Shown here: piece by piece, positions 1 to 64,000 of the stretch
Layout of the letters: each line of letters starts with the position of its first letter
Numbering within the stretch: the first letter of the stretch is position 1
Virus record (IMG/VR): IMGVR_UViG_3300035208_003217
DNA length: 64,000 nucleotides
Reading direction: 5' to 3' (one strand)
Source of the DNA: a virus
Position numbers and translations under genes: made by a program
The notes under the pieces: model-generated
What the model was told of the DNA's origin: nothing
What the model saw: the letters and a program-made list of their open reading frames with translations, nothing else
Databases searched by the model: none

Positions 1-44
1 AAAAATTTAAGGTTATTGATAATCCTGCTACTCATTTTAGAAAT

Positions 45-1376
45 ATGTATTTTAACTTTCTATTATCTGATATTGCCGGATTAAGTCCTCATCGCGTTGA
101 TATCTATGGATCTTCTCTTGTTGATATTATTTATAAAAAAGCAGATTTTATTGAAGCTCGAAATGAAGGATTGTTTGGATCTACATGGACAGGAAATGAA
201 TTGGGTAATATGCTTGATGGAGTTAATAAAAAGAAACTTGACTATTCAAAGATAAAAATAAATGATAAAACAGGAATGTATAAAGTTGATTTTAAAAGTC
301 GTTTAGGTGATTCAGTTTTTAATATAATGTCAAAATTAAAAGATGTGTATGGAAAGGTTCAAGGAAATTTAGGAGCACTTTATGAAGCAGAAGAACAATG
401 GAATAAATTATCTTTATTTAAGTATGCCAAATATGATTTAGGAATGGAAATAAAAGATGCTGTTAGTTTTGCTAAAAAATGGGGATTAAATTATCAAGCT
501 GTTACTCCTTTTTTTGCCAACTTATCACAGAAATGGTATGGAATTCCTTTTATTAGATTTCAATTACTTGCTGCACCTAGAATACTTGAAGCATCTATAA
601 CAAGAATGGCAACTATTGCTAAATGGATACTTATCATGACATTTCTCGAAGAACAAGCAAGAAAGAAATTAGGATTAACAGAAGAAAGACTAAAAGGAAT
701 AAAACAAAATTTATTTCCGAAATGGATGCAATCAGGACTTTATATTTTGTATCCAGAACTTGATAAGTATGGTCAATATCAATTTATGGATTTATCATAT
801 ATAGTTCCTTTCGTTCAGGATGTTAAAGCATTTAATCCAATGAATTTTGTATTTCAAAATCCTGGAGTACAATATGCTGCCGCTATTATATCAAATAAAG
901 ATCCTTTTCTAGGTGTTGATATTCAAGATAAAGATGTTGAACCTGGATTATCAGGATGGTTAAAAGCATATAGTCAATACTTTTATAAACAAATTGTTCC
1001 GCCAATTGTTCCAGGAGGATATAATTGGACAAAAATATCAAAAGCAATTCATGATAGTACAGATCTAACCATTGAAGAAAAAGGAGTTCAAATTCAATCA
1101 ATTTCTTCATCAATTGCTGATTCTGTATTTGGTCTTAAATTAAGAGCGTTTAATCCTACAAAACAACAAGAATTAAGACTTAAAGAAGTTAAAGCAGAAT
1201 ATCAAGCATTGATTCAAGAAGTTAAAAAATTAGGAAAAGGATGGGAACCATATACTCGTTATACAGAAAAACAAAAATTGAATAGACTTGAATTTTTAGC
1301 AAATAGAATAAAAGAAACAATGATAGAAGGAGGAAAAATAACAGGAGTTGATATAAGCACATTACAAGAAGAATAA
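45..1376 (+). CDS. hypothetical protein
   Basis: 443 aa ORF at the window edge with no motif I can recognise. It is the only rightward ORF in the left 30 kb. Confidence 0.5.
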   Translation: MYFNFLLSDIAGLSPHRVDIYGSSLVDIIYKKADFIEARNEGLFGSTWTGNELGNMLDGVNKKKLDYSKIKINDKTGMYKVDFKSRLGDSVFNIMSKLKDVYGKVQGNLGALYEAEEQWNKLSLFKYAKYDLGMEIKDAVSFAKKWGLNYQAVTPFFANLSQKWYGIPFIRFQLLAAPRILEASITRMATIAKWILIMTFLEEQARKKLGLTEERLKGIKQNLFPKWMQSGLYILYPELDKYGQYQFMDLSYIVPFVQDVKAFNPMNFVFQNPGVQYAAAIISNKDPFLGVDIQDKDVEPGLSGWLKAYSQYFYKQIVPPIVPGGYNWTKISKAIHDSTDLTIEEKGVQIQSISSSIADSVFGLKLRAFNPTKQQELRLKEVKAEYQALIQEVKKLGKGWEPYTRYTEKQKLNRLEFLANRIKETMIEGGKITGVDISTLQEE

Positions 1377-1484
1377 AATAAAAAGGCGCCCAAAAAATTG
1401 AGCGTCTTTTTAAATAGCATAATTAGTCGTGACCGATTATTCGTACTTAAAATTACGGTTAAAATTTTATTACGGAAGCTATTG

Positions 1485-1556
1485 TGCGAGTAGAGAGATT
1501 CGAACTCTCGTATCCTGCTTGGAAGGCAGGCGGACTAACCACTATCCTATACTCGC
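1485..1556 (-). tRNA. tRNA-Gly (anticodon UCC)
   Basis: The reverse complement folds as a cloverleaf. Acceptor GCGAGTA pairs with TACTCGC, the D-stem is GGAT/GTCC, the anticodon stem is CCTGC/GCAGG around loop CUUCCAA, and the T-arm is GAGAG-TTCGAAT-CTCTC. Length 72 nt. Confidence 0.8.
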
Positions 1557-2074
1557 TATTTAAACCATTTATAGTATTCCATTTGCTCATTTCCTTCATG
1601 GATAATATGAATTGGTAGTCCTAATTTTAATCTATGAATATTATAAAGTATACGACCAACTCTTCCATTACCATCAATAAATGGATGTATATTTTCAAAT
1701 ATTATATGAATTTGCTTAGCTTTTTCTTCTTTATTAAATTTTCCTCTTGCTAACATTTCAAAACAAATTTTCATTAATAAATCAGATTTAATAAGATCTT
1801 CACTTATAAAAGGTTTAAGTTGTCCTCCAATATAAACATTACAATTTCTAATCTTTCCTGCTATCTCTGGATTAATATGTCTCATTAAAAGATAATGAAT
1901 CTTTAAAATATATTGAATTCCAAACTTTTCATCTTTATTAAGATAAGCCCATTCCCAGGCATTTAAAGCATCTTCTCGAGCTAATTGACTATATTCTTGC
2001 TCAATACAATTTGATTGCCAAATAAATTCAATTACCTGTTTATTAAAATCATTAATTGTTTGTTTCTTTTTCAT
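1556..2074 (-). CDS. fic: Fic family protein (putative AMPylase, Fic/Doc fold)
   Basis: Carries the canonical Fic active-site motif HPFIDGNGRVGR, matching HxFx(D/E)GNGRxxR. 172 aa. Confidence 0.85.
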   Translation of the reverse strand: MKKKQTINDFNKQVIEFIWQSNCIEQEYSQLAREDALNAWEWAYLNKDEKFGIQYILKIHYLLMRHINPEIAGKIRNCNVYIGGQLKPFISEDLIKSDLLMKICFEMLARGKFNKEEKAKQIHIIFENIHPFIDGNGRVGRILYNIHRLKLGLPIHIIHEGNEQMEYYKWFK

Positions 2075-2075
2075 A

Positions 2076-2231
2076 TTATTTATCTTTCTTTATTGTCCAA
2101 AATGAATTATGAACTTCTAGTTGTTTTTTAGCAACTAAAAATATAGTTGGAGACATATGAAGCTCAAGAATTTCTCCTTTTTTACAATGTTTTCTTGCCC
2201 ATTCTTTATAAAATTCTTTAACTTTTTTCAT
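2076..2231 (-). CDS. small ORF (51 aa) directly upstream of fic
   Basis: Translated by hand as MKKVKEFYKEWARKHCKKGEILELHMSPTIFLVAKKQLEVHNSFWTIKKDK. It ends 1 nt before the fic start. No (S/T)xxxE(G/N) anti-Fic inhibitory motif is present. Confidence 0.3.
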   Translation of the reverse strand: MKKVKEFYKEWARKHCKKGEILELHMSPTIFLVAKKQLEVHNSFWTIKKDK

Positions 2232-2279
2232 AATCTTCAAATTAAGTGTCAAAAAATCTAAGAGTCAAAGTCTAAGGAA

Positions 2280-2555
2280 CTAAAAATCAAGTTGCGGGGA
2301 AACAACGCGATGACGATACTCGCCATCCCAGACATCGCCGAGCCCGAGGCGACGCACGCTGACAGCCAAGCCATCGGAGTGCACGTTCACGTAGACCACA
2401 AAATACTCACCATTCTCTATCTGATAATCGTGATTAGGCAAACCAATTTTTCCAAATGACGGCATTAACATTTCTTTGGTAATTTTATCCCAAGCTCTAA
2501 ATTTTATTTCTCTCATATAATTAAAGGCTATTGCCTTGTTAGTTATTACCCACAC
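2280..2555 (-). CDS. YopX-like phage protein (paralog 1)
   Basis: N-terminus MREIKFRAWDK, the hallmark start of YopX-family phage proteins. The C-terminal 40 aa are encoded by a GC-rich segment shared with the ORF at 3221..3862. Confidence 0.55.
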   Translation of the reverse strand: MWVITNKAIAFNYMREIKFRAWDKITKEMLMPSFGKIGLPNHDYQIENGEYFVVYVNVHSDGLAVSVRRLGLGDVWDGEYRHRVVSPQLDF

Positions 2556-2727
2556 AATAAATTAAGCCAGTACTTTCATTATACTCGCTGGTCATTCCAG
2601 CCTCAACACATTGTTTATGAACTTTAATATTACTCAAATTTATTTCTTCATTATATTGCTCAAAAGATTTACAGCCAGTTAGTAATAATGTCGAAATTAG
2701 TAGAACTAATAATAATAATACTCTCAT
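2539..2727 (-). CDS. small lipoprotein
   Basis: Signal peptide followed by lipobox LLLTG-C (MRVLLLLVLLISTLLLTGC). 62 aa. Confidence 0.5.
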   Translation of the reverse strand: MRVLLLLVLLISTLLLTGCKSFEQYNEEINLSNIKVHKQCVEAGMTSEYNESTGLIYCVGNN

Positions 2728-2739
2728 ATAATTAAAAGT

Positions 2740-2835
2740 TTAGTTAATTAAACCTTTTCTTTGTAAATAATAAGTTAATAATATAATTACTATTCCTATA
2801 GCAAACCAAATGATTGGAAATAGTTTATTTTTCAT
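2740..2835 (-). CDS. small hydrophobic peptide (31 aa)
   Basis: Hand translation MKNKLFPIIWFAIGIVIILLTYYLQRKGLIN. It is preceded by the same conserved leader motif as the ORF at 2539..2727. Confidence 0.3.
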   Translation of the reverse strand: MKNKLFPIIWFAIGIVIILLTYYLQRKGLIN

Positions 2836-2870
2836 ATAATTAAAGGCTATTGCCTTGTTAGTTAAATAGG

Positions 2871-3149
2871 CTATTTATTAACATATCCTAACCAAAGTAT
2901 CTGACTTATAGCATCCCAAAATGGTTTAGTAATTTCTAAATCAGATGCCCCTCCACTGATAAAATTCTTCTCTCTCCAGCTAGATAATATTTCTCTTTCG
3001 CCTGAACTTACTTTTGCTGGGTCAATATTTTGACGGTTCATTACGCAATATTGAATATAGGGCATTAGTCTTAATTCATACTGCGTTATTTCGTATCCCA
3101 ATAAATCACTAGATACTTTTTTTATTTCCTTTGTTAATTTTCCACGCAT
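2871..3149 (-). CDS. hypothetical protein
   Basis: 92 aa ORF with no recognisable motif. It is preceded by a leader-motif variant. Confidence 0.45.
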   Translation of the reverse strand: MRGKLTKEIKKVSSDLLGYEITQYELRLMPYIQYCVMNRQNIDPAKVSSGEREILSSWREKNFISGGASDLEITKPFWDAISQILWLGYVNK

Positions 3150-3220
3150 ACTTTTTATATCGCCTTAATAGGCTGTTAGTTATTAAGTGTCCAAGGCTCA
3201 AAGAGCCAAAGACAAAGGGT

Positions 3221-3862
3221 CTAAATATCAAGTTGCGGCACGAAAACGCGATGACGAAACCCAGCATGCCAGACACTGTCGTGCTCGAGGCGATTCACGT
3301 AGACAGACAAGCCATCGGAGTACACGCTCACGAGGACCACAAAATACTCACCATTCTCCTTGATTAAGAAAAAGTTATACCAGTTTTGGCCCAATTCTTC
3401 TTTATGGTTTTTACAGAACTCGATTATCTGTCCTTGAGTCATTACTAACTCATCTAAAGAATTATAGTTAAACCAACTAAAGATGTCTTCAAAAGTTCCG
3501 TCTTTAGTAATCTCATAAACGCTAACTTTAGTTTCTTTAGATGAAGTTTTAGAGTTTAAATTCCAGTTCTTAAAATCACTGTCAATCCAGTTTTTAAAAG
3601 TGTCCTTAGCTTCGTTTATCAAAGCACCTTTTAATTTTGGTAGGACAATGTCTTTTTTAATAAGTTCTAGGCCAGTGTCCTCTACTTTAGGTTGAGGTTT
3701 TTCTGACTCGTTGATAGGCGGATTATCGGTTTCTATAATTTTAGTCATCTTCGCCAAAGCCTCAGTTTCATTTTCGGCACTTAAGGCTATGATGACATTT
3801 CTTTTTTGAGAACCAAATAGCTCTTCAGAAGTTTCTAAGATGTATAATTTTTTGTCGCTCAT
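3221..3862 (-). CDS. protein with YopX-like C-terminal domain (paralog 2)
   Basis: The C-terminal EYFVVLVSVYSDGLSVYVNRLEHDSVWHAGFRHRVFVPQLDI is homologous to the C-terminus of the ORF at 2280..2555 and is encoded by the same GC-rich module. It has an extra 130 aa N-terminal region. Confidence 0.5.
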   Translation of the reverse strand: MSDKKLYILETSEELFGSQKRNVIIALSAENETEALAKMTKIIETDNPPINESEKPQPKVEDTGLELIKKDIVLPKLKGALINEAKDTFKNWIDSDFKNWNLNSKTSSKETKVSVYEITKDGTFEDIFSWFNYNSLDELVMTQGQIIEFCKNHKEELGQNWYNFFLIKENGEYFVVLVSVYSDGLSVYVNRLEHDSVWHAGFRHRVFVPQLDI

Positions 3863-3877
3863 ACTTATTATAGTTAA

Positions 3878-4042
3878 TTATTTTAATATTTTAATTTCTA
3901 TCTTAACTATTTTAGTATTTATTTTTTTGACTTTTTCAAGATAATACTTTAATGACCAACAAATAGCTCTGGTCATACCCAAATTAACAAGAGCATTATT
4001 TTCTTTGCTTATCAATCCCCAAGCCTTTATAGTTTTAGACAT
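3878..4042 (-). CDS. small ORF (54 aa)
   Basis: Hand translation MSKTIKAWGLISKENNALVNLGMTRAICWSLKYYLEKVKK.... It is preceded by the leader TAACTAACTAAACTAAT-ATG. Confidence 0.3.
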   Translation of the reverse strand: MSKTIKAWGLISKENNALVNLGMTRAICWSLKYYLEKVKKINTKIVKIEIKILK

Positions 4043-4052
4043 ATTAGTTTAG

Positions 4053-4256
4053 TTAGTTACATTTTGAATAATCTAAACAATCATAATCTTTACTGCCGTT
4101 ATCATATTTATGACTATCTATATTATCAACTCCACACCTTTCTACTGCCCTATCATAACTTTGCTTAGCATTACAAAGTTTATCATCACCATAGCAACAT
4201 CCAGTGGCTAATAATAGTATTCCAATAAAACTTGTTAACAATAATATTTTTTTCAT
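4053..4256 (-). CDS. small Cys-rich lipoprotein
   Basis: Signal peptide with lipobox LLATG-C, then a Cys-rich mature part. 67 aa. Confidence 0.5.
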   Translation of the reverse strand: MKKILLLTSFIGILLLATGCCYGDDKLCNAKQSYDRAVERCGVDNIDSHKYDNGSKDYDCLDYSKCN

Positions 4257-4279
4257 ACGATTTATTAGGCTTAAAGCCT

Positions 4280-4429
4280 TTAATTATTATCTGCTTTCTT
4301 TTGTAATCTTAATAATCTTCTATGAACGAGGCATACTCTAGCCAATTCTCCGTGATAACTTTCAGTATATTTTGCTTCTTCATTACAATGTGCTGGTCCA
4401 TATTTAAATTCGCAATATTCTTTAGACAT
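4280..4429 (-). CDS. small ORF (49 aa)
   Basis: Hand translation MSKEYCEFKYGPAHCNEEAKYTESYHGELARVCLVHRRLL.... It has the same upstream leader as the ORF at 3878..4042. Confidence 0.3.
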   Translation of the reverse strand: MSKEYCEFKYGPAHCNEEAKYTESYHGELARVCLVHRRLLRLQKKADNN

Positions 4430-4439
4430 ATTAGTTTAG

Positions 4440-4634
4440 TTAGTTAATTGGATGAATCAAATTACCATTTAACCAAAGGTCTACTGGTTCTTTACAATTA
4501 ATTATTATTTCTTTTTTTATACTTTCTGATTTTACTTTAACAAACCACTGAAAGTTTAAAAAACTTTTTCTTTTATATGTTTCTTTAAACACTTCATTCC
4601 CATAAATATATTCTCTTGGTACCGTTGTTGACAT
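4440..4634 (-). CDS. hypothetical protein
   Basis: 64 aa ORF, tightly packed within the leftward operon. Confidence 0.4.
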   Translation of the reverse strand: MSTTVPREYIYGNEVFKETYKRKSFLNFQWFVKVKSESIKKEIIINCKEPVDLWLNGNLIHPIN

Positions 4635-4635
4635 A

Positions 4636-4929
4636 TTATTTTTTAGTAAATTTAGGAATTAAATCATTAAATCTTCTCGCCCTAAACATTGTTCTTATTT
4701 CTTTTGGTAGAGGAACAACTGTAAATATTCCTCTTTTTCTATCTCTTTCTACGAATGTTCCAAATTCAATCTCGTGAATTAATCCGCAGTCACAACATTT
4801 CATCAAGTATGTTTCATCTGGATTGGGATATATCCACTCACTATAACCACCTTTGCCAGCTTTATGTTTCTTAAAATTTAATCTTTTCTTTGCCTCATCT
4901 AATGACATTTTATCTGACATTGTATTCAT
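4636..4929 (-). CDS. hypothetical protein (CxxC-containing)
   Basis: 97 aa with MKCCDCGLIH. It is preceded by the conserved hairpin leader. Confidence 0.45.
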   Translation of the reverse strand: MNTMSDKMSLDEAKKRLNFKKHKAGKGGYSEWIYPNPDETYLMKCCDCGLIHEIEFGTFVERDRKRGIFTVVPLPKEIRTMFRARRFNDLIPKFTKK

Positions 4930-4953
4930 AACGATTTATTAGGCTTAATGCCT

Positions 4954-5331
4954 TTAATTATTATTTAATAGTTCAGGATTTTCATAAATATTGCCTATTA
5001 CTTTTGAATGAGAATAAAATCTATTGTTCTTTCCGTGCTTTTTATCAGCAATCAAAAATTGCAAATGTTCAAAACAGATTTGTCCAAGCTCATCGTATTC
5101 ATCATATTGATTGGTTTTGACAAAATGAGTTTTTACAATATCCCCCTCATAAATCTCTTTGCCATTTTTATCTTTAAGGCCAGTGTATTGTTGCCAATAT
5201 TCAAAATCGTCATTTAGATATTGCCCCTCTCTGTAGATATGAGGGCTGTGATTATTTATTCCTGGGAATAACTGAAAGTAAACAAATCTTTCTCCTCTTT
5301 TATCCCATGCTCTAAATTTAATTTCACGCAT
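4954..5331 (-). CDS. YopX-like phage protein (paralog 3)
   Basis: N-terminus MREIKFRAWDK, as in the ORF at 2280..2555. Confidence 0.55.
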   Translation of the reverse strand: MREIKFRAWDKRGERFVYFQLFPGINNHSPHIYREGQYLNDDFEYWQQYTGLKDKNGKEIYEGDIVKTHFVKTNQYDEYDELGQICFEHLQFLIADKKHGKNNRFYSHSKVIGNIYENPELLNNN

Positions 5332-5518
5332 ATATTTAATTTAATTATTATCAAAATGTAGAGGAGATTGGCTGGGAAATCTTTAATTAACTTTATATTC
5401 CCAAGCATTTCACTTCGCCCAAGGTATTTGTCGTTGCCCCGACACAGCATTGAAACAAACTTCTTACCAGCGAAATTAAGATTATTAGCAGTGAACTTGC
5501 TACAATCCCCACTACATT

Positions 5519-5704
5519 TTAAGAACGATTTATTTTTTTATCACACCTTACACAACATGCTCCCACTAATTTTCCAAAAGTAGTATATAGATGATACCAA
5601 AGATGATTACAATATATTTTTTCAACAATATATCCTTGACTACAAATATAACAAATACCAGATGTAGTATTACATTCTATTTTATGACATTGAGAACATA
5701 ACAT
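5519..5704 (-). CDS. small Cys-rich protein (putative zinc ribbon)
   Basis: 61 aa with several CxxC-like pairs (CSQCHKIEC...CYIC...CCVRC). Confidence 0.4.
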   Translation of the reverse strand: MLCSQCHKIECNTTSGICYICSQGYIVEKIYCNHLWYHLYTTFGKLVGACCVRCDKKINRS

Positions 5705-5708
5705 ATTA

Positions 5709-5906
5709 TTAGCAATAATTATAAATATTAGTATTTATCAAACAAGGATTTGGTGACCAATAAATACAAATTATAATAAAATTAAATAAAGTAAAAATAA
5801 ATAATAAAATAGTTATTAAATAGAACCAGTTTCTCTGATGTTTAGTGGTATTTTCTACTATTTCATTTATTAAATTATTTATTGGTAAATTAATATTTTC
5901 TATCAT
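5709..5906 (-). CDS. small membrane protein
   Basis: 65 aa with a hydrophobic segment (FYLITILLFIFTLFNFIIICIYW). Confidence 0.4.
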   Translation of the reverse strand: MIENINLPINNLINEIVENTTKHQRNWFYLITILLFIFTLFNFIIICIYWSPNPCLINTNIYNYC

Positions 5907-5929
5907 ACAATTATTGTTTAATGATTTAA

Positions 5930-6061
5930 TTACTTATAAACTTGTCCAGTAATATACTGGTAAAAATTTCTAAATCCAGTATCACTTCCGACTGTTCTAT
6001 ATATTTCATAATAATCTCTTAATACCTCACTCAATAATTTTTTAAATTCCTCTTTTGTCAT
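5930..6061 (-). CDS. hypothetical small protein (internal start MTKEEF)
   Basis: The ORF-track entry 5930..6139 overlaps the upstream gene by 74 nt. The internal Met at 6061 removes the overlap. Confidence 0.35.
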   Translation of the reverse strand: MTKEEFKKLLSEVLRDYYEIYRTVGSDTGFRNFYQYITGQVYK

Positions 6062-6065
6062 ACAA

Positions 6066-6344
6066 TTATTGTTTATAGTTAGATAAGACTTTTTTAACTT
6101 TTTCAAGACAACGATTGAACCCAATATCAAATTGTTCACAACCTCCCTGAAAAATGTCTTGGTCTACTTTTTTCATTTCTTTATTATATTTTTCTCTCTC
6201 TTTCGGCAACTCCTCCTCTATACTGGTGATAAGAGATAGTTTGTGTTCTTTAACTAAATAACTTAACATTAAAAATCCGTGAGTTCCTTTTTCAAAGTTC
6301 AATAATTTAAGATATTTTTTAATTATCTTTTTTTCGTTTGTCAT
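6066..6344 (-). CDS. hypothetical protein
   Basis: 92 aa ORF. Confidence 0.45.
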   Translation of the reverse strand: MTNEKKIIKKYLKLLNFEKGTHGFLMLSYLVKEHKLSLITSIEEELPKEREKYNKEMKKVDQDIFQGGCEQFDIGFNRCLEKVKKVLSNYKQ

Positions 6345-6367
6345 ATTATTGATTTATTTTTAATCAG

Positions 6368-6440
6368 CGCCGAGTACTGGATTCGAACCAGTGTTGACCG
6401 TTTTGGAGACGGTAGTCCTAGACCACTAAACGAACTCGAC
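6368..6440 (-). tRNA. tRNA-Trp (anticodon CCA)
   Basis: The reverse complement gives acceptor GTCGAGT pairing with ACTCGGC (one G-U pair). The anticodon stem is ACCGT/ACGGT around loop CUCCAAA, and the T-arm is ACTGG-TTCGAAT-CCAGT. Length 73 nt. Confidence 0.75.
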
Positions 6441-6465
6441 TATGCTATTATTATAGCATTAAATA

Positions 6466-7281
6466 TTATAAAGTAAAATGAACATCTTTATAATCTACAC
6501 GTAATTTTGCTTTCGGAGATCCTAATTTTGTAATAGGAAGATTTTTTGATTGAGCATAAGTATTGTCCCATCTTAAGTAACTTCCTGTTAATACGGCGTA
6601 GCATTTATTTTCTACTACCATATGACTTCTTAAATCAATTTGTTGGGCCATAACAGGTTCAGCGGCAATAGAATGAACATGACCCATAGCTACTATATCT
6701 GCTTTAATCCAGGCAAGGATATCCATAATAGCTTTTAATTTTGTATGCTTGAATTTTGAACCTGAACTTCCATGAGTTGTATACATTGTATAATTTTGTT
6801 TACCAACTTTTAGAAGATTCCAACAACTATATCCTAAATATGGAATATTAAGAAATTTACACATTAATTTAGTAACATTTATAGAAGTCGTTTTAAGAAT
6901 ACGATCTTCATGATTACCTTCATGCAGTCCAATTATCAATCCGGCATCAGCTAATGGTCTTAATAATTCAATTACTTCATCCATTTGTTTTTGTGGATTT
7001 AATTCTTGTTGATATACACTATCTCCAACTGAATTAATAAGACCTGCTTCAATATAATCTCCCATTCCAATAATATATGATTTATTTTTAAGAGCCCAAT
7101 CAAGAAATCCTTTTGCTTTTTTAATATCACATTCAGGATGTCCTAGATGTAGATCTCCAAAGAATAAAAGTTCAACATAATTATCTTTATTTGGAATTAA
7201 TTTAGCACGATTTAATCGAATAGGTCTTCCAATAATCTTATCCTTTTTAAGATTATTATGAATAAACTTTTTTGTTTTCAT
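6466..7281 (-). CDS. calcineurin-like metallophosphoesterase
   Basis: Metallophosphatase motifs GDLHLGH, GMGDYIE and GNHEDR. 271 aa. Confidence 0.7.
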   Translation of the reverse strand: MKTKKFIHNNLKKDKIIGRPIRLNRAKLIPNKDNYVELLFFGDLHLGHPECDIKKAKGFLDWALKNKSYIIGMGDYIEAGLINSVGDSVYQQELNPQKQMDEVIELLRPLADAGLIIGLHEGNHEDRILKTTSINVTKLMCKFLNIPYLGYSCWNLLKVGKQNYTMYTTHGSSGSKFKHTKLKAIMDILAWIKADIVAMGHVHSIAAEPVMAQQIDLRSHMVVENKCYAVLTGSYLRWDNTYAQSKNLPITKLGSPKAKLRVDYKDVHFTL

Positions 7282-7285
7282 ATTA

Positions 7286-8200
7286 TTATTGTTGAATTCC
7301 TCCAGTAGTATTTACTGGAATTGGACCATACATATTATTTGGAACAAAGACTCCATTCCATTTTTCTGCTTTAATTTTAGCAATTTCAAGTTCCATCTTC
7401 TTTAATTCAATATCCCAGTTAACAGCTACTGATTGATTGTATTTCTTAATACCTTCGCCTTCTAAGGCTTTAGCATCAGCATTTAATTGAGCTGCGGCTT
7501 TTTCTCCTTCAGCAACTGTAATGGCAATTTGCTTTTGAGCAGTAGCTTGAACTACACCTTTTTGAGCTTCTTGTTCTGCCATCAATTTTTCCTGTTCTTT
7601 CTGTTTAACCTGTTGGCTACGATTCATAGTTTCTTTAATTTGAGCATCAAAATCATCGGACCAATCGTAGTTAATAATTTGTAGTTCAGTTACTTCAATT
7701 GGATAATTAATTAATTTTTCTTGTAATCTTTTGAATACATTTCCTCTTACTTGATCTTGCATCGTTGCTAATTCAAAAATAGTATAATTACCTATCTCTG
7801 CTTTAAAACTTTCTTTTAATGTTTGACCAATAATATCTCCTATTTTTTGAGTTCCATATTGACTATACATCATTGGTAACTGATCTGGCTTAAATTTATA
7901 GAAGATAGTCATATCAGAACCAATAGTTTGATTGTCTTTTGTAATAGCACCACTACCTCCAACTGGAACATTTTGATCGAGTTGAATTGGTTGAATACTA
8001 ATTTTTTTAACTTTCTGCATAAAAGGAACTTTTGTATGTAATCCTGGTTCAATAATTCTATCACTAACAGCACCCCAATTAAATAATAGTCCCTTTTCGT
8101 TTGCTGATACTTTATAAAATGGATTCAATAAGGCAAGCAAGATAAATGCTATCAACGAAATTACAATCCACTTTACATAATTAATCTCTTTTTGTTCCAT
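7286..8200 (-). CDS. SPFH/band-7 (prohibitin/HflC-like) membrane protein
   Basis: N-terminal transmembrane helix, a band-7 core, and a C-terminal Ala/Gln/Glu-rich coiled coil (QEAQKGVVQATAQKQIAITVAEGEKAAAQL). Confidence 0.65.
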   Translation of the reverse strand: MEQKEINYVKWIVISLIAFILLALLNPFYKVSANEKGLLFNWGAVSDRIIEPGLHTKVPFMQKVKKISIQPIQLDQNVPVGGSGAITKDNQTIGSDMTIFYKFKPDQLPMMYSQYGTQKIGDIIGQTLKESFKAEIGNYTIFELATMQDQVRGNVFKRLQEKLINYPIEVTELQIINYDWSDDFDAQIKETMNRSQQVKQKEQEKLMAEQEAQKGVVQATAQKQIAITVAEGEKAAAQLNADAKALEGEGIKKYNQSVAVNWDIELKKMELEIAKIKAEKWNGVFVPNNMYGPIPVNTTGGIQQ

Positions 8201-8409
8201 ACTTTTTTTGTTTCTTTTTATTATTCTTAAATGATTTGGAAATACGATTCCATAATAACAATAATAATAAGAAAATTATTATAAATAAAAATGGCTCAAA
8301 TAATATTTTCATATTTTATAAACAAATTATAATTAAAGTAATAATTGCTACTAAGATTGGAATGATATGAACTGCACAAAATCTTTTTGATTGAATTGTT
8401 AATTTCATA

Positions 8410-8766
8410 TTATTTTAATAAAGAATCAATAAGTTCTTTTGCTTCATCAAATCCATGACAAATAAATGATTCAACTCCTACACATTTATTAAGTTCTTCT
8501 TGCCATTCTTTTTGTTCTTGACTAACTGTTCCTCCTTTTTTCTTTTTCATTTCAATAAAGATTAAATTATTTTTATTTTTTCCCGGGATAATAATAATCA
8601 TATCAGGAACTCCTTTTCGTAATCCACTTTTTTTATTATTAGTTGTAACTCCCCAATTTGTTGTATATGTTTCTTGGGCAATTTTTGAAAACTTTAAATG
8701 TTTTAATTCAAGATAAATTACAAGATTACATTGTTCTTGAAATTCACTAAGTATAATTTGTTTCAT
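8410..8766 (-). CDS. VRR-NUC domain nuclease (PD-(D/E)XK)
   Basis: The GVPDMIIII...IFIEMKKKKG...SQEQKEW arrangement matches the VRR-NUC pattern of PD...E.K followed by Q..W. 118 aa. Confidence 0.6.
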   Translation of the reverse strand: MKQIILSEFQEQCNLVIYLELKHLKFSKIAQETYTTNWGVTTNNKKSGLRKGVPDMIIIIPGKNKNNLIFIEMKKKKGGTVSQEQKEWQEELNKCVGVESFICHGFDEAKELIDSLLK

Positions 8767-8807
8767 ATTATTTCTTTATAAATTCCTCGTGGCATATTAT
8801 TTAATGG

Positions 8808-9389
8808 TTAATTTCTTTTAGATTTCTTAGTAACTTTAAAATCTTCTGAATTATAAGGTGTTGTTTTAGCTTTTCCACTTTTTATATCATCTACTATTTT
8901 ATTTACATCTTTTATTTTCTTTTGAATAGGAGCTTGTTTAAATCCACAATAAGTCATTTCCCATAAAAAGTGAGCAAGTATCTCGGCTGGTTTATAAGCT
9001 TTTAAAACACTAGGTGCTATCTTCCAATTAGCTGTTTCTTGCCAACGAGTAAATTCAATAGCATAAGTCATATTTTTTTCTCCTTTTTTTAATCCATGAG
9101 TTCTATAATATTCTTCACCAGGTTCGTCCATTGTAACCCATTCTTTTTTATCCTTTAAATAAAATTTATATGGTCTAGACAGTGAAATAAGAATACTCCA
9201 TTCCTTATCCTTTTCTGGATCTTCTTTATATTTAGACATTTCTTTTATTATTCTTTCGTATTGTTCTAATGCCCATTTATTTATTCTGGGATAAGGATAA
9301 TGATACTTTAAAGCACGAGTAACTTCTTTAAAAGGTATTCTTTGAGCTAAGTCAATAATGTTTCGATACTTGTAAATTTTGTAAGTCAT
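8808..9389 (-). CDS. hypothetical protein
   Basis: 193 aa ORF with no recognisable motif. Confidence 0.45.
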   Translation of the reverse strand: MTYKIYKYRNIIDLAQRIPFKEVTRALKYHYPYPRINKWALEQYERIIKEMSKYKEDPEKDKEWSILISLSRPYKFYLKDKKEWVTMDEPGEEYYRTHGLKKGEKNMTYAIEFTRWQETANWKIAPSVLKAYKPAEILAHFLWEMTYCGFKQAPIQKKIKDVNKIVDDIKSGKAKTTPYNSEDFKVTKKSKRN

Positions 9390-9403
9390 ATATTTATATT
9401 ATG

Positions 9404-9474
9404 TACGCAGAGATAGAATCGAACTATCATTAGAGCTATATAAGAACCCCATTCTACCATTGAAATATCTGCGT
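9404..9474 (-). tRNA. tRNA, low-GC, anticodon probably UAU (Ile)
   Basis: Acceptor ACGCAGA pairs perfectly with TCTGCGT. T-arm GATAG-TTCGATT-CTATC. Anticodon stem GGGTT/AGCTC uses two G-U pairs around loop CUUAUAU. The D-stem has only 3 bp. The anticodon call is tentative. Confidence 0.45.
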
Positions 9475-9480
9475 ATTATG

Positions 9481-9551
9481 TCAGAGATGGAAGAGTCGAA
9501 CTTCCCCCACGTGGATCCAAGCCACGCATGCTACCGCAACACTTATCTCTG
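9481..9551 (-). tRNA. tRNA-Pro (anticodon UGG)
   Basis: Acceptor CAGAGAT pairs with ATCTCTG. Anticodon stem CGTGG/CCACG around loop CUUGGAU. T-arm GGAAG-TTCGACT-CTTCC. Confidence 0.7.
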
Positions 9552-9554
9552 TTT

Positions 9555-9626
9555 GGTGACAGCGGAGAATTGAACTCCAATATCCAGGATCACAACCTAG
9601 CACTTTATCCTTTAAGCTATTATCAC
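9555..9626 (-). tRNA. tRNA-His (anticodon GUG)
   Basis: Acceptor GTGATAA pairs with CTGTCAC (6 of 7 pairs). D-stem GCTT/AAGT. Anticodon stem CTAGG/CCTGG around loop UUGUGAU. T-arm TGGAG-TTCAATT-CTCCG. Discriminator C. Confidence 0.6.
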
Positions 9627-9628
9627 AG

Positions 9629-9717
9629 CGGAGAATAAAGGATTCGAACCTTTGAGAAGTTTTTCAACTCCTGCTAGTTTTCAAGACTAGTGCAATCATC
9701 CACTCTGCCAATTCTCC
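9629..9717 (-). tRNA. tRNA-Ser (anticodon UGA), long variable arm
   Basis: Acceptor GGAGAAT pairs with ATTCTCC. Anticodon stem CTAGT/ACTAG around loop CUUGAAA. Long extra arm. T-arm AAAGG-TTCGAAT-CCTTT. Length 89 nt. Confidence 0.8.
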
Positions 9718-9718
9718 G

Positions 9719-9801
9719 TACCTCTAATAGGATTCGAACCTATAATGTCTTTCGACGCTGGTTTCTAAAACCAGTATGTCTACCTATTCCATCATAGAGG
9801 C
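9719..9801 (-). tRNA. tRNA-Leu (anticodon UAG), long variable arm
   Basis: Acceptor GCCTCTA pairs with TAGAGGT (G1-U72 wobble). Anticodon stem CTGGT/ACCAG around loop UUUAGAA. 13 nt extra arm. T-loop TTCGAAT. Confidence 0.7.
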
Positions 9802-9807
9802 AAAATG

Positions 9808-9892
9808 TGGAAGCAGTAAGATTCGAACTTACGAAGTCACATGGGACATATGGTCTACAGCCATACGCATTTGACCGCTTTGCTATACTTCC
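9808..9892 (-). tRNA. tRNA-Tyr (anticodon GUA), long variable arm
   Basis: Acceptor GGAAGTA pairs with TGCTTCC. Anticodon stem TATGG/CCATA around loop CUGUAGA. Long extra arm. T-loop TTCGAAT. Confidence 0.75.
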
Positions 9893-9896
9893 ATTG

Positions 9897-9967
9897 AGGA
9901 TCCACTAAGAATCGAACTTAGATACTATGATTAACAGTCATTTGCTTTACCATTAAGCTATAGATCC
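9897..9967 (-). tRNA. tRNA-Asn (anticodon GUU)
   Basis: Acceptor GGATCTA pairs with TGGATCC. D-stem GCTT/AAGC. Anticodon loop CUGUUAA. T-arm CTAAG-TTCGATT-CTTAG. Confidence 0.7.
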
Positions 9968-9972
9968 TTTAG

Positions 9973-10043
9973 CTCCGGAACAAGGATTCGAACCTCAATT
10001 TCTAGGTTCAAAGCCTAGCGTCCTGCCGTTAGACGATTCCGAA
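9973..10043 (-). tRNA. tRNA-Gln (anticodon UUG)
   Basis: Acceptor starts U1-A72 (TTCGGAA pairs with TTCCGGA), as in bacterial tRNA-Gln. Anticodon stem CTAGG/CCTAG around loop CUUUGAA. T-loop TTCGAAT. Confidence 0.7.
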
Positions 10044-10046
10044 AAA

Positions 10047-11351
10047 TTAGCTACTACTTTCTATATCTACATTGCCTTCATCTAGCAATTTAGTTTCATA
10101 TTCTAAAAACTTAAATGATTTTAACTTATATGTATCAAACTGAAAACCAGATTCTTTTCTTAAGACAATACCTTCTTCAGGAACTTTATTTTTACAAATG
10201 AAACAATCTTTTTCAGTGTATTCTCTTTGTAAATATTTAATAAAATCTCCTCTCCATTCTTCATCTCCTATTAATAAATCTTTTCTAAATAATAAATCAA
10301 TTACTTTTCCATAATAGAATAAAGGAACATATTCTAATCCATATCTATCGCAGAATTCTTTGATTTCAAGTGTAGATAAATTATAGACAAATCCAAATTC
10401 ATTTGTCAATGTTATTCTATATATCATTAACTTTTTCTGTTCTTGTTCACAACCATAATCATATCCTTTCTGAATACAACCTCCACTCTTAGTATACCCA
10501 AGACATTCGCCATAAAGAGTATAACCTTGAGGAATTTTATCTTTTAATTCTTCTTTAATTTCTCCCCATAAATCATATTCATAGTAATGTTCTTTATGAG
10601 AGGTTTCGAACTCGTTCTTGACAACTTTGCGAGAACCATAGACGTAGTCATATTCAATATCTTTGATTTTAACTCCAATTGTTTTAAGAGCTTTTTCATA
10701 TAGTTTTAATTTACGCTTTACTAAAATATTTGAAACCCAAAATGATGTTCCGTGAACTTTATAGGTAATAGAGATATAATCTTCAAGATTTATTTTGTCT
10801 ATATTTCTTAGTAAATTTTCAGTATCAACATGTAAATGAACTTGTCCTTCAACTAATCTTGAAATTCTAGGCTTCTTTCCTTGTCTATTTGACAACCCGC
10901 TATTTCTAGTTGGAACAAAATACTTTTTAAGTATCTGTATCTTATTAACCATATCAAATTCCTTATTTAATTCAATAGGAATATCATATCCTATAAATTT
11001 TTCAAAGGTAGAAAAAGGAAATAAAACTCCCATTGATTTTTGTCCGCGAAGTCTGACAGCTCTTACTCTTCCATTATCTTCAAAGAATCCGCACTTTTCA
11101 TCATTAACTATTTCATTTAGATTACTGTGTCTATATGAATTTGTATGTGCTAAAAAAGAACTATTTATTTGCGACTCGAGTGGAAAAAAGATACAAACAT
11201 CTCCAACTTTAGTATCCATACCAACAATAACTTCCTGAAAATCTATAATAGCAATTTGAAGTTTATCTGCATTTGGATGCTTTTTTAATTCTTTAATTTG
11301 AACTACTTTGGCAAGGTAGTTTTTATTAGCGTCTTTTGAGATTGATAACAT
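10047..11351 (-). CDS. RNA ligase (Rnl2-like nucleotidyltransferase) fused to an N-terminal tRNA-binding (Myf/Trbp111-type OB) domain
   Basis: The N-terminus KVVQIKELKKHPNADKLQIAIIDFQEVIVG...VGDVCIFFPLE matches the tRNA_bind OB-fold signature (HPNADKL). The downstream ligase has motif I YKVHGTS (KxHGT, as in T4 Rnl2), motif IV EGIVLRKE and motif V YKLKS. 434 aa. Confidence 0.7.
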   Translation of the reverse strand: MLSISKDANKNYLAKVVQIKELKKHPNADKLQIAIIDFQEVIVGMDTKVGDVCIFFPLESQINSSFLAHTNSYRHSNLNEIVNDEKCGFFEDNGRVRAVRLRGQKSMGVLFPFSTFEKFIGYDIPIELNKEFDMVNKIQILKKYFVPTRNSGLSNRQGKKPRISRLVEGQVHLHVDTENLLRNIDKINLEDYISITYKVHGTSFWVSNILVKRKLKLYEKALKTIGVKIKDIEYDYVYGSRKVVKNEFETSHKEHYYEYDLWGEIKEELKDKIPQGYTLYGECLGYTKSGGCIQKGYDYGCEQEQKKLMIYRITLTNEFGFVYNLSTLEIKEFCDRYGLEYVPLFYYGKVIDLLFRKDLLIGDEEWRGDFIKYLQREYTEKDCFICKNKVPEEGIVLRKESGFQFDTYKLKSFKFLEYETKLLDEGNVDIESSS

Positions 11352-11364
11352 ATAATTTTATTAG

Positions 11365-11437
11365 CCCAACCGCCTAGATTCGAACTAGAAATTCCGGTTT
11401 AGAAAACCAGTGTTTTATCCTATTAGACTACGGTTGG
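11365..11437 (-). tRNA. tRNA-Arg (anticodon UCU)
   Basis: Acceptor CCAACCG pairs perfectly with CGGTTGG. Anticodon stem CTGGT/ACCGG around loop UUUCUAA. T-arm TCTAG-TTCGAAT-CTAGG. Confidence 0.7.
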
Positions 11438-11440
11438 TTT

Positions 11441-12307
11441 TTAAAAATCTATTCTAGGATCCATTGTATTGACATCGCAAACAAATAGACTAAGATTTTT
11501 CCACATTCTAATTACTTTAGGACGGTCATCAAAGACAGTTAAAACATTATACTTATCTTTAATATACTTATTATAGAATTCTTCTTTAACTATTTCATCA
11601 GGTCTTTTGTCTCCTTCATTTCGCATTACTAATTTTGTATATTTGATATGATTTTTTTCAAGCCAGTCTTCTGTTTCTTTTTTACAATCACTATCGCGTC
11701 CACTAAAAATAAATAAATCAAATTGTTCCAAGTGTTTTAATATCTTAATTAGATTAATGTTAGGAATGTCATCCGATACTTTAGTATAATCATAAGGACT
11801 TCGATAGATTCCTTCTGCTAATGTTCCGTCTATATCACAAATTATACAAGGACTTAAATCATAATTGTATTCTTTGTCTTGATACTTTTTTTCTCTTAAA
11901 TACTGATTATACATATTAAGAATAACTCTTTTACCAACAGATTCTTCTCCTCTTTTGCTATCTCTTTCTATACATTCATATAAAGGAGTATCTATAAACT
12001 TAATTTCTACTTTAACATTCTTATAAATAGATGCTATCCTTTTAATTCTATCAATATGTTTTTGAGCAAAGTTTGTATCATCAACTATAATATTATATCC
12101 TTCTGTAAGAGCACGCATTATAATAGCATCACGAACACTTAATACAAAGTTTTCTGTTTTCTGATTATAAACTTTATTAGAAAGCATTGCTCTTAGATCA
12201 TCTTTATTAACTCGTTTCCAAAAATTCGGTTCTTTAGTTACTAATTCTTTAGCAAAGGTACTTTTTCCGGAAGCGGGTAATCCTTGTAAGATTAATATTT
12301 TTTGCAT
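11441..12307 (-). CDS. pnkp: polynucleotide 5'-kinase/3'-phosphatase (T4 Pnkp-like)
   Basis: N-terminal P-loop GLPASGKST (kinase). C-terminal HAD phosphatase motif CDIDGTL. Collinear similarity to T4 Pnk throughout, for example KRPDEIVKEEFYNKYI and FDDRPKVIRMWKNL. Confidence 0.8.
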   Translation of the reverse strand: MQKILILQGLPASGKSTFAKELVTKEPNFWKRVNKDDLRAMLSNKVYNQKTENFVLSVRDAIIMRALTEGYNIIVDDTNFAQKHIDRIKRIASIYKNVKVEIKFIDTPLYECIERDSKRGEESVGKRVILNMYNQYLREKKYQDKEYNYDLSPCIICDIDGTLAEGIYRSPYDYTKVSDDIPNINLIKILKHLEQFDLFIFSGRDSDCKKETEDWLEKNHIKYTKLVMRNEGDKRPDEIVKEEFYNKYIKDKYNVLTVFDDRPKVIRMWKNLSLFVCDVNTMDPRIDF

Positions 12308-12576
12308 ATAATTATTGCTGTAATAATTTGTGTGTCTAAAAGACTTTCTTCTTGCTTTATATCTATAAATCCTTTTTCATACATTGCTTCGGCTAATTTT
12401 CTTATCATACCTAATTTAATACTTTCAATATATTTTTCATCTATTACATTTTTTAAGAAATCATTTGAAATATGTTGCTGGAAAGAAAATATCTGTTCTT
12501 CGCCATTTCTAATTTTATAAGGATATAAATAATGTGCGATTAATTGTGCCAATCTTTCTAGTAGTTTTTTAAACAT
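12292..12576 (-). CDS. hypothetical protein
   Basis: 94 aa. It begins MFKKLL like the neighbouring ORF, so the two may be paralogs. Confidence 0.4.
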   Translation of the reverse strand: MFKKLLERLAQLIAHYLYPYKIRNGEEQIFSFQQHISNDFLKNVIDEKYIESIKLGMIRKLAEAMYEKGFIDIKQEESLLDTQIITAIIICKKY

Positions 12577-12577
12577 A

Positions 12578-12838
12578 TTATTCTTTTACTGCTTTATGTA
12601 AATCAATTCCAATATGCTTTATAAAAAGTTTACGTAATTCTTGTCCCATTTTTTCTCCTTGAATACACATATCATATATATTCATTCCTTTTTTATTATA
12701 ATAATCATACATTTTATTTGATACTACTTCCATTAATATAAGAGAAGCATTTACAAAATCTTTATTAGTATAATGATCTTTTTTTCCAGATATCTCAAGA
12801 GCCATATCTGCTAATTCATTTAATTTTTTTTTAAACAT
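12578..12838 (-). CDS. hypothetical protein
   Basis: 86 aa, beginning MFKKKL. Confidence 0.4.
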   Translation of the reverse strand: MFKKKLNELADMALEISGKKDHYTNKDFVNASLILMEVVSNKMYDYYNKKGMNIYDMCIQGEKMGQELRKLFIKHIGIDLHKAVKE

Positions 12839-12842
12839 ATTT

Positions 12843-13985
12843 TTATAATAATGTTCCTTGATTCATAAATGCTAATGTAGGTCCTTCTTTTCTACGTTTA
12901 TCTTGAAGGTCTAAATAGAAACAAATATTAGCAAAGTTTCTTGGTTTGTAAGCCTGAGTTTTTTGTGTAGTCATTACAGGCGTTTGACATTTAGGACATT
13001 TACACTCATCTTCTTTACTAGTTTCCATCATTGATTGAATTCCATATCCAATTTTATTTTTAAGATAGCTATCAATATGTTCTTTAATTTCTAATGGTTT
13101 ATTATTAATATGGTCTTCATCATGAAGATTCTGATCTGATACATATATTCTTCCATACCGAGTTAAAATATTTCCCATTGCTGCTGTTAATGAATATGAG
13201 CTAGAATCAACAGTATACCAAGGATATCTTTCAACAAGTCTTTTAGATGTAACAGCAAATCCATGAGTTTTAATTATTTGTCCCTTCTGAATTCTTGGAT
13301 TTTTAGAATAGTCATAATTCATTATATGACGAAATGAAATATCAAGCCATTCCATTTTTGCTTTTTCAGATGAATCATTACAAGGACTAACTCCAATATA
13401 ATCACATTCATCTAACATTCTATTAAGAACCCAAATAGGTTCACCTTGATGATATACATGAATTGTATCCCAACCTCTTTCTTTTAAGTATTTATAGTTT
13501 TTCCATCCTTGTTCTGCTGCTTCAATAATTTGTTCTTCTGTTGGAACACTTCCTTGTTCTCCTGGAATAACATCTAGATTAACACCTCTCCAGATAATAT
13601 CTTTATATTTATTTAAGTGTTCAAGATATTTATCAATATTAACTAAATGTTTTTTCCAGTTTCCAATTTCATCTACTTTAGCAAGAATTTCTTCCCTTCC
13701 TTTTTGATTTAACAATTGCCACATAGGTTCTCCTCCTATCATATCATATGCTTCTTCTCTTCTTGTTTTTTGTGATAAGTTCCATGAAGTAAATGCTCCA
13801 CTATCACAAATTAAATTAACATTATTTTTTTCAATTAATCCTTTCATTTGCCAAGGTTCGGGATAAGCATATGAGATAAGAATATTTTTGACATTACAGA
13901 TAAGAAGAAATTCTAAGTACTGTTTAGATCCAGTCGCCATAAATAGATTAAAATCTTGTATATCGCTACTAGTTTTTTGAAACAT
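12843..13985 (-). CDS. dpdA: DpdA-like tRNA-guanine transglycosylase family protein (7-deazaguanine DNA transglycosylase)
   Basis: TGT-family fold with a C-terminal zinc motif CKCPKCQ (CxCxxC). It is encoded immediately upstream of queF, folE and queC. Confidence 0.65.
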   Translation of the reverse strand: MFQKTSSDIQDFNLFMATGSKQYLEFLLICNVKNILISYAYPEPWQMKGLIEKNNVNLICDSGAFTSWNLSQKTRREEAYDMIGGEPMWQLLNQKGREEILAKVDEIGNWKKHLVNIDKYLEHLNKYKDIIWRGVNLDVIPGEQGSVPTEEQIIEAAEQGWKNYKYLKERGWDTIHVYHQGEPIWVLNRMLDECDYIGVSPCNDSSEKAKMEWLDISFRHIMNYDYSKNPRIQKGQIIKTHGFAVTSKRLVERYPWYTVDSSSYSLTAAMGNILTRYGRIYVSDQNLHDEDHINNKPLEIKEHIDSYLKNKIGYGIQSMMETSKEDECKCPKCQTPVMTTQKTQAYKPRNFANICFYLDLQDKRRKEGPTLAFMNQGTLL

Positions 13986-13986
13986 A

Positions 13987-14460
13987 TTATTTTAATAATG
14001 AGTGTCTTGCTAATATAGCACTAATTCTATCTTCTTCTTCCTGACATATATCATCTCTTAATAATTCAACAAATGGTGTAAGAGTAATACCTCCTCTTGA
14101 ATTAAATTTTCCAATTACTTGTAAATAGAGAGGTTCAAGTAAATCGAATAAATCCTTTGCTATACGATTAGTAACATCTTCCATGAATTCACCTGATTGT
14201 CTAAATGAAAATAAATATAATTTTAATGATTTAGATTCAACACATTTCTTATCTGGAATATAATTAATTTCAATAGTTGCCATATCCGGTTGATGTGTTT
14301 TTGGACAAAGGCTTGAAAATTCAAAACATTCAAATGGAATGACATAATAATTATCTTGATGTTGATTTTCAAATACTTCAAGTAATTCAGGCTTTGGTTG
14401 ATCAAATACATACTCAGTTTTTTTGGAACCTAACGATTTTAATTTTTTTGTGTCTGACAT
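13987..14460 (-). CDS. queF: NADPH-dependent 7-cyano-7-deazaguanine reductase QueF
   Basis: QueF motif ESKSLKLYL, matching E(S/L)K(S/A)hK(L/Y)(Y/F), and catalytic-Cys region SLCPKTHQPD. Confidence 0.8.
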   Translation of the reverse strand: MSDTKKLKSLGSKKTEYVFDQPKPELLEVFENQHQDNYYVIPFECFEFSSLCPKTHQPDMATIEINYIPDKKCVESKSLKLYLFSFRQSGEFMEDVTNRIAKDLFDLLEPLYLQVIGKFNSRGGITLTPFVELLRDDICQEEEDRISAILARHSLLK

Positions 14461-14464
14461 ACTT

Positions 14465-15034
14465 TTATTTATTTATGTTTATAAGTTGAAAAAATTCATT
14501 TCTTGCTGTTGAATCATTTTCAAATGCTCCTCTAACAATTGAAGTTGTCATTTTACCATCTTTCTTAACTCCACGAATTGATTTACAAGAATGACTTGCT
14601 TTCAGAATTAAAATTATACCCTTCGGTTGTAATTTTCTTTCAATAAATTCTACTACTTGAGCTCCTAATCTTTCTTGAACTTGCATTCGACTCGAATAAA
14701 AATCTATAATACGAGCAATTTTTGATAATCCAATAATTCTTTTATCAGGTATATATCCAAAATAATAATCTCCTTGAAACAGTGCCATATGATGCTCGCA
14801 AAACGAATTAAACTTTCCTTGATCACATATAATTTGATTATAAACTATACCATCATCATCATTATCAAATGCTGTTACTTTTGGCATTTCGTCTTTATCA
14901 TATCCTTTAAATACTTCTAGATACATTTTAGCCATTCTTTGAGGTGTATCTTTAAGTCCAGAACGATTAGGATTCTCTCCTATTTCTTTAAGTAAATCTT
15001 TACAGATTATTTTTAATTTTTTTAAATCTCTCAT
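14465..15034 (-). CDS. folE: GTP cyclohydrolase I FolE
   Basis: GLKDTPQRMAKMY, CEHHMALF and QVQERL are near-identical to FolE signature segments. Confidence 0.85.
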   Translation of the reverse strand: MRDLKKLKIICKDLLKEIGENPNRSGLKDTPQRMAKMYLEVFKGYDKDEMPKVTAFDNDDDGIVYNQIICDQGKFNSFCEHHMALFQGDYYFGYIPDKRIIGLSKIARIIDFYSSRMQVQERLGAQVVEFIERKLQPKGIILILKASHSCKSIRGVKKDGKMTTSIVRGAFENDSTARNEFFQLININK

Positions 15035-15035
15035 A

Positions 15036-15728
15036 TTATTTATTGTAATATTCTAATGGATCTTTTATTTTATTTTTATTGAAGGCTTCTAATCTTTCTT
15101 GACAACTTCCGCATTTTCCACAGGATTGACCTTGATTATTTGGACAATAACAAGTATGTGTATTTTTATAATCAACTCCTAATTTAATTCCTTTCTTAAG
15201 GATAGAAATTTTATTCATCTTTATATAAGGAGCTAAAATCTTTACATTAATATATGTTCCAAACTCTGATGCTTCTCTTATTGCTTCTAAAAAGTCTGAA
15301 CGACAATCTGGATAGATAGCATGATCTCCTCCATGAGCACCATAATATACTTTATCTATTCCATATGATTCGGCAATACCAACTGCTAATGATAGAAGAA
15401 TTCCATTACGAAAAGGAACAACTGTACTTTTCATATTGTTATCTTCATAATGTCCTTGTGGAATTACTTCACTATCTTTATGATTAAGCAATGATGATTT
15501 AAAGTTGGTAAATATATTTTTTAAATCAAGAATTTTATGACTAACTCTTAAATTAAAACATGTATTCATTGCCTTACTTAATTCAACTTTATTGTGTTTA
15601 CTTCCATAATTAAATGAAAGTGCTAATATATTTTGATTACCATACTTTTTAACAATATCATATAGAAGTGTCGTTGAATCAAGTCCTCCTGAAAGTATAA
15701 TGACTGCTTTTTTCTTTTCTGTTTTCAT
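15036..15728 (-). CDS. queC: 7-cyano-7-deazaguanine synthase QueC
   Basis: PP-loop KAVIILSGGLDSTT and C-terminal zinc motif CGKCGSC. Confidence 0.85.
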   Translation of the reverse strand: MKTEKKKAVIILSGGLDSTTLLYDIVKKYGNQNILALSFNYGSKHNKVELSKAMNTCFNLRVSHKILDLKNIFTNFKSSLLNHKDSEVIPQGHYEDNNMKSTVVPFRNGILLSLAVGIAESYGIDKVYYGAHGGDHAIYPDCRSDFLEAIREASEFGTYINVKILAPYIKMNKISILKKGIKLGVDYKNTHTCYCPNNQGQSCGKCGSCQERLEAFNKNKIKDPLEYYNK

Positions 15729-15732
15729 ATAA

Positions 15733-16008
15733 TTATTTTTTACCTTTCTCAGGATGTTTAATATTATGTTTTCCGATAGCTGTTACTTTTTTAGTGCCAG
15801 AAGTTGTTTTGGCAATTCCTGGTTTTATTTTCTCAAAGTTACTCTTTGAATTATTAGATTTATCGTGGTCTTTATGATGAATAAGCTCTCCTGGTTTAGC
15901 ATTCATTAATTTACGACGATAATCAGATGACTTTCCTCCTTTCCATGTTGGATTTTCTTTACCATTTCTGGCCATATTTGGATTTTTCTGTCCTTTTGTG
16001 GGCGCCAT
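15733..16008 (-). CDS. HNH endonuclease (small, free-standing)
   Basis: His-Me finger motif ELIHHKDHDKSNNSKSNFE (HH...D...N...N). 91 aa. It is inserted between queC and queE. Confidence 0.6.
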   Translation of the reverse strand: MAPTKGQKNPNMARNGKENPTWKGGKSSDYRRKLMNAKPGELIHHKDHDKSNNSKSNFEKIKPGIAKTTSGTKKVTAIGKHNIKHPEKGKK

Positions 16009-16009
16009 A

Positions 16010-16312
16010 TTATTTATTATTATATTTTATTAAAAATTCTAATAATTTTCTATGAGTATTAGATAATGAATATATTCTTTCAGGAAGACGATATGGTTTA
16101 TATTTTAAGTATGTTTCTAACATATCACGACTTTCTTTTGAACTTCTCATTATTCTTTCATAAAAATTTCTTTGTGTATATTTTTCTTTTTCACATTTTA
16201 AACAATATAATTTCCATCCTTTATTATTTATATACTCATCAAGTCCTAAATAAAGATGAAAACAAAATAATTGATTTAATTTCATATATTTATACACCTC
16301 TTTTAATATCAT
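16010..16312 (-). CDS. hypothetical protein
   Basis: 100 aa ORF between the HNH gene and queE. Confidence 0.4.
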   Translation of the reverse strand: MILKEVYKYMKLNQLFCFHLYLGLDEYINNKGWKLYCLKCEKEKYTQRNFYERIMRSSKESRDMLETYLKYKPYRLPERIYSLSNTHRKLLEFLIKYNNK

Positions 16313-16949
16313 AAATCATAACATGAAGTCGAGGACTAAAATTATATCCATTTTTTAGACATACATCTAAAAAGTTAGCAATTCCATGATATTGTTTTTC
16401 AGTTGTACCTCCTTCTTTCATTAGATAAATTTTTTCCTTATCAATCTGAACTTGATTTTCAATAAATTTAACTTCATCGAGATCTTCATCTGAACTAATA
16501 ACAAACTTAAAGATTGAATCTTTTTTACTATTTATATATTCTAAAACATCATAATCTAATCTTTTATCTATATCATTTCCAGATGTTCCAAGTTTAGGTG
16601 AACAAGCATAATGGTCAATATATGGGATAATTTTATCAGGCATAATTGTTCCATTAGTTTCAACTGTAATATGATATGAACTATCAAGATTTTCTTGAAA
16701 TAATTCTGTTAATGCTTGTTGTTGTGATAAAGGTTCACCTCCTGTAATAACAATTTTTTTACTATTAAATTTTTTAATTTCTTCGGCAACATCTTTAAGT
16801 TCCATATCTTTTCCGCTCCAATGATATTTAGTATCACAGAATGAACAGTTAAGATTACATCCACTTAATCTTAAGAATATTACATTTGTACCAACATATT
16901 TTCCCTCTCCTTGTATAGCTTGAAAAATTTCGCAAACATGTAATTTCAT
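16290..16949 (-). CDS. queE: 7-carboxy-7-deazaguanine synthase QueE (radical SAM)
   Basis: N-terminus VCEIFQAIQGEGKYVG and radical-SAM cluster motif CNLNCSFC. Confidence 0.85.
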   Translation of the reverse strand: MKLHVCEIFQAIQGEGKYVGTNVIFLRLSGCNLNCSFCDTKYHWSGKDMELKDVAEEIKKFNSKKIVITGGEPLSQQQALTELFQENLDSSYHITVETNGTIMPDKIIPYIDHYACSPKLGTSGNDIDKRLDYDVLEYINSKKDSIFKFVISSDEDLDEVKFIENQVQIDKEKIYLMKEGGTTEKQYHGIANFLDVCLKNGYNFSPRLHVMIYDIKRGV

Positions 16950-16953
16950 ATAT

Positions 16954-17286
16954 TTATCGTTTTTGTGTATAAAAATAACTAATTATATTCTTTATCTTAT
17001 GATTTTTTTGATCTTTTATATCTTGTTGATGAAGTCTTTTCAAAATATTTAAGTCTTGTTCTGATATCAATGCTCCTTGTTCAAGACATTTTGATTGACT
17101 TAATTCATCATAAAATTTTTCAGCGTTACCATCTTTAACAAATTCTGTTAAATTAATATTAAATGGTACATAATTTGGTTTATTTTTTATATTACATTCT
17201 ACAGATGAATTAGAATCTATGAATCTTGCTTGAGGTATTCTAGAAGTACTATCATAATCAAGTATATTATTATAAGTATAATTCAT
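16954..17286 (-). CDS. hypothetical protein
   Basis: 110 aa. Confidence 0.4.
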   Translation of the reverse strand: MNYTYNNILDYDSTSRIPQARFIDSNSSVECNIKNKPNYVPFNINLTEFVKDGNAEKFYDELSQSKCLEQGALISEQDLNILKRLHQQDIKDQKNHKIKNIISYFYTQKR

Positions 17287-17287
17287 A

Positions 17288-17674
17288 TTACTTCAAAACA
17301 TTAACTGTATTTTTTGATACAATCCCATCAACTAATTTGTTAAGAATATCTTTCATATCCTTAACATCAAAACCCATATTTTCAAATGCTTTTGTTAAAA
17401 CTTCAATTTCTTTGGCTTGAATACCATTTTTTTCTCTCATTTGTGATAATTCTTCTACTTTAACTTTTGTTGCTTCTTGAACCTTAACTTTTAATTCATT
17501 TTCAAGAATTCTCTTTTGAGATGCTAGATCTTCATCTTTTTGCTTTAATTTTCTTTCACAATCTTCTATAGTTTGATTTTTCTCTTTAAGATAATTCTCT
17601 GCTAATTTTTTATAATAGTCTCGATCGATTATTATTCTACTGAGCTTTTCTTTTACAATTTTTTTTTCAAACAT
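17288..17674 (-). CDS. hypothetical coiled-coil protein
   Basis: 128 aa, Lys/Glu-rich heptad-like sequence. Confidence 0.4.
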   Translation of the reverse strand: MFEKKIVKEKLSRIIIDRDYYKKLAENYLKEKNQTIEDCERKLKQKDEDLASQKRILENELKVKVQEATKVKVEELSQMREKNGIQAKEIEVLTKAFENMGFDVKDMKDILNKLVDGIVSKNTVNVLK

Positions 17675-17694
17675 ACATTTTATAATTAAATAAA

Positions 17695-18090
17695 TTAAAC
17701 TGTTATACTAGCTTCCGGTGATTCATAAAGTGTAACTTTAATGTTGTTAACTTTATTACCTATTTCTTTCAAAATTAGATTTTTTAAATGTAAGACCAAA
17801 TTTTCGGCAGTAGGATTAAATTCTGTAAGATAAAACAAAAGTCCTGATTCAAACATTACATCAATTAATTTTTCATTTTCTATTTTGTTCTGTATAATAG
17901 TAACATGGTCAAGTTTATTAATAATTGCTTTTAGTTTCTTGAAATCAATAATCATATCATTTTTTAATGAATCTGTTTCTATTTCAACTAATACATCCCA
18001 TCTGTGTCCATGAAGGTTATGACAAGGACCATCATAATTTTCTAACTTGTGAGCCGCATCAAAATGATGCTTTAACTTAAGATTGTACAT
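17695..18090 (-). CDS. queD: 6-carboxy-5,6,7,8-tetrahydropterin synthase QueD
   Basis: FDAAHKL...CHNLHGHRW matches the QueD/PTPS motif CxxxHGH. Confidence 0.8.
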   Translation of the reverse strand: MYNLKLKHHFDAAHKLENYDGPCHNLHGHRWDVLVEIETDSLKNDMIIDFKKLKAIINKLDHVTIIQNKIENEKLIDVMFESGLLFYLTEFNPTAENLVLHLKNLILKEIGNKVNNIKVTLYESPEASITV

Positions 18091-18403
18091 AATATTTCTT
18101 ATAAGTTTCTAAAAATTGTAAATCGTCTTTATTTGGTTTATAATCTAAATCGTTCAAATAATTTTTTGTTTTCTGTAAATATTTTGACCTTACATTTTGC
18201 GAACTAAGTGGTTTTAATCCTTTTCTTCCTTCTGGCTGATGTGTTCTAAAATTATTAAGAGGACAAGCATTATATGGACTATTTGAAACTCTTCCTAGTA
18301 TATGATGCAGGCAATCAGCATCATTTCTTCCGTCTTCCCAATCATAACACCAACCTCCCATATCAAATAAATCCCTAGTTTTTTGTGTAAAATCGTTTTT
18401 CAT
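18077..18403 (-). CDS. putative HNH-like nuclease
   Basis: CLHHILGRVSNSPYNACPLNNFRTH shows an HH...N...N...H arrangement. The call is weak. Confidence 0.35.
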   Translation of the reverse strand: MKNDFTQKTRDLFDMGGWCYDWEDGRNDADCLHHILGRVSNSPYNACPLNNFRTHQPEGRKGLKPLSSQNVRSKYLQKTKNYLNDLDYKPNKDDLQFLETYKKYYVQS

Positions 18404-18565
18404 TCTTTATAAAATGTATCTTCTCCTTTATCATCTAATGATTTCTTTCCAAAGATAAAAGCATATTCACTCCAATTTCTTAATGCTTGCCAAAATCTTT
18501 GTTCAGGATATGTATGACAATAAAGAATAAATGAGTCTAATTGTTCTTTTAATTTTTTATTCATA

Positions 18566-19069
18566 TTATTGAATAGATTTGCTTCTCTCTATTTCATTTT
18601 GTTTTTCTTTTATTCTTTGAACAATTGCTGTAATTATATCTTTAAGTGCTGCTAATTTTAATTTATATTTAAAAAATAATGTTTCATAAAGTATTTGCTG
18701 TGTTGCTAATTCTTTTGTTTCTATCACAAGAATATTTATTATTTGATCTTTATTTTGAACCTTACCTTTTTCAGAGCGGATAGTTTCTGAAACTTCATCC
18801 CAACGTTTAGCAATAACATACTTTATTTCTAGTTTTAATTGTTCTGATATTCTGTTTAAATCTGAGATATAATCAGACATATAAAATTCATATCCAGCTA
18901 ATTTCATCTGTTTTGCTGCTAAATCTCCACCACTGAATGTATTCCAATTTTGTCCTAACTCATCAACAATTACTCTAATTTTTTCCATTACTTTTGATCC
19001 ATCGTCTTTTCCTCTTTCAATATCAAATTGTTTTTTTGCTTTTAAAAATTGTTCTAAAATTAGAGACAT
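18566..19069 (-). CDS. hypothetical protein
   Basis: 167 aa. Confidence 0.45.
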   Translation of the reverse strand: MSLILEQFLKAKKQFDIERGKDDGSKVMEKIRVIVDELGQNWNTFSGGDLAAKQMKLAGYEFYMSDYISDLNRISEQLKLEIKYVIAKRWDEVSETIRSEKGKVQNKDQIINILVIETKELATQQILYETLFFKYKLKLAALKDIITAIVQRIKEKQNEIERSKSIQ

Positions 19070-19070
19070 A

Positions 19071-19292
19071 TTATTTTAAATTAATATAATCAAAAACTTT
19101 TTCTATTTTATCAAGTGCAATATCTTCTTTTTGTTTAATAGCCGCACCTGTTATACTGAATTCTTTAGCAACTTCATTCAATGTTTTGTGGCCAATAAAT
19201 CTCTGTGAAAGAATTATTTTTTCATCTATTGTTAGAGTATCAAGTAATTCTAAAAATGCTTTTTGATTATTAGTTAAATTTTTCTTAATCAT
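19071..19292 (-). CDS. small sigma-70 region-4-like HTH protein (putative transcription regulator)
   Basis: LTIDEKIILSQRFIGHKTLNEVAKEFSITGAAIKQKEDIALDKI resembles a sigma-70 region 4 / LuxR-type helix-turn-helix. Confidence 0.5.
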   Translation of the reverse strand: MIKKNLTNNQKAFLELLDTLTIDEKIILSQRFIGHKTLNEVAKEFSITGAAIKQKEDIALDKIEKVFDYINLK

Positions 19293-20035
19293 ATGCTATA
19301 TTTACAGTTATTTGTTCCATTCACTCCATAACTACACCACCGACAATGTATTCCTTGCTTTGGATCAAATTTAGTTTTAGTTTCTATTTCTTTATAAAAG
19401 TTTCTAACATACTCTTCAAAATTTTTCATATCTTCCATTCCATATTCTACTTTCATCTGTTGCGGAATATAATTATCATTATTAACTTTATTTTTATTAT
19501 TAATACAATAAACAACTGGTAATAATTTTCCTTTTTGTTTTAAAACTGCGTAGGTATAAGTCTTGCTTTGAATTGTTTTGATGTCTTCTTCTTTATAATC
19601 AAACGAACTTGTCTTATATTCTGGAATTTTATCTTCATCAACTCTGTCAATAAATCCATAAAGAGGAACAGGAATTCCAGGAATATCTATTTTAAAACAA
19701 AATTCTGTTTCTATAACTTTACCAATAACTGGATTTTTTTTATATTTTTCAAACATTTTTCTAACTAATCCAAATCTTTCTATTTCCTCATCTGACGGTT
19801 TTGGTGACATTAATGATTTTTTTAAATCATTTATAATATCTTCATTTCCATCTCCTTTGTGAAATCTTTCAAGACATTTATGATAAGCTGTTCCTATAAT
19901 GAAGGCTGGATTAGGCAATTGAACTAATTTTAAAATATAAGCATAATACCACTGTAATGGACAAGTTGAATAAGTATTCATTTGTGAGGCAGAAATTGTT
20001 TTTACTTTAGGCATAAAATTCTTCGTAAATACCAA
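19289..20035 (-). CDS. Cas4/RecB-family PD-(D/E)XK exonuclease with Fe-S cysteines
   Basis: N-terminal ISASQMNTYSTCPLQWYY, core GFIDRVDED...EYKTS, and C-terminal CRWCSY...C. The Cys arrangement is typical of Cas4/AddB-type nucleases. Confidence 0.6.
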   Translation of the reverse strand: MVFTKNFMPKVKTISASQMNTYSTCPLQWYYAYILKLVQLPNPAFIIGTAYHKCLERFHKGDGNEDIINDLKKSLMSPKPSDEEIERFGLVRKMFEKYKKNPVIGKVIETEFCFKIDIPGIPVPLYGFIDRVDEDKIPEYKTSSFDYKEEDIKTIQSKTYTYAVLKQKGKLLPVVYCINNKNKVNNDNYIPQQMKVEYGMEDMKNFEEYVRNFYKEIETKTKFDPKQGIHCRWCSYGVNGTNNCKYSI

Positions 20036-20160
20036 TTACTTCTGCTAAGCATAGAAGAAGTGCGGCCATTAATAAGTTATCAAGTATTGATAAAAAGGCA
20101 ATTATTCTAACAGCACTTTTTAGAAAGCTAATTTTTGTATGTTTTGAATACTTTTTCATA

Positions 20161-20877
20161 TTAAGACATTAATTGTATTTTTTTATCATTATATTTTTTT
20201 ATAATAATCTTTTGAACAGAAGTTTCCTTAACTGCCTTAACTGATTCTTCAAGACTTTGAAGTTGTTCAATTGTTTTACAATTATTTATTTTTGTTTCAA
20301 GATCTACTACTTCTTGAGGGATTGTGACTTCAGTGGATTCATCTTCTTTTACTTTAACTTCAATTATATCATCATCAATATTTTGCTCATAAAGTTCTTT
20401 TCCTATTCCAAAATAACGACAAGCATTCTTGAAAGCAGATGTTCTAGCTCCTTTATAAGCATTAGCAATATTTTTGGCAAAGGCACCACCATTTCCAGTT
20501 CTAGAAAATAGTTCTTTATTCAGTTTAATTATTATTTTAATTTCCATAGCAACAGCCCAAGCCTTGCCAATTATTTCTTCTTTTCTTATATCTGATACCA
20601 TTTCCCAATTACCAATGCCTACAACTTCATTTAAACGGTTTATTGCGGCTTGTGCGTTATATCCTTTAAACTTCTTTCCTTCTTCTTCATATTCAATAAT
20701 ATATTTATCTTCAATAGGAGCACTTAATTTTTTATAGAGTTCTAAAAATATATCTTTCTCAGGTTTAGAAGATTTTTTTTGAAGATTAGTAGGAATAGGA
20801 AAAGTTTTTGTCTTAGAATTTTCAACTGTTGTTGAAGTAGTGATACCGCTAGGTCCTAATATTGAATTTTTATCCAT
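20161..20877 (-). CDS. Rad52/Sak-like single-strand annealing protein
   Basis: GYNAQAAINRLNEVVGIGNW and TSAFKNACRYFGIGKELYEQ match the Rad52-family core (cf. TDALKRALRNFGNALGNCLYD). Confidence 0.55.
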   Translation of the reverse strand: MDKNSILGPSGITTSTTVENSKTKTFPIPTNLQKKSSKPEKDIFLELYKKLSAPIEDKYIIEYEEEGKKFKGYNAQAAINRLNEVVGIGNWEMVSDIRKEEIIGKAWAVAMEIKIIIKLNKELFSRTGNGGAFAKNIANAYKGARTSAFKNACRYFGIGKELYEQNIDDDIIEVKVKEDESTEVTIPQEVVDLETKINNCKTIEQLQSLEESVKAVKETSVQKIIIKKYNDKKIQLMS

Positions 20878-20899
20878 ATAATTTTTAGTTAGTTAATAA

Positions 20900-21793
20900 T
20901 TAAAAAGGAATATCATCAACATTTACTTCATTTTCCTGAATTCCTTCTTCTGGAAATTCAAATTCTGTATCTTTAACTTTTGGTTGTGTTACATCAACTT
21001 CATAAACTATTTCGTTATTGTTTTTCTTTTTGATAGGAGCAATAAATGAAAAGAATTTATTTAATTCTTTCTGTAAATTTAATTGTTCTTTAAAATTTGT
21101 AATTTCACCTCTTTCAAACATAATATGCCAATAGGTAATATCTCCAACTTTCTTTTCAATTAAATTAAAATGAGTCATAAATCCTGCCCAAGGCTCATTA
21201 TTTTCAAATGAATTCTTATAATCAAACCAACCATTATCAGAAGTCATCTTTAATTTAATTCTAACAATTGTTCCAGATGCTTCTAGATTAACATAAAGCA
21301 TAACAAATAAATCATAGTCTTTTGTTTTCTTTCCTTTGTCATCTGTATTTGTAAAATTGTCTCTTATGTCAGAATATTGTCCTTCAAAAATTATATTACC
21401 TCTTTTTCCTTTTTCATATAATTGAATATGACTATCCCATCCGTCAAATTCATCTGAGCGATATTGATTTTCATCTTTAACATACTTCTTTTCAATCATA
21501 AACCTTTCTTTTAAGATAACCCCTGAAATATCTCCTGATAAAAAATCCTCAATCATCTGTCCTTCTTCATCTTTCTTAAGCATTAAAAATCCTTTTTTCG
21601 CAGGAACTTCTACTTCTTGTTCTACTCCATCAATGGTTGCCATTTTCTTTGTTTTCTTATTATTAATTGTAACAATAGGAACAAAGGGAATAGACATAGA
21701 TTTTGATTGACCAGCTATAGATTGTGAAGCATCAATATCTTCTTGACTAAATGTTGGTTTATTATCGCTTATTTTAGTTAATTGATTTTCCAT
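20900..21793 (-). CDS. putative ssDNA-binding protein with SSB-type acidic C-terminal tail
   Basis: C-terminus ...NEVNVDDIPF (E. coli SSB ends DDDIPF). It lies in the recombination module next to the annealing protein. Confidence 0.45.
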   Translation of the reverse strand: MENQLTKISDNKPTFSQEDIDASQSIAGQSKSMSIPFVPIVTINNKKTKKMATIDGVEQEVEVPAKKGFLMLKKDEEGQMIEDFLSGDISGVILKERFMIEKKYVKDENQYRSDEFDGWDSHIQLYEKGKRGNIIFEGQYSDIRDNFTNTDDKGKKTKDYDLFVMLYVNLEASGTIVRIKLKMTSDNGWFDYKNSFENNEPWAGFMTHFNLIEKKVGDITYWHIMFERGEITNFKEQLNLQKELNKFFSFIAPIKKKNNNEIVYEVDVTQPKVKDTEFEFPEEGIQENEVNVDDIPF

Positions 21794-21797
21794 AAAT

Positions 21798-22295
21798 TTA
21801 ATTATTATTTTTTATAGTAATAAAAGATGTTTTTTGTTCAATTACTCCATCAAGTAATTTACCTTCTACATTTTCATATTTTTCAATGATATCCATAATC
21901 ATTTTTTTGTCTTTCACAATTATGTCATGTTTGAATGCTTTTTGAGCTTCTTTAATATCTATTCCTAATTCTTTTAATGAGTCTGAATGAGCAGAAATAG
22001 ATGCTAAAAGAACTGACGGATCATCTACTTTAAGAGTCTTTCTTACTTGTTTACTAATAGATACATTCTCTAATGTTACATTAGTTTCATTATTCTTTTC
22101 AAGAATAAGAATAACTTCTTCTCTTAATATTCTATCTCTTTCTATTAACTCTTTAAGTTGTTCTGTTTCCTTAATGATTAATTGTTCAAATTCTGCTTTC
22201 TTTTTTAAAATTAAATCCTCAAGTTCTTTCTTTTGATTATTAACTTCAATTAAACTACCAAAAATACTCATATAATTATATTTTAGTTTGTTCAA
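21798..22295 (-). CDS. hypothetical coiled-coil protein
   Basis: 165 aa. Confidence 0.4.
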   Translation of the reverse strand: MNKLKYNYMSIFGSLIEVNNQKKELEDLILKKKAEFEQLIIKETEQLKELIERDRILREEVILILEKNNETNVTLENVSISKQVRKTLKVDDPSVLLASISAHSDSLKELGIDIKEAQKAFKHDIIVKDKKMIMDIIEKYENVEGKLLDGVIEQKTSFITIKNNN

Positions 22296-23670
22296 TTAGT
22301 TTTATTAGAGATTCTCCTTCCTCAATATACTTCATAAAATCAAAGATTCTATCTGAATATCCTCCTAAATGAATAGCTTTATTTGAAGATATATCCTTAG
22401 TTCCATATCCTTGTAAATCAAAACAATAAATAAAGCAATCATTTAATTTTCGATATTCATTGTAATATTTTTGAACTCCATATTTACCCTCTAGCCAACT
22501 TTCATTATCTGATAAGATAATAATCCTATCATATTTAACACCTTTTTCAAGTTGTTTGAGGGCATATTTATAAACTAAAGATGTTTCTGTTCCACCTCCA
22601 TTAGCTTTTTCAATTATCTGATTAGTAATAGTTAATGTGCTATCACCTTTCATTAGTTTAAAATTACTAACTGAACTATTATATTGAATTAAATCTGCAT
22701 CATTAGATTTAAACAAAGTCGCCGCTAAGATAGATGCCTTTTTAACTGGATCGCCTGACATTGAACCAGAAGTATCAATAGCGATAAGAGTTTTACCTTC
22801 AAATTTTGGAACACTGGACAATGAAATATCAAGAGCTTTTGAAATAGATTCAAGCATTGTCTGATTATCTATATTATCATAGGCATTATAAAATCTAAAT
22901 GGTAATTGTTTTGAATTCTTGACAGCATTAATATCTTCAATTATATTACAAGCTTTCTTAATAGTAATATCATCTCCATCTTTAGCAATATTTCTTAAAT
23001 TACGAAGTAAAGCCATATAACCAATCTTATTCTCAGAAACTAAATCTTTCCATACTTTCTTTTTATCTTCTCCAGATGAAAGACGAGCCTCCCATGTTTC
23101 TGTATTTTTAAGATTTCCTTCAATCAAATCTTTCCAGGCTTGTTTTTGGTCTTCTCTAGCAAATTTTGGATTAGGATGTGCGATATTAAATAAATCAACT
23201 AACTTAACTTTCTTTGCTTCTGCTTTATATTTTGCTAATTGATAAGGACTAAATTTTAATAATGAATGTCTAATTCCTTTTTTAATTTGTTTTGGAATAG
23301 GTTTCTTTATTAGAGCCACTAATTCTGTTAAATCATCTGGTCTCTCTGCTGTTTCAATAAGCAATCTACATATTAGACTATCTCCTCTATGCTTTTTTGC
23401 TAATAAACTAATTAAAAGAGTAGAAACTGATCTAAGATGAAATTGACAACGAGCAACAACTACTAATTGTGCAATAAATATATCATCTACTAATCCGCAT
23501 AACTCAGTAATTCTTTTTATTCTATCTTTTTCTGTTTCATAAAATTTATCTTCAAGAAAAGTTGTTAAAACTGCCATTACAAGTTCAGTTTTATAATCAT
23601 GTTTAAATGCTTTGCCACCTGCTAAGTTTGCGACTTTGGTGGTTTCTTTTTTTTGATTAAATTTTGACAT
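22276..23670 (-). CDS. rsr: Ro60 ortholog (Rsr): TROVE domain plus vWA domain
   Basis: N-terminal LAGGKAFKHD...FLEDKFYETEKD fits the Ro60 start pattern (AGG.AF...GGTYY..E). YMALLRNLRNI matches Ro60 LTALLRNLGKM and LPFRFYNAY matches HPFHILIAL. C-terminal vWA MIDAS motif DTSGSM. 464 aa. Confidence 0.7.
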   Translation of the reverse strand: MSKFNQKKETTKVANLAGGKAFKHDYKTELVMAVLTTFLEDKFYETEKDRIKRITELCGLVDDIFIAQLVVVARCQFHLRSVSTLLISLLAKKHRGDSLICRLLIETAERPDDLTELVALIKKPIPKQIKKGIRHSLLKFSPYQLAKYKAEAKKVKLVDLFNIAHPNPKFAREDQKQAWKDLIEGNLKNTETWEARLSSGEDKKKVWKDLVSENKIGYMALLRNLRNIAKDGDDITIKKACNIIEDINAVKNSKQLPFRFYNAYDNIDNQTMLESISKALDISLSSVPKFEGKTLIAIDTSGSMSGDPVKKASILAATLFKSNDADLIQYNSSVSNFKLMKGDSTLTITNQIIEKANGGGTETSLVYKYALKQLEKGVKYDRIIILSDNESWLEGKYGVQKYYNEYRKLNDCFIYCFDLQGYGTKDISSNKAIHLGGYSDRIFDFMKYIEEGESLIKLIEQTKI

Positions 23671-23677
23671 AATGTTT

Positions 23678-23810
23678 TTTGAGGGGAAAGTTTAAAACAG
23701 AAATTTATCGTGCTCTACCACTGAGCTAACTCTCCATAATGGAGAGTGTTGGACTCGAACCAACGACCACGTCGTTAAAAGCGAAGTAACTGTTTTTATC
23801 ACCACCTCTA
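23678..23810 (-). ncRNA. Y-RNA-like ncRNA (YrlA-type) with permuted tRNA-like module
   Basis: Read on the minus strand, the order is T-arm (GTTGG-TTCGAGT-CCAAC), then acceptor 3' strand ACTCTCC, a 5 nt loop, acceptor 5' strand GGAGAGT, then D-arm TAGCTCAGTGGTAGAGC. The outer ends pair (AAAACAG with CTGTTTT, and GAGG(T)GG with CCCCTC with one bulge). It lies immediately 5' of rsr. Confidence 0.5.
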
Positions 23811-24143
23811 ATTAAAAATTAACTAACTACATCTTTATTTTATGTCCAAGAAAGACTATTTCTGGAGTATGCTAGAAATGAGCGACTCAGTATATCGAGT
23901 CTATTGTCTCGCTTTATAGAGGCTTGAAGATCACTTGAGAGGTCGATATCTCAAAGTCTTAGTATTTATAATCCGAAGATTATAACTGTAATTTCATATG
24001 TTTATGATGAACTCATTTACTTTACTACCAGTTGTGAGGAGATAAATATAAGCGATAATCTAGGCGAACCTAGTATCTAAATAAAGCAAAATTTATTGAT
24101 GTATTCGCTTATGTTACAACCTCATAACTGCTAATAAAAATTG

Positions 24144-24611
24144 TTAAAAATCTATATCATCAGCTTCCCATTCTTTCTTTTTTATTTCTTTGTTTATATG
24201 CTTTTCATTTGGATCCTGATATTCTTCTGATTTGTATCTTTTAGTATACCATTCCATAAATTTCTTTGATGGTCCATAATATTTAGCTCCAATAGTTCCA
24301 ATCTTAGAATTTTCAACATAATAAGTATCAATTGGAATTCGCATATATCCAATAGCCTTATCAACCATTTTTCCTTCTTTATTATCCCAAACATATTCTA
24401 AATTGTTATCAAAGATTAACCCAGCCTCTTCTATATCTTTTGGACTTAACCATCCCATACAAGTATAACGCCATCCTTCAAGCTCTTTTTGTTCTACCCA
24501 TTCCTTTCCTTTTTGAAGAAAATCTTTAAATGTTTTTTTGTTGGAACCACTTATTATTTCTCCAACAGATGATTCCATTTGATTCAAGTTCTTTAAGTCT
24601 ATTAAGCTCAT
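24144..24611 (-). CDS. hypothetical protein with acidic C-terminal tail
   Basis: 155 aa ending ...KKEWEADDIDF. The start is uncertain because it overlaps the upstream ORF. Confidence 0.4.
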   Translation of the reverse strand: MSLIDLKNLNQMESSVGEIISGSNKKTFKDFLQKGKEWVEQKELEGWRYTCMGWLSPKDIEEAGLIFDNNLEYVWDNKEGKMVDKAIGYMRIPIDTYYVENSKIGTIGAKYYGPSKKFMEWYTKRYKSEEYQDPNEKHINKEIKKKEWEADDIDF

Positions 24612-25035
24612 ATACTTTTTCTCCGTTAGTTAATATAATAATTGGCTCTTGACCATTAAGTAAATCTAAATCTTCTTCAAGATACTTTCCAATTGTTTCA
24701 AGTGCTATGCGATAATCTCCAATTTTAGCTTTTAAATAGTTATAAACCTTCTCAATCTTTTCTAAAGAGAATCCTGACATCTTACTTGCTATAGATTGAT
24801 TTCTAGTATAAAAGAAAATTGCTTGCTCATAATTATCAATTGCTGTTCCTTTTAATTGTAAAAATTTTGACATTATTTTTTGATATGGAAGTCCTGTTTC
24901 TATGCTATATCTTAAATAGTAATCTTTATTCCAATGTTCTTTCCACCAAGTAGCTTTTGAATATAATATTCCATTTTTTTTACTTATAGCATCAGGTAGG
25001 TCTTTTAATTCATTTTTAACTTCTTCATAGGACAT
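24526..25035 (-). CDS. hypothetical protein
   Basis: 169 aa. First gene downstream of the minus-strand consensus promoter. Confidence 0.45.
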   Translation of the reverse strand: MSYEEVKNELKDLPDAISKKNGILYSKATWWKEHWNKDYYLRYSIETGLPYQKIMSKFLQLKGTAIDNYEQAIFFYTRNQSIASKMSGFSLEKIEKVYNYLKAKIGDYRIALETIGKYLEEDLDLLNGQEPIIILTNGEKVYELNRLKELESNGIICWRNNKWFQQKNI

Positions 25036-25056
25036 ATGTTTTAATTTCTTACTTAT

Positions 25057-25085
25057 ATTATATGTTATATTTAAAAAAAAGTCAA
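25057..25085 (-). promoter_or_regulatory. promoter-like element (minus strand): TTGACT, 17 bp spacer, TATAAT
   Basis: Reverse complement reads GGTTGACTTTTTTTTAAATATAACATATAATATAAG, about 15 bp upstream of the ATG at 25035. It shares the extended consensus GGTTGACTTT...AACATATAATA with two plus-strand copies. Confidence 0.5.
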
Positions 25086-25208
25086 CCTATCTCTTTTTGC
25101 TTAATTTTAAACCACCTCAATAATAGTCTATTTTAATTAATTTTATTTTAAATTATTACTCTTAATAGTTATCCCCAGATTATCCGGTCTATTATAGTTT
25201 TAGAGGGG

Positions 25209-25237
25209 TTGACTTTTTGATTTTAATAACATATAAT
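25209..25237 (+). promoter_or_regulatory. promoter-like element: TTGACT, 17 bp spacer, TATAAT
   Basis: AGGGGTTGACTTTTTGATTTTAATAACATATAATAGT. Same extended consensus as the copy at 30915. Confidence 0.5.
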
Positions 25238-25706
25238 AGTATTATAAAATTAATTATTCTCATATGATAAAAAATATTTCATCGTAGTTAAATCCTTTTT
25301 TGTTTGCTAGTGTAAATAAGAAAGGTTTTTTTATTTCCATCTCCAAACAAAAAATATACTGCAGGTTAGGTAACGGTTTAGAGTTTGAGGGCGCCTCCTG
25401 CGGATACCAATTTAATGCCCCTCCAACTAAGAGCTACGCCTATTGACTCATTCTTCCCAATTAGCTTTTTCTGTCTATTACATTACGCTTTATTTTGTCT
25501 TGTGTAATAGAATTACTCTGCCCCAAACTGCTGGTTAGCAGAAGAGAAGACAAAAAGATAATTCTCAAATAACAAGAGATAAAAATTATCTAAGAATCCG
25601 TTAAGAACGGTATCTGTGGAATCAGAACACGGTACATTTACTACAACCTTGATCTATTCTCCCAATTAGTATTACCCAAGTTGTAACAACAATTAATTTT
25701 AATATT

Positions 25707-25844
25707 ATGTGTCCTATTGAAACTAAACACCGACAAGAATGTGAAGTTTATTCAAGAGTAACAGGATATTTAACTCCGATTCGTCAATGGAATGATGCTA
25801 AGTTAGCAGAATTTAAAGATCGTAGGACATTTAAAACAAAATAA
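25707..25844 (+). CDS. small ORF resembling the C-terminal glycyl-radical tail of anaerobic ribonucleotide reductase NrdD
   Basis: 45 aa, MCPIETKHRQECEVYSRVTGYLTPIRQWNDAKLAEFKDRRTFKTK. SRVTGY fits the glycyl-radical motif RVxGY. No upstream exon exists in this frame. Confidence 0.4.
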   Translation: MCPIETKHRQECEVYSRVTGYLTPIRQWNDAKLAEFKDRRTFKTK

Positions 25845-25845
25845 T

Positions 25846-25980
25846 ATGAATAAACTTTATTATAAAGATGATGATGAAGATAGTAGTATATCAGATAGTA
25901 TTAAAGTTATTTGGATGGTAGCTTGGCGCTTAGGTCTTATTTATTTATTTGTAATTTGTATTAGTTTAATTGTGACTTAA
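25846..25980 (+). CDS. small membrane peptide (44 aa)
   Basis: MNKLYYKDDDEDSSISDSIKVIWMVAWRLGLIYLFVICISLIVT. Its ATG overlaps the stop of the preceding ORF, which suggests translational coupling. Confidence 0.3.
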   Translation: MNKLYYKDDDEDSSISDSIKVIWMVAWRLGLIYLFVICISLIVT

Positions 25981-25985
25981 GTGGT

Positions 25986-26276
25986 TTAATCTTTTTTTAA
26001 CATTCTTTTCATCTTATATCCTGTTCTAAATTTAGCTATTCTAATTTTAGGTAAGGTAATAGGATTAAATAATCTTGATAAGTCTACCCCTTTTCTTTCA
26101 TGACGAATGAATGGTTCGAATAATCCAAATCCAATTAAGTGAACTTGATTTCCATTTCTTAAGTTATCAATGATAACATCTTTTAGACTATTTAATACTC
26201 TTTTAGTTGTTATCATAGTTATTCCTGATTCAGAAGAAATTTGTCTTACTAAATCACCTTCTTTTAACTTCTTCAT
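25986..26276 (-). CDS. hup: HU/IHF-family DNA-binding protein
   Basis: HLIGFGLFEPFIRHERKG...ITLPKIRIAKFRTGYKMK matches the HU arm region (GFG.FE...R..RNP.TG). Confidence 0.75.
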   Translation of the reverse strand: MKKLKEGDLVRQISSESGITMITTKRVLNSLKDVIIDNLRNGNQVHLIGFGLFEPFIRHERKGVDLSRLFNPITLPKIRIAKFRTGYKMKRMLKKD

Positions 26277-26694
26277 ATAGTTTTAATATCTTATCCGTTG
26301 TCTTTCCATAGAAAGGTTCGGCAAGATCTATTAAGATTAATTCTTCATTAAGAGACCATCCATCTTCATATACAATTTCGGTTAATCGTCTATGATATTT
26401 ATCTTTTCCATGATAAATAAACTTGGCTTTAACTTCTCTATTTATTACATCTTTAACAGATTGACAGGTATAGAAAGAAGCTTCTCTATAACCTGGCTGT
26501 CCTTTTTCAGGCGTATCAATAAAAGCTAATCTAAAATATACTCTTCCTGAAGCATTCTCAGTTGCGAATGTATCACCATCATAACAAATAACTTGAGAAT
26601 ATGGCGTCTCTTGTCTTGTTTGATAATAGATACTAATAGTCGCTATTAAGAGCATAGTAACCATTGTCCAATTTATTTTTTTAATCATTTTCAT
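26254..26694 (-). CDS. staphylococcal-nuclease-like (SNase/thermonuclease) protein with N-terminal membrane anchor
   Basis: VICYDGDTF and LAFIDTPE motifs, as in SNase (DGDT and LLLVDTPE). Confidence 0.65.
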   Translation of the reverse strand: MKMIKKINWTMVTMLLIATISIYYQTRQETPYSQVICYDGDTFATENASGRVYFRLAFIDTPEKGQPGYREASFYTCQSVKDVINREVKAKFIYHGKDKYHRRLTEIVYEDGWSLNEELILIDLAEPFYGKTTDKILKLYEEVKRR

Positions 26695-26869
26695 ATAAGT
26701 CTTTTAATCTTTCGCATTCTAATTTTTCATCAAGTGATTCTTGGCTATCAATTGAACAATCTTCACATAACAAAGTATCATTAATTATTGAGCAATGGCT
26801 ACCTTTTGGTAGTTCTTTTGAACAATAATCACATTGAACATCTGATTGTGTTATAAATGATTCAATCAT
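26681..26869 (-). CDS. small zinc-ribbon protein
   Basis: CDYC...C...C...CEDC. Confidence 0.4.
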   Translation of the reverse strand: MIESFITQSDVQCDYCSKELPKGSHCSIINDTLLCEDCSIDSQESLDEKLECERLKDLYEND

Positions 26870-26870
26870 A

Positions 26871-27137
26871 TTAGACTTTATTATAACGGACTTTATGTTT
26901 CATCTGATGAATAGCTTTCTTTGTATGAGAGTTATTAAGAAATTTTCTGATAATAGAAACCGGAGCATTAATGTTTTCTCTAACAATATTTTTTTCTTCC
27001 TCAGTCCATTTATTATAAGAAGAATTCTTTCGTCTTACCTTTCTTTGAATTTTGTTCTTATCCATCTCTTTCATTAGAGATGCTAACTCCTTTGTGTCAT
27101 TAGATTCAAGAGTGAATCCTTTGAATGTTACTTTCAT
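26871..27137 (-). CDS. hypothetical basic protein
   Basis: 88 aa, Lys/Arg-rich. Confidence 0.4.
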   Translation of the reverse strand: MKVTFKGFTLESNDTKELASLMKEMDKNKIQRKVRRKNSSYNKWTEEEKNIVRENINAPVSIIRKFLNNSHTKKAIHQMKHKVRYNKV

Positions 27138-27172
27138 ACTTTTTATTATTATCCAGCTCTAAATTGGCTGGT

Positions 27173-27514
27173 TTAAATTGTTCTAAATTCAGGATTATAC
27201 CCTAATTGTTTTCTCCATTCTTCTTCATTAATCTTTCTTTGTTTTCTTATATCAGGATCTGTTGGAAGAAATAAATGTTTACCATTTTGAATCTTTTGTC
27301 TTACTCTTTTTATATCTGCTTGATTAGGAATAGTATAAAGGCTTACAAGTCTTATACACCACTTTCTATCAACTTCAAATAGATGCTCTTTATAAAATGT
27401 TACAAAGATTGTATTCATTAATTTAATGTCTGAATTTCTTGTTTCAGGATATTCTTTTAAACAATATTCTATTTTACTTTTTAGGTTATGATAACCTATT
27501 TTATTTATTCGCAT
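27173..27514 (-). CDS. hypothetical protein
   Basis: 113 aa. Confidence 0.4.
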   Translation of the reverse strand: MRINKIGYHNLKSKIEYCLKEYPETRNSDIKLMNTIFVTFYKEHLFEVDRKWCIRLVSLYTIPNQADIKRVRQKIQNGKHLFLPTDPDIRKQRKINEEEWRKQLGYNPEFRTI

Positions 27515-27905
27515 ATTTTACTTCAACGTTTATTAATCCTTTATCAAGAAAAGACAATTCATTAAAAGCATGACTACTTAAATCTATTTCTCTTCCTGTT
27601 GATTCCTCTGGTCCATAATCATTAACATAACAATCAACTGTCTTTCCATTATCTAAATTCTTTACAGTTATAATCGTATATCTTTTGAATCGTCTTGATG
27701 CGCAGGTATTGTGTTGTGTTGACCATTGTAATCCGCTTAATTTATAATCATACCATGAAGCAATACCAATAATTTCTTTATGTTTAATAGTTATTTCCGG
27801 CTGTATGTAAGGCTTTGGTGATAGTTCAATTGCCATAATAAATCCTAACCAATAACATAATACAAGATAAAAAGGAATTGCTATAATTGGATTAATATTT
27901 TTCAT
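27501..27905 (-). CDS. RlpA-like double-psi beta-barrel protein (putative cell-wall lytic/binding) with N-terminal transmembrane helix
   Basis: GIASWYD...NTCASRRF...ITVKNLDNGKTVDCYVNDYGP...GREIDLS matches the RlpA/DPBB pattern (ASWYG...vtN..NGksv.vrvnDrGP...r.iDLS). Confidence 0.6.
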   Translation of the reverse strand: MKNINPIIAIPFYLVLCYWLGFIMAIELSPKPYIQPEITIKHKEIIGIASWYDYKLSGLQWSTQHNTCASRRFKRYTIITVKNLDNGKTVDCYVNDYGPEESTGREIDLSSHAFNELSFLDKGLINVEVKYANK

Positions 27906-27925
27906 ATGATTGGGACTTTTATGGA

Positions 27926-28126
27926 TTAAAACATTTTAAGATTCTTATTTTCTACAACCTCTAGATTTTCAGCAATAATATTTGCCAAAGAAAGATTTGT
28001 TTCATTTTCTAATTCTTCTAAGAAGTTAGATTTAGCTTCTTCCTCGTCTTCTGCTTCAATTTCTTTCTCGATCAGTAATTTAACGTTAAATGTTTTCATA
28101 TTATTATAAATTAATACAGCGTTCAC
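27926..28126 (-). CDS. small acidic protein
   Basis: 66 aa, Glu-rich. Confidence 0.35.
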   Translation of the reverse strand: MNAVLIYNNMKTFNVKLLIEKEIEAEDEEEAKSNFLEELENETNLSLANIIAENLEVVENKNLKMF

Positions 28127-28673
28127 AGCGATTAATTGTTTCGCTTATGATTGCTTTTTTATCATTAGCATTTATTTTTCGATTACAATTACCACAATGA
28201 ACTATTTTTTTATTAGAATTTATTTTATTTAATAATATTTCAATAAACATTTCTTCTTTCATATATTTATCGCTTAATTATATTAGTAGGCCAATTCTTT
28301 TTTTTGTTTAATGCTTTATGCTCTTCGTGTTCATTCTCAAGATTATCAGCAAGAGCTTTTGCTCCATAATAACGGAGAGTTTCTATTGCCTGTTTTTTTC
28401 TTGCTTGCTTATTTTTGCGTCCTTGCATTGACATATGATTGTGAGTTAAGTGGCTAAAAATATTTAGCCAATGTATTAATTATTATTAAAAACAAGATTG
28501 AAAGAACTATAATAATACAGCCTATCTTTACTTTTGGATTTAAAATCATAGATTATAAGAATTATGGAATAATTGTTATTATTGATTCTTCTTTAATATT
28601 AAGAAAGAAAGAATAAGTATCAGTGATAGAAAAAATAATAAGAGACGAAATCTTGGCGGCTATATGTAAAGCA

Positions 28674-28970
28674 TTAGTTTTGTGATTGGGAACAAGTCCA
28701 TAAACTATTATCAATAAGAAATGTTTGAAGCTCATCAAAACTAACATCATTTGTTCCAATATGCCATTCACCAATTTCATAAATAGGACAATTTGTCTTA
28801 TAGTCATAAATAGTAATTATTTTTTTTCTATAACTAAATTGCCATTCAAGTTGAACCTTATTATCACCACTTCCAATAATTGTTGGATTGCCTAATTTAT
28901 CAAGTAGATAATAAACATCACATTTTAGAATCATATTAGCAAAACTACTACCTTGTATTTTGTTTTTCAT
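28674..28970 (-). CDS. hypothetical protein
   Basis: 98 aa. Its 3' end lies inside repeat copy R1. Confidence 0.4.
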   Translation of the reverse strand: MKNKIQGSSFANMILKCDVYYLLDKLGNPTIIGSGDNKVQLEWQFSYRKKIITIYDYKTNCPIYEIGEWHIGTNDVSFDELQTFLIDNSLWTCSQSQN

Positions 28971-28971
28971 A

Positions 28972-29154
28972 TTATTCGTTGACTGAGCAAGCCTTTAAAA
29001 ACTTGCTTCTATTAAATAAGTTATTTGTTTTAGATAATTCATCTGCAAACTTAATAGCAACTTGCTTCTTTTTAGGATGTGCCATTACTCCGCTATTAAT
29101 AATATTAGCAATTAATTGAAAGTCTTTTTTAGTCATATATTTAAAATTTGTCAA
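28972..29154 (-). CDS. hypothetical protein
   Basis: 60 aa. Confidence 0.35.
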   Translation of the reverse strand: MTNFKYMTKKDFQLIANIINSGVMAHPKKKQVAIKFADELSKTNNLFNRSKFLKACSVNE

Positions 29155-29368
29155 TTGTTTTTGTTAATGTTGATATCTTTCCTACCGAACAGTCAATAGC
29201 CGTTCCTTGTCCTTGAATTTCTCCTGATGAATTTAATGAACGAATATGACCATTTTCAATACATTCTTCAATTTGCTTGATTGTTCTTTTCATCCACAAA
29301 ACAGATTGTTTTAATGAGAATACTTCATTATTTAATTCTTCTTCGAGTTGTTTTTTTAATTCGTTCAT
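29141..29368 (-). CDS. hypothetical protein
   Basis: 75 aa, begins MNEL. Confidence 0.4.
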   Translation of the reverse strand: MNELKKQLEEELNNEVFSLKQSVLWMKRTIKQIEECIENGHIRSLNSSGEIQGQGTAIDCSVGKISTLTKTIDKF

Positions 29369-29470
29369 AATTTTAAAGTTAAAAAATTATTAATGATTGC
29401 TAGTTTCGGCGGTATATGTAAAGCATTTGTGTGTGGCACATACGTAACCAATAACTATTACAATTAGATG

Positions 29471-29647
29471 TTATAACGACTGTAGTTTGTTTTTTAGTTC
29501 CATAATACGATTCATTTCATCTTGGATTTCATTAGAATTATCTAAGTTATTCACAAGACCATTTTTTAAATCGTTCTCTGTTTCATAATATAGACTTGAA
29601 AGACCTCTTATTAATAGTTGGATTTCAAATTGTGTTAATTCGTTCAT
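29471..29647 (-). CDS. small ORF (58 aa)
   Basis: Hand translation MNELTQFEIQLLIRGLSSLYYETENDLKNGLVNN.... Its 3' end lies inside repeat copy R2. Confidence 0.3.
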   Translation of the reverse strand: MNELTQFEIQLLIRGLSSLYYETENDLKNGLVNNLDNSNEIQDEMNRIMELKNKLQSL

Positions 29648-30195
29648 ATAATTAAATGTTAAGAATTATATACTTTATCCAATATACTTTGAGAGGATGT
29701 GAGCACCAGCTTCAAAATATACTAGATAAAAAATATTAAATGGTTAGGATATTAAATGGTTGAGTATAGGTTGTGCGTATATATGACAACACCTTTTCAC
29801 CTACACCTTGCTACAAATTAATTCTAGAAGATTTTATAAGCTACCTTTGGATTTATTGCTAACTCCTTGAACTAATTCTATTAATTATGATAAAAATAAT
29901 TCCAAGAGGTAGTAATACTTATGTAAATCTCAGTATTAGTATAAAATTACTTTAGTAGTTTCCTTTTATACTTCATACATCCAAGAAATACTTTCTTGCT
30001 ACCTCCTAGAAATTATATTACTTCATTGAAACATGATTATTATTGTCAATGATATGTTAATTTGCTATTAATTGACGAAGAGGGTAGTATGTGGTAACTA
30101 CCACACCTATTGCCCCCTCTGCCACCGTTTAAATTGGTTTAATAGGTAGTCTACTATTGCCAAGCTTTGGTGTTTAGCAATAGTATGACTCTCTA

Positions 30196-30468
30196 CTAGT
30201 CCTCAAAGTCTAAGCCAATACTTACCGGAGTTGAGGCTTTAACGACTTTTGACTTTGCTTTTGGCATTGTCTTTTTAATAGTATCGTTAATTAAGCCTAA
30301 TTTGCTTTCTGCTAATTCTTGGTATTCCAATTCTGTCTTTGAGAACTCTACTAATTGGTCTTCCAAGCCATTTTCTTTTACGACTCTTAGAAGCTCTTCT
30401 TTAATATGCTTCTGCTTATCGCACCACCATAAGTCGTAACGCTTTACTTCTAATTTTGTCTTAGCCAT
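30196..30468 (-). CDS. hypothetical protein (first gene of the leftward block)
   Basis: 90 aa. Confidence 0.45.
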   Translation of the reverse strand: MAKTKLEVKRYDLWWCDKQKHIKEELLRVVKENGLEDQLVEFSKTELEYQELAESKLGLINDTIKKTMPKAKSKVVKASTPVSIGLDFED

Positions 30469-30667
30469 ATATTTATATTGTTAATGTATTGGCTTATTGC
30501 CATTACCTTTTTTAATTATGTTTATATAATAGCATAAATTCATTTAATTTTAAAGAGGAAATTGTTGGAGGTGTTTAATATTAAAGAAAAGCAGTGGGGG
30601 GTTCAGAAATCGAATCAAGATAATTGGCGGAGGTATTTATATATAATACCTAGAGGCACTCGCTCCT

Positions 30668-30731
30668 TACTCCTTCCTATCTTTAAAAATTCTAAACTAC
30701 ACTCCTTCCTATCTTTAAAAATTCTAAACTA
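30668..30731. repeat. tandem direct repeat, 2 copies of about 32 bp (ACTCCTTCCTATCTTTAAAAATTCTAAACTA)
   Basis: Two identical 31-nt units separated by 1 nt, in the intergenic region where transcription switches direction. Confidence 0.8.
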
Positions 30732-30914
30732 TATTATCTTTAATTATTTTATATTTTAGAAAAGAGGTAGGGGGTATCTCTTTCTTTTTCTACCTTTTTT
30801 ATTTTAAAAAAATATTAAATTTTAAATAAAAAATTTTATTTTCAAAAACCAGTCAGTGGGGATAACTTTGTTTCTTGTTTATTTTTAAACTAAAAATCTG
30901 CGGATAAAAAAGGG

Positions 30915-30943
30915 TTGACTTTATTTATTTTTTAACATATAAT
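30915..30943 (+). promoter_or_regulatory. promoter-like element: TTGACT, 17 bp spacer, TATAAT
   Basis: AAGGGTTGACTTTATTTATTTTTTAACATATAATATAAT, 29 bp upstream of the terS ATG. Confidence 0.55.
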
Positions 30944-30971
30944 ATAATCAAGGATTAATCTAAGATATAAT

Positions 30972-31442
30972 ATGGCAACATTGAATGAAAAACAAACAAA
31001 ATTCTGTGAAGAATATGTAGCTAATGGTTATAATGGAACAGCAGCTTATAGAACAGTTTATAGTCAGGAAGATGATAACTCAGCAGCTGTAGCCGCCCAT
31101 AAATTATTACGTAATAGTAAAATTGTTGATAAGATAAAAGAAATTGAAGGAGACTATCGTATTATTGGTCATAAGTTAGGTATTGATAAAAAATTAATAT
31201 TAACTCGTTTGAGGGATCTGTTAAGTGCGAAAAAACAGGTCTTTTTTAATGGAGAAGAAGTTGGATTAATTGATGACAATTCATCTGTTAATAAAGCTAT
31301 CGAGAATATAATGAAAATAATGGGTGATTTTGCTCCTGAGAAGAAAGAGTTAAGTATTGAAGAAACAGATGTTGATTTATCTAAAATGTCAGAAGAAGAA
31401 AGAAAAGAATATAAAGAAAAACTTTTGCGTAGTTTAACATAG
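30972..31442 (+). CDS. terS: terminase small subunit
   Basis: LNEKQTKFCEEYVANGYNGTAAYRTVYS...AAVAAHKLLRNSKI matches the Terminase_2-type small-subunit N-terminal HTH. It sits upstream of terL. Confidence 0.75.
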   Translation: MATLNEKQTKFCEEYVANGYNGTAAYRTVYSQEDDNSAAVAAHKLLRNSKIVDKIKEIEGDYRIIGHKLGIDKKLILTRLRDLLSAKKQVFFNGEEVGLIDDNSSVNKAIENIMKIMGDFAPEKKELSIEETDVDLSKMSEEERKEYKEKLLRSLT

Positions 31443-31599
31443 TTAGTTTATCTCTCGTCGTATAAGACTCCTAAATTATGCGATTTTGCTCTTCGTAGCA
31501 TAAAAATCGAACCCCTCATCTTGGAGAAAAAAACGAGAAGGCGTAATTTCTAGCAGTTTGGAAATTGCCATAATATACGATGAGGGATAACTTAATTAT

Positions 31600-31779
31600 A
31601 TGCCGTTAAGTAATAGTAAAAATGCGCAACAAAAAAATATTGCCGAACTTCAATCTAGTAAGCCTGGAGTAGCAAGAAAAAAAGCTATTCATACTTATAT
31701 GAAAAGTCATGGCGTAGATTATAGTACTGCTAAAACAAAAATCGCAGTAGCCATAGCAATGAATATGAAAAGAGGATGA
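31600..31779 (+). CDS. small ORF (59 aa)
   Basis: MPLSNSKNAQQKNIAELQSSKPGVARKKAIHTYMKSHGVDYSTAKTKIAVAIAMNMKRG. It lies between terS and the tRNAs. Confidence 0.3.
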   Translation: MPLSNSKNAQQKNIAELQSSKPGVARKKAIHTYMKSHGVDYSTAKTKIAVAIAMNMKRG

Positions 31780-31962
31780 TCTCTTACGATTAAAAAAGCA
31801 AGAGAATTTTCTAAGTCGATAAAGAAGACACCTCTCTTTATCACGGGCTATAAAGGTTTCGATTGCCTATAGCAAGACCTACGTTCAATTCGTAGATAGT
31901 CCACAAACAACATTATAATACCGGTGAATTCCGAAGTAATAGCTTATAGCTATTAAGTAAAG

Positions 31963-32035
31963 TCCCGTCTAGCTCAATTGGATGAGCATCTGTCTTGTAA
32001 ACAGAAGGTTGTGGGTTCGATCCCCACGATGGGAT
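31963..32035 (+). tRNA. tRNA-Thr (anticodon UGU)
   Basis: Acceptor TCCCGTC pairs with GATGGGA. D-stem GCTC/GAGC. Anticodon stem TCTGT/ACAGA around loop CUUGUAA. T-arm GTGGG-TTCGATC-CCCAC. Length 73 nt. Confidence 0.8.
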
Positions 32036-32041
32036 CATAAT

Positions 32042-32112
32042 AGCTGAGTGGAGAAATGGCATCTCGATGGTCTCATAAGCCATAGTTACGAGTTCGACTC
32101 TCGTCTGAGCAA
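32042..32112 (+). tRNA. tRNA-Met-like (anticodon CAU) with an imperfect acceptor stem
   Basis: D-stem GAGA/TCTC. Anticodon stem ATGGT/GCCAT around loop CUCAUAA. T-arm ACGAG-TTCGACT-CTCGT. The acceptor AGCTGAG pairs with CTGAGCA at only 5 of 7 positions, with mismatches at 1-72 and 5-68. Confidence 0.5.
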
Positions 32113-32121
32113 CATAATTAA

Positions 32122-32820
32122 ATGAAAGATGTAGAATATTTAAAGAAAGTTAGTGAATCAAAAGAATTACAAGACCTTGAATGGTGGAATTGTCATGATG
32201 ATCCTTACTATTATCTTACAAATTGGGCGTTTACTTTAGATGCTCATGATTCTGAAAATCCTATTAAATCATTTCCAGAAAAGGAATATCTTAAAGTACT
32301 TGTTAATATTTGGTTAACACAAAATTTATTATTAGTTCCAAAAACTCGTCAAATGCAGATGAGTTGGCTCTTTACAGCATTATATGGATGGGATGTACAA
32401 TTTCATCATGGAAAATTAGTCTTTTTTCAAAGCAAAAAAGCTGAAGATGCCGATGATCTTGTCAAAAGAGCAAAATTTATTTATGATCACCAACCAAAAT
32501 TTCTTAAAAGATACTTTATTGATGGAAAATTCTATGATCTTCATGTGAATCCACAACATAATGGTAAACATACTGAAGGAAAAATGACATTTCCTGAGAT
32601 AAATTCGGAAATTCGTGGTATTCCAGAAGGAGGAGATGTAATCAGAATGCACACAGCATCAGGAATATTAGAAGATGAGATGGCTTTTCAACCAGAAGCC
32701 GAGAATGCCTATACGGCAGCTAAACCAACTATTTCTTCTAAAGGTCGTTTTACCGGATTAAGTACAGCTGAAGACAATACTTTTTTTGAAGATATGGTTT
32801 TTGATCGTATTGAAACTTAA
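32122..32820 (+). CDS. terL: terminase large subunit, N-terminal ATPase fragment
   Basis: Walker-A-like LVPKTRQMQMSWLF (cf. vlk.RQ.GfS in T4-type TerL) and Walker-B-like GILEDE. The ORF stops after 232 aa. Confidence 0.65.
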   Translation: MKDVEYLKKVSESKELQDLEWWNCHDDPYYYLTNWAFTLDAHDSENPIKSFPEKEYLKVLVNIWLTQNLLLVPKTRQMQMSWLFTALYGWDVQFHHGKLVFFQSKKAEDADDLVKRAKFIYDHQPKFLKRYFIDGKFYDLHVNPQHNGKHTEGKMTFPEINSEIRGIPEGGDVIRMHTASGILEDEMAFQPEAENAYTAAKPTISSKGRFTGLSTAEDNTFFEDMVFDRIET

Positions 32821-32825
32821 AATGT

Positions 32826-33251
32826 ATGAAAAAATATATTATTACAGATGAGATATATCATCAAGGATTTATAATGATAGTAAATTGTTCAGAAAAACAA
32901 TTTAATGAACATCTTAAAAAAAAGTATAATCTTAAAACTGATCTTTTAAAAGCTGATGGAAAGTTTTTAGTAATAGAACGAACAAACAAGAAAACAAAAG
33001 AATATGAATGTAGGAGTTTTTTATGGTTACAGAAATTTGACTGGACAATTCAAGGCCAATGTATATTAGTTCATGAACTTCAGCATTTATGTTTTAATCA
33101 TCTAACAACTATTGGAATTAAACATGAAGATTCTACTGATGAAGCATATTCTTATTATATAGCATATTTGCTTGAGAAATGTTGTAAGGCATTAAAGAAT
33201 CTAGAGAAAAAACCGAAGAAAGTTAAAAGAAAAATTAAAAAAAAGAAATAA
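32826..33251 (+). CDS. HExxH-motif protein inserted between the two terL fragments
   Basis: 141 aa, ILVHELQHLCFNH (HExxH). Very basic C-terminus KKPKKVKRKIKKKK. It abuts both terL fragments, leaving 5 nt and 1 nt of spacer. Confidence 0.5.
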   Translation: MKKYIITDEIYHQGFIMIVNCSEKQFNEHLKKKYNLKTDLLKADGKFLVIERTNKKTKEYECRSFLWLQKFDWTIQGQCILVHELQHLCFNHLTTIGIKHEDSTDEAYSYYIAYLLEKCCKALKNLEKKPKKVKRKIKKKK

Positions 33252-33252
33252 A

Positions 33253-34236
33253 ATGTATACAGATATTGAAAAGCCAGAATTAATTAAGGGATTAAAATAT
33301 TGGAAGAATCCTAATAATCAATTTGCTGTAGCAATGCTTCATTATACAGCAGATCCTGATAAAGATCCAGAGAGAGATGGAAAAGAATGGTATGAAAATG
33401 AAAGAAAAGGAACTCCAAAAGCTACTTGGTTAAAAGAGTATGAAATTGATTTTTCAACAAAATCAGGTAAATTAATTTTTGGACCAGAATTTTGTGATTT
33501 TGATCCAAAGATACATTTTATCAATTCATTCGAATTACCAGAACCTTATGAATTATTAATGAGTTTAGATTTTGGACAAAGAAATCCTACAGCCTGTCTT
33601 ATTGGAGCTTGGACAATGGATCAAAGATTATATATTATTGATGAATATTATAAACCAAATCTTCCTTCAAAAAGTTCTAAGGAAATGTTTGAACAATTTG
33701 ATTATTTAACAGGATATAAGTTTAAAGGAAAAACTCCAAGAGAGAAATCAATTATTGTTAATAATACATTTCCGATTAGAGTAATTGATCCAAGTACAAC
33801 GGCAAAAAATAGAACAAAAATTAAACAAGGAGAAGAAATTGAGTATAGTGTTATAGAAGACTTTGAAGATCATGGATGGGAATTTGAACCTGGATCAAAT
33901 GATGTGGCTAATGGAATTACAAGAATTAGAGAATATTTACAACTTGATAGAGATAGTAAACCTCATCTTTATATTTTTAAGGATAAATGTCCATATTTAG
34001 TTAATGAATTTACTAAATATAAATATAAAGAATATAATGAGAACATGAGAAGACAAAAGAATGAATCAGAAGAACCTGTTAAAAAAGATGATCACGCAGT
34101 TGATTCTTTGCGGTATATGATAATGACAAGACCAGCAACACCACAGAAACCACCAAAGGAATTATCAAGAATTGAAAAAGATATACAAAATTTATTAAAA
34201 CCTAGAATCATTACAGATGATTGGGATAGTAATTAA
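33253..34236 (+). CDS. terL: terminase large subunit, C-terminal nuclease fragment
   Basis: LDFGQRNPTACLIGAW and KKDDHAVDSLRYMIM match the RNase-H-like terminase nuclease motifs (D.G...D and DDH..DALRY). Confidence 0.7.
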   Translation: MYTDIEKPELIKGLKYWKNPNNQFAVAMLHYTADPDKDPERDGKEWYENERKGTPKATWLKEYEIDFSTKSGKLIFGPEFCDFDPKIHFINSFELPEPYELLMSLDFGQRNPTACLIGAWTMDQRLYIIDEYYKPNLPSKSSKEMFEQFDYLTGYKFKGKTPREKSIIVNNTFPIRVIDPSTTAKNRTKIKQGEEIEYSVIEDFEDHGWEFEPGSNDVANGITRIREYLQLDRDSKPHLYIFKDKCPYLVNEFTKYKYKEYNENMRRQKNESEEPVKKDDHAVDSLRYMIMTRPATPQKPPKELSRIEKDIQNLLKPRIITDDWDSN

Positions 34237-34242
34237 AAATTT

Positions 34243-34638
34243 ATGAAGCAAAATTTAAAAAAATTTGTAACAAAAACAAGTATGAAATTAAAGTTAGAAG
34301 AGATTATCAATGCCTCACCAGCATTACAAACATTGTCAAATACAAAACTTCCAGTATTAGTTAGTTTTAAACTTTCAATGTTATTAAAAGAATTGAATCC
34401 AGTCTATCAATCTTATAATGAAAGTAGAACAAAGTTGCTTGAAAAATATGGAAAGTTAAATAAAGAAAAGACAAATTATGACTTTGATGGAAATAAGAGA
34501 GAAGAATATGCTGAAAAACATAAAGAACTATTACAAGCAGATATAAAACTTGATATTCCAGATATCAAAATTTCAGAGCTTGATGATATAAAAATTGAAC
34601 CTATATTTTTAGAACAACTTAATTGGTTACTAAAATAA
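34243..34638 (+). CDS. hypothetical protein
   Basis: 131 aa. Confidence 0.45.
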   Translation: MKQNLKKFVTKTSMKLKLEEIINASPALQTLSNTKLPVLVSFKLSMLLKELNPVYQSYNESRTKLLEKYGKLNKEKTNYDFDGNKREEYAEKHKELLQADIKLDIPDIKISELDDIKIEPIFLEQLNWLLK

Positions 34639-34648
34639 TTATAAAAGT

Positions 34649-34867
34649 ATGAAAGAAAAAAAAGGTATTGAGATTAAATTAAATGAAGAATCTCAAGAAA
34701 AGATGAAAGATGCAGAATCAAAAACACGTTTACAAAAATTTATTGAACAACTTGAGAAACTTCAAGAACAATATAGTGTAAAAATCTATTCAGTTAATCA
34801 AGTTCAAGAAAATGGAGAAGTTATTCCAATGACTAAAATAATTGATGTATTAAATAAAAAATTATGA
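34649..34867 (+). CDS. hypothetical protein
   Basis: 72 aa, coiled-coil-like. Confidence 0.4.
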   Translation: MKEKKGIEIKLNEESQEKMKDAESKTRLQKFIEQLEKLQEQYSVKIYSVNQVQENGEVIPMTKIIDVLNKKL

Positions 34868-35127
34868 AGATAAAACCAAAACAAGGTATTTTGGTTATTA
34901 AGAAACATAACCAAACAGCGTTAAAAGTTGATATCATTCAAGTTGAAGATGAACAAGATAAACGACTTATTACAGGAGAAGTACTTTCGGATAATAGTAA
35001 GTTATATACTCAAGGAGACACAGTAATCTTTGGAAAGTATGCTCTCTATTTATTAACAATTGAAGGAGAGGATTTTTATCTTCTTGACGAAGAGGATGTC
35101 ATAGGAACTACAAACTATAAAGAATAA
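34864..35127 (+). CDS. groES: co-chaperonin GroES-like
   Basis: MKIKPKQGILVIKK...GEVLSDNSKLYTQGDTVIFGKYA...LLDEEDVIG is collinear with GroES (MKIRPL.DRVIVKR...GEVLAVG...GD.V.F..Y...). It lies immediately upstream of groEL. Confidence 0.65.
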   Translation: MKIKPKQGILVIKKHNQTALKVDIIQVEDEQDKRLITGEVLSDNSKLYTQGDTVIFGKYALYLLTIEGEDFYLLDEEDVIGTTNYKE

Positions 35128-35132
35128 AATGT

Positions 35133-36704
35133 ATGTATAAAATGTTACTTTTTGGGCAAGATGCTCGTGAAAAAATTAAAAAAGGTGTTAATATTTTAGC
35201 TGATGCTGTTAGTTCAACATTAGGACCTAGAGGACAAAATGTTATCTTTGAAGAAAGTTCATTCCCAACTATAACGAAAGATGGTGTAACAGTAGCTCAG
35301 CAAGTTTTTCTTGAAGATAAATTTGAAAATATGGGCAATATGACTGCTCGTGAAGCAGCAGAAAATACTAATCGTGAAGCAGGAGATGGAACAACAACAA
35401 CCATCGTTTTATTAAGAGAAATATTTAATGAAGGATATAAAGCTATAACATCAGGAATGAATTCTGTTCTTCTTAAAAGAGGAATGGATGAAGGATTAAA
35501 ATTTGTTTTAGAGAATTTAGATAAACAAGCTAAAAAAATTACAACAGATAAAGAAAAAGAACAAGTAGCTATTATTTCAGCAAACAATGATATTGAAATG
35601 GGAAAAATGATAGCTTCGGTTATTAAAGAAGTTGGGCAAGATGGAGTTGTAACTGTTTCAAGTTCTAATAATTTAAAGACAGAAGTAGAGTACATTAAAG
35701 GAACAAAATTAAACAGTGGATATGAAAGTCATTTATTTATGAATGATCCAAGAAATCTTTCAGCAGTAATGAATGATCCAGAAATTATTATTACAACAGA
35801 AAGAATAACTATGTCTTCTCAGATTTCTCCTATTATTCAAAAATGTATAGCAGCCGGTAAAAAGAATATGGTTCTATTTGCTGATGTAATTGAAGGACAA
35901 GCAATGGTATTTTTGGTTCAGAATTATTTACAAGGAAAGTTTGCTTGTGTTCCTGTTAAAGTTCCATCTTATGGAGGATATCAAAGAGATTTAATTTATG
36001 ATCTAGCAACACTAACAGAGGCTACAGTATTAGGACAACAAGATGCTAAAATGATAGAAGATGCAGAACTTACAGATTTAGGAAATGCTAAAAATGTTAT
36101 AATAGGAAGAGATCAGACAATTATTTCAGGATCTGAAGGAGATATTAAGAATCGTGTTAAAGAAATTAAAGCATTACTTGAAGAGGAAAAAGATCTTTTT
36201 AAGAAGGAAAAATTAAGACAAAGATTAGGAAGACTAAATGGAAAAATTGCTAATATTAAAGTAGGAGGAGCATCAGATTCAGAACAATTAGAAATTCGTT
36301 ATCGTGTTGAAGATGCTGTTAATGCTACTCGCTCAGCAATTGAAGAAGGAATTGTAGAAGGAGGAGGAACTGCTTTATTAAGATGTTATCAGGCAATACA
36401 AAAAATAGAAGAAAAAGGAACCAAAGAAGAACTTGAAGGATTAAAAATAGTTATTGAAGCATTAAAAGCTCCGTTAAGAAAGATAGTTGATAATGGAGGT
36501 ATCACCGGAGATTCGGTCGTTGCTAAAGTCTTAGAAGGAAAGTTAGGATATAATGCTCTTACTAATGAATATGAAGATTTATTTAAAACAGGAATTATTG
36601 ACCCTAAAAAAGTTGTAAGAAATGAAATAATTAATGCAGTAGCAACAGCCGGTATTTTATTAACATCAGGATGTGCAATTGTTATTAAACCAGAAATAAA
36701 ATAA
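35133..36704 (+). CDS. groEL: chaperonin GroEL (Hsp60)
   Basis: N-terminus LLFGQDAREKIKKGVNILADAVSSTLGPRGQNV and ATP-site AGDGTTTTIVL (GDGTTT). 523 aa. Confidence 0.85.
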   Translation: MYKMLLFGQDAREKIKKGVNILADAVSSTLGPRGQNVIFEESSFPTITKDGVTVAQQVFLEDKFENMGNMTAREAAENTNREAGDGTTTTIVLLREIFNEGYKAITSGMNSVLLKRGMDEGLKFVLENLDKQAKKITTDKEKEQVAIISANNDIEMGKMIASVIKEVGQDGVVTVSSSNNLKTEVEYIKGTKLNSGYESHLFMNDPRNLSAVMNDPEIIITTERITMSSQISPIIQKCIAAGKKNMVLFADVIEGQAMVFLVQNYLQGKFACVPVKVPSYGGYQRDLIYDLATLTEATVLGQQDAKMIEDAELTDLGNAKNVIIGRDQTIISGSEGDIKNRVKEIKALLEEEKDLFKKEKLRQRLGRLNGKIANIKVGGASDSEQLEIRYRVEDAVNATRSAIEEGIVEGGGTALLRCYQAIQKIEEKGTKEELEGLKIVIEALKAPLRKIVDNGGITGDSVVAKVLEGKLGYNALTNEYEDLFKTGIIDPKKVVRNEIINAVATAGILLTSGCAIVIKPEIK

Positions 36705-36705
36705 T

Positions 36706-36966
36706 ATGAATATTTTAATTATAATTTTGTTTATAGGAACTCTTGCATTTATTTATTTTTGGCAAAAAAGACAAGACAAAGCAGAAGAAAATAGATTTAG
36801 AGAATTTGTTATTGCTAGCAAAGCAAAGAATGTTGAAGATTATGTGACAGCTATTCCTTCTCGTGATGATAGTATTATTCCACAGCAAGAGGAATTACAT
36901 GACATTGATAATATTGATCCAGAAGTATTATTGAATGCTATAAAACAAGAACATCAAGAAAACTAA
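36706..36966 (+). CDS. small membrane protein
   Basis: N-terminal hydrophobic helix MNILIIILFIGTLAFIYFW. Confidence 0.4.
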   Translation: MNILIIILFIGTLAFIYFWQKRQDKAEENRFREFVIASKAKNVEDYVTAIPSRDDSIIPQQEELHDIDNIDPEVLLNAIKQEHQEN

Positions 36967-36967
36967 T

Positions 36968-37225
36968 ATGAAAGTGACAAATATAAAAATTAAACAAGTA
37001 ATTCCAGATAAAGGACATATTGGATTTATTTCATGTGTTGTTGATAGTTGGTTATTTTTAAATAATATTGCTGTATTTACAAGACTCTCAGATCCTGAGA
37101 AAATTAGACTTGTATTTCCAGAAAAGAAAGTTGGAGATAAAAAAATTAATCTTTTTTATCCTTTGACTTCAGAAGCATATTTTGAATTAGAAAAAGCAAT
37201 TCAAGAAAAACTTAAACAATTATGA
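36968..37225 (+). CDS. spoVG: SpoVG-like protein
   Basis: MKVTNIKIKQVIPDKGHIGFISCVVDSWLFLNNIAVF...VFPEKK is collinear with B. subtilis SpoVG ([37 protein letters not shown]...AMPSKR). Confidence 0.65.
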   Translation: MKVTNIKIKQVIPDKGHIGFISCVVDSWLFLNNIAVFTRLSDPEKIRLVFPEKKVGDKKINLFYPLTSEAYFELEKAIQEKLKQL

Positions 37226-39096
37226 CATTTAAAGAATTACAAAGTGAAAAAATAAAACCACAAGATAAAGAAGTGGCATCTTTTATTGATCAATTATATA
37301 CACAGACACTGTCTAAGTATATGAAACTACATCGTGATTGGTATCTTAATGAAAGATTTGTTAGAGGAGATCATTGGATTGTCTATAATAAAACATTAAA
37401 TAAAATACAAACACTTCCAGTTTCAGATGGTGAAATTCGTAGAACTATTAATAAAATAAGAACACAATTAAGAGGTGTTAAGAATTTTATTAAAAGAAAT
37501 CAACCTAGATGGGAAGCTCATCCAGAAGATTCATCAGATGAATCATTAAAAAATGCACAAAAAACAAATAAGATTTTACAATATTATTATAGAATTTTAA
37601 AAATTAAATCTGTATTAACAGACATTATTGTATCAGGGCTTAAATATTCTGTTGGATTTCTTGAGGCAGCTGTTGTTGAAACAGGAAAAGAGACAAAGAT
37701 TAAATTATGGCATGATGATACATTCTCTATTCTTTTAGATCTTGATGCTAGTCATATTCAAGATTGCCGTTACATTTTAAAAGTAATGAAAAAACCCGTT
37801 ACACAAGTTCAAGAAAATAAAAATTATAAAATTGCAGGAAATATTGGCTCCGATTCCAAAGAGAATGGAGGTTCTACATACAAAGAAATGTTAGAACAAG
37901 AAAAATATGGAACAAATATAAATAAAGGTGTTAAAGATCTTGAATCAACTCTTGTTAAAGAATTATGGATTAAATGGTATGATGAAAATGGAAAGTCACA
38001 TGTTAAAATATTTACAAATGTCTCAGATCAACTTGTAAGAGTTCAAGAAACAAAATATAGAAGATATCCTTTTTTTTCTTATAATCCAGAACATGAACCT
38101 GGAGCAATATACTCAGATGCTTGGATTAAGGATTTAATTCAAATTAATAAATCATTAGACAAAAGTGTTTCACAAATTGAAGGATATATTCAAAGAATGT
38201 TGGCTGGTAAATTTATGATTAAACAAGGTGTTGAAGTTTCTTCAATTACTGATAAAGGAGCAGAAAAAATTTATTATAAAGGTTCAGTTCCTCCAACACA
38301 ATTAGAATTACAACCATTACCAAGCACACCATTTTCATATACTAATAATCTTGAAAGATGGATTGAAGAAGGTGGAGGAATGAGAGAAGCATCACTTGGA
38401 AGAGCTCCATCAGGAATTCAATCAGGAAAAGGCGTTGAAGCACTACAGGCAGCCGATGCCTCTACTGTTGCTGAACCAGTTGAAAATCTTGAAACATTTT
38501 TAGAAGAAATTTCAGAATTTATTTTAGAATTATTGACAGATTATCAAATTACTTCAATGGAGATTACAGAAGAAAATGAATCAATTAAGTTTATTGGAGG
38601 AGAAATTTCTAATGAAGAAGTTCCTGATGGAGTAATGAAATTAAAACCATTAAATGTAAGAGTTGCTATTGTTCCAGAAATTGCTTATAGTGAAGATGCT
38701 AAATTTGATAGATTGATGCAATTAGCTAATGCTCAAATGATTGATCCGCAAACTATACTTGAAAAACTTTCTATTTCAAATGTTTCAGATATTATTGAAA
38801 GAATGAATAAAGCAAAAGAAGAAGGATTTAAACAAGAAATGATGAAACAAAAAGAAAGTCACCGAACATCAGGAAATGCTCCAGAAGATACAGCTGATTT
38901 AGCAGATCAAGAGAATATGCAGATATCAGCAGGACAAGAAGTTCCAATGACTCCTCAAGCAGTCTGGGCGCCTGAACATACAGAGCTACATTTAGCATTT
39001 ATACAAGAAAATCAAGATGCTTATACACAATATAAAAATTTGTTTGATGCTCATATTCAAAATGAAGAACAGTATCAAGCACAACAACAAAAATAA
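37222..39096 (+). CDS. putative portal protein
   Basis: 624 aa protein in the position after terL and before scaffold and capsid. Gln-rich C-terminus. Assigned by gene order only. Confidence 0.5.
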   Translation: MTFKELQSEKIKPQDKEVASFIDQLYTQTLSKYMKLHRDWYLNERFVRGDHWIVYNKTLNKIQTLPVSDGEIRRTINKIRTQLRGVKNFIKRNQPRWEAHPEDSSDESLKNAQKTNKILQYYYRILKIKSVLTDIIVSGLKYSVGFLEAAVVETGKETKIKLWHDDTFSILLDLDASHIQDCRYILKVMKKPVTQVQENKNYKIAGNIGSDSKENGGSTYKEMLEQEKYGTNINKGVKDLESTLVKELWIKWYDENGKSHVKIFTNVSDQLVRVQETKYRRYPFFSYNPEHEPGAIYSDAWIKDLIQINKSLDKSVSQIEGYIQRMLAGKFMIKQGVEVSSITDKGAEKIYYKGSVPPTQLELQPLPSTPFSYTNNLERWIEEGGGMREASLGRAPSGIQSGKGVEALQAADASTVAEPVENLETFLEEISEFILELLTDYQITSMEITEENESIKFIGGEISNEEVPDGVMKLKPLNVRVAIVPEIAYSEDAKFDRLMQLANAQMIDPQTILEKLSISNVSDIIERMNKAKEEGFKQEMMKQKESHRTSGNAPEDTADLADQENMQISAGQEVPMTPQAVWAPEHTELHLAFIQENQDAYTQYKNLFDAHIQNEEQYQAQQQK

Positions 39097-39097
39097 T

Positions 39098-39334
39098 ATG
39101 GATACAAAAACAATGATAATGAATATTTGGAATGGTAAAAGAAAGCAGATAAAACAAAATGCTGCTAAAGAAGCTGAAAAAATATTTATAAAAACAAATC
39201 CAGGAACGGCAGATAAGAATGGAAATTTTCCGCAAGTAGGTCCTAATATGCCTAAAGCGTATAATAAAGAGGCTAAAAGAATTGAAAGACAAGTAATAAA
39301 GACTAGAGTTGAACAATCTAAAAAATCTAAGTAA
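39098..39334 (+). CDS. small basic protein
   Basis: Internal start MDTKTMIMNIWNGKRK immediately after the portal stop. 78 aa. Confidence 0.35.
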   Translation: MDTKTMIMNIWNGKRKQIKQNAAKEAEKIFIKTNPGTADKNGNFPQVGPNMPKAYNKEAKRIERQVIKTRVEQSKKSK

Positions 39335-39395
39335 AGTTTTAATATAATTCCCAGATCGGTTCCTGGGTTATCAAAGAATCGTTAACATAAAATTT

Positions 39396-40136
39396 ATGCC
39401 AAATCCACAAGATTTAAAAATGGAAGTAAATGCAGCAATTGATGCTGCCGCTGAAGTACCTTCCACTCCAGCAGAAAATGTATCCTCAACTCCAGAGGTA
39501 AAAGAGTCAGTTGTAGAGCCAGTTGCTCCAATTGAGAAAGATCCGTTAAAGTTAAAAGAGCAGATTGACAATCTAAATATAGCTCTAAAAACAGAAAGAG
39601 ATTCTAATAAAACAAAAATTGAAGAAATGAAAAAGAAACTCGAAGAATCTGTTTCTAGCTATGAAAAGATTAAGAATGTTTTTGCTCCTCCACAAGAGGA
39701 AAAACCTCAAGAACCTATTTACGCCACATCAGATGATGTTGATAAGGCTGTTGAAAAAAAACTTCAAGCATTGAAAGAGGATCAAATCCAAAATCAAAAA
39801 GTTGAAGAATATAAGAAAGAAATTAAAAGCCTTGAAACAGAATGGGATGGACAAAATGGAAAACCAAAATATGATGATGAGGAAGTTCTAAATTGGCAGA
39901 GAGAAAATGAGAAAACTTATCTTTCTCCAAAGGATGCTTTTCTTCAGATGAAGCACAATGAACTTCTTGATTATGAGGTAAAACAAAGACTTTCTGGTGT
40001 CAAACCTGTTATAGAAGTAGAAAAACCTTCTTCAATGTCTGGTAATCATCCATCAGGTGATTCAGTTAAAAATGCTGATATTAACACTAGAGATGCTATT
40101 AGACAGGCAATGGAAGAAGTATCAAAAGAGATGTAG
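39396..40136 (+). CDS. putative scaffolding protein
   Basis: 246 aa, acidic and Glu/Lys-rich coiled coil, between portal and capsid. Confidence 0.5.
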   Translation: MPNPQDLKMEVNAAIDAAAEVPSTPAENVSSTPEVKESVVEPVAPIEKDPLKLKEQIDNLNIALKTERDSNKTKIEEMKKKLEESVSSYEKIKNVFAPPQEEKPQEPIYATSDDVDKAVEKKLQALKEDQIQNQKVEEYKKEIKSLETEWDGQNGKPKYDDEEVLNWQRENEKTYLSPKDAFLQMKHNELLDYEVKQRLSGVKPVIEVEKPSSMSGNHPSGDSVKNADINTRDAIRQAMEEVSKEM

Positions 40137-40182
40137 CTTAAAAATTAAGTTATATTCTATACTGAAATAGAATCAAAATAAT

Positions 40183-41403
40183 ATGGGACAATCTGTCTCT
40201 AATTTAGCCAATGCGGCTATGAGAGTCTACGATAAGGTTGTTCATGATCAAGTATTTCAAAAGAATGTTTTATTCATGAATATCTTACGTAATGTTGCTC
40301 AAGAAATTGGTGCAACTACAAAATACATTTCTCTTCATTATGATAGAAATGTAGGATCTGCTGCTGGAAGTGAAACAGTTGTTTTACCTATTGCTGGCAA
40401 TCAACAATACTTACAAGCTAATGTTACAATGAAATACAACTTTCATACAGTTAGTATTACAGATGTAGCTATTAAAGCTTCAGCAAGATCTAAAGAGTTT
40501 TTGGTTAATGTTCTTGAATCCGAATATCAAGGTGCCAAGAATGATATGCAAAGACAGTTAAGTCGTCAAGGTTATGGTATTGGTACTGGTGTTATCTGTC
40601 GTGTGAATGGAACTCCTTCACAAGGTGCTACATCAACAGTTACATTAGATACTCCAATGATTGGAAAATATCCAACAGATTATATTTCTATTGGAAATGG
40701 ATTAATGTTTTCAAGTGCTGCTGCCGCTGAAACTTCAGCTGTCTTTGGAACAGTATCTTCCATTCCGTCCAATACTACTTTAGTTTTTTCTGATGCTACT
40801 GGTGTTGCTGATGATGATTATGTATTTTTAGCACATACCAATGGTAGTACTCCAACAGTTTCCAATCTTAATGCCGAAATGATGGGTCTCAAAGGACTTA
40901 TTGATGATGGTGCTAATATTGATAGTTTTCAAGGTTTAGCTCGTACTACTTACAAATGGTGGCAATCTTATGTTGATGATGCTTCAACTCAAAGATCATT
41001 AACAGATGCTCTATTACATTCTACTTTTTTGGAAGCTAAAAAGAAAGGTGATCCGAAGTATATTTTAACATCTTTTGATGTTACTTCTGCTTATGGACAA
41101 CTTTTAACTCCAGATCGTAGATATGGTGTAGAGTTAAAACTTGAAGGTGGATTTTCCGGAGTTGGATTCAATGGTATTCCTATGGTAGCTGATTTTGATG
41201 CTCCATATGATGAAGCTTACTTTATTGATCCGAGTACATTATCTGTTGAAGATTTAGCTCCTATGTCCTTCTTACAAGAAGATGGTGCTATCTTAAATAG
41301 AAGTTCAACTCAACCAATTTGGAATGCTACTCTTCGTTACTATGCTAACTTAGCAAATAGCGCTCCAAATCAAAGTTCTGCTCTTCGTGATATCGTTAAA
41401 TAA
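40183..41403 (+). CDS. putative major capsid protein
   Basis: 406 aa ORF downstream of the scaffold gene. It is followed by a strong GC hairpin. Assigned by gene order only. Confidence 0.5.
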   Translation: MGQSVSNLANAAMRVYDKVVHDQVFQKNVLFMNILRNVAQEIGATTKYISLHYDRNVGSAAGSETVVLPIAGNQQYLQANVTMKYNFHTVSITDVAIKASARSKEFLVNVLESEYQGAKNDMQRQLSRQGYGIGTGVICRVNGTPSQGATSTVTLDTPMIGKYPTDYISIGNGLMFSSAAAAETSAVFGTVSSIPSNTTLVFSDATGVADDDYVFLAHTNGSTPTVSNLNAEMMGLKGLIDDGANIDSFQGLARTTYKWWQSYVDDASTQRSLTDALLHSTFLEAKKKGDPKYILTSFDVTSAYGQLLTPDRRYGVELKLEGGFSGVGFNGIPMVADFDAPYDEAYFIDPSTLSVEDLAPMSFLQEDGAILNRSSTQPIWNATLRYYANLANSAPNQSSALRDIVK

Positions 41404-41413
41404 TTAACAAGTA

Positions 41414-41443
41414 TCCCTCCCTTCTTAATTGAGGGGAGGGGGG
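41414..41443 (+). terminator. GC-rich stem-loop after the capsid gene (CCCTCCC...GGGAGGG)
   Basis: Stem of 7 to 8 bp with 100% GC in a roughly 30% GC genome, 11 nt after the capsid stop. No clear U-tract, so it may be a terminator or a stabilising hairpin. Confidence 0.5.
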
Positions 41444-42049
41444 CAACTATTCAAAAATATGATAAAAGATCGAAATTTAGATCTATTAGCAAGAAAACAG
41501 TATACAATTCTACATCCAGATGTTGCTGCAAATAGTATTGTTAATGGAGAAGATATTTCTGCAGGTACAGTTGCTGCTGCTACTCTGGTAAAAACATTAC
41601 TAGATTATCCTCGCAACTTGCTTTATACACTAGCTGACAATTCATCTAATACATTAGAAGCAGTTTTTACTGTAGTTGGTGAAGATCAATTTGGTGAAGT
41701 TGTTACTGAAGTTGCTTCAGTGGATTATAGTGTAGCCGCAACAACTGATGGAACTCAAATCTTTTCGAAAATTACTTCTATAAAGATTGTTCCTACAAAT
41801 AATGCAGCTTCTGATACAGCTTCAGTCGGTGTATCAATTACGGCTGATGTTGCTTCATTTGGATTACCAGATAAAATTGGTGCAATTACTGATGTAAAAA
41901 ATGTTGTTTTTGATGATGCTGGAACTGTTAAAGTTCAAAATATTGATTCAACATCAGTAGTATTAGCTAGAAATTGCTTTAGACCAGAACAGACTGTTGC
42001 TGCTGCTGATAATTATATTATCATCTATAAAAGTACAGGTTATCGATAA
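41429..42049 (+). CDS. hypothetical virion protein (Ala/Thr/Val-rich, possible decoration protein)
   Basis: 206 aa. The likely real start is MIKDRN at 41459. Confidence 0.4.
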   Translation: MRGGGQLFKNMIKDRNLDLLARKQYTILHPDVAANSIVNGEDISAGTVAAATLVKTLLDYPRNLLYTLADNSSNTLEAVFTVVGEDQFGEVVTEVASVDYSVAATTDGTQIFSKITSIKIVPTNNAASDTASVGVSITADVASFGLPDKIGAITDVKNVVFDDAGTVKVQNIDSTSVVLARNCFRPEQTVAAADNYIIIYKSTGYR

Positions 42050-42149
42050 ATAATTAAATAATTATAAGGTGCCTATGACAGATATCTGTCTTCGTAGAAT
42101 AGGCTAAGCGGCGCGTGAGAACGGCCTTATAATTTAACTTAACAAGCAT

Positions 42150-42461
42150 ATGAAATTAAGAAACAATGGAGGTTCCTTTATTGTAATCTTCTCTGGAAAA
42201 GATTATCCGGTGCCATCAGGAGAATTTGAAGTTTTCTCTGATCAATTGGGATATTTTATTCTTGGTAGAGCTGCAAAATGGGGGAAAGATGTTATTTCTG
42301 TAGATGAAAAAAAGATGGAAGATATTCGTCCTGATATTAAAGAAGTAGAAGTTAAAATTGTAGAACCTGTTGAAGAAGTTATAGTTGATGCTGTCGAAGT
42401 ATTAACTAGTGGAACTGTAACAAAAACTAAAACAAAAATCAAAGAAGTAGAAACTAAATAG
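42150..42461 (+). CDS. hypothetical structural protein
   Basis: 103 aa. Confidence 0.4.
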   Translation: MKLRNNGGSFIVIFSGKDYPVPSGEFEVFSDQLGYFILGRAAKWGKDVISVDEKKMEDIRPDIKEVEVKIVEPVEEVIVDAVEVLTSGTVTKTKTKIKEVETK

Positions 42462-42462
42462 T

Positions 42463-42771
42463 ATGAGAAATATTAAGAAGTATGATAAACTTCTAAAAAC
42501 CAAAAGAAATATTGATGGTTCTATTCAGATAGTTCGTCAAAGTCCATTTAATAGTCAAAGACAATTTGAAATTATTGATATAAAAAATGAATATTGTGGA
42601 AGTTTTAGATGGATTTTAGATCAATTAATTAAAATGGATACAAGAAAATTTGATATTGTTGGAAAAAGTATGCGAAATAATTTAGCTATTCGAAATCGAA
42701 AAGATGATGATAGAATGACTAAAGATATTGCGGACTTTTGGGAAGTTGGAGGTGAATCAATAATTACTTAA
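42463..42771 (+). CDS. hypothetical structural protein
   Basis: 102 aa. Confidence 0.4.
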   Translation: MRNIKKYDKLLKTKRNIDGSIQIVRQSPFNSQRQFEIIDIKNEYCGSFRWILDQLIKMDTRKFDIVGKSMRNNLAIRNRKDDDRMTKDIADFWEVGGESIIT

Positions 42772-42852
42772 TTAAATAATTTGATTTTTGTTATGAGAGG
42801 GGGGCAAGTTTAACTTGACTCTCAGTAAGAAAAATTAAGTTATATCAATCCT

Positions 42853-43734
42853 ATGTTAATGGATAAACAATCAAAGATTACCGCAAAACGTGGTATGCCT
42901 ATTGATTTAACAAACATCGCAAAAAAAACTGTTACTAAAAATTCAGAAACTGTACAGTTATATTATTTTAATGGTACAACTTATACAATAGATGGTGGAC
43001 AAGTAGCTGGAACGGTTGTAGTTGGAAAAACTGCTTATGATCCAATTATTGGTCGTATTAATGGTAGTGTAGCATCTTATCAAGATTCCTCGTTATCATT
43101 TACATGTGCTGCTCTTACAACTGAAGTCGAATTAGAAGAAAATGCTTTTGAAGCGGCAGATTATTTAAGTCCTTCAGATAGAGCAATCTTTCTTACAAGA
43201 AATTTTGCTAATGGAGAATATTGTATTGATTATAAAAAAGGTATAATTTATGGAGTAAAAGCAACTACGGCAACTTCTTTAACATCAGTTCGTTATAGTA
43301 TTGCGGCAATTGTTACAATTGAATTTGCTGATGGACCTTCCACAAGTCCAAGTTCTTCACCTTCTTCTAGTAGATCAACTTCTATTTCAAGTTCACCATC
43401 AAGTTCTGTCTCACCATCTACCTCACCTTCAACAAGCCCTTCTTCTTCAGTATCTCCAAGTACCTCACCTTCAACATCTCCTTCTAGCAGTAAATCGACT
43501 TCACCTTCCTCTTCACCTTCTTCCTCTCCTAGCAGTTCTGAATCACCGTCAACAAGTCCTTCTAGTTCTGAATCAACATCTCCATCAACCTCTGAGTCTA
43601 CATCACTTTCCTCAAGTCCAAGTAGTTCTCCGTCTACATCACCTAGTTCTTCAGAATCCCCATCAACCAGTCCGTCATCTAGTCCAAGTAGTTCAGAATC
43701 TTCTTCTCCTTCAAGTTCTCCATCTGGAGCTTAA
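42853..43734 (+). CDS. virion-module protein with C-terminal Ser/Pro/Thr-rich low-complexity repeat tail (about 140 aa)
   Basis: A 150 aa globular N-terminal part, then PSTSPSSSPSSSRSTSISSSPSSSVSPSTSPSTSPSSS... running to the C-terminus. Confidence 0.6.
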   Translation: MLMDKQSKITAKRGMPIDLTNIAKKTVTKNSETVQLYYFNGTTYTIDGGQVAGTVVVGKTAYDPIIGRINGSVASYQDSSLSFTCAALTTEVELEENAFEAADYLSPSDRAIFLTRNFANGEYCIDYKKGIIYGVKATTATSLTSVRYSIAAIVTIEFADGPSTSPSSSPSSSRSTSISSSPSSSVSPSTSPSTSPSSSVSPSTSPSTSPSSSKSTSPSSSPSSSPSSSESPSTSPSSSESTSPSTSESTSLSSSPSSSPSTSPSSSESPSTSPSSSPSSSESSSPSSSPSGA

Positions 43735-43752
43735 TAATTAATTAATAAATTT

Positions 43753-43953
43753 ATGAGAAACACTTTAATTAAAATCTTAACTTGGTTAAGTGGAAAAAAG
43801 GGTGCTATTGCCACAATTTTAATGGGTATTGTTGCTTATTTAGCAACAAAATCAATTTTTGGTGAAGCCGAAGTAGTTTTGGTTACGTTAATTATTGGAA
43901 CATTATTTGGCATAACAAGTCATTTAACTGGAAAGTTAGTATATAAAAAATAA
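43753..43953 (+). CDS. small two-helix membrane protein (holin-like)
   Basis: 66 aa with two hydrophobic helices and a Lys-rich C-terminus. Confidence 0.35.
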   Translation: MRNTLIKILTWLSGKKGAIATILMGIVAYLATKSIFGEAEVVLVTLIIGTLFGITSHLTGKLVYKK

Positions 43954-43973
43954 AGTAGATTAAATTTAAAGTT

Positions 43974-44279
43974 ATGACCGAAGATCAAAATACAATTGCT
44001 AATCAAGTCCAAACTGAGAGTATAGTTAAAAAGATATTAACCTCGGAGGTTAAATATATTATTGGAATTGTTATTTTTCTAGTAGGAGTTGTTGCTCCAT
44101 ATTATGATATTAAGACTGAGATTGCCCTAATTAAACAAAATCATATAGCTCATATTGAGACAATGGAAAAACAGATTGAAACCAATTCTACTGATATAAA
44201 GAGTTTAACAGAGACGCAGGTTAAACTAATGACAGTTATTGCCGAAAATAGTGTAAGGTTAACAAACCTAGAAAAATAA
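43974..44279 (+). CDS. membrane-anchored coiled-coil protein
   Basis: One transmembrane helix (YIIGIVIFLVGVVAPYY), then a coiled coil. Confidence 0.35.
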   Translation: MTEDQNTIANQVQTESIVKKILTSEVKYIIGIVIFLVGVVAPYYDIKTEIALIKQNHIAHIETMEKQIETNSTDIKSLTETQVKLMTVIAENSVRLTNLEK

Positions 44280-44280
44280 T

Positions 44281-45222
44281 ATGAATTTTAACGACCGAAA
44301 ATTTGGTTTGATTGAAGGTAAGAAGATAACTGACTATATTGCTGGTTCAAGTTCGCCCATTGTTAGAAAGAAATTAACAGATGGTGATTGGATAAATTAT
44401 AAACCAGAACATGAACAACAATTTAATAGTGAGAATCTTTATGATACTTTAATGTGTGTTACCTTCGCAACTTTAGATGCTCTTGAAACATTGTTTATGT
44501 ATCATTTACATAATGGAAACGTTTCTAAAGAGGATGTTGTATGGTTAAAAGAAAAAGGATACTTTAAGAATGGATTTATTAATTTTAATGATAGATTTTC
44601 GGCTATTAATGGAGAAACAAGTATTCATGGAGCATATCAATTCGCAGTTATAGATGGCATTAGACATAAAGGTTGTATTCCTCAAGATATATTTCCAATG
44701 GCTAATAATTTTATAGATAATATTGATCCTAAATTTATTACCCAAGAAATGTATGGTTTAGGAAAAGAATTTGTTAAGAGATTTCCAATTTTATATGAAT
44801 GGGTAGATAATAAAGATATCCACGAATATTTACAGTATGCCCCTCTAACTGCTTCTGTGCGTTATGATAGTGGAGATAATATATTAGATCCAATAGGTAG
44901 TCCAAATCATAGGATAATGGTATATAAAGCTACAGACGAATTTATTGGAGTTAATGATAGTTATGAGGAATTTAAAAAATATAATCCAAGTAAAGTCTAT
45001 TCTTATATGGCATTTTATTTGGAAACAAAAAATGATATGATATTAAAAAAAGAGAAAGGTAGTTCAGCAATTTATTTAATTAATGAAGATAACAAAACAA
45101 AAACAATGATTGTTGATATGCCTACGCTTGATTCATTAGGAGGAATATTTGAAGAGGTAGATAGTTTACAAATGTATTCAGATAAAGGAACTCTTATCTG
45201 GACTGAAAGAATTATAAATTAA
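44281..45222 (+). CDS. hypothetical protein (possible Cys/His peptidase-like)
   Basis: 313 aa with a conserved-looking Cys (DTLMCVTFATLDALE) and a distal His (SPNHRIMVY). The call is weak. Confidence 0.3.
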   Translation: MNFNDRKFGLIEGKKITDYIAGSSSPIVRKKLTDGDWINYKPEHEQQFNSENLYDTLMCVTFATLDALETLFMYHLHNGNVSKEDVVWLKEKGYFKNGFINFNDRFSAINGETSIHGAYQFAVIDGIRHKGCIPQDIFPMANNFIDNIDPKFITQEMYGLGKEFVKRFPILYEWVDNKDIHEYLQYAPLTASVRYDSGDNILDPIGSPNHRIMVYKATDEFIGVNDSYEEFKKYNPSKVYSYMAFYLETKNDMILKKEKGSSAIYLINEDNKTKTMIVDMPTLDSLGGIFEEVDSLQMYSDKGTLIWTERIIN

Positions 45223-45223
45223 T

Positions 45224-46036
45224 ATGTTATCAATAATAATTCCAAGTTATAAAGATCCATATCTTCATAAAACAATAGATTCTCTTTTAGAAAATGCTGA
45301 AGGAGAAGTAGAAATAGTTGTTGTATTAGATGGATATCAGCCTACTATACCAATAAAAGAAGATAAAAGAATAAAAGTTATTCATTTAGGAAAAAATAGA
45401 GGAATGAGAGGAGCTATAAATGCTGGAGTATTAGTATCAAAAGGAGAATATATAATGAGAACTGATGAACATTGTTTATTTGGAAAAGGATATGATATTA
45501 TTCTTACAAAAGATATTGAAAATAATTGGATTGTTACTCCTAGACGTTATTTTTTAAATCCAGTAGATTGGAAAATAATGGATATTCCTCCTACAGATTA
45601 TGGAGACTTAAAGATACAAGGAACTGGTTCAGGAAGAAAATTTCATGGTCAAGAAAATAAAGAACTAGCAGAACAAAGAAAGAATATCATGATTGATGAA
45701 ACATTTGCTATGCAAGGTAGTTGTTGGATAATGAGACGATCTTGGTGGGATAAAGTTATTGGAGAACTTCAAATAGAAGGATATGGACCTCTCTATCAAG
45801 ATAGTCATGAAATGGTTTTTAAGACTTGGAAAGCAGGAGGCAAATTAATGGTTAATAAAAATACTTGGCACGCACATAAACATAGAAGCTTTAATAGAAC
45901 ACATAGCAATGGAACAAAAGAAAATCCGTCTAATAATGAAGCTTGTTTTGCTTATTCACTTAGTGTTTGGGAAGATTATTATAACGAATTAAAACAAAAT
46001 GGCAGATTTGACTATACTGTTCTTGACAAACAATAA
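45224..46036 (+). CDS. family 2 glycosyltransferase (GT-A)
   Basis: N-terminus LSIIIPSYKD...EIVVVLDG is typical of GT2 (IIP.YN then DD/DG). It is a paralog of the ORF at 49356..50321 (shared WHAHKHR / WYAHMFR region). Confidence 0.65.
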   Translation: MLSIIIPSYKDPYLHKTIDSLLENAEGEVEIVVVLDGYQPTIPIKEDKRIKVIHLGKNRGMRGAINAGVLVSKGEYIMRTDEHCLFGKGYDIILTKDIENNWIVTPRRYFLNPVDWKIMDIPPTDYGDLKIQGTGSGRKFHGQENKELAEQRKNIMIDETFAMQGSCWIMRRSWWDKVIGELQIEGYGPLYQDSHEMVFKTWKAGGKLMVNKNTWHAHKHRSFNRTHSNGTKENPSNNEACFAYSLSVWEDYYNELKQNGRFDYTVLDKQ

Positions 46037-46691
46037 GGTTCCTAAAAAATGGGCGGAATATCATTTTCAGAAATTAAAAGAAGCTGCAGGAGAATACCCT
46101 ATAATAACCATTTCAAGAATTCCAATGTCAGGAATAAATTTAATACAGACAGAATCAGAAAGTTCTTCGAATATTTATTGGCAATTATTAAGAGGTGCAA
46201 AACTTGCCGAGACTGAATATATTGCAGTAGCAGAGGATGATACACTTTATACTAAAGAACATTTTCATTCATTTAGACCTGATGGGGTATTTGCTTATAA
46301 TCTAAATCGTTGGACTTTATATACTTGGGGTGAACCTATTTATTCTTTAAAAAACTTTATAAGAACCAATGCAGTTTTAATTGCTCCTAGACAATTAGTT
46401 ATTGAAGCATTAGAGGAAAGATTTGCTAGATATCCACATGATATGAAAAATATTCCGTTAGGGATGTGTGGGGAGCTTGGATACTTTGAAAAGGAATTAG
46501 GAATAACATTAAGACGAGCAATTGAATTTAAAACAATAGAACCAGTTGTTCAATTCGACCACGATTATTTTACAGGGGATAATTCAGAGAAAGGATTAAA
46601 AAGAAGACATACAAAAATATTAGGAACCATAAGAGCTTATGATATTCCTGTATGGAGAAAAGCAAAAGATTTAGTAACAAAATTTATATGA
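45999..46691 (+). CDS. paralog A of a 3-member tandem family (putative nucleotide-sugar transferase-like)
   Basis: Shares AEDDTLY, TWGEP and LIAPR.L.IEALEERFA blocks with the next two ORFs. Confidence 0.45.
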   Translation: MADLTILFLTNNKVPKKWAEYHFQKLKEAAGEYPIITISRIPMSGINLIQTESESSSNIYWQLLRGAKLAETEYIAVAEDDTLYTKEHFHSFRPDGVFAYNLNRWTLYTWGEPIYSLKNFIRTNAVLIAPRQLVIEALEERFARYPHDMKNIPLGMCGELGYFEKELGITLRRAIEFKTIEPVVQFDHDYFTGDNSEKGLKRRHTKILGTIRAYDIPVWRKAKDLVTKFI

Positions 46692-46809
46692 TAGAAAATA
46701 TTAAAAAAAGAATTCCTTGGAATAAAGGTAAAAAAGGATTACAAATAGCCTGGAACAAAGGATTAAAAAGAAAAAGAATATTGGACAAATTATTTTAAAA
46801 TTAAAATGT

Positions 46810-47493
46810 ATGAAAATTAACGACATCACCGTTATTTATTTAACAGCAAGTTTAATTCCGGAAGAATTTGGAAAATTTCAAAGACAAACTTTAATAGATG
46901 CTATTGGAGATACTGCTTTAATTAGTGTATCAAGAAAACCTTTAGACTTTGGAATTAATATTATAGACGATGGGAAAAAGTGTACACACAATATATACGT
47001 CCAAATGTTACGAGCTGCTAAAATGGCTACTACAAAATATATAGCCATAGCGGAAGATGATACTTTATATCATGAAACACACTTTACATTTCATAGACCA
47101 GCAGATGATGTATTTGCTTACGACCAAAATAGATTAGCATTGTTTACTTGGGGTGAACCAATGTTTCACTGGAGAAATCGTCGAAGTAATTGTTCATTAA
47201 TTGCTCCTCGTGAACTTCTTATTGAAGCTCTCGAAGAACGATTTGCGAAATGGCCGAATGGAATTCCTGAAAATATTGTTGGAGAATTAGGAAGAGGAAT
47301 GGTTGAAAGAAATTTACATGTTATTGAACGTAAGTCAGAAGATGTATTTAATAAATTTTCCTTAATTCAGTTTAATCATGAAGCAGCATCAGAAAAAAGA
47401 CAAAGATTACATCGAAAATCATATGGTCCGATAAAAGCCTATGATATTCCAATCTGGGGCAAGGCTGGCGAATTAGTTAAAAAATATGTTTAA
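46810..47493 (+). CDS. paralog B of the tandem family
   Basis: AEDDTLY, TWGEP and LIAPRELLIEALEERFA. Confidence 0.45.
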   Translation: MKINDITVIYLTASLIPEEFGKFQRQTLIDAIGDTALISVSRKPLDFGINIIDDGKKCTHNIYVQMLRAAKMATTKYIAIAEDDTLYHETHFTFHRPADDVFAYDQNRLALFTWGEPMFHWRNRRSNCSLIAPRELLIEALEERFAKWPNGIPENIVGELGRGMVERNLHVIERKSEDVFNKFSLIQFNHEAASEKRQRLHRKSYGPIKAYDIPIWGKAGELVKKYV

Positions 47494-48145
47494 AGATTCA
47501 TATACTATCATCTATTATACCGGAAATCGTGAAAATTCTGAATTTGAAAAAAAGATAGTTGATAATTTAAAAGAACAAGCAGGTGATATACCAATTATAA
47601 GTGTCTCACAAAAACCAATGGATTTAGGAAAGAATATTTGTGTTGGTAATGTGGGATTTTCTTATTTAAACGAATGGAGACAGATATTAATTGGAGCTAA
47701 AGAAGCAACAACACCTTACATTATATTTGCTGAATCAGATTTTCTTTATCCTAAAGATTATTTTAAATTAATACCAAAAGGTTTAATGTATGTATATGAT
47801 AATATTTGGATTGTAATGGATAAAAAATATGGTGATTGGTTTTGGAGAAAGAAACAATCAGAAGGAGCACAAATTGTAGATAGAAAACTTTTAATAGAAA
47901 GATATACAGAATTTTTAGCAGGATATCCAATGTGGTGGGAAGGAGAAATAGTAATAGGTAAAAGAGGAAATAGTCCTTTATGTGGTGTTGCTTATGAATA
48001 TTTTACAGGAGACCCAGCAATTAGTTTCAAAACTGGAGATGGATTAAGAACAGTAACAAATGTTATTAAAAAAGATAAAAAAGAAAAACTTCCATTTTGG
48101 GGGTCTATAAAACAATTAAGACAAAAATATTATGAGGTTAACTAA
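47486..48145 (+). CDS. paralog C of the tandem family (more diverged)
   Basis: Collinear with paralogs A and B (AESDFLY). Confidence 0.4.
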   Translation: MFKDSYTIIYYTGNRENSEFEKKIVDNLKEQAGDIPIISVSQKPMDLGKNICVGNVGFSYLNEWRQILIGAKEATTPYIIFAESDFLYPKDYFKLIPKGLMYVYDNIWIVMDKKYGDWFWRKKQSEGAQIVDRKLLIERYTEFLAGYPMWWEGEIVIGKRGNSPLCGVAYEYFTGDPAISFKTGDGLRTVTNVIKKDKKEKLPFWGSIKQLRQKYYEVN

Positions 48146-48614
48146 AAATTGGAGTAGTCATATGGCTATGCTTATTAAAACAATAATGCTAACAGATAAA
48201 CCAGTACTGGAAATTGGTTCAGGATTATTTAGTACTCCTCTTATGCATTGGCTATGTAAGATGCGAGGTCTTAAATTAGTTACATATGAAAATATAGAAG
48301 AATATTATAAATTTGCTAAAGGATTTCAAAGTCCTAATCATCGAATTAAATTTGTCAAAGATTGGAATGAAATTGATTTAAAAACTCATTGGGGAGTTGT
48401 TTTAATAGATCATCATCCAAGTGAACAAAGAGGACTTGATGCTATTCGTTTAAAAGATAAGGCAGATTATTTAGTATTACATGATTCAGAAAAACCAGAA
48501 TTTTATAACTATGAACAAGCATACCCACATTTTAAATATAGATTTGATTGGATAGAGTGTAAACCTTGGACAACAGTACTTTCAAACTTTAAAGATTTAA
48601 CAAACTTAAAATAA
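48132..48614 (+). CDS. class I SAM-dependent methyltransferase-like protein
   Basis: Motif I VLEIGSGLFS (hh(D/E)hGxGxG). Confidence 0.5.
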   Translation: MRLTKNWSSHMAMLIKTIMLTDKPVLEIGSGLFSTPLMHWLCKMRGLKLVTYENIEEYYKFAKGFQSPNHRIKFVKDWNEIDLKTHWGVVLIDHHPSEQRGLDAIRLKDKADYLVLHDSEKPEFYNYEQAYPHFKYRFDWIECKPWTTVLSNFKDLTNLK

Positions 48615-48618
48615 ACGT

Positions 48619-49377
48619 ATGACAACAAAAATTTATGGATTAGGGTGGGTTGGTAAAGCTATGAAGACTCTTTTTCCGGAGTCATTAGTTCACGACCCAC
48701 AACAAGGATTATTTAGTGAAGAAAAATGTGATGTAGCATTTATCTGCGTTCCTACTCCATTAAAAGATGGAAAATTAGACACATCAATTGTAGAAAGTGT
48801 TATTAAAAATTGTGAAGAAGATTTAATAATTTGTCGTTCTACTGTGATGCCTGGAACTTGTGATAAGTTAGAAAAATTGGGAAAAAATATTGTCTTTCAA
48901 CCTGAATATTTAGGCGAAACAGTTAATCATCCAATGACAGATCAAAAAGCAAGACCATTTTTAATATTAGGAGGTAAGCCTGAAAACAGACGCAAGGTTA
49001 TAGAGCTTTATCAAAAATGCTATAACGCAAATATAACAATCAGACAGGTTAGCAATTACGAAGCAGAAATTATAAAGATGACAGAGAATCGGGCAATCGC
49101 ATTTAAAGTTGCTCAATGTCAAGAGTTATATGATGTATGTCAAGCTGCTGGTGTAGACTATTATACTATTCGCGATGCTGTCTATGGAGATGATCCTCGC
49201 TTTAACCTATGGTTTACATTTATATTTCCAGAAGCAAGAGGTTTTAATTCTAAATGTATTCCTAAAGATATTTATGGTTGGGCAAGTTGGGCGGAGTCAG
49301 TTGGTTGTATTCCTGAATTAACAAAAAAATTATTAGAAGTAAATGATAAATTAATATGCCAAAACTTAGTATCTTAA
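48619..49377 (+). CDS. UDP-glucose/GDP-mannose dehydrogenase family protein (short form)
   Basis: Rossmann GLGWVG, ICVPTP, STVMPGT and the catalytic-Cys motif GFNSKCIPKD (cf. GGSCFPKD). The usual C-terminal domain is absent. Confidence 0.6.
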   Translation: MTTKIYGLGWVGKAMKTLFPESLVHDPQQGLFSEEKCDVAFICVPTPLKDGKLDTSIVESVIKNCEEDLIICRSTVMPGTCDKLEKLGKNIVFQPEYLGETVNHPMTDQKARPFLILGGKPENRRKVIELYQKCYNANITIRQVSNYEAEIIKMTENRAIAFKVAQCQELYDVCQAAGVDYYTIRDAVYGDDPRFNLWFTFIFPEARGFNSKCIPKDIYGWASWAESVGCIPELTKKLLEVNDKLICQNLVS

Positions 49378-50321
49378 TACCATCAAGAAATGAAATGTTT
49401 CTTGGCAGAACAGTACAGGATATTCTTGAAAATATAGAAGACGATACTGAAATTATAGTTGGACTTGATGGATGTAAAGATAATTCAGAAATATTAAGTG
49501 ATCCACATGTTGTCGTAGTCAGAGTTGCTGAAGCTATCGGACAAAGAGCAATGACAAATTTATGTGCTAGATTATCAAAAGCAAAGTACCTAATGAAAGT
49601 TGATGCACATTGTTCATTTGATAAAGGATTTGATAGAAAGATGATAGAAAGAATGAAAGATAATTGGACAATGGTACCAACAATGAGAAATTTATGGGCA
49701 TATGATTGGAAATGTAATAATTGTGGTTGGAAAATGTATCAAGGACCTACTCCTCAAATTTGTCCAAGTTGTGATAAGAAAGGAAAGATAAGAAGAAAGA
49801 TGATGTGGATTGGAAAAATAAAACCACAAAGTAATTCTTACTGCTTTGATCAAGAACCACATTTTCAATATTTCAATGAATATACAAAAAGAGATGAATA
49901 TAAAAAGATGCTTGCTGATACTGGATTAACTGAAACAATGTCATTACAAGGTTCATGTTTTATGTTAACAAGAGAAAAGTATTGGGAATTAAATATCTGT
50001 GATGAATCATTTGGTAGTTGGGGAAGTCAAGGAATTGAAGTAGCTTGTAAAACTTGGTTATCAGGAGGAAAGGTTGTTGTTAATCACGATACTTGGTACG
50101 CTCATATGTTTAGGACTCAAGGAGGGGATTTTGGATTTCCTTATCCTCAATCTGGAACAAAAGTACAACAAGCAAAACAAACAGTAAGGGAATTGTTTTA
50201 TGATAATCGTTGGGAAGGTCAAGTTAGACCACTGTCGTGGTTAATCGAGAAATTTTGGCCAGTCCCAGGATGGGATGAAGATGCAAGACAGAAATTGCTG
50301 GCGTGGCCACTAAAGAGATAA
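49356..50321 (+). CDS. family 2 glycosyltransferase with inserted zinc ribbon
   Basis: LSILIPSRNE...IIVGLDG and an inserted CNNCGW...CPSCDKK zinc ribbon. Confidence 0.65.
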   Translation: MPKLSILIPSRNEMFLGRTVQDILENIEDDTEIIVGLDGCKDNSEILSDPHVVVVRVAEAIGQRAMTNLCARLSKAKYLMKVDAHCSFDKGFDRKMIERMKDNWTMVPTMRNLWAYDWKCNNCGWKMYQGPTPQICPSCDKKGKIRRKMMWIGKIKPQSNSYCFDQEPHFQYFNEYTKRDEYKKMLADTGLTETMSLQGSCFMLTREKYWELNICDESFGSWGSQGIEVACKTWLSGGKVVVNHDTWYAHMFRTQGGDFGFPYPQSGTKVQQAKQTVRELFYDNRWEGQVRPLSWLIEKFWPVPGWDEDARQKLLAWPLKR

Positions 50322-50336
50322 TAATTAATAAATAAT

Positions 50337-52856
50337 ATGGCTAATCAAAAATTAACAGAACTTTCAGAAGACGCAACACCGTTAGATACAGATATAACTT
50401 ATGGTGTAAAAGACCCAACTGGATCTCCGTCTTCTATAAAATGGGCTTGGTCTACTTTAAAAACCTTTTTAAAGACTTATTTTGATACGTTTTATCAAGC
50501 TATTGGTTCTTATGAAGTAACGACTAATAAAGAAACCTCCACCGCCTCTAAAGGAGGAGTATTAAGGAATATAGACGGAGCAGTAGGGGATGTGGCACAG
50601 ACTGGGACAGGTTGGATTGAAGATGAGAAGTATGGTTTTGGGTTAGTGCGAACAGCCACCGCCGTTTCTGCTGAATTTGATAGTGCCGTTACAAGAACTG
50701 GCAGGTTAACATTAAAATTATCTACAACAGATGCGACTGGTAATTTATTAGTAGCTACAATGGGGACAACAGGAGCTTCACTTGGAGCTACAGCTTCTAA
50801 ATATGGCATACCATTAAAACCATCTACTACATATAGACTATCTTGTTATGTAAAAACTTCTGCTGTTGGTTCTGTAACATTAGGAATACACGAACATAAT
50901 TCTACAGGCACAAGACTGGCTACTGGTTCATTTACTACGAGTGCTTTAACAGGAACAAATGACTGGGTTCTTTTAACTAAAACAGGAATTACAAACGCTT
51001 CCACCGCCTTTGCTAATTTAATATTAAATAATCCTGGAACAGGTGGAGCATCTGACGCTTGGTTTGATGTTAATTCAATGACCCTTGAAGAAGTAGTAAC
51101 CGACACCACCTTTACTGGTAAGGTAGCAGAAAAGATAAGACCAGTATTACAAGCTGTTACTTCAACTGATAACATTGACCAGTCTTTAGACCCAACAGGA
51201 GCTTATACTAATACCTATGCTCTTACAAACGCAGTAAATGAGGGGGCAACGCATATTCAGACTTTTACTCCGACTAAAAAATACACCACAAGAATAGGGG
51301 TTTGGGTTGTAGAAGCTGGAACTGGCGTAGATTGGACTTTAGTAGTTCATACCGCTGGAAACGTGGTTGTGGTTTCAAAAACTATTGCCGCTGCTTCTTT
51401 AGTAGAGGGTGCGATGAACTACTTTGATGTGCCAAATATCTGGGCTAGTGGTGCTTTACACTTTCATTTATACGCCTCAGCAACAACTGGAACTCCAACT
51501 TGTAAAGCTAACACCTCTAACGATTTAGAAACTGCTTCTTATATCCAGAACTACGCCAAAAAAACCGAGTCCTTTTCTCTTATTGCTAACGGAATAAAAA
51601 CTCAACTAAAAGCAGATAAAGACGGCTTACTTTCTAATGCTATTATTGATTTAGATAATGGGAAGTATAATTATTATAGGGTTGGTAATAATACTCTAGC
51701 GTATGCTGATATTTTAACCGATATTTACGAGGTTAATACTATTTATGCTTCTGACGGTCCAAACATTGGAAGTGCTGGTAGATATGTTACCTATAAAATA
51801 AACACAATTTTACCAATAAAAAAAGCCTCAATTAAAGCTGTTCTACACGGAGCTTCAACTAGATTTGTTGATATTTCAGTATCGGTAAATAATATTGATT
51901 GGGTGCTATTAAAAACACAAGAAACCGCAGCACATTTTTTTACTGAAAGTTTATTAACAAATATAGCAAATAAGGGAAATATTATTTATGTAAAATTGGC
52001 TTATAGTTCTGGCGGTGCTTCTTATGCCGAGGGATTAGTATTTGAAGCCGACCTTGATACCTCCTCTATTCCTCAAGGACTATTCTATCCTATCGGCTTA
52101 AATCAATTCGCAGAAACTTGGAAAGCAACAGGCACAGTTTTATCTTATGTTTATCGCCAAGCTAAATACACTAATGAATACGGAGTTGTAATGCCTGCTA
52201 TTGAATTAAATAGTTTGTCGAATGGTGCTGGAGCGGCTCTTGGTTACTTACCTCTTAAAATAGATAACTCACAAGAAACTACCCCAGCTATCACAATTCT
52301 TGCTTCTTCTGGCGTGGCTTCTGATACAGTTTTAGACGCTGACGGAGAATATGTCGCTTTATCAAGTGGAGCAACGGAAGGTTCAGTAAATTACCAAGTA
52401 ACGATTACTAAAAATACCCTTTACCTTTCTTCAAATGCCGAAAGTGTAGATAGCACCCAAGACCCCTCACATCAAGGCAACTTTATTATCGGAGTAAGAC
52501 AGCAAGGTTTAACTGACAGGGTTAAGGATGTTGGTAACGAAATAGCTGATATAAAACAAGGAGTGCTGGCAATGGTAAATAGTTCCCCTAAAGTTGGTTA
52601 TGACGCTGGAACGACAGACGCTTATGAGATTACTATTCCTAATTTCACAGGTTATTACGCTGGTATGTCAGTAATATTTAAGGCTAATACCGCTAATACG
52701 ACTGATGCTACTCTAAACATAAATGGTATGGGAGCTAAAGCAATTGTAAAGGGAGTTTCAACTGCTTTATCAACTAACGATATTCTAGCTTTAATGTGGT
52801 GTCAATGTGTTTATGACGGAACTGCTTTCGTGCTTATGAATCCGAGAGCATTGTAA
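50337..52856 (+). CDS. large virion protein (putative tail fibre / receptor-binding protein)
   Basis: 839 aa, Thr/Ala/Gly-rich, located in the tail module. Assigned by gene order only. Confidence 0.4.
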   Translation: MANQKLTELSEDATPLDTDITYGVKDPTGSPSSIKWAWSTLKTFLKTYFDTFYQAIGSYEVTTNKETSTASKGGVLRNIDGAVGDVAQTGTGWIEDEKYGFGLVRTATAVSAEFDSAVTRTGRLTLKLSTTDATGNLLVATMGTTGASLGATASKYGIPLKPSTTYRLSCYVKTSAVGSVTLGIHEHNSTGTRLATGSFTTSALTGTNDWVLLTKTGITNASTAFANLILNNPGTGGASDAWFDVNSMTLEEVVTDTTFTGKVAEKIRPVLQAVTSTDNIDQSLDPTGAYTNTYALTNAVNEGATHIQTFTPTKKYTTRIGVWVVEAGTGVDWTLVVHTAGNVVVVSKTIAAASLVEGAMNYFDVPNIWASGALHFHLYASATTGTPTCKANTSNDLETASYIQNYAKKTESFSLIANGIKTQLKADKDGLLSNAIIDLDNGKYNYYRVGNNTLAYADILTDIYEVNTIYASDGPNIGSAGRYVTYKINTILPIKKASIKAVLHGASTRFVDISVSVNNIDWVLLKTQETAAHFFTESLLTNIANKGNIIYVKLAYSSGGASYAEGLVFEADLDTSSIPQGLFYPIGLNQFAETWKATGTVLSYVYRQAKYTNEYGVVMPAIELNSLSNGAGAALGYLPLKIDNSQETTPAITILASSGVASDTVLDADGEYVALSSGATEGSVNYQVTITKNTLYLSSNAESVDSTQDPSHQGNFIIGVRQQGLTDRVKDVGNEIADIKQGVLAMVNSSPKVGYDAGTTDAYEITIPNFTGYYAGMSVIFKANTANTTDATLNINGMGAKAIVKGVSTALSTNDILALMWCQCVYDGTAFVLMNPRAL

Positions 52857-52953
52857 TATTAGAATTATTACTTATGTTAATCTCAACAAGTAGCTAAATA
52901 TTATACGATGAGCCGAGGGATGTTTGGAATAATTTAATTAATATATATAGATA

Positions 52954-54156
52954 ATGGCTAGTTATTTATTAAAAGAAGATGGGGATTATGTCCTAAAAGA
53001 AGACGGAGATCTGATATTATTAGATGGTGTCTTTTCTAGTCCATCTACTAGTATTAGTTCATCGCCAAGTAGAAGTGTATCAAGCTCACCTAGCACGTCT
53101 TTATCTTTAAGTCCGTCAAGAAGTATTAGTAGTTCAGTATCTCCTTCTACTTCTCCGAGTAGCAGTTTATCTTCTTCTCCTAGTACGTCGGAGTCAACCT
53201 CACCATCTTCATCCGTTAGTAGCTCTATTTCTCCAAGCACCTCACCAAGTTCATCAGAATCAACTAGTATTTCTGATAGTCCCTCCGTATCCGAATCAAC
53301 CTCCCCTAGCAGCTCTCCTTCTGTAAAACCATCTATATCGTCTAGCCCTAGTGAAAGCCTATCATTATCTCCTTCTTCTAGTGAATCAACATCTGAATCT
53401 ACATCAATATCTAGTTCAGTAAGTCCTTCTAGTTCAATTAGTGAATCTCCTTCTAGTTCAGAAAGTACTAGTATTTCTAGCTCTGTGTCTCCATCAACTT
53501 CAATAAGTAGTTCCCCTTCTTTATCTATATCGAGTTCGGTATCACCTTCTACATCGATAAGTAGTTCATTATCTACATCACCTAGTACTTCTATTAGTAC
53601 ATCACCTTCTACATCGATTTCAAGTTCTGAATCTACATCAATTTCCTCTTCAGTATCACCATCTACATCGATTAGTTCTAGTATTTCATTAAGTCCTTCT
53701 AGCAGTATTTCTACTTCCATTAGTAGTTCTTTAAGTTCTTCACCATCAACAAGTCCAAGTCCATCAATCTCTCCTAGTACTTCTCCGAGTAGTTCTATTA
53801 GCACTTCTCCTTCAAGATCTATATCATCGTCAATTAGTAGTTCGATATCAAGCTCAATTTCTTTATCACCTAGTCGATCAATTAGTTTATCTCCTAGTAG
53901 ATCTTTATCGAGTTCTCCGTCAAGTTCTATTTCTTCTTCTATTTCACATAGTCCATCTAGTTCTATTAGTAGTTCGCCTAGTACTAGTATTAGTAGTTCC
54001 GTCTCAGCAAGTCCTTCTCCGCCATCAGATTTTACTCCAAAAGTCTTAAACTTTATTCAAGATAAGAAACCTAAATCAATCTACTTTATTCAAGATAAGA
54101 AACCTAAATCAATCTACTTTATTACGGATAAAGTACCTAAGATATTTAAAAAATAA
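52954..54156 (+). CDS. protein composed mostly of (S-x-S-P-S) Ser/Pro/Thr repeats (about 330 aa) with duplicated LKEDGD N-terminus and FIQDKKPKSIY C-terminal repeats
   Basis: MASYLLKEDGDYVLKEDGDLILLDG, then SPSTSISSSPSRSVSSSPS..., ending FIQDKKPKSIYFIQDKKPKSIYFITDKVPKIFKK. Confidence 0.55.
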   Translation: MASYLLKEDGDYVLKEDGDLILLDGVFSSPSTSISSSPSRSVSSSPSTSLSLSPSRSISSSVSPSTSPSSSLSSSPSTSESTSPSSSVSSSISPSTSPSSSESTSISDSPSVSESTSPSSSPSVKPSISSSPSESLSLSPSSSESTSESTSISSSVSPSSSISESPSSSESTSISSSVSPSTSISSSPSLSISSSVSPSTSISSSLSTSPSTSISTSPSTSISSSESTSISSSVSPSTSISSSISLSPSSSISTSISSSLSSSPSTSPSPSISPSTSPSSSISTSPSRSISSSISSSISSSISLSPSRSISLSPSRSLSSSPSSSISSSISHSPSSSISSSPSTSISSSVSASPSPPSDFTPKVLNFIQDKKPKSIYFIQDKKPKSIYFITDKVPKIFKK

Positions 54157-54160
54157 CAAT

Positions 54161-55351
54161 ATGCCATCATATCTACAGACTAAACAAAACAAAATAAAAA
54201 TTGCTAACCCGCCATTAGAAGATGAAGCAAGAACATATCTAACAGCAGATTGTGCTATTGGAGCCACAACTCTTGCCACACTAGATAATGGAGGATTTAT
54301 TATAACAGGAACATCTGATTATTATATTATTATAGGTGAATATGGATCAGAAAAAGCTGAGATAGTATTAGTCGATGCTAACGGAGCAGGAACATCATCT
54401 ACTGGATTTACAGTATCTGCGACAAAATATTCACATGAAGCTTCAGATCCTATTACTTTTATAAGATTTAATCAAATTTTATTTTATGGAAAAATAGCAA
54501 CAGAAGGAACAAGAGTTCTTTTGTCGACAAAAGAAATAGATTGTTCACAATTATTTACGGATTACACATATGCTGGTGATACTTACAGTTTTTTTGATTC
54601 GGCATATTATAATAGTACAGATGATAAAATATCAGTTTATTCAGATGAAATAGATAATACTTCGTTTACTCGTCAATCAATAAAAAGAATTATAGAATCT
54701 GGTCTTAGAAAAGCATTAACAAAACTTGAAGATAATCCTGAAGCAGAATTAAATTGGGATGTAGCTATTGAAACAGTTCAAGATGGAGTAGACGAAATAG
54801 TTGCTAAAAAAAGACGCTGGCCATTTTTAAGAACAATAAATTCTAGTACATCAACAGTAGCATCTCAACAATATATTGATAAACCAGATGATTTATTATT
54901 ATTAGAATACATTAAAGTAAATTCTAGAAAACTTGACTTTATGAGTCAGACTGATTATAATAACTATACAGCAACAGGAGATACAGTTCCAACAGGACAA
55001 CCTACAAATTATACAATTAAAAATAATAAATTTTATTTATTTCCAACACCTGATGCGGTTTATACCATTATCTTTGAATACTATAAAACAATAGCAGAAA
55101 TTACATCAGATTTATCTACTGAAATTGACTTTCCTTTTATTCCTATTTTAATATATTATTGTGCAGCACAATTTGCTTATATTAGAGGAAATGACAAAAG
55201 AGGAGACAAAATGTATAATATGTTTCTTAAGATACTCGATGACCAGATTATTGAATATTCTGGTCCAGAGCAAATGGGGGATGCTGAATATGTAGAAAAA
55301 ACATCAACTTATAATAGCAATGATGATGCTATAGTTGTCGAATTAGAATAA
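54161..55351 (+). CDS. hypothetical structural protein
   Basis: 396 aa. Confidence 0.45.
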   Translation: MPSYLQTKQNKIKIANPPLEDEARTYLTADCAIGATTLATLDNGGFIITGTSDYYIIIGEYGSEKAEIVLVDANGAGTSSTGFTVSATKYSHEASDPITFIRFNQILFYGKIATEGTRVLLSTKEIDCSQLFTDYTYAGDTYSFFDSAYYNSTDDKISVYSDEIDNTSFTRQSIKRIIESGLRKALTKLEDNPEAELNWDVAIETVQDGVDEIVAKKRRWPFLRTINSSTSTVASQQYIDKPDDLLLLEYIKVNSRKLDFMSQTDYNNYTATGDTVPTGQPTNYTIKNNKFYLFPTPDAVYTIIFEYYKTIAEITSDLSTEIDFPFIPILIYYCAAQFAYIRGNDKRGDKMYNMFLKILDDQIIEYSGPEQMGDAEYVEKTSTYNSNDDAIVVELE

Positions 55352-55352
55352 T

Positions 55353-56819
55353 ATGGCTCAAACAGCAATAAGATATACTAATTTTGATGGACTCTTAAAT
55401 GTAGGAGTATCAGATTTTTTATTACAGGATAATGAATTAACAGCTTGTAAAAATTGTTGGATTTATAAAATTGGAAAATTACAAAAAGTTCCAGGATATT
55501 CTTTAGCTGTTAATAGTCAAGTTATTGATAGTAAAGATGTAAGTTATTTACATTATTATTATGACACAGCATCATCAACTAATTATTTATTAGCAACAGC
55601 AGATAACGGAACAGCATTAACACTTGAATATAGAACAACAGGTAATTTCGCAACTATCTCAGGAATAAGTACAAGTTGGGATTCATATGCTACTTCAATT
55701 CCGGCAATGACAAATTATCTTGGAAAAGCGTTCATCGTTGGTTATAAATCAGGAACAACATTTTTACCAAACGCTACTGTAAAAGCAACAACATTTTCAA
55801 TTGTAGATACTGATCTTACATCAATGCCTCAAGCAAAATATATAACTACTTATAGGGATTTACTTTATATTGGTTATTGTAAAGTTAGTTCAACTGTATA
55901 TCCTTCAAGAGTTTATTTTTCAGATGAACCAACAGCCGGTGCTATTGGGTGGACTGGAATTTTAACTAATTTTGTGGAATTTGGACAAGATGACGGAGAT
56001 GAAATAACTGGAATTGCTGAATGTGCTGATAGACTTATTGTATTTAAACATTTTTCAATGTGGAGATATGATGAATCAAATAAAGTTAGAATAGCTAGTG
56101 TTGGATGTGATAGCTTTCGTTCAATTGTTAATATTAATGGTGTTTTATACTGGACTAATCGTCAAGGTACTTGGAGATATTCTGGAGGAATGCCAGAATT
56201 GATATCAGCAAAAGCACAAGAATATTTTGATGCTGTTGATCAAACAACATTAGGAAATCAAATAGGAGCTTGTTATAATGAATCAGAATATAGAGTATTT
56301 TTAGGAACAATAACAGTAGGAGAAAATACTTATACAAATACTTGGTTTTGTTGGGATACAAATAGAGAAAAATGCTATACTAGATGTACTTATGATATAG
56401 CTAAATCAGCTTGTTCATATATTGAATCAGGCAAGAAACGTTGTTATTTTGGAAATGATGATGGATTTGTTATGAAATTTGCTATACCAATTGATAAAGT
56501 ATATTCAGATAACGGTAATGAAATTGATTCATTTTTTGATACAAAGGCAATGGATCATGGAGTTCCTGAAGATGTTAAATTTACAACCCATCTAACTATA
56601 TTTTCTAATTATGCTAATGGAATGAAGTGTTCTGTTCAAAAGGATAATGAAGTAGCATTTCGGGAAGCTAATATTTCAATATTAAAGAAAAATATAGAAC
56701 AAAGAGATATATCAGGATCAGCTAATCGATTTAGATATAAATTTTATGAAAAAGGATTAGGAAAGTCATGGGAATTTGAAGGTTTTGTGATTCAAACAGA
56801 AATTAAACAAGAACCATAA
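55353..56819 (+). CDS. hypothetical structural protein
   Basis: 488 aa. Confidence 0.45.
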   Translation: MAQTAIRYTNFDGLLNVGVSDFLLQDNELTACKNCWIYKIGKLQKVPGYSLAVNSQVIDSKDVSYLHYYYDTASSTNYLLATADNGTALTLEYRTTGNFATISGISTSWDSYATSIPAMTNYLGKAFIVGYKSGTTFLPNATVKATTFSIVDTDLTSMPQAKYITTYRDLLYIGYCKVSSTVYPSRVYFSDEPTAGAIGWTGILTNFVEFGQDDGDEITGIAECADRLIVFKHFSMWRYDESNKVRIASVGCDSFRSIVNINGVLYWTNRQGTWRYSGGMPELISAKAQEYFDAVDQTTLGNQIGACYNESEYRVFLGTITVGENTYTNTWFCWDTNREKCYTRCTYDIAKSACSYIESGKKRCYFGNDDGFVMKFAIPIDKVYSDNGNEIDSFFDTKAMDHGVPEDVKFTTHLTIFSNYANGMKCSVQKDNEVAFREANISILKKNIEQRDISGSANRFRYKFYEKGLGKSWEFEGFVIQTEIKQEP

Positions 56820-58450
56820 TGGCAAATTATTCTGATTTAGGATATTCAAGCCTCCTAAATATACAAACAAATGCTAGTTCAATTAACAGCTCAAACTCTG
56901 AGTCTCTTATTGCTGATGGTTCAATTGGTTATAGTCGAACAAGCTTATCAAAACTTCAACCAGGAGAAGATGTAGAATCAGGAAATTTTCTTTCTGGAAT
57001 AAGAGGATGGAAACTTTATGGCGATGGTAATGCTGAATTTGTTGGCATTACACTTTCTGGAGGTATTTTAAAGTATGGTAAAACTTCATTCTCTGATTCA
57101 ACAAATGCTGGATATTATTTTGGTCCAGAAGGTTCTTATCAAGGATCAGCTTCTGATGCTTCATATATTAAATATACAATAGCCGATGAAACTTATACAA
57201 TAAAAGCAACAATTGATGGAGATTCAACTATTGGAGGAAGAATAGCAAGTACACTTGCCGCTGCCATTGATGCATCGGGACATTTTGCCGATGATGCTAT
57301 TGATACAGCAAATGGAACAATTCTTGGTGATTTTACTTTTGGAGTATTAGGAGCCATTCAAATAGGAAACTATGTTAATGGAGTTACAGGAGATATTAGA
57401 ATAAGTCCTACAGGTATTTTAGGAAGAGATAAAGATAATAATACTACTTTTTCAATTAATGCGACAACAGGTATCGCTATTTTAAATGGATTAGTTGTTG
57501 GAATGAATGTCGGATTAGGAACGGCACAAGATAGTGCAGGTGTTACAACAATTATTGGAGATACTGTTACTACTTCTTTCATAAATGCTTTAAATGTTAA
57601 TGCGGCAACAGTATCTGCTAGTATTTCTATTACTACACCAACAATTACTGGAGGAACAATTCAAACATCAGCAACTGGTCAAAGAGCAGTTATGTCTGGT
57701 ACATCTTTTTCTGCTTATGATGGTTCCGATGTTTTAAGAGTTACTATTTATGGAGGTTCAGATGCTTCAATTATCTTATATGATGATGCTACAATAGAAC
57801 AAGCATACTTTTTATCAACAAAAGATACACTAGGAGCATCATCAGCTCAAAATCATAATGGATTACTTAAAATTCAAGCTAACAATGATTTCTTTTTAAG
57901 AACAGGAATAAATAATACAGATAATATAGTATCATTTCAATCACCATTTGATGATGGAAGAGTAAATAGTACTACTAATACTTGGCTAAGATTTAGAGTT
58001 AATAATTCAACCACTGATAATGATTATGCTTTGTCATTATATACAAAAACATTCATTAATCCGGCTGTAATTGTATTTGGATTATGTGATACACCTGTTG
58101 CCGACCATCTAAAAAGAAAAGCTGGAACAGGATTTACAGCAGCTGATGTTGGAAAAAAAGTTTGGAATAGAAAAGATAATACATTTGCGATTGTAACAGC
58201 TTATAATTCATCGTCTGATTTAACAATAGATACTGATATATTTACAGAGATAGATGTGGGATATGAGTTATTCTTTGAACCAACAGCATATTTAGATGTT
58301 AATTCAGATATAGTAAGAATAAGAACTGCTAAAACTCCAGCGACAGCCGCAGCAACAGGAAATATAGGAGACATATGTTGGGATGATTCAAATATTTATG
58401 TATGTGTTGATACGGATACATGGAAAAAAGTAGCAATAGCAACTTGGTAA
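56819..58450 (+). CDS. hypothetical structural protein (fibre-like, Gly/Thr/Ser-rich)
   Basis: 543 aa. Confidence 0.45.
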   Translation: MANYSDLGYSSLLNIQTNASSINSSNSESLIADGSIGYSRTSLSKLQPGEDVESGNFLSGIRGWKLYGDGNAEFVGITLSGGILKYGKTSFSDSTNAGYYFGPEGSYQGSASDASYIKYTIADETYTIKATIDGDSTIGGRIASTLAAAIDASGHFADDAIDTANGTILGDFTFGVLGAIQIGNYVNGVTGDIRISPTGILGRDKDNNTTFSINATTGIAILNGLVVGMNVGLGTAQDSAGVTTIIGDTVTTSFINALNVNAATVSASISITTPTITGGTIQTSATGQRAVMSGTSFSAYDGSDVLRVTIYGGSDASIILYDDATIEQAYFLSTKDTLGASSAQNHNGLLKIQANNDFFLRTGINNTDNIVSFQSPFDDGRVNSTTNTWLRFRVNNSTTDNDYALSLYTKTFINPAVIVFGLCDTPVADHLKRKAGTGFTAADVGKKVWNRKDNTFAIVTAYNSSSDLTIDTDIFTEIDVGYELFFEPTAYLDVNSDIVRIRTAKTPATAAATGNIGDICWDDSNIYVCVDTDTWKKVAIATW

Positions 58451-58468
58451 TAATTAATTTATATAAAT

Positions 58469-60061
58469 ATGGCACTAAAAAATCAAGGAATAGCATCAGC
58501 TAATCCAAGCGCAATAGCAAATAGAGCATATATTGATGCTTTATATAAAGAAGTATATGGTAGATATGCTACTGAAAATGAATATAATAGATTTAAAAAC
58601 AATACAGTAAAAGATGCTGCTAATATTATATTAGGTCAAAATTTAAGTCCTTTTGCTGATAAATCTACAGTAGCTACATCTTCTCAGACAACTTCTGTTC
58701 CTACTCAAACACAACAAACATCATCAACTCAAAAGGCAACTTTATCATCTCCTGATGGAAGATATAAAACAATTGTAAGCATTGGGTCATCTGAAGCATC
58801 ACGACTTCAAGGATCAGGATGGAAAGTTGGAGCATCTGGAACTAATATTATAGATACTAATACTGCTTTAAATTATAAACCAACAACAGTACAATCTACT
58901 CCAACTCCTTCATCAATTCAACCAACAGGACAAAAGGCAACTTTATCATCTCCTGATGGTAAATATAAAATTGTCGTTACAACTGGTTCTGCTGAAGCAT
59001 CTCGTCTTCAAAGTTCTGGATGGACAGTTGGAGCAACAGGAAAGAATATTTTAACTAATATTAATGACGCTTTAAGTTATAGCGGAGTTCCAGTAACACA
59101 AGAAAATAATCAAACAACATCATATGATCCTTATGAAGAAGCTTTAAAATATGGATATAGTCGTGAAGATTTTGCTAATGATCCTGGATTTGAAGCATAT
59201 TGGAGTCGTAAAACACCCGAACAATTAAAAGCAGCTTTGACTTCACGTTCTGATTATGATAAAACAACTGGAAAGAAAAAAGCAGATGCTGGAACATCAA
59301 CTACTACAACAGATGAATCTGGATTAACATCAGAACAAAAAGCAGAACTTGATAAATTAAATATAGATATTGATGGAATGGATTTAAGTATTGAAGAAAA
59401 AGCTATCTTAAAACAAATTGCAGGAATGGATTTTACATCAGGAAATAAAATACCAACAGTATCCGAACTACAAACTATTATAGATACAGCAGCAAAAAAT
59501 GCTGAAACTGATTTAAGTCCTTATTATGAAAAAATAACAGGAAGAACTATTGAAGATTTATCAAATAAAATGGCTGATATTAGAAACGAATCAGCTAGAT
59601 ATACTCAACAAGAAGCATTAGCATATAAAGATAAATTAGCAACAACAAAACAAAGTTTAAGAGCAAGAGGACTAACTTTCTCAGGATCAGCAAGAGGAAC
59701 GCTTGGAGCAGAAGGTGCAATTGAAAATGCTGGAATTGAAGGAGCTATTCCAACTGAGAGACGCTATAATTGGGAAGATCAAAGAGCTGGATGGCAAGAA
59801 AAAGCTAGAGATCTTGGAATAGAAGCAGAAAGACAATTGGGTTCTGCTACTTTAAATGAAAAACAAGATATGCTTGGAAATATTATTAATCCTTACAAAC
59901 AAGGAATAACTTATAATGCTAGCAATGTTTCACCTTTATATAATGTTAATCAAAAAGGAACATCTGGATATGTAGCAACTGGAGACATAGCACTTGACAG
60001 ATTAAAAGAAATTGAAAAGAGTAAATGGGACAGAGTATCTAAATATAGATCTAATATTTAA
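58469..60061 (+). CDS. structural protein with internal tandem duplication of a 45 aa module
   Basis: QKATLSSPDGRYKTIVSIGSSEASRLQGSGWKVGASGTNI and QKATLSSPDGKYKIVVTTGSAEASRLQSSGWTVGATGKNI. Confidence 0.45.
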   Translation: MALKNQGIASANPSAIANRAYIDALYKEVYGRYATENEYNRFKNNTVKDAANIILGQNLSPFADKSTVATSSQTTSVPTQTQQTSSTQKATLSSPDGRYKTIVSIGSSEASRLQGSGWKVGASGTNIIDTNTALNYKPTTVQSTPTPSSIQPTGQKATLSSPDGKYKIVVTTGSAEASRLQSSGWTVGATGKNILTNINDALSYSGVPVTQENNQTTSYDPYEEALKYGYSREDFANDPGFEAYWSRKTPEQLKAALTSRSDYDKTTGKKKADAGTSTTTTDESGLTSEQKAELDKLNIDIDGMDLSIEEKAILKQIAGMDFTSGNKIPTVSELQTIIDTAAKNAETDLSPYYEKITGRTIEDLSNKMADIRNESARYTQQEALAYKDKLATTKQSLRARGLTFSGSARGTLGAEGAIENAGIEGAIPTERRYNWEDQRAGWQEKARDLGIEAERQLGSATLNEKQDMLGNIINPYKQGITYNASNVSPLYNVNQKGTSGYVATGDIALDRLKEIEKSKWDRVSKYRSNI

Positions 60062-60072
60062 TATATAATAAT

Positions 60073-61551
60073 ATGGCCATAAAAACATATAAAACGCCTG
60101 ATAATAAAATCTATACTGAAGGAGGAGAATGGATTAGAGATTTAGGTGATTATCAAGCTAAAGTTAGAGCTGGTGTTTATCAAACATCTATTCCTGTTAA
60201 CTCATTACCGTCGGCAACAAGGACACCTGATGGAGGAATTCAATATAAGAATGAAAGCTCCCTTACTAGCAAATTTTCAAATCTTGATAAATTAAACAGT
60301 AATACTGGATTTTTACAAACAGCAAAAGATATTATTCAAAGAAAATCACAAATTCAGCAACCATTATCAGAGGCTAAGGCATATTGGAGAACTATTCAAC
60401 GAGATACTACTCCTTTTGGTGGATTGAGAGATAAGGCACTTGAAGTACCAGGAATGTTTACAGATGAAAGAATGAGAGAATTAAGTCCTAGTGAACAAGC
60501 ATCAGTGCAAGCCGCAAGAGATGCTGCTGCCTCAGCTCATATTCAAGGAATTACGGAAGAAGAAGAATATCGTGGAACAAGAGAGGAAGATATGATTACT
60601 GCTATGAAAGATTTATTAGAAGAAAAAGATAAAATTGCTAAGGAAGCTATTAATTCCGAAGAACAAAAACTTGATATAATTAAAAAGAAAACAGAATTAG
60701 GATTACCAGTTAGTGATTCTGATTATAAAGCTGCTGGACTTGATGCAACTTCTGGTCGTGTTGGTGGTACTATTTCATGGCGTTATAATAATCCTGGAAA
60801 TATTAAATTTGGAAACTTTGCCGCAAGTTATGGTGCTACAAAAGGTGCAGAAGCGTCTGATGGTGGATCTTTTGCTATTTTTCCAGATCTTGCTACAGGA
60901 GAACAAGCTCGCAAAGATTTATTATTAGGTAAAACTTACGCAAGTCTCGATCCTGATACAGCTATGCTTAAATGGTCAGGCGGACTTACTAATGGAAAGC
61001 CAAATGGAAAAGGATATACATATCAAAAATTAGTAAAATTAGGAGCTCCTTCTATTTCTAAACCGTTTAGTCAATTCACAGATGAAGAATGGTCTCAACT
61101 ACAAACAGCCTGGAATAAAGCTGAAGGATGGAAAGAAGGAACAATTGTTGGTCAAGATCAAGGAATCAAACATGTTACATGGACAGAATCAGCTGTCAGA
61201 GCATTGGCGGCAAAAATTCCTAATATTGATTCTACTCAATTATGGAATAATTATACAGATGCACAACTTGATGAAATGGCAAAAGGTGCCTCAGGTGATG
61301 TTGTTGAACAAATTATTACTAAAATAAAACCAGCCGCTTTTTTAAGAATTGGAATTACACAATCTGATGCTAGAGAATTATTGACAATGAAACAAATGGG
61401 ATTAACAGATATAGAAATTAAAGAAGCAATGACTGGATTAAATCTTGACCCAAAAATATTAGATGAGCTAAATAAATTATTAACAACACAAGAAAATTCT
61501 TCTGATATTTTTGCTTTATTTTCTTTACTAGGACAACAAACAACTGAGTAA
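60073..61551 (+). CDS. hypothetical structural protein
   Basis: 492 aa. GGTISWRYNNPGNIKFGNF is a conserved-looking block of unknown meaning. Confidence 0.4.
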   Translation: MAIKTYKTPDNKIYTEGGEWIRDLGDYQAKVRAGVYQTSIPVNSLPSATRTPDGGIQYKNESSLTSKFSNLDKLNSNTGFLQTAKDIIQRKSQIQQPLSEAKAYWRTIQRDTTPFGGLRDKALEVPGMFTDERMRELSPSEQASVQAARDAAASAHIQGITEEEEYRGTREEDMITAMKDLLEEKDKIAKEAINSEEQKLDIIKKKTELGLPVSDSDYKAAGLDATSGRVGGTISWRYNNPGNIKFGNFAASYGATKGAEASDGGSFAIFPDLATGEQARKDLLLGKTYASLDPDTAMLKWSGGLTNGKPNGKGYTYQKLVKLGAPSISKPFSQFTDEEWSQLQTAWNKAEGWKEGTIVGQDQGIKHVTWTESAVRALAAKIPNIDSTQLWNNYTDAQLDEMAKGASGDVVEQIITKIKPAAFLRIGITQSDARELLTMKQMGLTDIEIKEAMTGLNLDPKILDELNKLLTTQENSSDIFALFSLLGQQTTE

Positions 61552-61565
61552 ATAATTATAATATT

Positions 61566-64000
61566 ATGTTTACAACAGATAAAAAAATATATTCATCAGG
61601 CAGTCTTCTTGAATTAGCTAAGAAAAAAGTATTAGAAAAACAAGCTAAAGAAACTTCGGCGCAAACGGCTATTAAAAATCCTTATCTAAAGACTTCTACT
61701 TCATATCAAAATCTTAAACCTCAAGAACCTATTGTTAAAGAAAAACCACAAGCTGAAACTACTCTTAGAACCTTATTTCCTCAAGACGAAAAACCTCTTA
61801 CTACACTTGCTACAAAATTAGCAAAAGGAGGTGAAGTTGTTGGTAATATTTTAGGAAGAATTGCTGGTGCTGCTATTGGTTCTCAACTAGGATATATAAC
61901 TTCAAGAAAACAAGGATTAGGAAAAATTCAAGATTCAATTAAGGCAGCAAAAGATTTATCAAAAGAAGAAGGAAGATTTGGAAGCCAGATTGTTAGTCAA
62001 GGAGTATCTATGTTTCCAAAAGCAATTCAAACAACAATAGATATAGGAAAAATGACTCCTCAAGTTATCAAAGGAAATGAAGAACAATTTATTAATTATG
62101 TTGCTCAAAAGTTTATTGAACAAGTTCCTGAAACTACATTAGAACAAGCAAGAAATTATTTATTAACTGGTAATTATGAAGGAAATATTAAAAATATTGA
62201 TAAGAATGAAGTAGCAAAAGCTTGGTATGCTTCATTATTGCCTATTGGAATGGATATGTGGATGGCTTCAAGTTTAGCCACTTCTGCTTATAATAGTTAC
62301 TATAAAAATAACCCAACTGCCGGATATAGACCAACCGAGTCTATTAAGATGGATTTTGACAAAGGTGTAGCTACATTAATAAAAGATAAGTCGGTATCAT
62401 CTGAATTATTTAAACCGAAAGAAGGAGTTACAGGGCAACTTGAAGTAACAAAAGGCGAACCAACATTAGGAAGAAAATTAGCATCTCCTATTATACAAAT
62501 TAATAAATCAATAATTAAATCTCAATACTTAACACCTGAACAAGCAAGACTTCAAGCATCAGAAGTTCCAGAAGCTCCAACTACACAACCAACATTAACA
62601 ACTCCTCAAACATCATTATCTGTAAGATCTCAATTACCTATTGGTACATCAGCAATTCCAGAAATTACACCGATTGTTAGTTCGCAGGTTGGTTTTCAAA
62701 TGCTTGATTCTAAAGCGATAAAAACTGCTCAAATATTAAAGACAAAACTTGAAAAAGCAATTCAAGAAAAACAAGTATTAATCAAAAAAGGAGCATCACA
62801 AACTACTATTGATGAGATAAAAAAATTACAAACTATTATTAATAAAATTGATAATAAATTACAAGTAGCAGAACAGAAAAAAGTTATTGGAGTTGGTCCA
62901 GTTACTCAACGAGAACAAATTTCTACTGTTCAACCTTCTATAGTAAAAGAACCTACTAAAGTTATATCTAATCCTATAACACCTAGCACACCAACAGTTA
63001 CCCTGGTAAAACCTACCATCAAACAAATATCACCAAAAGTAGAACAAGCAATAAAAGTACCAACATTATATCATGGAACAGATGAAGGAAAATTAAAGAT
63101 AGATAAGAATGGAAATATTAATTTAGGAACTTCTAAATCTGAAATAGAAAGATTCGGACCATCAGTAGAAATTGATTCATCTAAAATGAAAATAAAATCT
63201 TTTCCAACTAAAGAAGAGTTATTTAATGCTGTTAAAAATAAAGGATATTATAGTCGTAAAGGATATGATATATTAATGTCCGAAAATCATGCTCTTGCTA
63301 TTAATCCTATCAAATTTGCGTCTCAAGTGGATCTTCCTGTTCGTGATATTCGTAAAATGACTATTGGAGGCGAACTTTCTAAATTAAAAGAAATAACAAA
63401 AGAGAAAAAATCAATTGGAAGACCAAAGGAAGAGGGCACAGTTTCAGTAGATGAAGCAAAAGCTATACAATCAAAGATTCTTCAAAAATCAAGAGAAGGC
63501 AAAACATACAAAGATTATTTAGCAGAAGCTGAAAAGAAAGGAACTATCAAAAAAACAGAAGCTCCTGAACAAATTAGAGAAAGATTAAAAATTGAACGTG
63601 AAAGATTTGCTAAAGTACAAGAAAAACAACTTCAAGAAAAATATGGAAATTTTGAAAAAGTTCCAAGTAAAGAAGAAATTCAAAAAAGAGCATATTTACA
63701 ACAACTTGAAAAATATAAAAAAGAAGGAAAAAATGAAGATTTCTTTCGTAAGTTATATCAAGAAGAATTTGATTCTGGCAACGACTTAAGAGCTGATGTT
63801 ATATTTGATTTCATGCAAGACCTTCCAGGATTTACAAAGATAAGTCAGTTGATTGATATGATGACATTAAAACCTTTAGAACGTGCTCTTAATAAAGGAA
63901 TTGAAACTGGTCTTAAATTTTTATGGAAAAAAGTTTATGGTCCACAATTACTTGATTCATTACAACATACATTAAAAAAGAGTGAATTTGTTAATTATCT
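61566..64000 (+). CDS. large virion protein, 3'-partial (tape-measure-like or internal protein)
   Basis: Open frame from the ATG at 61566 to the window end (at least 811 aa). It is absent from the ORF track, presumably because no stop falls inside the window. Coiled-coil and Lys/Glu/Gln-rich. Confidence 0.5.
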   Translation, partial: MFTTDKKIYSSGSLLELAKKKVLEKQAKETSAQTAIKNPYLKTSTSYQNLKPQEPIVKEKPQAETTLRTLFPQDEKPLTTLATKLAKGGEVVGNILGRIAGAAIGSQLGYITSRKQGLGKIQDSIKAAKDLSKEEGRFGSQIVSQGVSMFPKAIQTTIDIGKMTPQVIKGNEEQFINYVAQKFIEQVPETTLEQARNYLLTGNYEGNIKNIDKNEVAKAWYASLLPIGMDMWMASSLATSAYNSYYKNNPTAGYRPTESIKMDFDKGVATLIKDKSVSSELFKPKEGVTGQLEVTKGEPTLGRKLASPIIQINKSIIKSQYLTPEQARLQASEVPEAPTTQPTLTTPQTSLSVRSQLPIGTSAIPEITPIVSSQVGFQMLDSKAIKTAQILKTKLEKAIQEKQVLIKKGASQTTIDEIKKLQTIINKIDNKLQVAEQKKVIGVGPVTQREQISTVQPSIVKEPTKVISNPITPSTPTVTLVKPTIKQISPKVEQAIKVPTLYHGTDEGKLKIDKNGNINLGTSKSEIERFGPSVEIDSSKMKIKSFPTKEELFNAVKNKGYYSRKGYDILMSENHALAINPIKFASQVDLPVRDIRKMTIGGELSKLKEITKEKKSIGRPKEEGTVSVDEAKAIQSKILQKSREGKTYKDYLAEAEKKGTIKKTEAPEQIRERLKIERERFAKVQEKQLQEKYGNFEKVPSKEEIQKRAYLQQLEKYKKEGKNEDFFRKLYQEEFDSGNDLRADVIFDFMQDLPGFTKISQLIDMMTLKPLERALNKGIETGLKFLWKKVYGPQLLDSLQHTLKKSEFVNY

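What the first reader, a model, noticed from the sequence alone, without database searches (positions are those of the whole stretch)
9404..12307. tRNA repair module (T4-type Pnkp plus RNA ligase fused to a tRNA-binding domain) flanking a cluster of 8 tRNAs
Pnkp has the kinase P-loop and the DxDGT phosphatase motif. With an Rnl2-like ligase (KxHGT) it forms the same pairing that T4 uses to heal tRNAs cleaved by host anticodon nucleases.

The ligase carries an N-terminal OB-fold tRNA-binding domain of the Trbp111, CsaA or MetRS C-terminal type (KHPNADKL). I do not know this fusion from characterised RNA ligases. It would target the ligase directly to tRNA.

The two genes bracket a tRNA cluster: Ile?(UAU), Pro, His, Ser, Leu, Tyr, Asn, Gln, with Arg(UCU) between ligase and kinase. 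Together they suggest a counter-defence against tRNA-cleaving toxins of the PrrC, RloC, colicin or VapC type.
Basis: partly seen in the sequence, partly recalled or inferred. Interest (0 to 1): 0.7.

Follow-up and report, generated by a model that had tools for sequence, protein, structure and literature searches.

The report
Phage RNA-repair genes inside tRNA array
A phage carries an RNA end-healing enzyme and an RNA ligase woven into a string of tRNA genes; this is a real but already known kind of RNA-repair kit, and the ligase's "new" tRNA-binding-like domain is the standard hallmark of the Rnl5 ligase family.

Summary
On the minus strand lie a T4-type polynucleotide kinase-phosphatase (11441-12307), tRNA-Arg(UCU), a 434-aa ATP-dependent RNA ligase (10047-11351), and eight contiguous tRNAs (9403-10043).

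- **Ligase class.** The ligase is not Rnl2-like. Its whole-length fold matches Naegleria RNA ligase (Rnl5) at E~1e-15, against 1e-7 for T4 Rnl2.
- **N-terminal domain.** It is an OB domain of the tRNA_bind/EMAP type. That fusion defines Rnl5 (DraRnl, NgrRnl). In solved Rnl5 enzymes it helps ligase adenylylation, and no tRNA-targeting role has been shown.
- **Family position.** The protein belongs to a divergent, almost purely phage-borne ~430-aa branch (Pfam PF21189+PF09414, PHROG 968). That branch is annotated "RNA ligase" in about 400 cultured phages, including mycobacteriophages, for which Pnk + ligase + tRNAs were already proposed as an RNA-repair counter-defence.

What is mildly new is the genomic pattern. 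In this branch Pnkp is linked to the ligase in 43 of 80 viral loci. The pair repeatedly sits inside tRNA arrays in different gene orders: 6 of 14 loci lie within 100 bp of a tRNA, against 0.4 expected. Cellular Rnl5 loci show neither link.

Verdict: a new member of a known kind, of modest interest.

The parts
11441..12307 (-). Bifunctional polynucleotide 5'-kinase / 3'-phosphatase (T4-type Pnkp), 288 aa. The kinase domain covers about aa 1-145 and the HAD phosphatase aa 154-281 (nt 11465-11848).
   Evidence: Pfam HAD_PNKP 8.7e-40 and AAA_33 3.7e-18. PHROG 505 'polynucleotide kinase' 4.5e-86. PDB matches are T4 Pnkp 1ltq at 5.7e-33 over residues 1-274 and Capnocytophaga Pnkp1 4xrp at 4.8e-36. 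The alignment to T4 Pnkp shows P-loop G9-x4-G14-K15-S16-T17, D36/R39 in NKDDLR, D158-x-D160-GTL and D269-D270-R271.
11364..11437 (-). tRNA-Arg(UCU). It lies 3 nt after the Pnkp stop codon and 12 nt (TAATAAAATTAT) before the ligase ATG.
   Evidence: ARAGORN. Rfam tRNA 54.2 bits. Sequence read directly. The same position is kept in relatives L001-L003.
10047..11351 (-). ATP-dependent RNA ligase, 434 aa, of a divergent phage branch of the Rnl5 architecture.
   Evidence: Pfam RNA_ligase + PF21189. PHROG 968 'RNA ligase' 3.8e-63. TIGR02306 (DraRnl family) 9.7e-13 but below its cutoff. The AF2 model has pLDDT 87. Its best Foldseek match is NgrRnl at 1.3e-15 over about 425 alignment columns, against 1.7e-7 for T4 Rnl2.
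10917..11351 (-). Ligase N-terminal OB domain (aa 1-145), carrying KHPNADKL and RVRAVRLRGQKSMG.
   Evidence: PF21189 matches 52 of 52 family members and tRNA_bind matches 32 of 52 below threshold. The domain-only AF2 model has pLDDT 93. Foldseek ranks the NgrRnl N-domain first at 4e-6, then PheRS-beta B2, tRNA-binding proteins, MetRS-C, Trbp111 and EMAPII. E59 is invariant in the family and aligns with NgrRnl Asp53.
10110..10775 (-). Ligase nucleotidyltransferase domain (Pfam match aa 193-414). Motifs: motif I T196-x-K198-x-H200-G201; motif Ia-like G239-S240-R241; motif III E282; motif IIIa Y311-R312; motif IV E392-E393-G394; motif V K409-x-K411.
   Evidence: These are invariant columns in the 52-sequence family alignment. 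K198, G201, S203, E282, G285, R312, E393, G394 and K409 are shared with the canonical Rnl5 of Aeromonas phage AhFM11.
9403..10043 (-). Array of eight tRNA genes: Gln-UUG 9972-10043, Asn-GUU 9896-9967, Tyr-GUA 9807-9892, Leu-UAG 9718-9801, Ser-UGA 9628-9717, His-GUG 9555-9626, Pro-UGG 9480-9551, Ile-UAU 9403-9474. Spacers are 0-5 nt. None has an encoded CCA end.
   Evidence: ARAGORN. Rfam tRNA, all above gathering score. Sequences printed. A comparable array sits at the same place in L001-L003.
10380..10409 (-). Possible internal promoter for the tRNA array (TTGACA-18-TATAAT). It is uncertain.
   Evidence: It is the only perfect sigma-70 consensus in the 64-kb window on either strand. It lies about 340 nt upstream of tRNA-Gln, and both hexamers are kept in L001-L003. 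Promoter-like sites are not enriched overall (38 found vs 40.4 expected). The host may not use sigma-70-type signals.

Best explanation
This is a phage 'heal-and-seal' RNA repair module that is co-located, and probably co-transcribed, with phage tRNA genes.

**Proposed mechanism**
1. Pnkp heals broken RNA ends. Its P-loop kinase phosphorylates the 5'-OH. Its HAD phosphatase (DxDGT) removes the 3'-phosphate or 2',3'-cyclic phosphate.
2. The Rnl5-type ligase seals the break by the classic three steps. Lys198 is adenylylated by ATP, with the N-terminal OB domain positioning the pyrophosphate leaving group. AMP is then transferred to the 5'-PO4. Finally the 3'-OH attacks the activated end.
3. The most likely substrates are tRNAs cut in the anticodon loop by host tRNases. 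The two halves stay base-paired, so the break resembles a nick.
4. The neighbouring tRNA genes add a second layer by supplying replacement tRNAs and by matching the phage's A/U-rich codons.

**Shown:** enzyme identities, catalytic motifs, fold, and the conserved Pnkp-ligase and tRNA linkage.

**Inferred:** that tRNA is the substrate, and that the purpose is counter-defence.
For: **Enzyme identities**
- Pnkp.
- Ligase.

**Conserved linkage with Pnkp**
- A Pnkp homolog lies within 3 kb on the same strand in 43 of 80 IMG/VR loci that encode a ligase relative. In 35 of these the match spans both Pnkp domains; in 8 it covers the kinase domain only. Many of the remaining loci are cut off next to the ligase.
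- The pairing also occurs in mycobacteriophage Henry and in two Ignavibacteriota MAG contigs.
- In a relative with a 60%-identical ligase the order is ligase - RlaP (the RNA-ligase-associated nucleotidyltransferase) - Pnkp.

**tRNA linkage**
- The module is interleaved with tRNA arrays in several different orders: Pnkp - 11 tRNAs - ligase in L013; Pnkp - 5 tRNAs - ligase in L018; Pnkp - ligase - 3 tRNAs in L009/L038; and tRNAs - ligase - Pnkp in L019.
- Six of 14 non-redundant tRNA-bearing loci have the module within 100 bp of a tRNA, against 0.38 expected and 0 of 5000 permutations.
- The other neighbours of the window module are not shared by these loci.
- 75 cellular loci with canonical Rnl5 have neither a T4-type Pnkp nor tRNAs within 6 kb.

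**Literature**
- T4 Pnkp plus ligase reverse PrrC damage, as cited in PMC7824862.
- Pnk + RNA ligase + tRNAs were proposed as RNA repair in mycobacteriophage clusters E, J and L (PMC3706429, PMC5511906).

**Same phage**
- It also encodes a Ro60/TROVE protein next to a YrlA-like RNA.
Against: - No substrate is known for any Rnl5 enzyme. The characterised members seal nicks in duplexes whose 3'-OH strand is RNA, and DraRnl has a DNA-repair phenotype after irradiation (PMC5397189).
- T4 repairs tRNA with Rnl1, not with a nick-sealing ligase.
- The host is unknown, so no anticodon nuclease can be pointed to.
- 63 of 80 related viral loci have no tRNA within 10 kb. The tRNA link is therefore limited to the closer relatives (ligase at least 50% identical), which may share ancestry, and that inflates the permutation result.
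- The tRNA anticodons match the phage's most-used codons: AGA is 69% of Arg codons, GGA 66% of Gly, CAA 86% of Gln, ACA 52% of Thr and ATA 31% of Ile. Plain codon supplementation predicts the same set.
- The immediate neighbours in the window are DNA-metabolism genes: the DpdA/7-deazaguanine set, VRR-NUC, Rad52 and PD-(D/E)XK.
Confidence: 0.6

Rival explanations
1. The pair works on DNA or on RNA:DNA junctions. Pnkp would heal, and the nick-sealing ligase would close, breaks in phage DNA whose 3'-OH end is a ribonucleotide patch. Such breaks could arise during replication, recombination or 7-deazaguanine base exchange. On this reading the tRNA neighbourhood is incidental.
For: - DraRnl is needed for timely genome reassembly after irradiation. 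Rnl5 and Rnl2 enzymes accept DNA in the 5'-PO4 and template strands (PMC5397189, PMC4408790).
- In the window Pnkp lies directly downstream of the DpdA-like, QueF, FolE and QueC genes. VRR-NUC, Rad52-like and PD-(D/E)XK genes are close by.
Against: - The Pnkp-ligase pair recurs without the 7-deazaguanine genes. Only 1 of 80 loci shares them.
- The pair recurs next to tRNA arrays far more often than chance predicts.
- It occurs with RlaP, an enzyme that adds nucleotides to RNA (PMC12776372).
Confidence: 0.15
2. The module repairs or processes RNA in general, for example mRNA, rRNA or structured non-coding RNA handled with the phage Ro60/Y-RNA particle, rather than tRNA specifically. The tRNA arrays are simply the accessory, highly expressed early region where such genes accumulate, and the tRNAs serve codon supplementation.
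For: - The phage encodes TROVE/Ro60 plus a YrlA-like RNA.
- The anticodons match the most-used codons.
- Most related loci lack nearby tRNAs.
- Promoter and terminator scans give no sign of a dedicated unit.
Against: - Adjacency within 100 bp occurs in 6 of 14 tRNA-bearing loci and in different gene orders. Other accessory neighbours are not conserved.
- tRNAs are the documented targets of most known translation-directed phage defences (PMC7824862, PMC10264068).
Confidence: 0.15
3. The N-terminal OB domain is a tRNA-recognition module that delivers the ligase to tRNA, which would make it a tRNA-dedicated ligase unlike characterised ones.
For: - The fold and the sequence motifs (KHPNADKL, LRGxxSxG) are those of tRNA_bind domains.
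- JGI annotators labelled relatives 'tRNA-binding EMAP/Myf-like protein'.
- The gene is embedded in tRNA arrays.
Against: - The nearest structure is the OB domain of NgrRnl. That domain contacts the ATP gamma-phosphate through Arg4, Asp53 and Lys121, and it is needed for adenylylation rather than for the sealing step (PMC7261155).
- The Asp53 equivalent, E59, is invariant in this family.
- The Pfam tRNA_bind match is below threshold (15.9 vs 27 bits).
- The same domain is present in cellular Rnl5 enzymes that have no tRNA context.
Confidence: 0.2

Closest known systems
[quoted passage not shown]
   Same: - The architecture is the same: an N-terminal OB domain, a C-terminal nucleotidyltransferase and no C-terminal appendage.
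- NgrRnl is the best structural match for the whole protein and for the N-domain alone.
- All nucleotidyltransferase motifs are shared, as is the N-domain RxxxxLRGxxSxG segment.
- An acidic residue sits at the Asp53 position (E59).
   Different: - The protein has about 95 more residues (434 aa vs 339-342). Insertions lie after motif I and before motif IV, and there is a short acidic tail.
- It is only 24% identical to a canonical phage Rnl5.
- It scores 47.7 bits against a TIGR02306 cutoff of 151.
- The branch is almost entirely phage-borne and is linked to Pnkp and tRNA genes, which cellular Rnl5 loci are not.
- No member of this branch has, to my knowledge, been characterised biochemically.
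Mycobacteriophage Pnk + RNA ligase + tRNA sets (clusters E, J, L; e.g. Omega, Cjw1, Henry, CrystalP)
   Same: - The ligases are full-length homologs, 30-32% identical with 98-100% coverage.
- Pnk lies about 0.6 kb upstream of the ligase in Henry.
   Different: - In mycobacteriophages the genes are not embedded in tRNA arrays, and in cluster J they are not even adjacent (PMC3706429).
- Here the ligase is flanked by tRNA genes at 3 nt and 12 nt.
Bacteriophage T4 tRNA repair (Pnkp/PseT + Rnl1, countering PrrC)
   Same: - The Pnkp is of the T4 type over its full length (5.7e-33 to 1ltq).
- The heal-and-seal logic is the same.
   Different: - T4 seals tRNA-Lys with Rnl1, a ligase with a C-terminal tRNA-specificity domain. 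This ligase is Rnl5-like.
- No PrrC-like host nuclease can be named here.
T4 Rnl2 / kinetoplastid RNA-editing ligases (Rnl2 family)
   Same: The nucleotidyltransferase core is related (Foldseek 1.7e-7, profile-vs-PDB 0.003). Nick-sealing chemistry is expected for both.
   Different: There is no Rnl2 C-terminal alpha-helical domain. The accessory domain here is N-terminal and is an OB fold.
tRNA_bind OB domains (Trbp111, CsaA, YtpR, MetRS C-terminal domain, PheRS-beta B2, EMAPII/Arc1p)
   Same: The fold type is the same, and the conserved HPNAD and LRG..S.G segments are shared.
   Different: - Matches are below the family threshold.
- The domain is fused to a ligase, and its nearest relative there has a catalytic role in adenylylation.
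- tRNA binding has not been tested.
Bacterial Pnkp1-Rnl-Hen1 repair complex (Capnocytophaga gingivalis, PDB 4xrp)
   Same: The best PDB sequence match of the window Pnkp is Pnkp1 (4.8e-36).
   Different: No Hen1 methyltransferase was found among the window ORFs I scanned. The ligase partner was not compared.

Membership tests
Rnl5 RNA ligases | N-terminal OB domain fused to a C-terminal nucleotidyltransferase domain, with no C-terminal appendage. | tested here: met
   Pfam PF21189 covers aa 13-112 and RNA_ligase aa 193-414. The whole-length Foldseek match to NgrRnl is 1.3e-15 with TM 0.68-0.71 normalised by target length. The N-domain alone matches NgrRnl best. The protein ends about 20 aa after motif V.
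Rnl5 RNA ligases | [quoted passage not shown] | tested here: met
   K198/H200/G201, S240/R241, E282/G285, Y311/R312, E393/G394 and K409/K411 are invariant in 52 family members. They align with the canonical Rnl5 of phage AhFM11.
Rnl5 RNA ligases | Passes the curated family model (TIGR02306 RNA_lig_DRB0094, cutoff 151.15 bits). | tested here: not met
   The window ligase scores 47.7 bits (E 9.7e-13), and only over aa 15-207. Mycobacteriophage Henry gp89 scores 27.6 bits, whereas the AhFM11 protein scores 471 bits. The window protein therefore belongs to a divergent sister branch, not the equivalog.
Rnl5 RNA ligases | Seals 3'-OH/5'-PO4 nicks whose 3'-OH strand is RNA; prefers Mn2+; the N-domain is needed for adenylylation. 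| not testable with these tools
   This requires biochemistry. The only support here is conservation of E59 at the NgrRnl Asp53 position (PMC7261155).
T4-type Pnkp | N-terminal P-loop 5'-kinase (GxxxxGKS/T, catalytic Asp, Arg). | tested here: met
   G9-LPAS-G14-K15-S16-T17, D36 and R39 align with T4 Pnkp residues in 1ltq. AAA_33 matches at 3.7e-18.
T4-type Pnkp | C-terminal HAD-type 3'-phosphatase with the DxDGT nucleophile motif. | tested here: met
   D158-I-D160-G-T-L and the DDR triplet at 269-271 are present. Pfam HAD_PNKP matches at 8.7e-40 over profile positions 3-140 of 143.
tRNA_bind domain (PF01588; Trbp111/CsaA/MetRS-C type) | Passes the Pfam gathering score. | tested here: not met
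   The score is 15.9 bits against a cutoff of 27 (E 0.014), and the match covers only aa 15-40. It is below threshold in 32 of 52 relatives, with a best E-value of 0.0015.
tRNA_bind domain (PF01588; Trbp111/CsaA/MetRS-C type) | Same OB fold. | tested here: met
   Foldseek with the N-domain model hits PheRS-beta B2 (8e-5), YtpR (1.1e-3), 3bu2 (1.2e-3), MetRS-C (4e-3), Trbp111 3ers (5e-3), and Arc1p-C and EMAPII (about 1e-2).
tRNA_bind domain (PF01588; Trbp111/CsaA/MetRS-C type) | Binds tRNA. | not testable with these tools
   This needs binding assays.
Rnl2 RNA ligases | N-terminal nucleotidyltransferase followed by the Rnl2-specific C-terminal helical domain. | tested here: not met
   Only the nucleotidyltransferase core aligns to T4 Rnl2 (about 280 columns, E 1.7e-7). 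There is no C-terminal domain.
Phage tRNA-repair counter-defence (T4 PrrC paradigm) | Healing and sealing enzymes are encoded together by the phage. | tested here: met
   The two genes are adjacent in the window. They are linked in 43 of 80 related viral loci.
Phage tRNA-repair counter-defence (T4 PrrC paradigm) | A host anticodon nuclease whose damage is reversed. | not testable with these tools
   The host is unknown. The only hints are a lack of SD motifs and relatives in Ignavibacteriota and Flavobacterium MAGs.

The most novel reading that the evidence does not exclude
In this phage-specific branch of Rnl5, tRNAs are the natural substrate, and the tRNA_bind-like OB domain has two jobs: assisting adenylylation and recognising tRNA. 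The repeated embedding of the Pnkp and ligase genes inside tRNA arrays would then reflect a co-expressed 'replace and repair' tRNA operon in which tRNA processing also releases the enzyme mRNAs. This would give the first physiological substrate for an Rnl5-type ligase, whose functions the literature calls 'uncharted' (PMC5397189).
Probability: 0.25. Interest if true: 0.55.

Novelty: new member of a known kind. Interest (0 to 1): 0.3.

Why it matters
The finding does not reveal a new enzyme architecture or a new defence logic. Its value is contextual.

A large, almost purely viral branch of Rnl5-like ligases is consistently tied to Pnkp and, in one clade, is physically woven into tRNA arrays. 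The branch has about 2,500 representatives at 50% identity. Cellular Rnl5 genes show neither link.

This is the clearest genomic hint so far about what Rnl5-type ligases do in phages. It also points to easy experiments. Culturable mycobacteriophages carry full-length homologs, so ligase and Pnk knock-outs can be challenged with tRNA-cleaving defences. The recombinant enzyme can be tested on broken tRNA with and without its OB domain.

Tried and rejected
- **Single-sequence search of the PDB.** With the ligase as query it gave only spurious weak hits such as aequorin (E 0.036). A family profile was needed to reach T4 Rnl2 (0.003) and the NgrRnl N-domain (0.016), and a predicted structure was needed for a clear answer.
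- **DNA-level search of cultured phages.** It found only short tRNA matches. No close relative of the window is among the 50,697 phage records.
- **Promoter and terminator scan of 8000-14500.** Hits were not above the shuffled expectation: 38 vs 40.4 for promoters and 2 vs 1.6 for terminators, and both 'terminators' are tRNA arms. A Bacteroidota-type promoter pattern was also not enriched (5 vs 5.8). Transcription units therefore remain undefined.
- **Rfam at gathering thresholds.** It found only the 13 tRNAs.
- **Other repair genes in the window.** tblastn found no RlaP, second ligase or second Pnkp.
- **A 7-deazaguanine link.** The idea that the module is tied to the 7-deazaguanine DNA-modification genes was rejected as a general rule. 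Only 1 of 80 related loci shares those genes.
- **Literature.** The Burroughs & Aravind 2016 survey of RNA repair systems could not be read. I therefore cannot say whether tRNA-array embedding of this ligase was already described there. A search for 'PHA02142' in the paper library found nothing.
- **tRNA set versus nuclease targets.** I considered reading the tRNA set (Tyr, His, Asn, Gln, Arg-UCU) as a match to known anticodon-nuclease targets. I rejected this as uninformative, because 13 tRNAs covering 13 amino acids would overlap any such list.

Full report
**1. What is in the sequence**

The window is a phage genome segment with about 29% G+C. A minus-strand early/metabolic block runs from about 1.5 to 30 kb. 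A plus-strand structural block follows, with small terminase, GroEL, portal, major head and tail proteins.

Within the flagged coordinates, reading 5'->3' on the minus strand, the order is:
- a 288-aa ORF at 11441-12307;
- tRNA-Arg(UCU) at 11364-11437;
- a 434-aa ORF at 10047-11351;
- eight tRNA genes at 9403-10043 (Gln, Asn, Tyr, Leu, Ser, His, Pro, Ile-UAU), separated by 0-5 nt.

All nine tRNAs also pass the Rfam tRNA model. The spacing is very tight. There are 3 nt between the Pnkp stop codon and tRNA-Arg, 12 nt (TAATAAAATTAT) between tRNA-Arg and the ligase ATG, and 3 nt between the ligase stop codon and tRNA-Gln.

The 8-tRNA array follows the ligase and is not bracketed by the two genes.

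**2. The kinase-phosphatase**

The 288-aa protein matches Pfam HAD_PNKP (8.7e-40) and AAA_33 (3.7e-18), and PHROG 505 'polynucleotide kinase' (4.5e-86). It aligns over its full length with T4 Pnkp (1ltq, 5.7e-33) and with Capnocytophaga Pnkp1 (4xrp, 4.8e-36).

That alignment shows the P-loop GLPASGKST, the NKDDLR segment (D36, R39), the phosphatase nucleophile motif D158-I-D160-GTL and the DDR triplet. It is a standard T4-type bifunctional end-healing enzyme.

**3. The ligase**

Database matches:
- Pfam finds RNA_ligase (aa 193-414) and PF21189 'PHA02142 OB-fold domain' (aa 13-112).
- PHROG 968 'RNA ligase' matches end to end (3.8e-63).
- NCBIfam gives TIGR02306, the DraRnl (DRB0094) family, at 9.7e-13. 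The score is below the curated cutoff, and the match covers only the OB domain through motif I.

Structure:
- An AlphaFold2 model built on 52 relatives has a mean pLDDT of 87.
- Its best PDB matches are thirteen entries of Naegleria gruberi RNA ligase, the structural prototype of Rnl5. E-values are 1e-15 to 2e-14 over about 420-440 alignment columns.
- T4 Rnl2 follows at 1.7e-7 and matches only the nucleotidyltransferase core.

N-terminal domain:
- A separate model of residues 1-145 has pLDDT 93.
- It matches the NgrRnl N-domain best (4e-6). Next come PheRS-beta B2 (8e-5), YtpR and 3bu2 (1e-3), MetRS-C (4e-3), E. coli Trbp111 (5e-3), Arc1p-C and EMAPII.
- Pfam tRNA_bind matches below threshold in 32 of 52 relatives, whereas PF21189 matches all 52.

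Rnl5 is defined by 'a signature N-terminal OB domain' fused to a C-terminal adenylyltransferase (PMC5397189, PMC4408790). [quoted passage not shown]

In NgrRnl the OB domain contacts the ATP gamma-phosphate and its metal through Arg4, Asp53 and Lys121. It is required for lysine adenylylation but not for phosphodiester formation (PMC7261155). In the profile alignment to NgrRnl, Asp53 falls on E59, which is invariant in the window's family. The probable Lys121 counterpart is the nearly invariant K143. That assignment is inferred from an alignment to a canonical phage Rnl5, not from a structure superposition.

**4. Where the ligase sits within Rnl5**

A canonical phage Rnl5 from Aeromonas phage AhFM11 has 366 aa and scores 471 bits against TIGR02306. 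It is 24% identical to the window ligase. The two share:
- motif I K-x-(H/D)-G-(T/S)-S;
- E282 and G285 (motif III);
- R312 (motif IIIa);
- E393 and G394 (motif IV);
- K409 (motif V);
- the OB-domain segment R95...L101-R102-G103..S106.

The window protein is about 70-95 residues longer. It has insertions after motif I and before motif IV, and a short acidic tail. Mycobacteriophage Henry gp89, a full-length homolog, also fails the TIGR02306 cutoff.

The branch is large. A full HMMER scan of 1.84 billion cluster representatives gave 2,485 hits at E<=0.001 and 751 at E<=1e-30, nearly all 420-460 aa long.

It occurs in 398 cultured phage records: 296 Mycobacterium, 27 Microbacterium, 22 Gordonia, 15 Prevotella Lak megaphages and Synechococcus phage B3, among others. 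Where these records are annotated, the gene is usually called 'RNA ligase'.

In one genome per species for 185,579 prokaryotic species I found only a few close relatives, all in MAGs: Melioribacter, Ignavibacteriales UBA1304 and Flavobacterium. The other retained loci are canonical Rnl5 genes of Streptomyces, Nocardia and Kitasatospora.

**5. Linkage with Pnkp**

In 80 IMG/VR loci that encode a ligase relative (34-63% identical), a Pnkp homolog lies within 3 kb on the same strand in 43. In 35 of these the match spans both Pnkp domains, and in 8 it covers the kinase domain only. Many of the remaining loci end next to the ligase.

The closest relatives (L001-L003, 85% identical ligase) keep the window's order, including tRNA-Arg between the genes and an 8-tRNA array after the ligase. 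A relative with a 60%-identical ligase has ligase - RlaP - Pnkp and no tRNAs. RlaP is the RNA-ligase-associated nucleotidyltransferase, which adds one or two nucleotides to RNA (PMC12776372, PMC7824862). In mycobacteriophage Henry, Pnk lies two small genes upstream of the ligase.

None of the 75 cellular loci with canonical Rnl5 has a T4-type Pnkp within 6 kb.

**6. Linkage with tRNA genes**

Seventeen of the 80 viral loci have tRNAs within 10 kb, and 11 have them within 2 kb. All 11 are among relatives with a ligase at least 50% identical. The arrangements differ:
- Pnkp - 11 tRNAs - ligase (L013);
- Pnkp - 5 tRNAs - ligase (L018);
- Pnkp - ligase - Gln-His-Pro (L009, L038);
- 2 tRNAs - ligase - Pnkp, then 5 tRNAs 1.3 kb further on (L019);
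- 5 tRNAs - ligase (L022);
- ligase ... Pnkp - Cys (L012);
- Pnkp - ligase - Cys-Asn in an Ignavibacteriales MAG (L091).

Among 14 non-redundant loci with any tRNA, the module lies within 100 bp of a tRNA in 6. Random placement within the same loci gives 0.38 expected, and 0 of 5000 permutations reach 6. The other neighbours of the window module (DpdA, QueF, DUF6557, VRR-NUC and others) are essentially absent from these loci.

The association is therefore more than one frozen synteny block. The loci are still related, so the permutation figure overstates independence.

**7. Mechanism**

The best-supported reading is a heal-and-seal RNA repair module. Pnkp converts 5'-OH and 2',3'-cyclic or 3'-phosphate ends into 5'-PO4 and 3'-OH ends. 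The Rnl5-type ligase joins them through Lys198-AMP.

The most likely targets are tRNAs cut by host tRNases. This rests on the tRNA-array context, on the T4 precedent, and on the published proposal for the homologous mycobacteriophage genes (PMC3706429, PMC5511906, PMC7824862).

The identities, motifs and linkage are shown. The substrate and the counter-defence purpose are inferred.

Points against:
- Rnl5 enzymes are nick-sealing ligases with no known physiological substrate, and DraRnl affects DNA repair after irradiation (PMC5397189).
- The tRNA anticodons fit the phage's own most-used codons (AGA 69%, GGA 66%, CAA 86%, ACA 52%, ATA 31%), as plain codon supplementation predicts.
- The immediate neighbours in the window are DNA-metabolism genes.
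- The host is unknown.

**8. Comparison and novelty**

The module works like the T4 Pnkp/ligase system, and like the Pnk + ligase + tRNA sets of mycobacteriophage clusters E, J and L, whose ligases are full-length homologs. The ligase has the Rnl5 architecture but fails the curated Rnl5 equivalog model. I file it as a divergent, phage-specific branch of Rnl5, already catalogued as PF21189/PHA02142 and PHROG 968.

Nothing here is a new kind of system. The modest new element is the recurrent embedding of the Pnkp-ligase pair in tRNA arrays and its contrast with cellular Rnl5 loci. This offers a testable clue to the unknown biological role of Rnl5-type ligases.

I could not read the main comparative survey of RNA repair systems (Burroughs & Aravind 2016). 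This pattern may already be described there.

**9. Other things seen**

About 11 kb away the phage encodes a TROVE/Ro60-like protein. A YrlA-like (Y RNA-like) element lies 21 nt upstream of it. A full 7-deazaguanine gene set lies directly upstream of Pnkp. Further items are listed under 'noticed in passing'.

Noticed in passing
window 22276-23670 (-) and 23691-23796 (-): A TROVE/Ro60-like protein of 464 aa (Pfam TROVE 8e-23) has a Y-RNA-like element 21 nt upstream of its start codon. The element matches Rfam YrlA at 40.8 bits over the full 114-position model, with E 1e-7 in a 600-nt search. That is below the gathering score of 69. The tRNA-like T-arm and D-arm sequences are intact. The MFE z-score is only -1.5. 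This is a possible phage Ro60/Y-RNA particle, and so a second RNA-surveillance element in the same genome.
   Followed up: partly
window 12843-18090 (-): A complete 7-deazaguanine pathway lies directly upstream of Pnkp: QueD/PTPS 17695-18090, a QueE-like radical SAM protein 16290-16949, QueC 15036-15728, FolE 14465-15034, QueF 13987-14460, and a DpdA/TGT-like protein 12843-13985 (PHROG 887, no Pfam hit). It probably modifies phage DNA with preQ1 or preQ0. Three of the array's tRNAs (Tyr, His, Asn) are species that carry queuosine in bacteria. I did not test this coincidence.
   Followed up: partly
window 10380-10409 (-), inside the ligase ORF: The only perfect TTGACA-18-TATAAT in the whole window on either strand lies about 340 nt upstream of the tRNA array. 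Both hexamers are kept in L001-L003. It could be an internal promoter for the tRNA genes. It could also be meaningless if the host does not use sigma-70-type promoters.
   Followed up: partly
whole window; L090, L091, L092: Only 4 of 40 long ORFs have a Shine-Dalgarno-like motif upstream, and starts are typically preceded by AATAAT. The few cellular-genome relatives of the ligase are in Melioribacter, Ignavibacteriales and Flavobacterium MAGs. Together these hint at a host in the Bacteroidota/Ignavibacteriota group. The closest public relative (P0002, 85% identical, on a 63.9-kb contig) is labelled 'Candidatus Pacearchaeota archaeon' in NCBI. That label is probably a mis-binned phage contig.
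   Followed up: partly
relatives P0115, P0123, P0197, P0209 (not in the window): Some ligase relatives are 580-830 aa long and match the query in two pieces that break at about residues 196-199, which is motif I. P0115 carries Hint/intein Pfam domains. Inteins appear to be inserted at the catalytic lysine motif of this ligase family.
   Followed up: no
window 30972-34236 (+): The order here is: small terminase (30972-31442); tRNA-Thr and tRNA-Met (31963-32113); a 232-aa ORF with no Pfam hit (32122-32820); a 430-nt gap; then an ORF that carries only the terminase nuclease domain (33253-34236, Terminase_3C 4.6e-6). The large terminase may be split by an intron or an inserted element.
   Followed up: no
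window 1556-2074 (-); L001 11990-12508: A Fic/Doc-family protein (Pfam Fic 1.5e-12) directly abuts tRNA-Gly (1484-1556). In relatives it sits between tRNA-Trp and tRNA-Gly/Glu. This is another translation-related accessory gene placed among tRNA genes.
   Followed up: no
window 6466-7281 (-): A 271-aa ORF next to tRNA-Trp (6367-6440) has a weak calcineurin-like phosphoesterase match (Metallophos, E 0.001, below the cutoff). It could be an additional end-processing phosphoesterase. It is absent from L001-L003.
   Followed up: no
window 9403-9474 (-) and all 13 tRNAs: tRNA-Ile carries a UAU anticodon, which reads AUA directly without lysidine. AUA makes up 31% of the phage's Ile codons. None of the 13 tRNA genes encodes the 3' CCA end. 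L013 carries three Ile tRNAs (AAU, GAU, UAU).
   Followed up: no
window 10193-10204 and 10449-10451 (ligase C383, C386, C301): Cysteines C383 (invariant), C386 and C301 (at least 90% conserved) lie in or near the insertion that canonical Rnl5 lacks (KDCFICKNK). They are not conserved in the mycobacteriophage homolog. A metal site is possible but was not examined.
   Followed up: no
window 12292-12838 (-): Two small ORFs of 86 aa and 94 aa lie between the DpdA-like gene and Pnkp. The second overlaps the Pnkp start by 16 nt. Neither has a Pfam or PHROG match, but counterparts of similar size occupy the same place in L001/L002.
   Followed up: no
window 35133-36704 (+): A phage-encoded GroEL-type chaperonin (PHROG 5725, 1.1e-131) lies just upstream of the portal and head genes.
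   Followed up: no

What the first reader, a model, noticed from the sequence alone, without database searches (positions are those of the whole stretch)
12843..18090. Complete 7-deazaguanine (preQ1 level) DNA hypermodification gene set: dpdA, queF, folE, queC, queE, queD
FolE, QueD, QueE and QueC make preQ0. QueF reduces it to preQ1. A DpdA-type transglycosylase inserts 7-deazaguanines into DNA. The presence of queF predicts that 7-aminomethyl-7-deazaguanine (dPreQ1) replaces some G in the virion DNA. This would be an anti-restriction modification. The order is interrupted by an HNH endonuclease and four unknown ORFs. It is known biology, but it sets the context for the rest of the genome.
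Basis: established knowledge. Interest (0 to 1): 0.55.

Follow-up and report, generated by a model that had tools for sequence, protein, structure and literature searches.

The report
Phage gene set for deazaguanine DNA
An uncultured phage carries all six genes needed to turn GTP into the modified base preQ1 and swap it for guanine in its own DNA; this anti-restriction trick is already known from other phages, so the genome is a new but ordinary example.

The parts
12843..13985 (-). DpdA1-like DNA-guanine transglycosylase, 380 aa
13987..14460 (-). QueF, unimodular NADPH-dependent preQ0 reductase, 157 aa
   Evidence: TIGR03139 scores 152.9 bits against a cutoff of 86.9. B. subtilis QueF 4f8b matches at 2.7e-41. 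C52, D59, E94 and E75-SKSLKLY are present; Met93 stands at the Bs His96 position.
14465..15034 (-). FolE, GTP cyclohydrolase I, 189 aa
   Evidence: PF01227 at 1.8e-57; TIGR00063 scores 185.3 bits against 181.6. The CEHH motif is present.
15036..15728 (-). QueC, preQ0 synthase, 230 aa, with no Gat domain
   Evidence: PF06508 at 4e-60; TIGR00364 scores 178.4 bits against 150.3. It has the SGGLDS PP-loop and a C-terminal Cys cluster.
15733..16008 (-). 91-aa ORF with a weak HNH-like motif
   Evidence: HNH_3 scores 17.9 bits, below the 24.8 cutoff and over 18 residues only. PHROG HNH families match at 3e-4. It is conserved at the same position in L004 (72.5%) and L008 (63%).
16010..16312 (-). 100-aa ORF of unknown function
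   Evidence: No Pfam or NCBIfam match. It matches the C-terminal part of a 151-aa ORF in L004 at 41.6%. It overlaps the end of queE by 23 nt.
16290..16949 (-). QueE, radical-SAM CDG synthase, 219 aa
   Evidence: Radical_SAM at 5.2e-15. The best NCBIfam hits are four QueE models (3.3e-33 to 2e-23), full length but below their cutoffs. The motif C31-x3-C-x2-C is present.
16954..17286 (-). 110-aa ORF of unknown function
   Evidence: No family match. Among the loci compared, a homologue is seen only in L004, at 48%.
17288..17674 (-). 128-aa ORF of unknown function, which by eye looks coiled-coil-rich
   Evidence: No family match. Among the loci compared, a homologue is seen only in L004, at 74%.
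17695..18090 (-). QueD, 6-carboxytetrahydropterin synthase, 131 aa
   Evidence: PF01242 at 7.3e-24; TIGR03367 at 2.8e-21. It carries the QueD signature C23-HNL-HGH, not the DpdL signature LxxxHRHxF (PMC10516641).
18077..18403 (-). 108-aa ORF that overlaps the queD start; it may belong to the same transcription unit
   Evidence: No family match. It is conserved directly upstream of queD in L004 (83%) and L008 (69%).

Best explanation
This is a self-sufficient phage module for 7-deazaguanine DNA modification that ends at preQ1.

Proposed pathway: FolE, QueD, QueE and QueC convert GTP into the free base preQ0. QueF reduces preQ0 to preQ1 using NADPH. A DpdA1-type transglycosylase then removes guanine from already replicated double-stranded DNA and inserts preQ1, using an Asp general acid/base (D61 in the DSGAF motif) and an Asp nucleophile (probably D260). 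A fraction of dG in the virion DNA would become dPreQ1, which blocks host restriction enzymes whose sites contain G.

Shown here: the identities of the genes, their motifs, the fold, and conserved synteny in relatives.

Inferred from characterised relatives: DNA rather than tRNA as the substrate, preQ1 as the inserted base, and the anti-restriction role.
For: - Five pathway enzymes match curated HMMs and keep their catalytic motifs.
- The QueF family-defining residues listed in PMC5372742 (Cys55, Asp62, Glu97 and the QueF motif) are all present.
- DpdA matches phrog_887 at 6.4e-41.
- DpdA matches 176 phage records, and in every row shown whose annotation gives a function the matching gene is labelled DpdA, queuine tRNA-ribosyltransferase or 7-deazaguanosine-inserting enzyme. 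These include CAjan, the 9g-like Nonagvirus phages, phiSM and Dp-1. PMC6884629 and PMC10516641 report 7-deazaguanines in the DNA of these phages or their type members. Dp-1 carries dPreQ1 at about 1.7% of G.
- BFVD returns 22 hits at E<=0.001; those with informative names are phage queuine tRNA-ribosyltransferases (DpdA) and the rest are unnamed phage proteins. DpdA1-type hits score far better (1e-16) than nt-1 DpdA2 (6e-6).
- D61, D138, H179 and D260 are invariant in 40 homologues. They occur in the same order as bDpdA D95, D130, H181 and D256 (PMC10164549).
- Three divergent relatives (DpdA identity 78%, 57% and 51%) keep the order QueD-QueE-QueC-FolE-QueF-DpdA.
- No DpdM was found by tblastn. 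No PF00551, DUF3109, ArcS or Gat domain appeared in the 50 ORFs scanned.
Against: - DpdA has no direct biochemical evidence and no hit to any curated TGT or DpdA model.
- The fold search ranks tRNA-TGT and DpdA equally.
- Only D61 is mapped by alignment (hhalign probability 1.9%). The other catalytic residues are mapped by order and invariance.
- QueF has Met where B. subtilis has His96.
- The only phage DpdA shown to insert preQ1 in a heterologous test is a DpdA2 (VH7D). phiSM DpdA1 was inactive in E. coli (PMC10516641).
- Four small ORFs inside the cluster have no assigned function.
- About 26 structural-arm ORFs of 90 aa or more, and all ORFs under 90 aa, were not scanned.
Confidence: 0.7

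Rival explanations
1. The module does modify DNA, but the final base is not dPreQ1. One route is dPreQ0, if the His96-to-Met QueF is poorly active. The other is an undescribed preQ1 derivative made by one of the unassigned ORFs in or beside the cluster.
For: - QueF has Met at the His96 position.
- Four ORFs inside the cluster and the 108-aa ORF upstream have no function. Two of them are conserved in relatives.
- There is precedent: DpdM has an unusual fold that was not recognised as a methylase (PMC10516641).
- Relatives insert a GNAT, a PRTase-like gene or a dehydrogenase-like gene into the same cluster, so this lineage does vary its chemistry.
Against: - phiSM QueF has Gln at the same position and complemented E. 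coli delta-queF (PMC10516641).
- All residues used to define the QueF family are present (PMC5372742).
- The unassigned ORFs are 91-128 aa, have no enzyme-like match, and two of them occur only in the closest relative.
- The window lacks the PRTase and GNAT genes seen in relatives.
Confidence: 0.15
2. The module serves tRNA rather than DNA. In this reading, phage-made preQ1 is inserted at G34 of GUN-anticodon tRNAs, either phage-encoded or host. The insertion would be done by the TGT-like protein or by host TGT. This would be part of the phage's large investment in RNA functions.
For: - The window encodes 13 tRNAs, including His-GTG, Tyr-GTA and Asn-GTT.
- An RNA ligase and a PNKP lie next to the cluster here and in relatives.
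- A Ro60 gene with a YrlA-like RNA lies nearby.
- preQ1 is the natural substrate of bacterial TGT.
Against: - There is no match to Pfam or NCBIfam TGT models, nor to any TGT sequence in the PDB, even with a profile.
- All sequence relatives are phage DpdAs.
- 9g DpdA did not complement delta-tgt (PMC6884629).
- Three GUN tRNAs among 13 is what chance predicts (about 2.6).
- The model starts directly with the barrel and shows no N-terminal beta-sheet lid. The lid is present in TGTs and absent in DpdA (PMC10164549).
Confidence: 0.07

Closest known systems
Streptococcus phage Dp-1 preQ1 cluster (QueF, QueC, QueD, QueE, FolE, QueT, DpdA gp07)
   Same: It has the same six enzymes in one co-directional block. 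Its QueF is unimodular and 51% identical, and its DpdA is 35.6% identical over 205 aa. Its DNA was shown to contain dPreQ1 at about 1.7% of G (PMC6884629).
   Different: The gene order differs. Dp-1 also has a QueT transporter, which the window lacks. The window DpdA is 69 aa longer, with a helical insertion at residues 74-114 and a Cys4 motif. There is no detectable nucleotide similarity.
Cellulophaga phage phiSM dPreQ1/mdPreQ1 system (DpdA1, QueF, DpdM)
   Same: It has a DpdA1-type enzyme (29%, 1e-22), the full FolE-to-QueF pathway, and small unknown ORFs interspersed in the cluster.
   Different: phiSM encodes the DpdM methyltransferase (CxxxCxxCC) and a ParB-like protein. The window has no DpdM homologue (tblastn E>9) and no ParB domain in the scanned ORFs.
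Bacterial DpdA of the Dpd restriction-modification system (Salmonella Montevideo, PDB 7ui4)
   Different: There is no detectable sequence similarity. The fourth Zn ligand is Cys rather than His, and the site is not conserved in relatives. No DpdB partner is present. bDpdA inserts preQ0 and excludes preQ1.
Bacterial tRNA-guanine transglycosylase (TGT, PF01702)
   Different: There is no Pfam or NCBIfam match. The model has no N-terminal beta-sheet lid. The expected substrate here is DNA.

Membership tests
Phage 7-deazaguanine DNA modification system (DpdA plus preQ0/preQ1 pathway) | A DpdA-family transglycosylase, the signature protein of the system (PMC10516641) | tested here: met
Phage 7-deazaguanine DNA modification system (DpdA plus preQ0/preQ1 pathway) | Catalytic residues of TGT/DpdA: general acid/base Asp, base-binding Asp and His, and nucleophile Asp | tested here: met
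   D61 (DSGAF), D138, H179 and D260 are invariant in 40 homologues. They occur in the same order as bDpdA D95/D130/H181/D256. Only D61 is placed by alignment; the others are mapped by order and invariance, not by superposition.
Phage 7-deazaguanine DNA modification system (DpdA plus preQ0/preQ1 pathway) | Structural Zn site CxCx2Cx(21-22)H, as in TGT and bDpdA | tested here: inconclusive
   The window protein has C328/C330/C333/C355 with the same spacing as bDpdA, but with Cys in place of His. The first and last Cys are lost in close relatives. Fewer than 15 of the 39 other aligned homologues have residues at 327-334, the Cys-knuckle segment.
Phage 7-deazaguanine DNA modification system (DpdA plus preQ0/preQ1 pathway) | Complete preQ0 pathway: FolE, QueD (CxxxHGH), QueE (CxxxCxxC) and QueC | tested here: met
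   HMM matches and motifs. FolE and QueC pass their NCBIfam equivalog cutoffs. QueE and QueD pass their Pfam cutoffs only.
Phage 7-deazaguanine DNA modification system (DpdA plus preQ0/preQ1 pathway) | 7-deazaguanine nucleosides present in virion DNA | not testable with these tools
   This needs LC-MS/MS of phage DNA. The phage is known only from metagenome contigs.
QueF (NADPH-dependent preQ0 reductase), as opposed to QueF-L | Cys55, Asp62, Glu97 and the QueF NADPH motif E(S/L)K(S/A)hK(L/Y)(Y/F/W) (PMC5372742) | tested here: met
   C52, D59, E94 and E75-SKSLKLY are present. TIGR03139 scores 152.9 bits against a cutoff of 86.9. The His96 position is Met, but it is Gln in the functional phiSM QueF.
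preQ1-derivatising or alternative branches (DpdM, DpdN, DpdL, ArcS, Gat-QueC) | Presence of DUF3109/CxxxCxxCC (DpdM), a PF00551 formyltransferase (DpdN), a QueD paralogue with LxxxHRHxF (DpdL), ArcS, or a Gat domain on QueC | tested here: not met
   tblastn with phiSM DpdM gave E>9. No such Pfam family appeared in the 50 ORFs scanned. The only PTPS-fold gene carries the QueD motif. QueC is 230 aa with no Gat domain. Most structural-arm ORFs beyond 43734 were not scanned.
DpdA2 subfamily (Vibrio phage nt-1 type) | Lacks the conserved His (9g position 196) and is not found by BLAST from DpdA1 (PMC6884629) | tested here: not met
   H179 is invariant. DpdA1 members are found directly by BLAST. The nt-1 protein scores only 5.9e-6 by Foldseek, against 1e-16 for DpdA1-type models.
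DpdA3 subfamily (phiST, CP220, immuto_2-6A; complete G replacement) | Sequence relationship to phiST CGPG_00065-type proteins | tested here: inconclusive
   All seven Cellulophaga records hit by tblastn are phiSM-type (DpdA1) phages; none of them is phiST itself, phi19:2 or phi13:1. No DpdA3 reference sequence could be fetched for a direct comparison.
Bacterial tRNA-guanine transglycosylase (TGT) | [quoted passage not shown] | tested here: not met
   No Pfam or NCBIfam hit at E<=0.01. No TGT in the PDB was found by sequence or by profile. The model begins with barrel strand 13-18 and has no lid.

The most novel reading that the evidence does not exclude
This uncultured phage lineage may elaborate the preQ1-level DNA base beyond the eight known 7-deazaguanines. 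In this window the candidates are the conserved small ORFs (15733-16008 and 18077-18403) or the unusual DpdA, which has a 41-aa helical insertion and a Cys4 site. They could produce a new derivative, or much higher or differently targeted replacement. Relatives carrying a GNAT between folE and queF would make N-acetyl-dPreQ1. A purine-PRTase-like gene in relatives would recycle the released guanine.
Probability: 0.08. Interest if true: 0.6.

Novelty: new member of a known kind. Interest (0 to 1): 0.3.

Why it matters
The finding predicts that this phage's DNA resists many G-dependent restriction enzymes. It also warns that sequencing or cloning its DNA may behave abnormally. It extends the DpdA1 family to a divergent clade that neither the Pfam nor the NCBIfam scans run here detected. 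That clade is represented by dozens of metagenome contigs with 46-79% identical DpdAs, out of 844 homologues at E<=1e-5. Annotation pipelines that depend on those two libraries would therefore not label this DpdA and would undercount such systems. The biology itself is established, so the main value is context for the rest of the genome, plus a pointer to relatives with extra genes in the cluster.

Tried and rejected
- Megablast of the cluster and of 25 kb of the structural arm against 50,697 phage records found nothing. No close cultured relative exists in that collection.
- phmmer and a 40-sequence profile of the DpdA against all PDB sequences found no TGT or DpdA.
- hhalign of that profile against E. 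coli Tgt aligned only the DSGAF/DSGGF motif, at 1.9% probability. Catalytic residues other than D61 could therefore not be mapped by alignment.
- The promoter and terminator scan was uninformative: 66 promoter-like sites against 62.7 in shuffles, and no terminator-like site on the minus strand between 12843 and 18403.
- Rfam at gathering threshold found only tRNAs and no preQ1 riboswitch.
- The supplements of PMC10516641 are not held. DpdA3 and DpdN reference sequences could not be obtained, so the DpdN check rests on the absence of PF00551.
- The idea that His96-to-Met inactivates QueF was set aside, because the validated phiSM QueF has Gln at that position.
- The CxCxxC motif was considered as proof of a conserved Zn site and rejected, because relatives lose it.
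Full report
**1. Observation**

The span 12843-18090 contains ten minus-strand ORFs. They are separated by 1-20 nt or overlap.

| Gene | Coordinates | Key evidence |
|---|---|---|
| QueF | 13987-14460 | TIGR03139, 152.9 bits against a cutoff of 86.9 |
| FolE | 14465-15034 | TIGR00063, 185.3 bits against 181.6; PF01227 at 1.8e-57 |
| QueC | 15036-15728 | TIGR00364, 178.4 bits against 150.3 |
| QueE | 16290-16949 | full-length alignment to four QueE models, best 3.3e-33; the next-best radical-SAM family is NrdG2 at 9e-13 |
| QueD | 17695-18090 | PF01242 at 7.3e-24; TIGR03367 at 2.8e-21 |

The QueE hits are below NCBIfam's strict equivalog cutoffs.

The catalytic motifs are present:
- QueD has C23-HNL-HGH. 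This is the QueD signature, not the LxxxHRHxF of the decarboxylase DpdL (PMC10516641).
- QueE has C31-x3-C-x2-C.
- QueC has the SGGLDS PP-loop, a C-terminal Cys cluster and no Gat domain.
- FolE has CEHH.

Four ORFs interrupt the set, not five:
- 15733-16008 encodes 91 aa. Its HNH_3 match is only 17.9 bits, below the 24.8 cutoff and over 18 residues.
- 16010-16312 encodes 100 aa.
- 16954-17286 encodes 110 aa.
- 17288-17674 encodes 128 aa.

**2. The DpdA candidate**

The 380-aa product of 12843-13985 is the only assignment that standard libraries do not support. It has no Pfam or NCBIfam hit. It has no PDB sequence hit, either alone or as a 40-sequence profile.

Other evidence identifies it clearly:
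- It matches PHROG family 887, the phage "queuine tRNA-ribosyltransferase" family, at 6.4e-41.
- tblastn finds 176 phage records, all below 60% identity. In every listed row whose annotation gives a function, the gene is labelled DpdA, queuine tRNA-ribosyltransferase or 7-deazaguanosine-inserting enzyme.
- Those records include CAjan (3e-8), the 9g-like Nonagvirus phages JenP1 and SE1 (1e-13) and phiSM (1e-15).
- Direct BLASTP gives Dp-1 gp07 at 35.6% over 205 aa (1e-32), Bacillus phage Flasso DpdA at 4e-35, and phiSM DpdA1 at 1e-22.
- An AlphaFold2 model built from 40 homologues is confident, with pLDDT 93.5 and pTM 0.88.
- The three best Foldseek hits against the PDB are TGTs.
- Against BFVD, the 22 hits at E<=0.001 are phage proteins; the named ones are queuine tRNA-ribosyltransferases (DpdA), led by Arthrobacter phage Mufasa8 at 1.1e-16. 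The nt-1 DpdA2 scores only 5.9e-6.

Across 40 homologues the invariant residues include D61-S-G-A (followed by F65), D138, H179 and D260-S. They occur in the same order as bDpdA D95, D130, H181 and D256, the residues shown by mutagenesis and modelling to perform base exchange (PMC10164549). hhalign aligns DSGAF with the DSGGF of E. coli Tgt, but only weakly.

The conserved His, direct BLAST reach to DpdA1 members, and the poor nt-1 score place the protein with DpdA1 rather than DpdA2. Only phiSM-type Cellulophaga phages are hit; phiST itself, phi19:2 and phi13:1 are not among them. This argues against DpdA3, but no DpdA3 sequence could be fetched for a direct test.

The protein has two peculiarities:
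- Residues 74-114 form a helical insertion found only in the nearest relatives.
- The motif C328-x-C330-xx-C333-x21-C355 has exactly the spacing of the bDpdA Zn ligands C368/C370/C373/H395, with Cys replacing His. Relatives lose the first and last Cys. Fewer than 15 of the other 39 aligned homologues have residues at this position. A Zn site is therefore plausible for this protein but is not a feature of the clade.

**3. QueF and the end point of the pathway**

QueF aligns over 126 residues with B. subtilis QueF (4f8b, 2.7e-41). It has every residue used to define the family in PMC5372742. These are the thioimide-forming Cys (C52), Asp (D59), the substrate-anchoring Glu (E94) and the NADPH motif E75-SKSLKLY. 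It is therefore a reductase and not the amidinotransferase QueF-L.

The window protein and relative L008 have Met where B. subtilis has His96. L004, L007, Dp-1 and Flasso keep His. phiSM has Gln at this position, and its QueF complemented E. coli delta-queF (PMC10516641). I treat this substitution as a caveat rather than a defect.

No enzyme known to act beyond or beside preQ1 was found:
- tblastn with phiSM DpdM (gp53, CxxxCxxCC) gives nothing better than E 9.6.
- No formyltransferase (DpdN), DUF3109, ArcS or Gat domain appears in the 50 ORFs scanned with Pfam.

About 26 ORFs of 90 aa or more in the structural arm beyond 43734, and all ORFs under 90 aa, were not scanned.

**4. Relatives**

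The window is 64,000 bases and a 64,979-bp metagenome contig encodes the identical DpdA, so the window is probably most of that contig. Three related lineages keep the order QueD-QueE-QueC-FolE-QueF-DpdA. Their DpdA identities are 78% (L004 and L006), 57% (L008) and 51% (L007). Selection therefore appears to maintain the whole set, including QueF.

The 91-aa HNH-like ORF and the 108-aa ORF upstream of queD are conserved in L004 and L008. The 110-aa and 128-aa ORFs occur only in L004.

Relatives carry genes inside the cluster that the window lacks:
- A purine-PRTase-like gene of about 155 aa. It has a VLVVDDLVDSG PRPP loop and weak matches to Gpt-2 and XGPRT.
- A GNAT acetyltransferase between folE and queF in L007.
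- A 249-aa dehydrogenase-like ORF between queF and dpdA in L008.

None of these is mentioned in PMC10516641.

**5. Mechanism**

The best-supported reading is as follows. GTP is converted to preQ0 by FolE, QueD, QueE and QueC. QueF reduces the free base to preQ1. DpdA then exchanges guanine in replicated DNA for preQ1 by the double-displacement mechanism of TGT and DpdA.

Free-base reduction followed by preQ1 insertion is what was shown for phage QueFs and for VH7D DpdA2. dPreQ1 was measured in the DNA of Dp-1, phiSM and HVTV-1 (PMC6884629, PMC10516641). Protection from restriction enzymes was shown for 9g and CAjan (PMC6884629).

The gene identities, motifs, fold and synteny are shown here. 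The substrate (DNA), the inserted base (preQ1) and the anti-restriction role are inferred from relatives. The extent of replacement cannot be predicted. DpdA1 phages range from 0.1 to 30% of G (PMC10516641).

**6. Rivals**

(a) A different final base. This could be dPreQ0, if the Met variant of QueF is weak, or a new derivative made by an unassigned ORF. I give this about 0.15.

(b) A tRNA role. The window has 13 tRNAs, including His-GTG, Tyr-GTA and Asn-GTT. An RNA ligase and a PNKP lie beside the cluster. A Ro60 gene with a YrlA-like RNA lies nearby. Several points count against this reading:
- Three GUN tRNAs out of 13 is the number chance predicts.
- The protein matches no TGT model.
- All of its sequence relatives are phage DpdAs.
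- The model lacks the N-terminal lid of TGTs (PMC10164549).
- 9g DpdA did not rescue delta-tgt (PMC6884629).

I give this about 0.07. Phage-made preQ1 could still also feed host TGT.

**7. Verdict**

This is a new, divergent member of a known kind of system, found in an uncultured phage that has no close relative among the 50,697 phage records searched. Interest is modest at 0.3. The more novel leads are the accessory genes in the related contigs.

Noticed in passing
window 22276-23670 (-) and 23691-23796 (-): There is a Ro60/TROVE plus vWA protein (PF05731 at 8e-23). A YrlA-like Y RNA candidate lies immediately upstream (RF02553, 40.8 bits, E 1.1e-6, full model length, below the gathering score of 69). 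Together they look like a phage-borne Rsr/Y-RNA module.
   Followed up: partly
window 9403-12307 (-): A tRNA-repair pair is present: an RNA ligase (10047-11351) and a PNKP kinase-phosphatase (11441-12307). They flank tRNA-Arg and abut a ten-tRNA array at 9403-10043. The window has 13 tRNAs in all, including an unusual tRNA-Ile with anticodon TAT.
   Followed up: partly
L004 7299-7763; L006 7266-7763; L007 7151-7633; L008 4437-4898: Related phages carry a purine-phosphoribosyltransferase-like gene of about 155 aa inside the deazaguanine cluster. It resembles Gpt/XGPRT weakly. It is absent from this window. It might recycle the guanine released by DpdA, or make a preQ nucleotide.
   Followed up: partly
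L007 9020-9514: A GNAT acetyltransferase lies between folE and queF in a relative whose DpdA is 51% identical. It is a candidate for an undescribed N-acetyl-dPreQ1 modification, by analogy with the formyltransferase DpdN.
   Followed up: no
L008 7989-8738: A 249-aa Rossmann-type ORF lies between queF and dpdA in another relative. It resembles UDP-sugar dehydrogenases only weakly. Its function is unknown.
   Followed up: partly
window 13987-14460 (-), QueF residue 93: QueF has Met at the position of B. subtilis His96 (FME instead of FHE), and so does relative L008. It also lacks the protective 'backdoor' Cys99 and has no Cys at position 53.
   Followed up: yes
window 35133-36704 (+): The phage encodes a GroEL-like chaperonin (Cpn60_TCP1 at 6.5e-52). 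The gene lies between the terminase and portal genes.
   Followed up: no
window 32122-34236 (+): The large terminase may be split. Only 33253-34236 carries the nuclease domain (Terminase_3C). The preceding ORFs, 32122-32820 and 32826-33251, have no Pfam match.
   Followed up: no
window 1556-2074 (-), 7286-8200 (-), 19289-20877 (-): Three other features were seen. There is a Fic/DOC domain protein. There is an SPFH/Band 7 protein. There is a recombination pair made of a Rad52-like annealase and a PD-(D/E)XK nuclease. No DNA polymerase was seen in any scanned ORF.
   Followed up: no
P0004: The 78%-identical DpdA on a 63.9-kb contig is deposited at NCBI under a 'Candidatus Pacearchaeota archaeon' MAG. 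Its gene content is that of a tailed phage, so it is probably a mis-binned phage contig.
   Followed up: no

What the first reader, a model, noticed from the sequence alone, without database searches (positions are those of the whole stretch)
22276..23810. Phage-encoded Ro60 (Rsr) ortholog with an adjacent Y-RNA-like, circularly permuted tRNA-like RNA
The 464 aa ORF combines a TROVE-like N-terminal domain with a vWA domain carrying the MIDAS motif DTSGSM. Three of its motifs recur in Ro60 (LAGGKAFK, YMALLRNLRNI, LPFRFYNAY).

Immediately 5' of it on the same strand lies a tRNA-like module with its arms in permuted order: T-arm, acceptor 3' strand, a 5 nt loop, acceptor 5' strand, D-arm. The two outer ends pair into a bulged stem. 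This arrangement places the RNA ends where a tRNA anticodon stem would be. That is the architecture reported for bacterial YrlA-type Y RNAs that bind Rsr.

Ro60 and Y-RNA modules act in RNA quality control and rRNA decay. In Salmonella they sit in one operon with the RtcB/RtcA RNA-repair genes. This phage carries its own RNA-repair enzymes 12 kb away.
Basis: partly seen in the sequence, partly recalled or inferred. Interest (0 to 1): 0.8.

Follow-up and report, generated by a model that had tools for sequence, protein, structure and literature searches.

The report
Phage Ro60 gene with Y RNAs
An uncultivated phage encodes a ring-shaped Ro60 RNA-binding protein preceded by three small partner "Y" RNAs, one a rearranged tRNA look-alike; this is real, but the arrangement is already known from other phages and bacteria.

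Summary
The finding is confirmed. ORF 22276-23670 (-) is a true Ro60/Rsr ortholog. It matches Pfam TROVE at E 8e-23, keeps the MIDAS residues, and its AF2 model matches every solved Ro60 over its full length (TM 0.64-0.74). The best match is the Thermus phage phiLo Ro60.

The RNA at 23681-23808 (-) is a YrlA-type Y RNA with the order T arm, closed 7-bp acceptor-like stem, D arm. It scores below Rfam's YrlA threshold (40.8 vs 69 bits). A covariance model built from viral relatives scores it at 109 bits. That model finds 127 copies next to Ro60 genes in 64 of 82 related loci, with strong covariation, and it cross-detects classical actinobacterial YrlAs.

- The 470-nt spacer holds two further Y-RNA-like elements (24021-24138 and 23862-24031) that share the same basal stem-bulge-stem module.
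- The published GNCGAA Ro-binding motif is replaced by GAGG-UGGUGAUA.
- The small hairpin 5' of the T arm is an anticodon-arm look-alike, and its sequence through the T arm is 37/38 identical to a phage tRNA-Lys(UUU).

T4-type Pnkp and RNA ligase lie about 10 kb away, not in the same operon.

Phage Ro60 with Y RNAs is established (Chen 2014; Hu 2025), so this is a new member of a known kind.

The parts
22276..23670 (-). Ro60/Rsr ortholog, 464 aa: TROVE HEAT-repeat ring (about residues 1-286) plus a vWA domain with MIDAS residues D299, S301, S303, T361, D388
   Evidence: TROVE 81.7 bits; phiLo Ro60, E 1e-20; invariant columns; pLDDT 86; TM 0.64-0.74 to all solved Ro60s; PHROG 850, E 1e-37
23681..23808 (-). 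YrlA-type Y RNA: a basal stem-bulge-stem module plus a circularly permuted tRNA-like domain. The covariance-model match spans 23674-23810.
   Evidence: Rfam YrlA 40.8 bits, E 1.3e-7; R1 109.4 bits; covariation in all 7 helices
23797..23808 (-). 5' half of the presumed Ro60-binding module: P1 strand GAGG followed by internal loop UGGUGAUA. This is the position of GNCGAA in classical YrlAs and of CAUUGUAG or CAGUGUAG in most viral relatives.
23681..23693 (-). 3' half of the basal module: internal loop AAACUUUCC followed by P1 strand CCUC. It ends 10 nt before the Ro60 start codon.
23784..23789 (-). Nearly invariant linker UUACUU, which contains the published YUAY motif
   Evidence: invariant columns; PMC4201824 section 6
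23770..23784 (-). Anticodon-arm-like hairpin (the 'V' stem-loop of Chen 2014): UCG-CUUUUAA-CGA followed by CG, which pairs with C27 G28 (23710-23709) after the D arm
   Evidence: 20 of 33 viral YrlAs form a perfect 3+2 bp arm; U33 in 28/33, R37 in 32/33. (37/38 identity to phage PaBG tRNA-Lys(UUU)). (also present in classical YrlAs).
23748..23764 (-). T arm: GUUGG-UUCGAGU-CCAAC
   Evidence: 98.8% of cells paired, with double changes
23729..23747 (-). Closed acceptor-like stem: ACUCUCC-AUUAU-GGAGAGU (7 bp, 5-nt loop)
   Evidence: every pair of the model's acceptor helix shows changes on both sides
23712..23726 (-). D arm: GCUC-AGUGGUA-GAGC
   Evidence: (invariant)
24021..24138 (-). Second Y-RNA-like element (A). 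Same basal module (GAGG-UUGUAAC ... AUUUAUCU-CCUC; P2 AUAAGCGA/UCGCUUAU; then AUACAUC), no tRNA-like domain, and an extended basal stem.
   Evidence: There are compensatory changes against L001 and L081. The apical part differs in each relative.
23862..24031 (-). Third Y-RNA-like element (B): P1 CUGG/CCAG, 5' loop UAGUAAAGU, P2 AAAUGAG/CUCAUUU, then UUCAUC. Its 123-nt apical domain contains a conserved block, CUAUAAAGCGAGACAAUAGAC, followed by a covarying hairpin.
   Evidence: P1 C-G changes to U-A and P2 U-A changes to G-C in L001 and L081. Only three sequences are available, so support is weaker.
11441..12307 (-). Context: polynucleotide kinase-phosphatase (T4 Pnkp type)
   Evidence: HAD_PNKP, E 9e-40; PHROG 505, E 5e-86
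10047..11351 (-). Context: RNA ligase
   Evidence: RNA_ligase; PHROG 968, E 4e-63
9403..10043 (-). Context: cluster of 8 tRNA genes immediately next to the RNA ligase gene. tRNA-Arg lies at 11364-11437, between the ligase and Pnkp. None of the window's 13 tRNAs is tRNA-Lys.

Best explanation
This is a phage-borne Ro60-Y RNA ribonucleoprotein cassette.

Shown here:
- The ORF is a Ro60 ortholog (TROVE ring plus a MIDAS-bearing vWA domain).
- The 470-nt spacer upstream, on the same strand, holds three tandem structured RNAs. All three share one basal module: a 4-bp stem, an asymmetric internal loop, a 7-8 bp stem, then a [U/A]U[A/U]C[U/A]UC motif.
- The RNA nearest the gene carries a circularly permuted tRNA-like domain of the YrlA type.

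Inferred from characterised systems (D. radiodurans and Salmonella Rsr/Y RNA/PNPase; Thermus phage phiLo Ro60-Yrl1/Yrl2-PNPase):
- The RNAs are cut out of a longer early or middle transcript, since no promoter or terminator separates them from the gene.
- Each binds the outer rim of the Ro60 ring through the basal module.
- The variable apical domains, tRNA-like in YrlA and unrelated hairpins in elements A and B, tether the ring to different host partners. Candidates are a 3'-5' exoribonuclease such as PNPase and tRNA-elbow-binding factors.
- During infection the phage would thereby redirect or blunt host structured-RNA decay, possibly as a counter-defence.
For: Protein identity.

RNA identity:
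- Rfam YrlA is the best local hit.
- Covariance model R1 scores the window RNA at 109 bits. It finds 127 matches in 64 of 82 Ro60 loci, nearly all on the Ro60 strand.
- 92.9% of cells are paired, against 37-45% in the slid controls. There are 995 double-change cells, and 0 of 500 shuffles reach this.
- R1 cross-detects classical actinobacterial YrlAs upstream of rsr.

Shared basal module: a pattern scan gives 209 hits on the Ro60 strand against 25 on the opposite strand, clustered upstream of Ro60 in arrays of 2-6.

Elements A and B: the basal stems keep pairing through compensatory changes in the closest relatives, while the apical parts diverge.

Functional analogy:
- phiLo Ro60 binds two upstream Y-like RNAs and host PNPase, and attenuates PNPase (PMC12135203).
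- A Ro60-like gene of phage Bas63 counters the Ppl defence system (PMC11482910).

Conserved operon context: Ro60 is followed by two unknown ORFs, Rad52 and a PD-(D/E)XK nuclease in the window, L081 and L082.
Against: - There are no expression, processing or binding data for this phage.
- No sigma-70-like promoter or terminator bounds the RNAs. The scan found no more sites than chance predicts.
- The published GNCGAAN0-1G Ro-binding motif is absent from the YrlA copy.
- The Rfam YrlA score is below the gathering threshold.
- Pfam vWA_Ro60 is just below its cutoff.
- Element B rests on only three sequences.
- The host, and whether it has PNPase, are unknown. The nearest genome homologs reach only 38-40% identity and are in Saccharimonadales MAGs.
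- The alignment used for the covariation counts was fitted to the model's structure, which inflates the percentage of paired cells.
Confidence: 0.82

Rival explanations
1. The structured region is a cis-acting 5' leader of the Ro60 mRNA, for example for autoregulation by Ro60 binding to its own leader, and not a set of separate stable Y RNAs.
For: The YrlA 3' strand ends only 10 nt before the start codon. There is no recognisable Shine-Dalgarno sequence, promoter or terminator in between. The spacing and the sequence CCCC(U)CAAAAAAC(A/U)UUAUG are conserved in L001 and L081, and also in L082.
Against: - In other loci the same RNAs lie 40-1100 nt upstream, or even downstream of Ro60 (L019, L125, L127), and occur in arrays.
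- In L082 an HNH gene separates YrlA from Ro60, yet the RNA is intact.
- Characterised YrlAs are stable, modified trans-acting RNAs processed from operon transcripts (PMC4201824).
- The two readings are not exclusive.
Confidence: 0.1
2. The tRNA-like piece is a decaying remnant of two adjacent tRNA genes (the 3' half of one tRNA-Lys and the 5' half of the next) with no function of its own.
For: The tRNA model scores each half at about 22 bits. The region from the V hairpin to the T arm is 37/38 identical to a phage tRNA-Lys(UUU). Real tandem tRNAs give a partial match to R1: window 31991-32064, 27 bits.
Against: - A 7-bp stem with a 5-nt loop replaces the inter-tRNA spacer.
- The same architecture sits next to Ro60 in 64 of 82 loci, with compensatory changes in every helix.
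- ARAGORN and Rfam call no tRNA here.
- An evolutionary origin from dimeric tRNAs is the published model for YrlA (bioRxiv 10.1101/312249) and is compatible with function.
Confidence: 0.03
3. The YrlA RNP acts as a tRNA-Lys decoy or sensor against host anticodon nucleases, working together with the phage Pnkp/RNA-ligase repair pair, and not through PNPase tethering.
For: - The anticodon-like loop CUUUUAA is identical to that of tRNA-Lys(UUU), the classic PrrC target.
- The acceptor stem has 7 bp and is followed by A.
- The phage encodes Pnkp and an RNA ligase around its tRNA cluster, and no tRNA-Lys is found in the window.
Against: - The 'anticodon' triplet is highly variable among related YrlAs (21 different triplets in 33 sequences), so Lys mimicry is not a conserved property.
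- The repair genes are 10 kb away.
- The loop's U33/R37 pattern is shared with bacterial YrlAs that have no such context.
Confidence: 0.05

Closest known systems
Thermus phage phiLo Ro60 with Yrl1/Yrl2 (PDB 9kop, 9l5y; Hu et al., NAR 2025, PMC12135203)
   Same: Both are phage-encoded Ro60s with several Y-like RNAs directly upstream on the same strand. phiLo Ro60 is the closest solved relative by sequence (E 1e-20, 22% identity) and by fold (TM 0.74). Both proteins are about 460-500 aa and lack the N-terminal extension of the vertebrate protein.
   Different: The phiLo RNAs were picked by their CGAA motif and are simple stem-bulge-stem hairpins. Here the proximal RNA has a full tRNA-like domain, and the module lacks CGAA at the homologous position. 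Binding to RNA and to PNPase is shown for phiLo but only inferred here.
Bacterial and mycobacteriophage YrlA RNAs (Rfam RF02553; Chen et al., RNA 2014, PMC4201824; structure 6CU1, bioRxiv 10.1101/312249)
   Same: - The order V hairpin, T arm, closed acceptor stem, D arm.
- The YUAY motif.
- Near-invariant T and D arms.
- Location within 4 kb of Ro60 on the same strand.
- Additional Y RNAs alongside that lack a tRNA domain (YrlB-like).
- A 7-bp acceptor stem, as in M. smegmatis YrlA.
   Different: The RNA scores 40.8 bits against a gathering score of 69. None of 16 viral relatives reaches that threshold. The GNCGAAN0-1G motif is replaced by GAGG-UGGUGAUA in the window and by G(C/G)GG-CAUUGUAG or CAGUGUAG in most viral and MAG relatives. 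There are three tandem RNAs, where Salmonella has two.
Salmonella rsr-yrlBA-rtcBA RNA repair operon (PMC7790460, PMC9879122)
   Same: Ro60, Y RNAs and RNA end-healing and sealing enzymes occur together in one genome.
   Different: No RtcB, RtcA or RtcR was found among the ORFs scanned. The repair enzymes are T4-type Pnkp and an Rnl-family ligase. They lie 10-12 kb away beside the tRNA cluster and are not in the same operon.
Bas63 gp130, a Ro60-like anti-Ppl factor (PhageMaP preprint, PMC11482910)
   Same: Both are phage Ro60-like proteins encoded next to tRNA-like genes. A counter-defence role was proposed for gp130.
   Different: No sequence comparison with gp130 was made here, and no Ppl context is known for this phage.

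Membership tests
Ro60 / Rsr (TROVE2-type ring protein) | TROVE (HEAT-repeat ring) domain above the curated threshold | tested here: met
   PF05731 at 81.7 bits against a cutoff of 23. PHROG 850, E 1e-37.
Ro60 / Rsr (TROVE2-type ring protein) | C-terminal vWA domain with MIDAS residues (DxSxS ... T ... D) | tested here: met
   D299, S301, S303, T361 and D388 are invariant in 26 relatives. The model has a Rossmann-like beta/alpha region at residues 294-436 that matches vWA structures. Pfam vWA_Ro60 reaches only 24.2 bits against 27.7.
Ro60 / Rsr (TROVE2-type ring protein) | Full-length fold equivalent to solved Ro60 rings | tested here: met
   Foldseek: 9kop TM 0.74, 9l5y 0.71, 2nvo 0.64, 1yvp 0.71, 9nen 0.66. 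All 13 top hits are Ro60. Model pLDDT 86, pTM 0.81.
Ro60 / Rsr (TROVE2-type ring protein) | Binds Y RNA on the outer rim and misfolded RNA ends in the central cavity | not testable with these tools
   Needs EMSA, RIP or a structure.
YrlA (Rfam RF02553) | Reaches the Rfam gathering score | tested here: not met
   40.8 bits against 69. It is absent from the gathering-threshold scan. None of 16 viral relatives reaches it either.
YrlA (Rfam RF02553) | Permuted tRNA-like domain: T arm, closed acceptor-like stem, D arm, with near-invariant T and D sequences | tested here: met
YrlA (Rfam RF02553) | Encoded within 4 kb of Ro60 on the same strand | tested here: met
   The RNA ends 10 nt upstream of the start codon, on the same strand.
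YrlA (Rfam RF02553) | Conserved YUAY before the V stem-loop | tested here: met
   UUAC at 23789-23786, within the near-invariant UUACUUC.
YrlA (Rfam RF02553) | GNCGAAN0-1G motif near the 5' end (proposed Rsr contact) | tested here: not met
   The RNA has no CGAA 5' of the T arm. The homologous internal loop reads GAGG-UGGUGAUA. Classical actinobacterial copies found with the same model read GGUCGAAG at that position.
YrlA (Rfam RF02553) | Homology to classical YrlAs, shown by reciprocal detection | tested here: met
   Model R1, built only from viral copies, finds RNAs upstream of rsr in Nonomuraea, Streptosporangium, Actinomadura and Spirillospora at 72-87 bits.
YrlA (Rfam RF02553) | Stable transcript with tRNA-type modifications that is bound by Ro60 | not testable with these tools
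   No transcriptome data for this phage.
RYPER-type machine (Ro60-Y RNA-PNPase) | The Y RNA tethers Ro60 to PNPase | not testable with these tools
   The host is unknown. No PNPase was seen among the 28 window ORFs scanned, but the scan was not exhaustive.
rsr-yrlBA-rtcBA repair operon | RtcB and RtcA adjacent and co-transcribed with rsr and the Y RNAs | tested here: not met
   The neighbours are two unknown ORFs, Rad52 and a PD-(D/E)XK nuclease. The repair genes are Pnkp and an Rnl-type ligase, 10-12 kb away.

The most novel reading that the evidence does not exclude
In this phage the YrlA is an almost complete, backbone-permuted copy of tRNA-Lys(UUU). It has the anticodon loop CUUUUAA, a 5-bp split anticodon stem and a 7-bp acceptor stem followed by A. 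The Ro60-YrlA particle would act as a decoy, sensor or scaffold aimed at host tRNA-Lys-directed anticodon nucleases (PrrC-like). It would cooperate with the phage's own Pnkp and RNA ligase, making it a Ro60-based anti-defence device and not a general RNA-decay adaptor. In a related version, RNase P cleavage in the AUUAU loop would free a chargeable tRNA-like end, as seen for M. smegmatis YrlA.
Probability: 0.06. Interest if true: 0.75.

Novelty: new member of a known kind. Interest (0 to 1): 0.3.

Why it matters
The locus adds an uncultivated, AT-rich phage lineage to the list of viruses that carry their own Ro60-Y RNA particle. Its portal protein is at most 23% identical to that of any cultured phage.

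The wider practical point comes from the comparison set. YrlA-type and mini Y RNAs sit next to Ro60 in most of about 80 viral contigs, often in arrays of 2-6. They use a Ro-binding module without the canonical CGAA motif. None of the 16 relatives tested is detected by Rfam's YrlA model at its curated threshold. A revised covariance model would therefore annotate many viral Y RNAs that are currently missed. The matched divergence of RNA motif and protein clade also offers a natural data set for mapping Ro60-Y RNA recognition.

The finding does not change the concept. Phage Ro60/Y RNA systems are already described and partly characterised.

Tried and rejected
- Nucleotide search of the locus against 50,697 GenBank phages found only tRNA-like fragments and no related phage.
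- A single-sequence search of IMG/VR found nothing. An alignment-based search was needed.
- An exact-sequence lookup of the window's own protein found no record.
- MAFFT alignments could not keep the 3' strand of P2 in register. RNAalifold therefore missed P2 and the split anticodon stem. I solved this with per-sequence pairing tests and a hand-annotated covariance model.
- The sigma-70 promoter and terminator scan gave no more sites than chance. The only 'terminator' is the covarying hairpin inside element B.
- Host inference from reference genomes failed. The best homologs reach only 38-40% identity, in Saccharimonadales and other MAGs.
- I first considered the anticodon-arm-like V hairpin a clade-specific novelty. 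I rejected this because classical actinobacterial YrlAs show the same 3+2 bp arm and CUNNNAA loop.
- The supplementary tables of Chen 2014, which list the phages, are not held in the library.
- Two further module-scan hits in the window (revcomp 13937-14071 and 31339-31407, i.e. + strand coordinates 49930-50064 and 32594-32662) have loops unlike the consensus. I take them to be chance matches.
Full report
**1. Observation**

The minus strand carries a 464-aa ORF at 22276-23670. It matches Pfam TROVE at 81.7 bits (cutoff 23). It gives a sub-threshold match to vWA_Ro60 (24.2 vs 27.7) and weak matches to generic vWA models. They fall in invariant or near-invariant columns of an alignment of 26 relatives, as do the MIDAS residues D299, S301, S303, T361 and D388.

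The minus-strand sequence just 5' of the ORF reads as follows:
- GAGG-UGGUGAUA-AAAACAG-UUACUU
- UCG-CUUUUAA-CGA-CG
- UGGUC
- GUUGG-UUCGAGU-CCAAC (T arm)
- ACUCUCC-AUUAU-GGAGAGU (closed 7-bp acceptor-like stem)
- UA, then GCUC-AGUGGUA-GAGC (D arm)
- A-CG-AUAAAUUU-CUGUUUU-AAACUUUCC-CCUC, followed by 10 nt and the ATG

A default Rfam scan of the window reports only 13 tRNAs (ARAGORN agrees). A permissive scan of 23600-24200 gives YrlA (RF02553) as the top hit at 23691-23796, with 40.8 bits and E 1.3e-7. That is below the family's gathering score of 69. The RNA folds better than shuffles (z = -2.5).

**2. The protein is a Ro60**

By sequence, the only solved relatives are 9kop and 9l5y (E 1e-20, aligned over residues 15-456). 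These are the Ro60 of Thermus phage phiLo (descriptions; PMC12135203).

An AlphaFold2 model built with the family alignment has pLDDT 86 and pTM 0.81. Its 13 best PDB matches are all Ro60 chains and cover the whole protein: phiLo TM 0.74 and 0.71, D. radiodurans Rsr 0.64, Xenopus Ro60 about 0.70, human Ro60 0.66. Below these come isolated vWA domains. PHROG 850, 'RNA-binding protein', matches end to end (E 1e-37).

The family is large. More than 3,600 homologs were found in metagenomic proteins, 136 in IMG/VR contigs and 179 in GenBank phage records. The phage records include Streptomyces, crAss-like Bacteroides, Vibrio, Xanthomonas and Caulobacter phages and a haloarchaeal virus, many already annotated as TROVE or Ro-like.

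**3. The RNA is a YrlA-type Y RNA**

A regular-expression scan of 80 IMG/VR loci found a T-arm / short-hairpin / D-arm module just upstream of Ro60, on the same strand, in most of them. An alignment of 33 distinct copies shows invariant T and D arms and a near-invariant UUACUUC. RNAalifold finds double changes in 16 of 21 pairs.

MAFFT could not keep the 3' strands in register, so I tested two helices sequence by sequence:
- The 8 nt immediately 5' of UUACUUC pair with the 3' tail in essentially every sequence, with different sequences in each: AAAAACAG/CUGUUUU, UGGGACGG/CCGUCCCG, CACGGCAG/CUGCCGUG and so on.
- Under tRNA numbering, 20 of 33 copies form a perfect 'split' anticodon-like arm. 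It consists of a 3-bp hairpin with a 7-nt loop, plus 2 bp with the two nucleotides that follow N26 after the D arm. The loop has U33 in 28/33, R37 in 32/33 and A38 in 29/33.

I then built a covariance model with 31 hand-assigned pairs.
- It scores the window RNA at 109.4 bits (23674-23810, E 9e-26).
- It finds 127 matches in 64 of 82 loci, nearly all on the Ro60 strand.
- On the resulting alignment (112 distinct rows) 92.9% of cells are paired, against 37-45% when partners are slid by 1-3 columns.
- All 31 pairs show double changes, in 995 cells. No shuffle of 500 reaches this.
- That alignment is fitted to the structure, so the paired percentage is optimistic. The slid controls and the independent per-sequence tests point the same way.

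The model was built only from viral copies. It nevertheless detects RNAs upstream of rsr in Nonomuraea, Streptosporangium, Actinomadura and Spirillospora at 72-87 bits. These are among the actinobacteria where YrlA was described (PMC4201824), so the viral RNAs are homologous to classical YrlA.

**4. What differs from the published family**

Chen et al. define a GNCGAAN0-1G motif near the 5' end and a YUAY that starts the V loop. YUAY is present here (UUAC). CGAA is not. At the homologous internal loop:
- the actinobacterial copies read GGUCGAAG;
- most viral and MAG copies read G(C/G)GG-CAUUGUAG or CAGUGUAG;
- the window reads GAGG-UGGUGAUA.

None of 16 viral loci with strong R1 hits has a YrlA match at Rfam's gathering score. 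Routine annotation therefore misses this clade.

The 'V' hairpin looks like an anticodon arm. In the window, the stretch from this hairpin through the T arm is 37/38 identical to tRNA-Lys(UUU) of Pseudomonas phage PaBG, including the loop CUUUUAA. This arm is also present in classical YrlAs, and its triplet is highly variable. It is thus a family trait and is consistent with the published origin from dimeric tRNAs.

**5. Two more Y-like RNAs**

The 470-nt spacer is not otherwise empty.

Element A (24138-24021) has the same basal module: GAGG-UUGUAAC, then P2 AUAAGCGA/UCGCUUAU, then AUACAUC, and on the 3' side AUUUAUCU-CCUC. Its basal stem is extended, and two small hairpins stand in place of the tRNA domain. 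In the two closest relatives (L001 at 81% and L081 at 76% protein identity) the basal stems are kept through compensatory changes. The apical part is different in each. A conserved Ro-binding base with a variable effector domain is the Y-RNA signature.

Element B (24031-23862) has P1 CUGG/CCAG (UUGG/CCAA in the relatives), P2 AAAUGAG/CUCAUUU (AAAGGAG/CUCCUUU in L081) and the motif UUCAUC. Its 123-nt apical domain contains a strongly conserved block and a covarying hairpin. Support here rests on three sequences.

L001 and L081 carry a fourth, ~60-75-nt mini Y RNA that the window lacks.

A pattern scan for the basal module over all loci gives 209 hits on the Ro60 strand against 25 on the other. 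The hits cluster upstream of Ro60 in arrays of 2-6 and fall into two size classes.

**6. Context**

The window is a phage. It encodes a terminase nuclease domain, a P22-like portal, a GroEL-like chaperonin, Rad52, a PD-(D/E)XK nuclease, QueC, GTP cyclohydrolase I and a TGT/DpdA-like protein. Ro60 overlaps the next ORF by 20 nt. It heads a conserved block of two unknown ORFs, Rad52 and the nuclease, which is also seen in L081 and L082.

The 'RNA-repair enzymes' are a polynucleotide kinase-phosphatase (11441-12307) and an RNA ligase (10047-11351). They adjoin the tRNA cluster on the same strand, 10-12 kb from Ro60. They are of the T4 type, not RtcB/RtcA, and are not adjacent to Ro60.

No promoter or terminator delimits the RNAs, so they are probably processed from a longer transcript.

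The phage has no cultured relative, and its host could not be inferred.

**7. Mechanism**

Shown: the protein fold and family, the RNA architectures, their conservation, and their linkage to Ro60.

Inferred: binding of the basal module to the Ro60 rim, and tethering through the apical domains to host factors. This inference rests on three sources. In D. radiodurans and Salmonella, Y RNA tethers Rsr to PNPase (PMC4201824). phiLo Ro60 binds two upstream Y-like RNAs and host PNPase and reduces PNPase activity (PMC12135203). A Ro60-like gene of phage Bas63 counters the Ppl defence system (PMC11482910).

Three different apical domains on one binding module suggest three different partners. The near-invariant T/D elbow points to a tRNA-binding factor, as proposed for YrlA.

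**8. Verdict**

The class is established, so this is a new member of a known kind. The useful extras are three tandem Y RNAs, a non-CGAA binding module shared by a large viral and MAG clade that Rfam's threshold misses, and a YrlA that is nearly a permuted tRNA-Lys(UUU). I score interest at about 0.3.

Noticed in passing
L082:192-623 (relative of the window locus): An HNH endonuclease ORF is inserted exactly between the YrlA RNA and the Ro60 start codon. It takes over the conserved ...CCCCCAAAAAACUUUAUG leader. This looks like a homing-endonuclease insertion at the RNA/gene junction.
   Followed up: partly
L001:3442-3515 and L081:5424-5498: The two closest relatives carry an extra ~60-75-nt 'mini' Y RNA (P1 GUGG/CCAC, P2 CUAGUAG/CUAUUAG, UUACUUC in the loop) upstream of element A. 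The window lacks it, so the number of Y RNAs per locus varies even among close relatives.
   Followed up: partly
window 23883-23935 (-), inside element B: The block CUAUAAAGCGAGACAAUAGAC is strongly conserved. It is followed by a hairpin whose stem covaries: GACUC/GAGUC in the window and GACAC/GUGUC in L081. It is found only in the window, L001 and L081, and its function is unknown.
   Followed up: partly
window 12843-15728 (-): A 7-deazaguanine pathway is present: a TGT/DpdA-like protein (12843-13985), GTP cyclohydrolase I (14465-15034) and QueC (15036-15728). L081 also has PTPS and radical-SAM (QueD/QueE-like) genes. This suggests modification of the phage DNA with a 7-deazaguanine derivative.
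   Followed up: no
window 31991-32064 (+): The junction of tandem tRNA-Thr and tRNA-Met gives a partial (27-bit) match to the YrlA model: the T arm of one tRNA plus the D arm of the next. This is the dimeric-tRNA artefact that Chen 2014 warned about, and it illustrates the proposed origin of YrlA.
   Followed up: yes
L010:589-2111: At least 14 tRNA genes lie directly upstream of the Y-RNA array and Ro60. The arrangement resembles the one noted for phage Bas63 gp130. L025 and L044 have a tRNA interspersed with, or next to, their Y RNAs.
   Followed up: no
L019:5394-5606; L125:3062-3486; L127:3063-3894: In some loci the YrlA and mini Y RNAs lie downstream of Ro60 instead of upstream, as in the Salmonella operon.
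   Followed up: no
window 35133-36704 (+) and 7286-8200 (-): The phage encodes a GroEL-like chaperonin (Cpn60_TCP1, E 7e-52) and an SPFH/Band 7 protein.
   Followed up: no
L084, L103, L120 (genome contigs): The closest homologs in reference genomes and MAGs (37-40% identity) are in Candidatus Saccharimonadales/Saccharibacteria contigs. No reference genome has a close relative of this Ro60 clade.
   Followed up: no
window 23671-23690 (-): The Ro60 start codon is preceded by an A-rich leader (CUCAAAAAACAUUAUG) with no Shine-Dalgarno-like purine run. The C-rich P1 3' strand lies 10 nt upstream. This may reflect a host with SD-independent initiation, or coupling between RNA structure and translation.
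   Followed up: no
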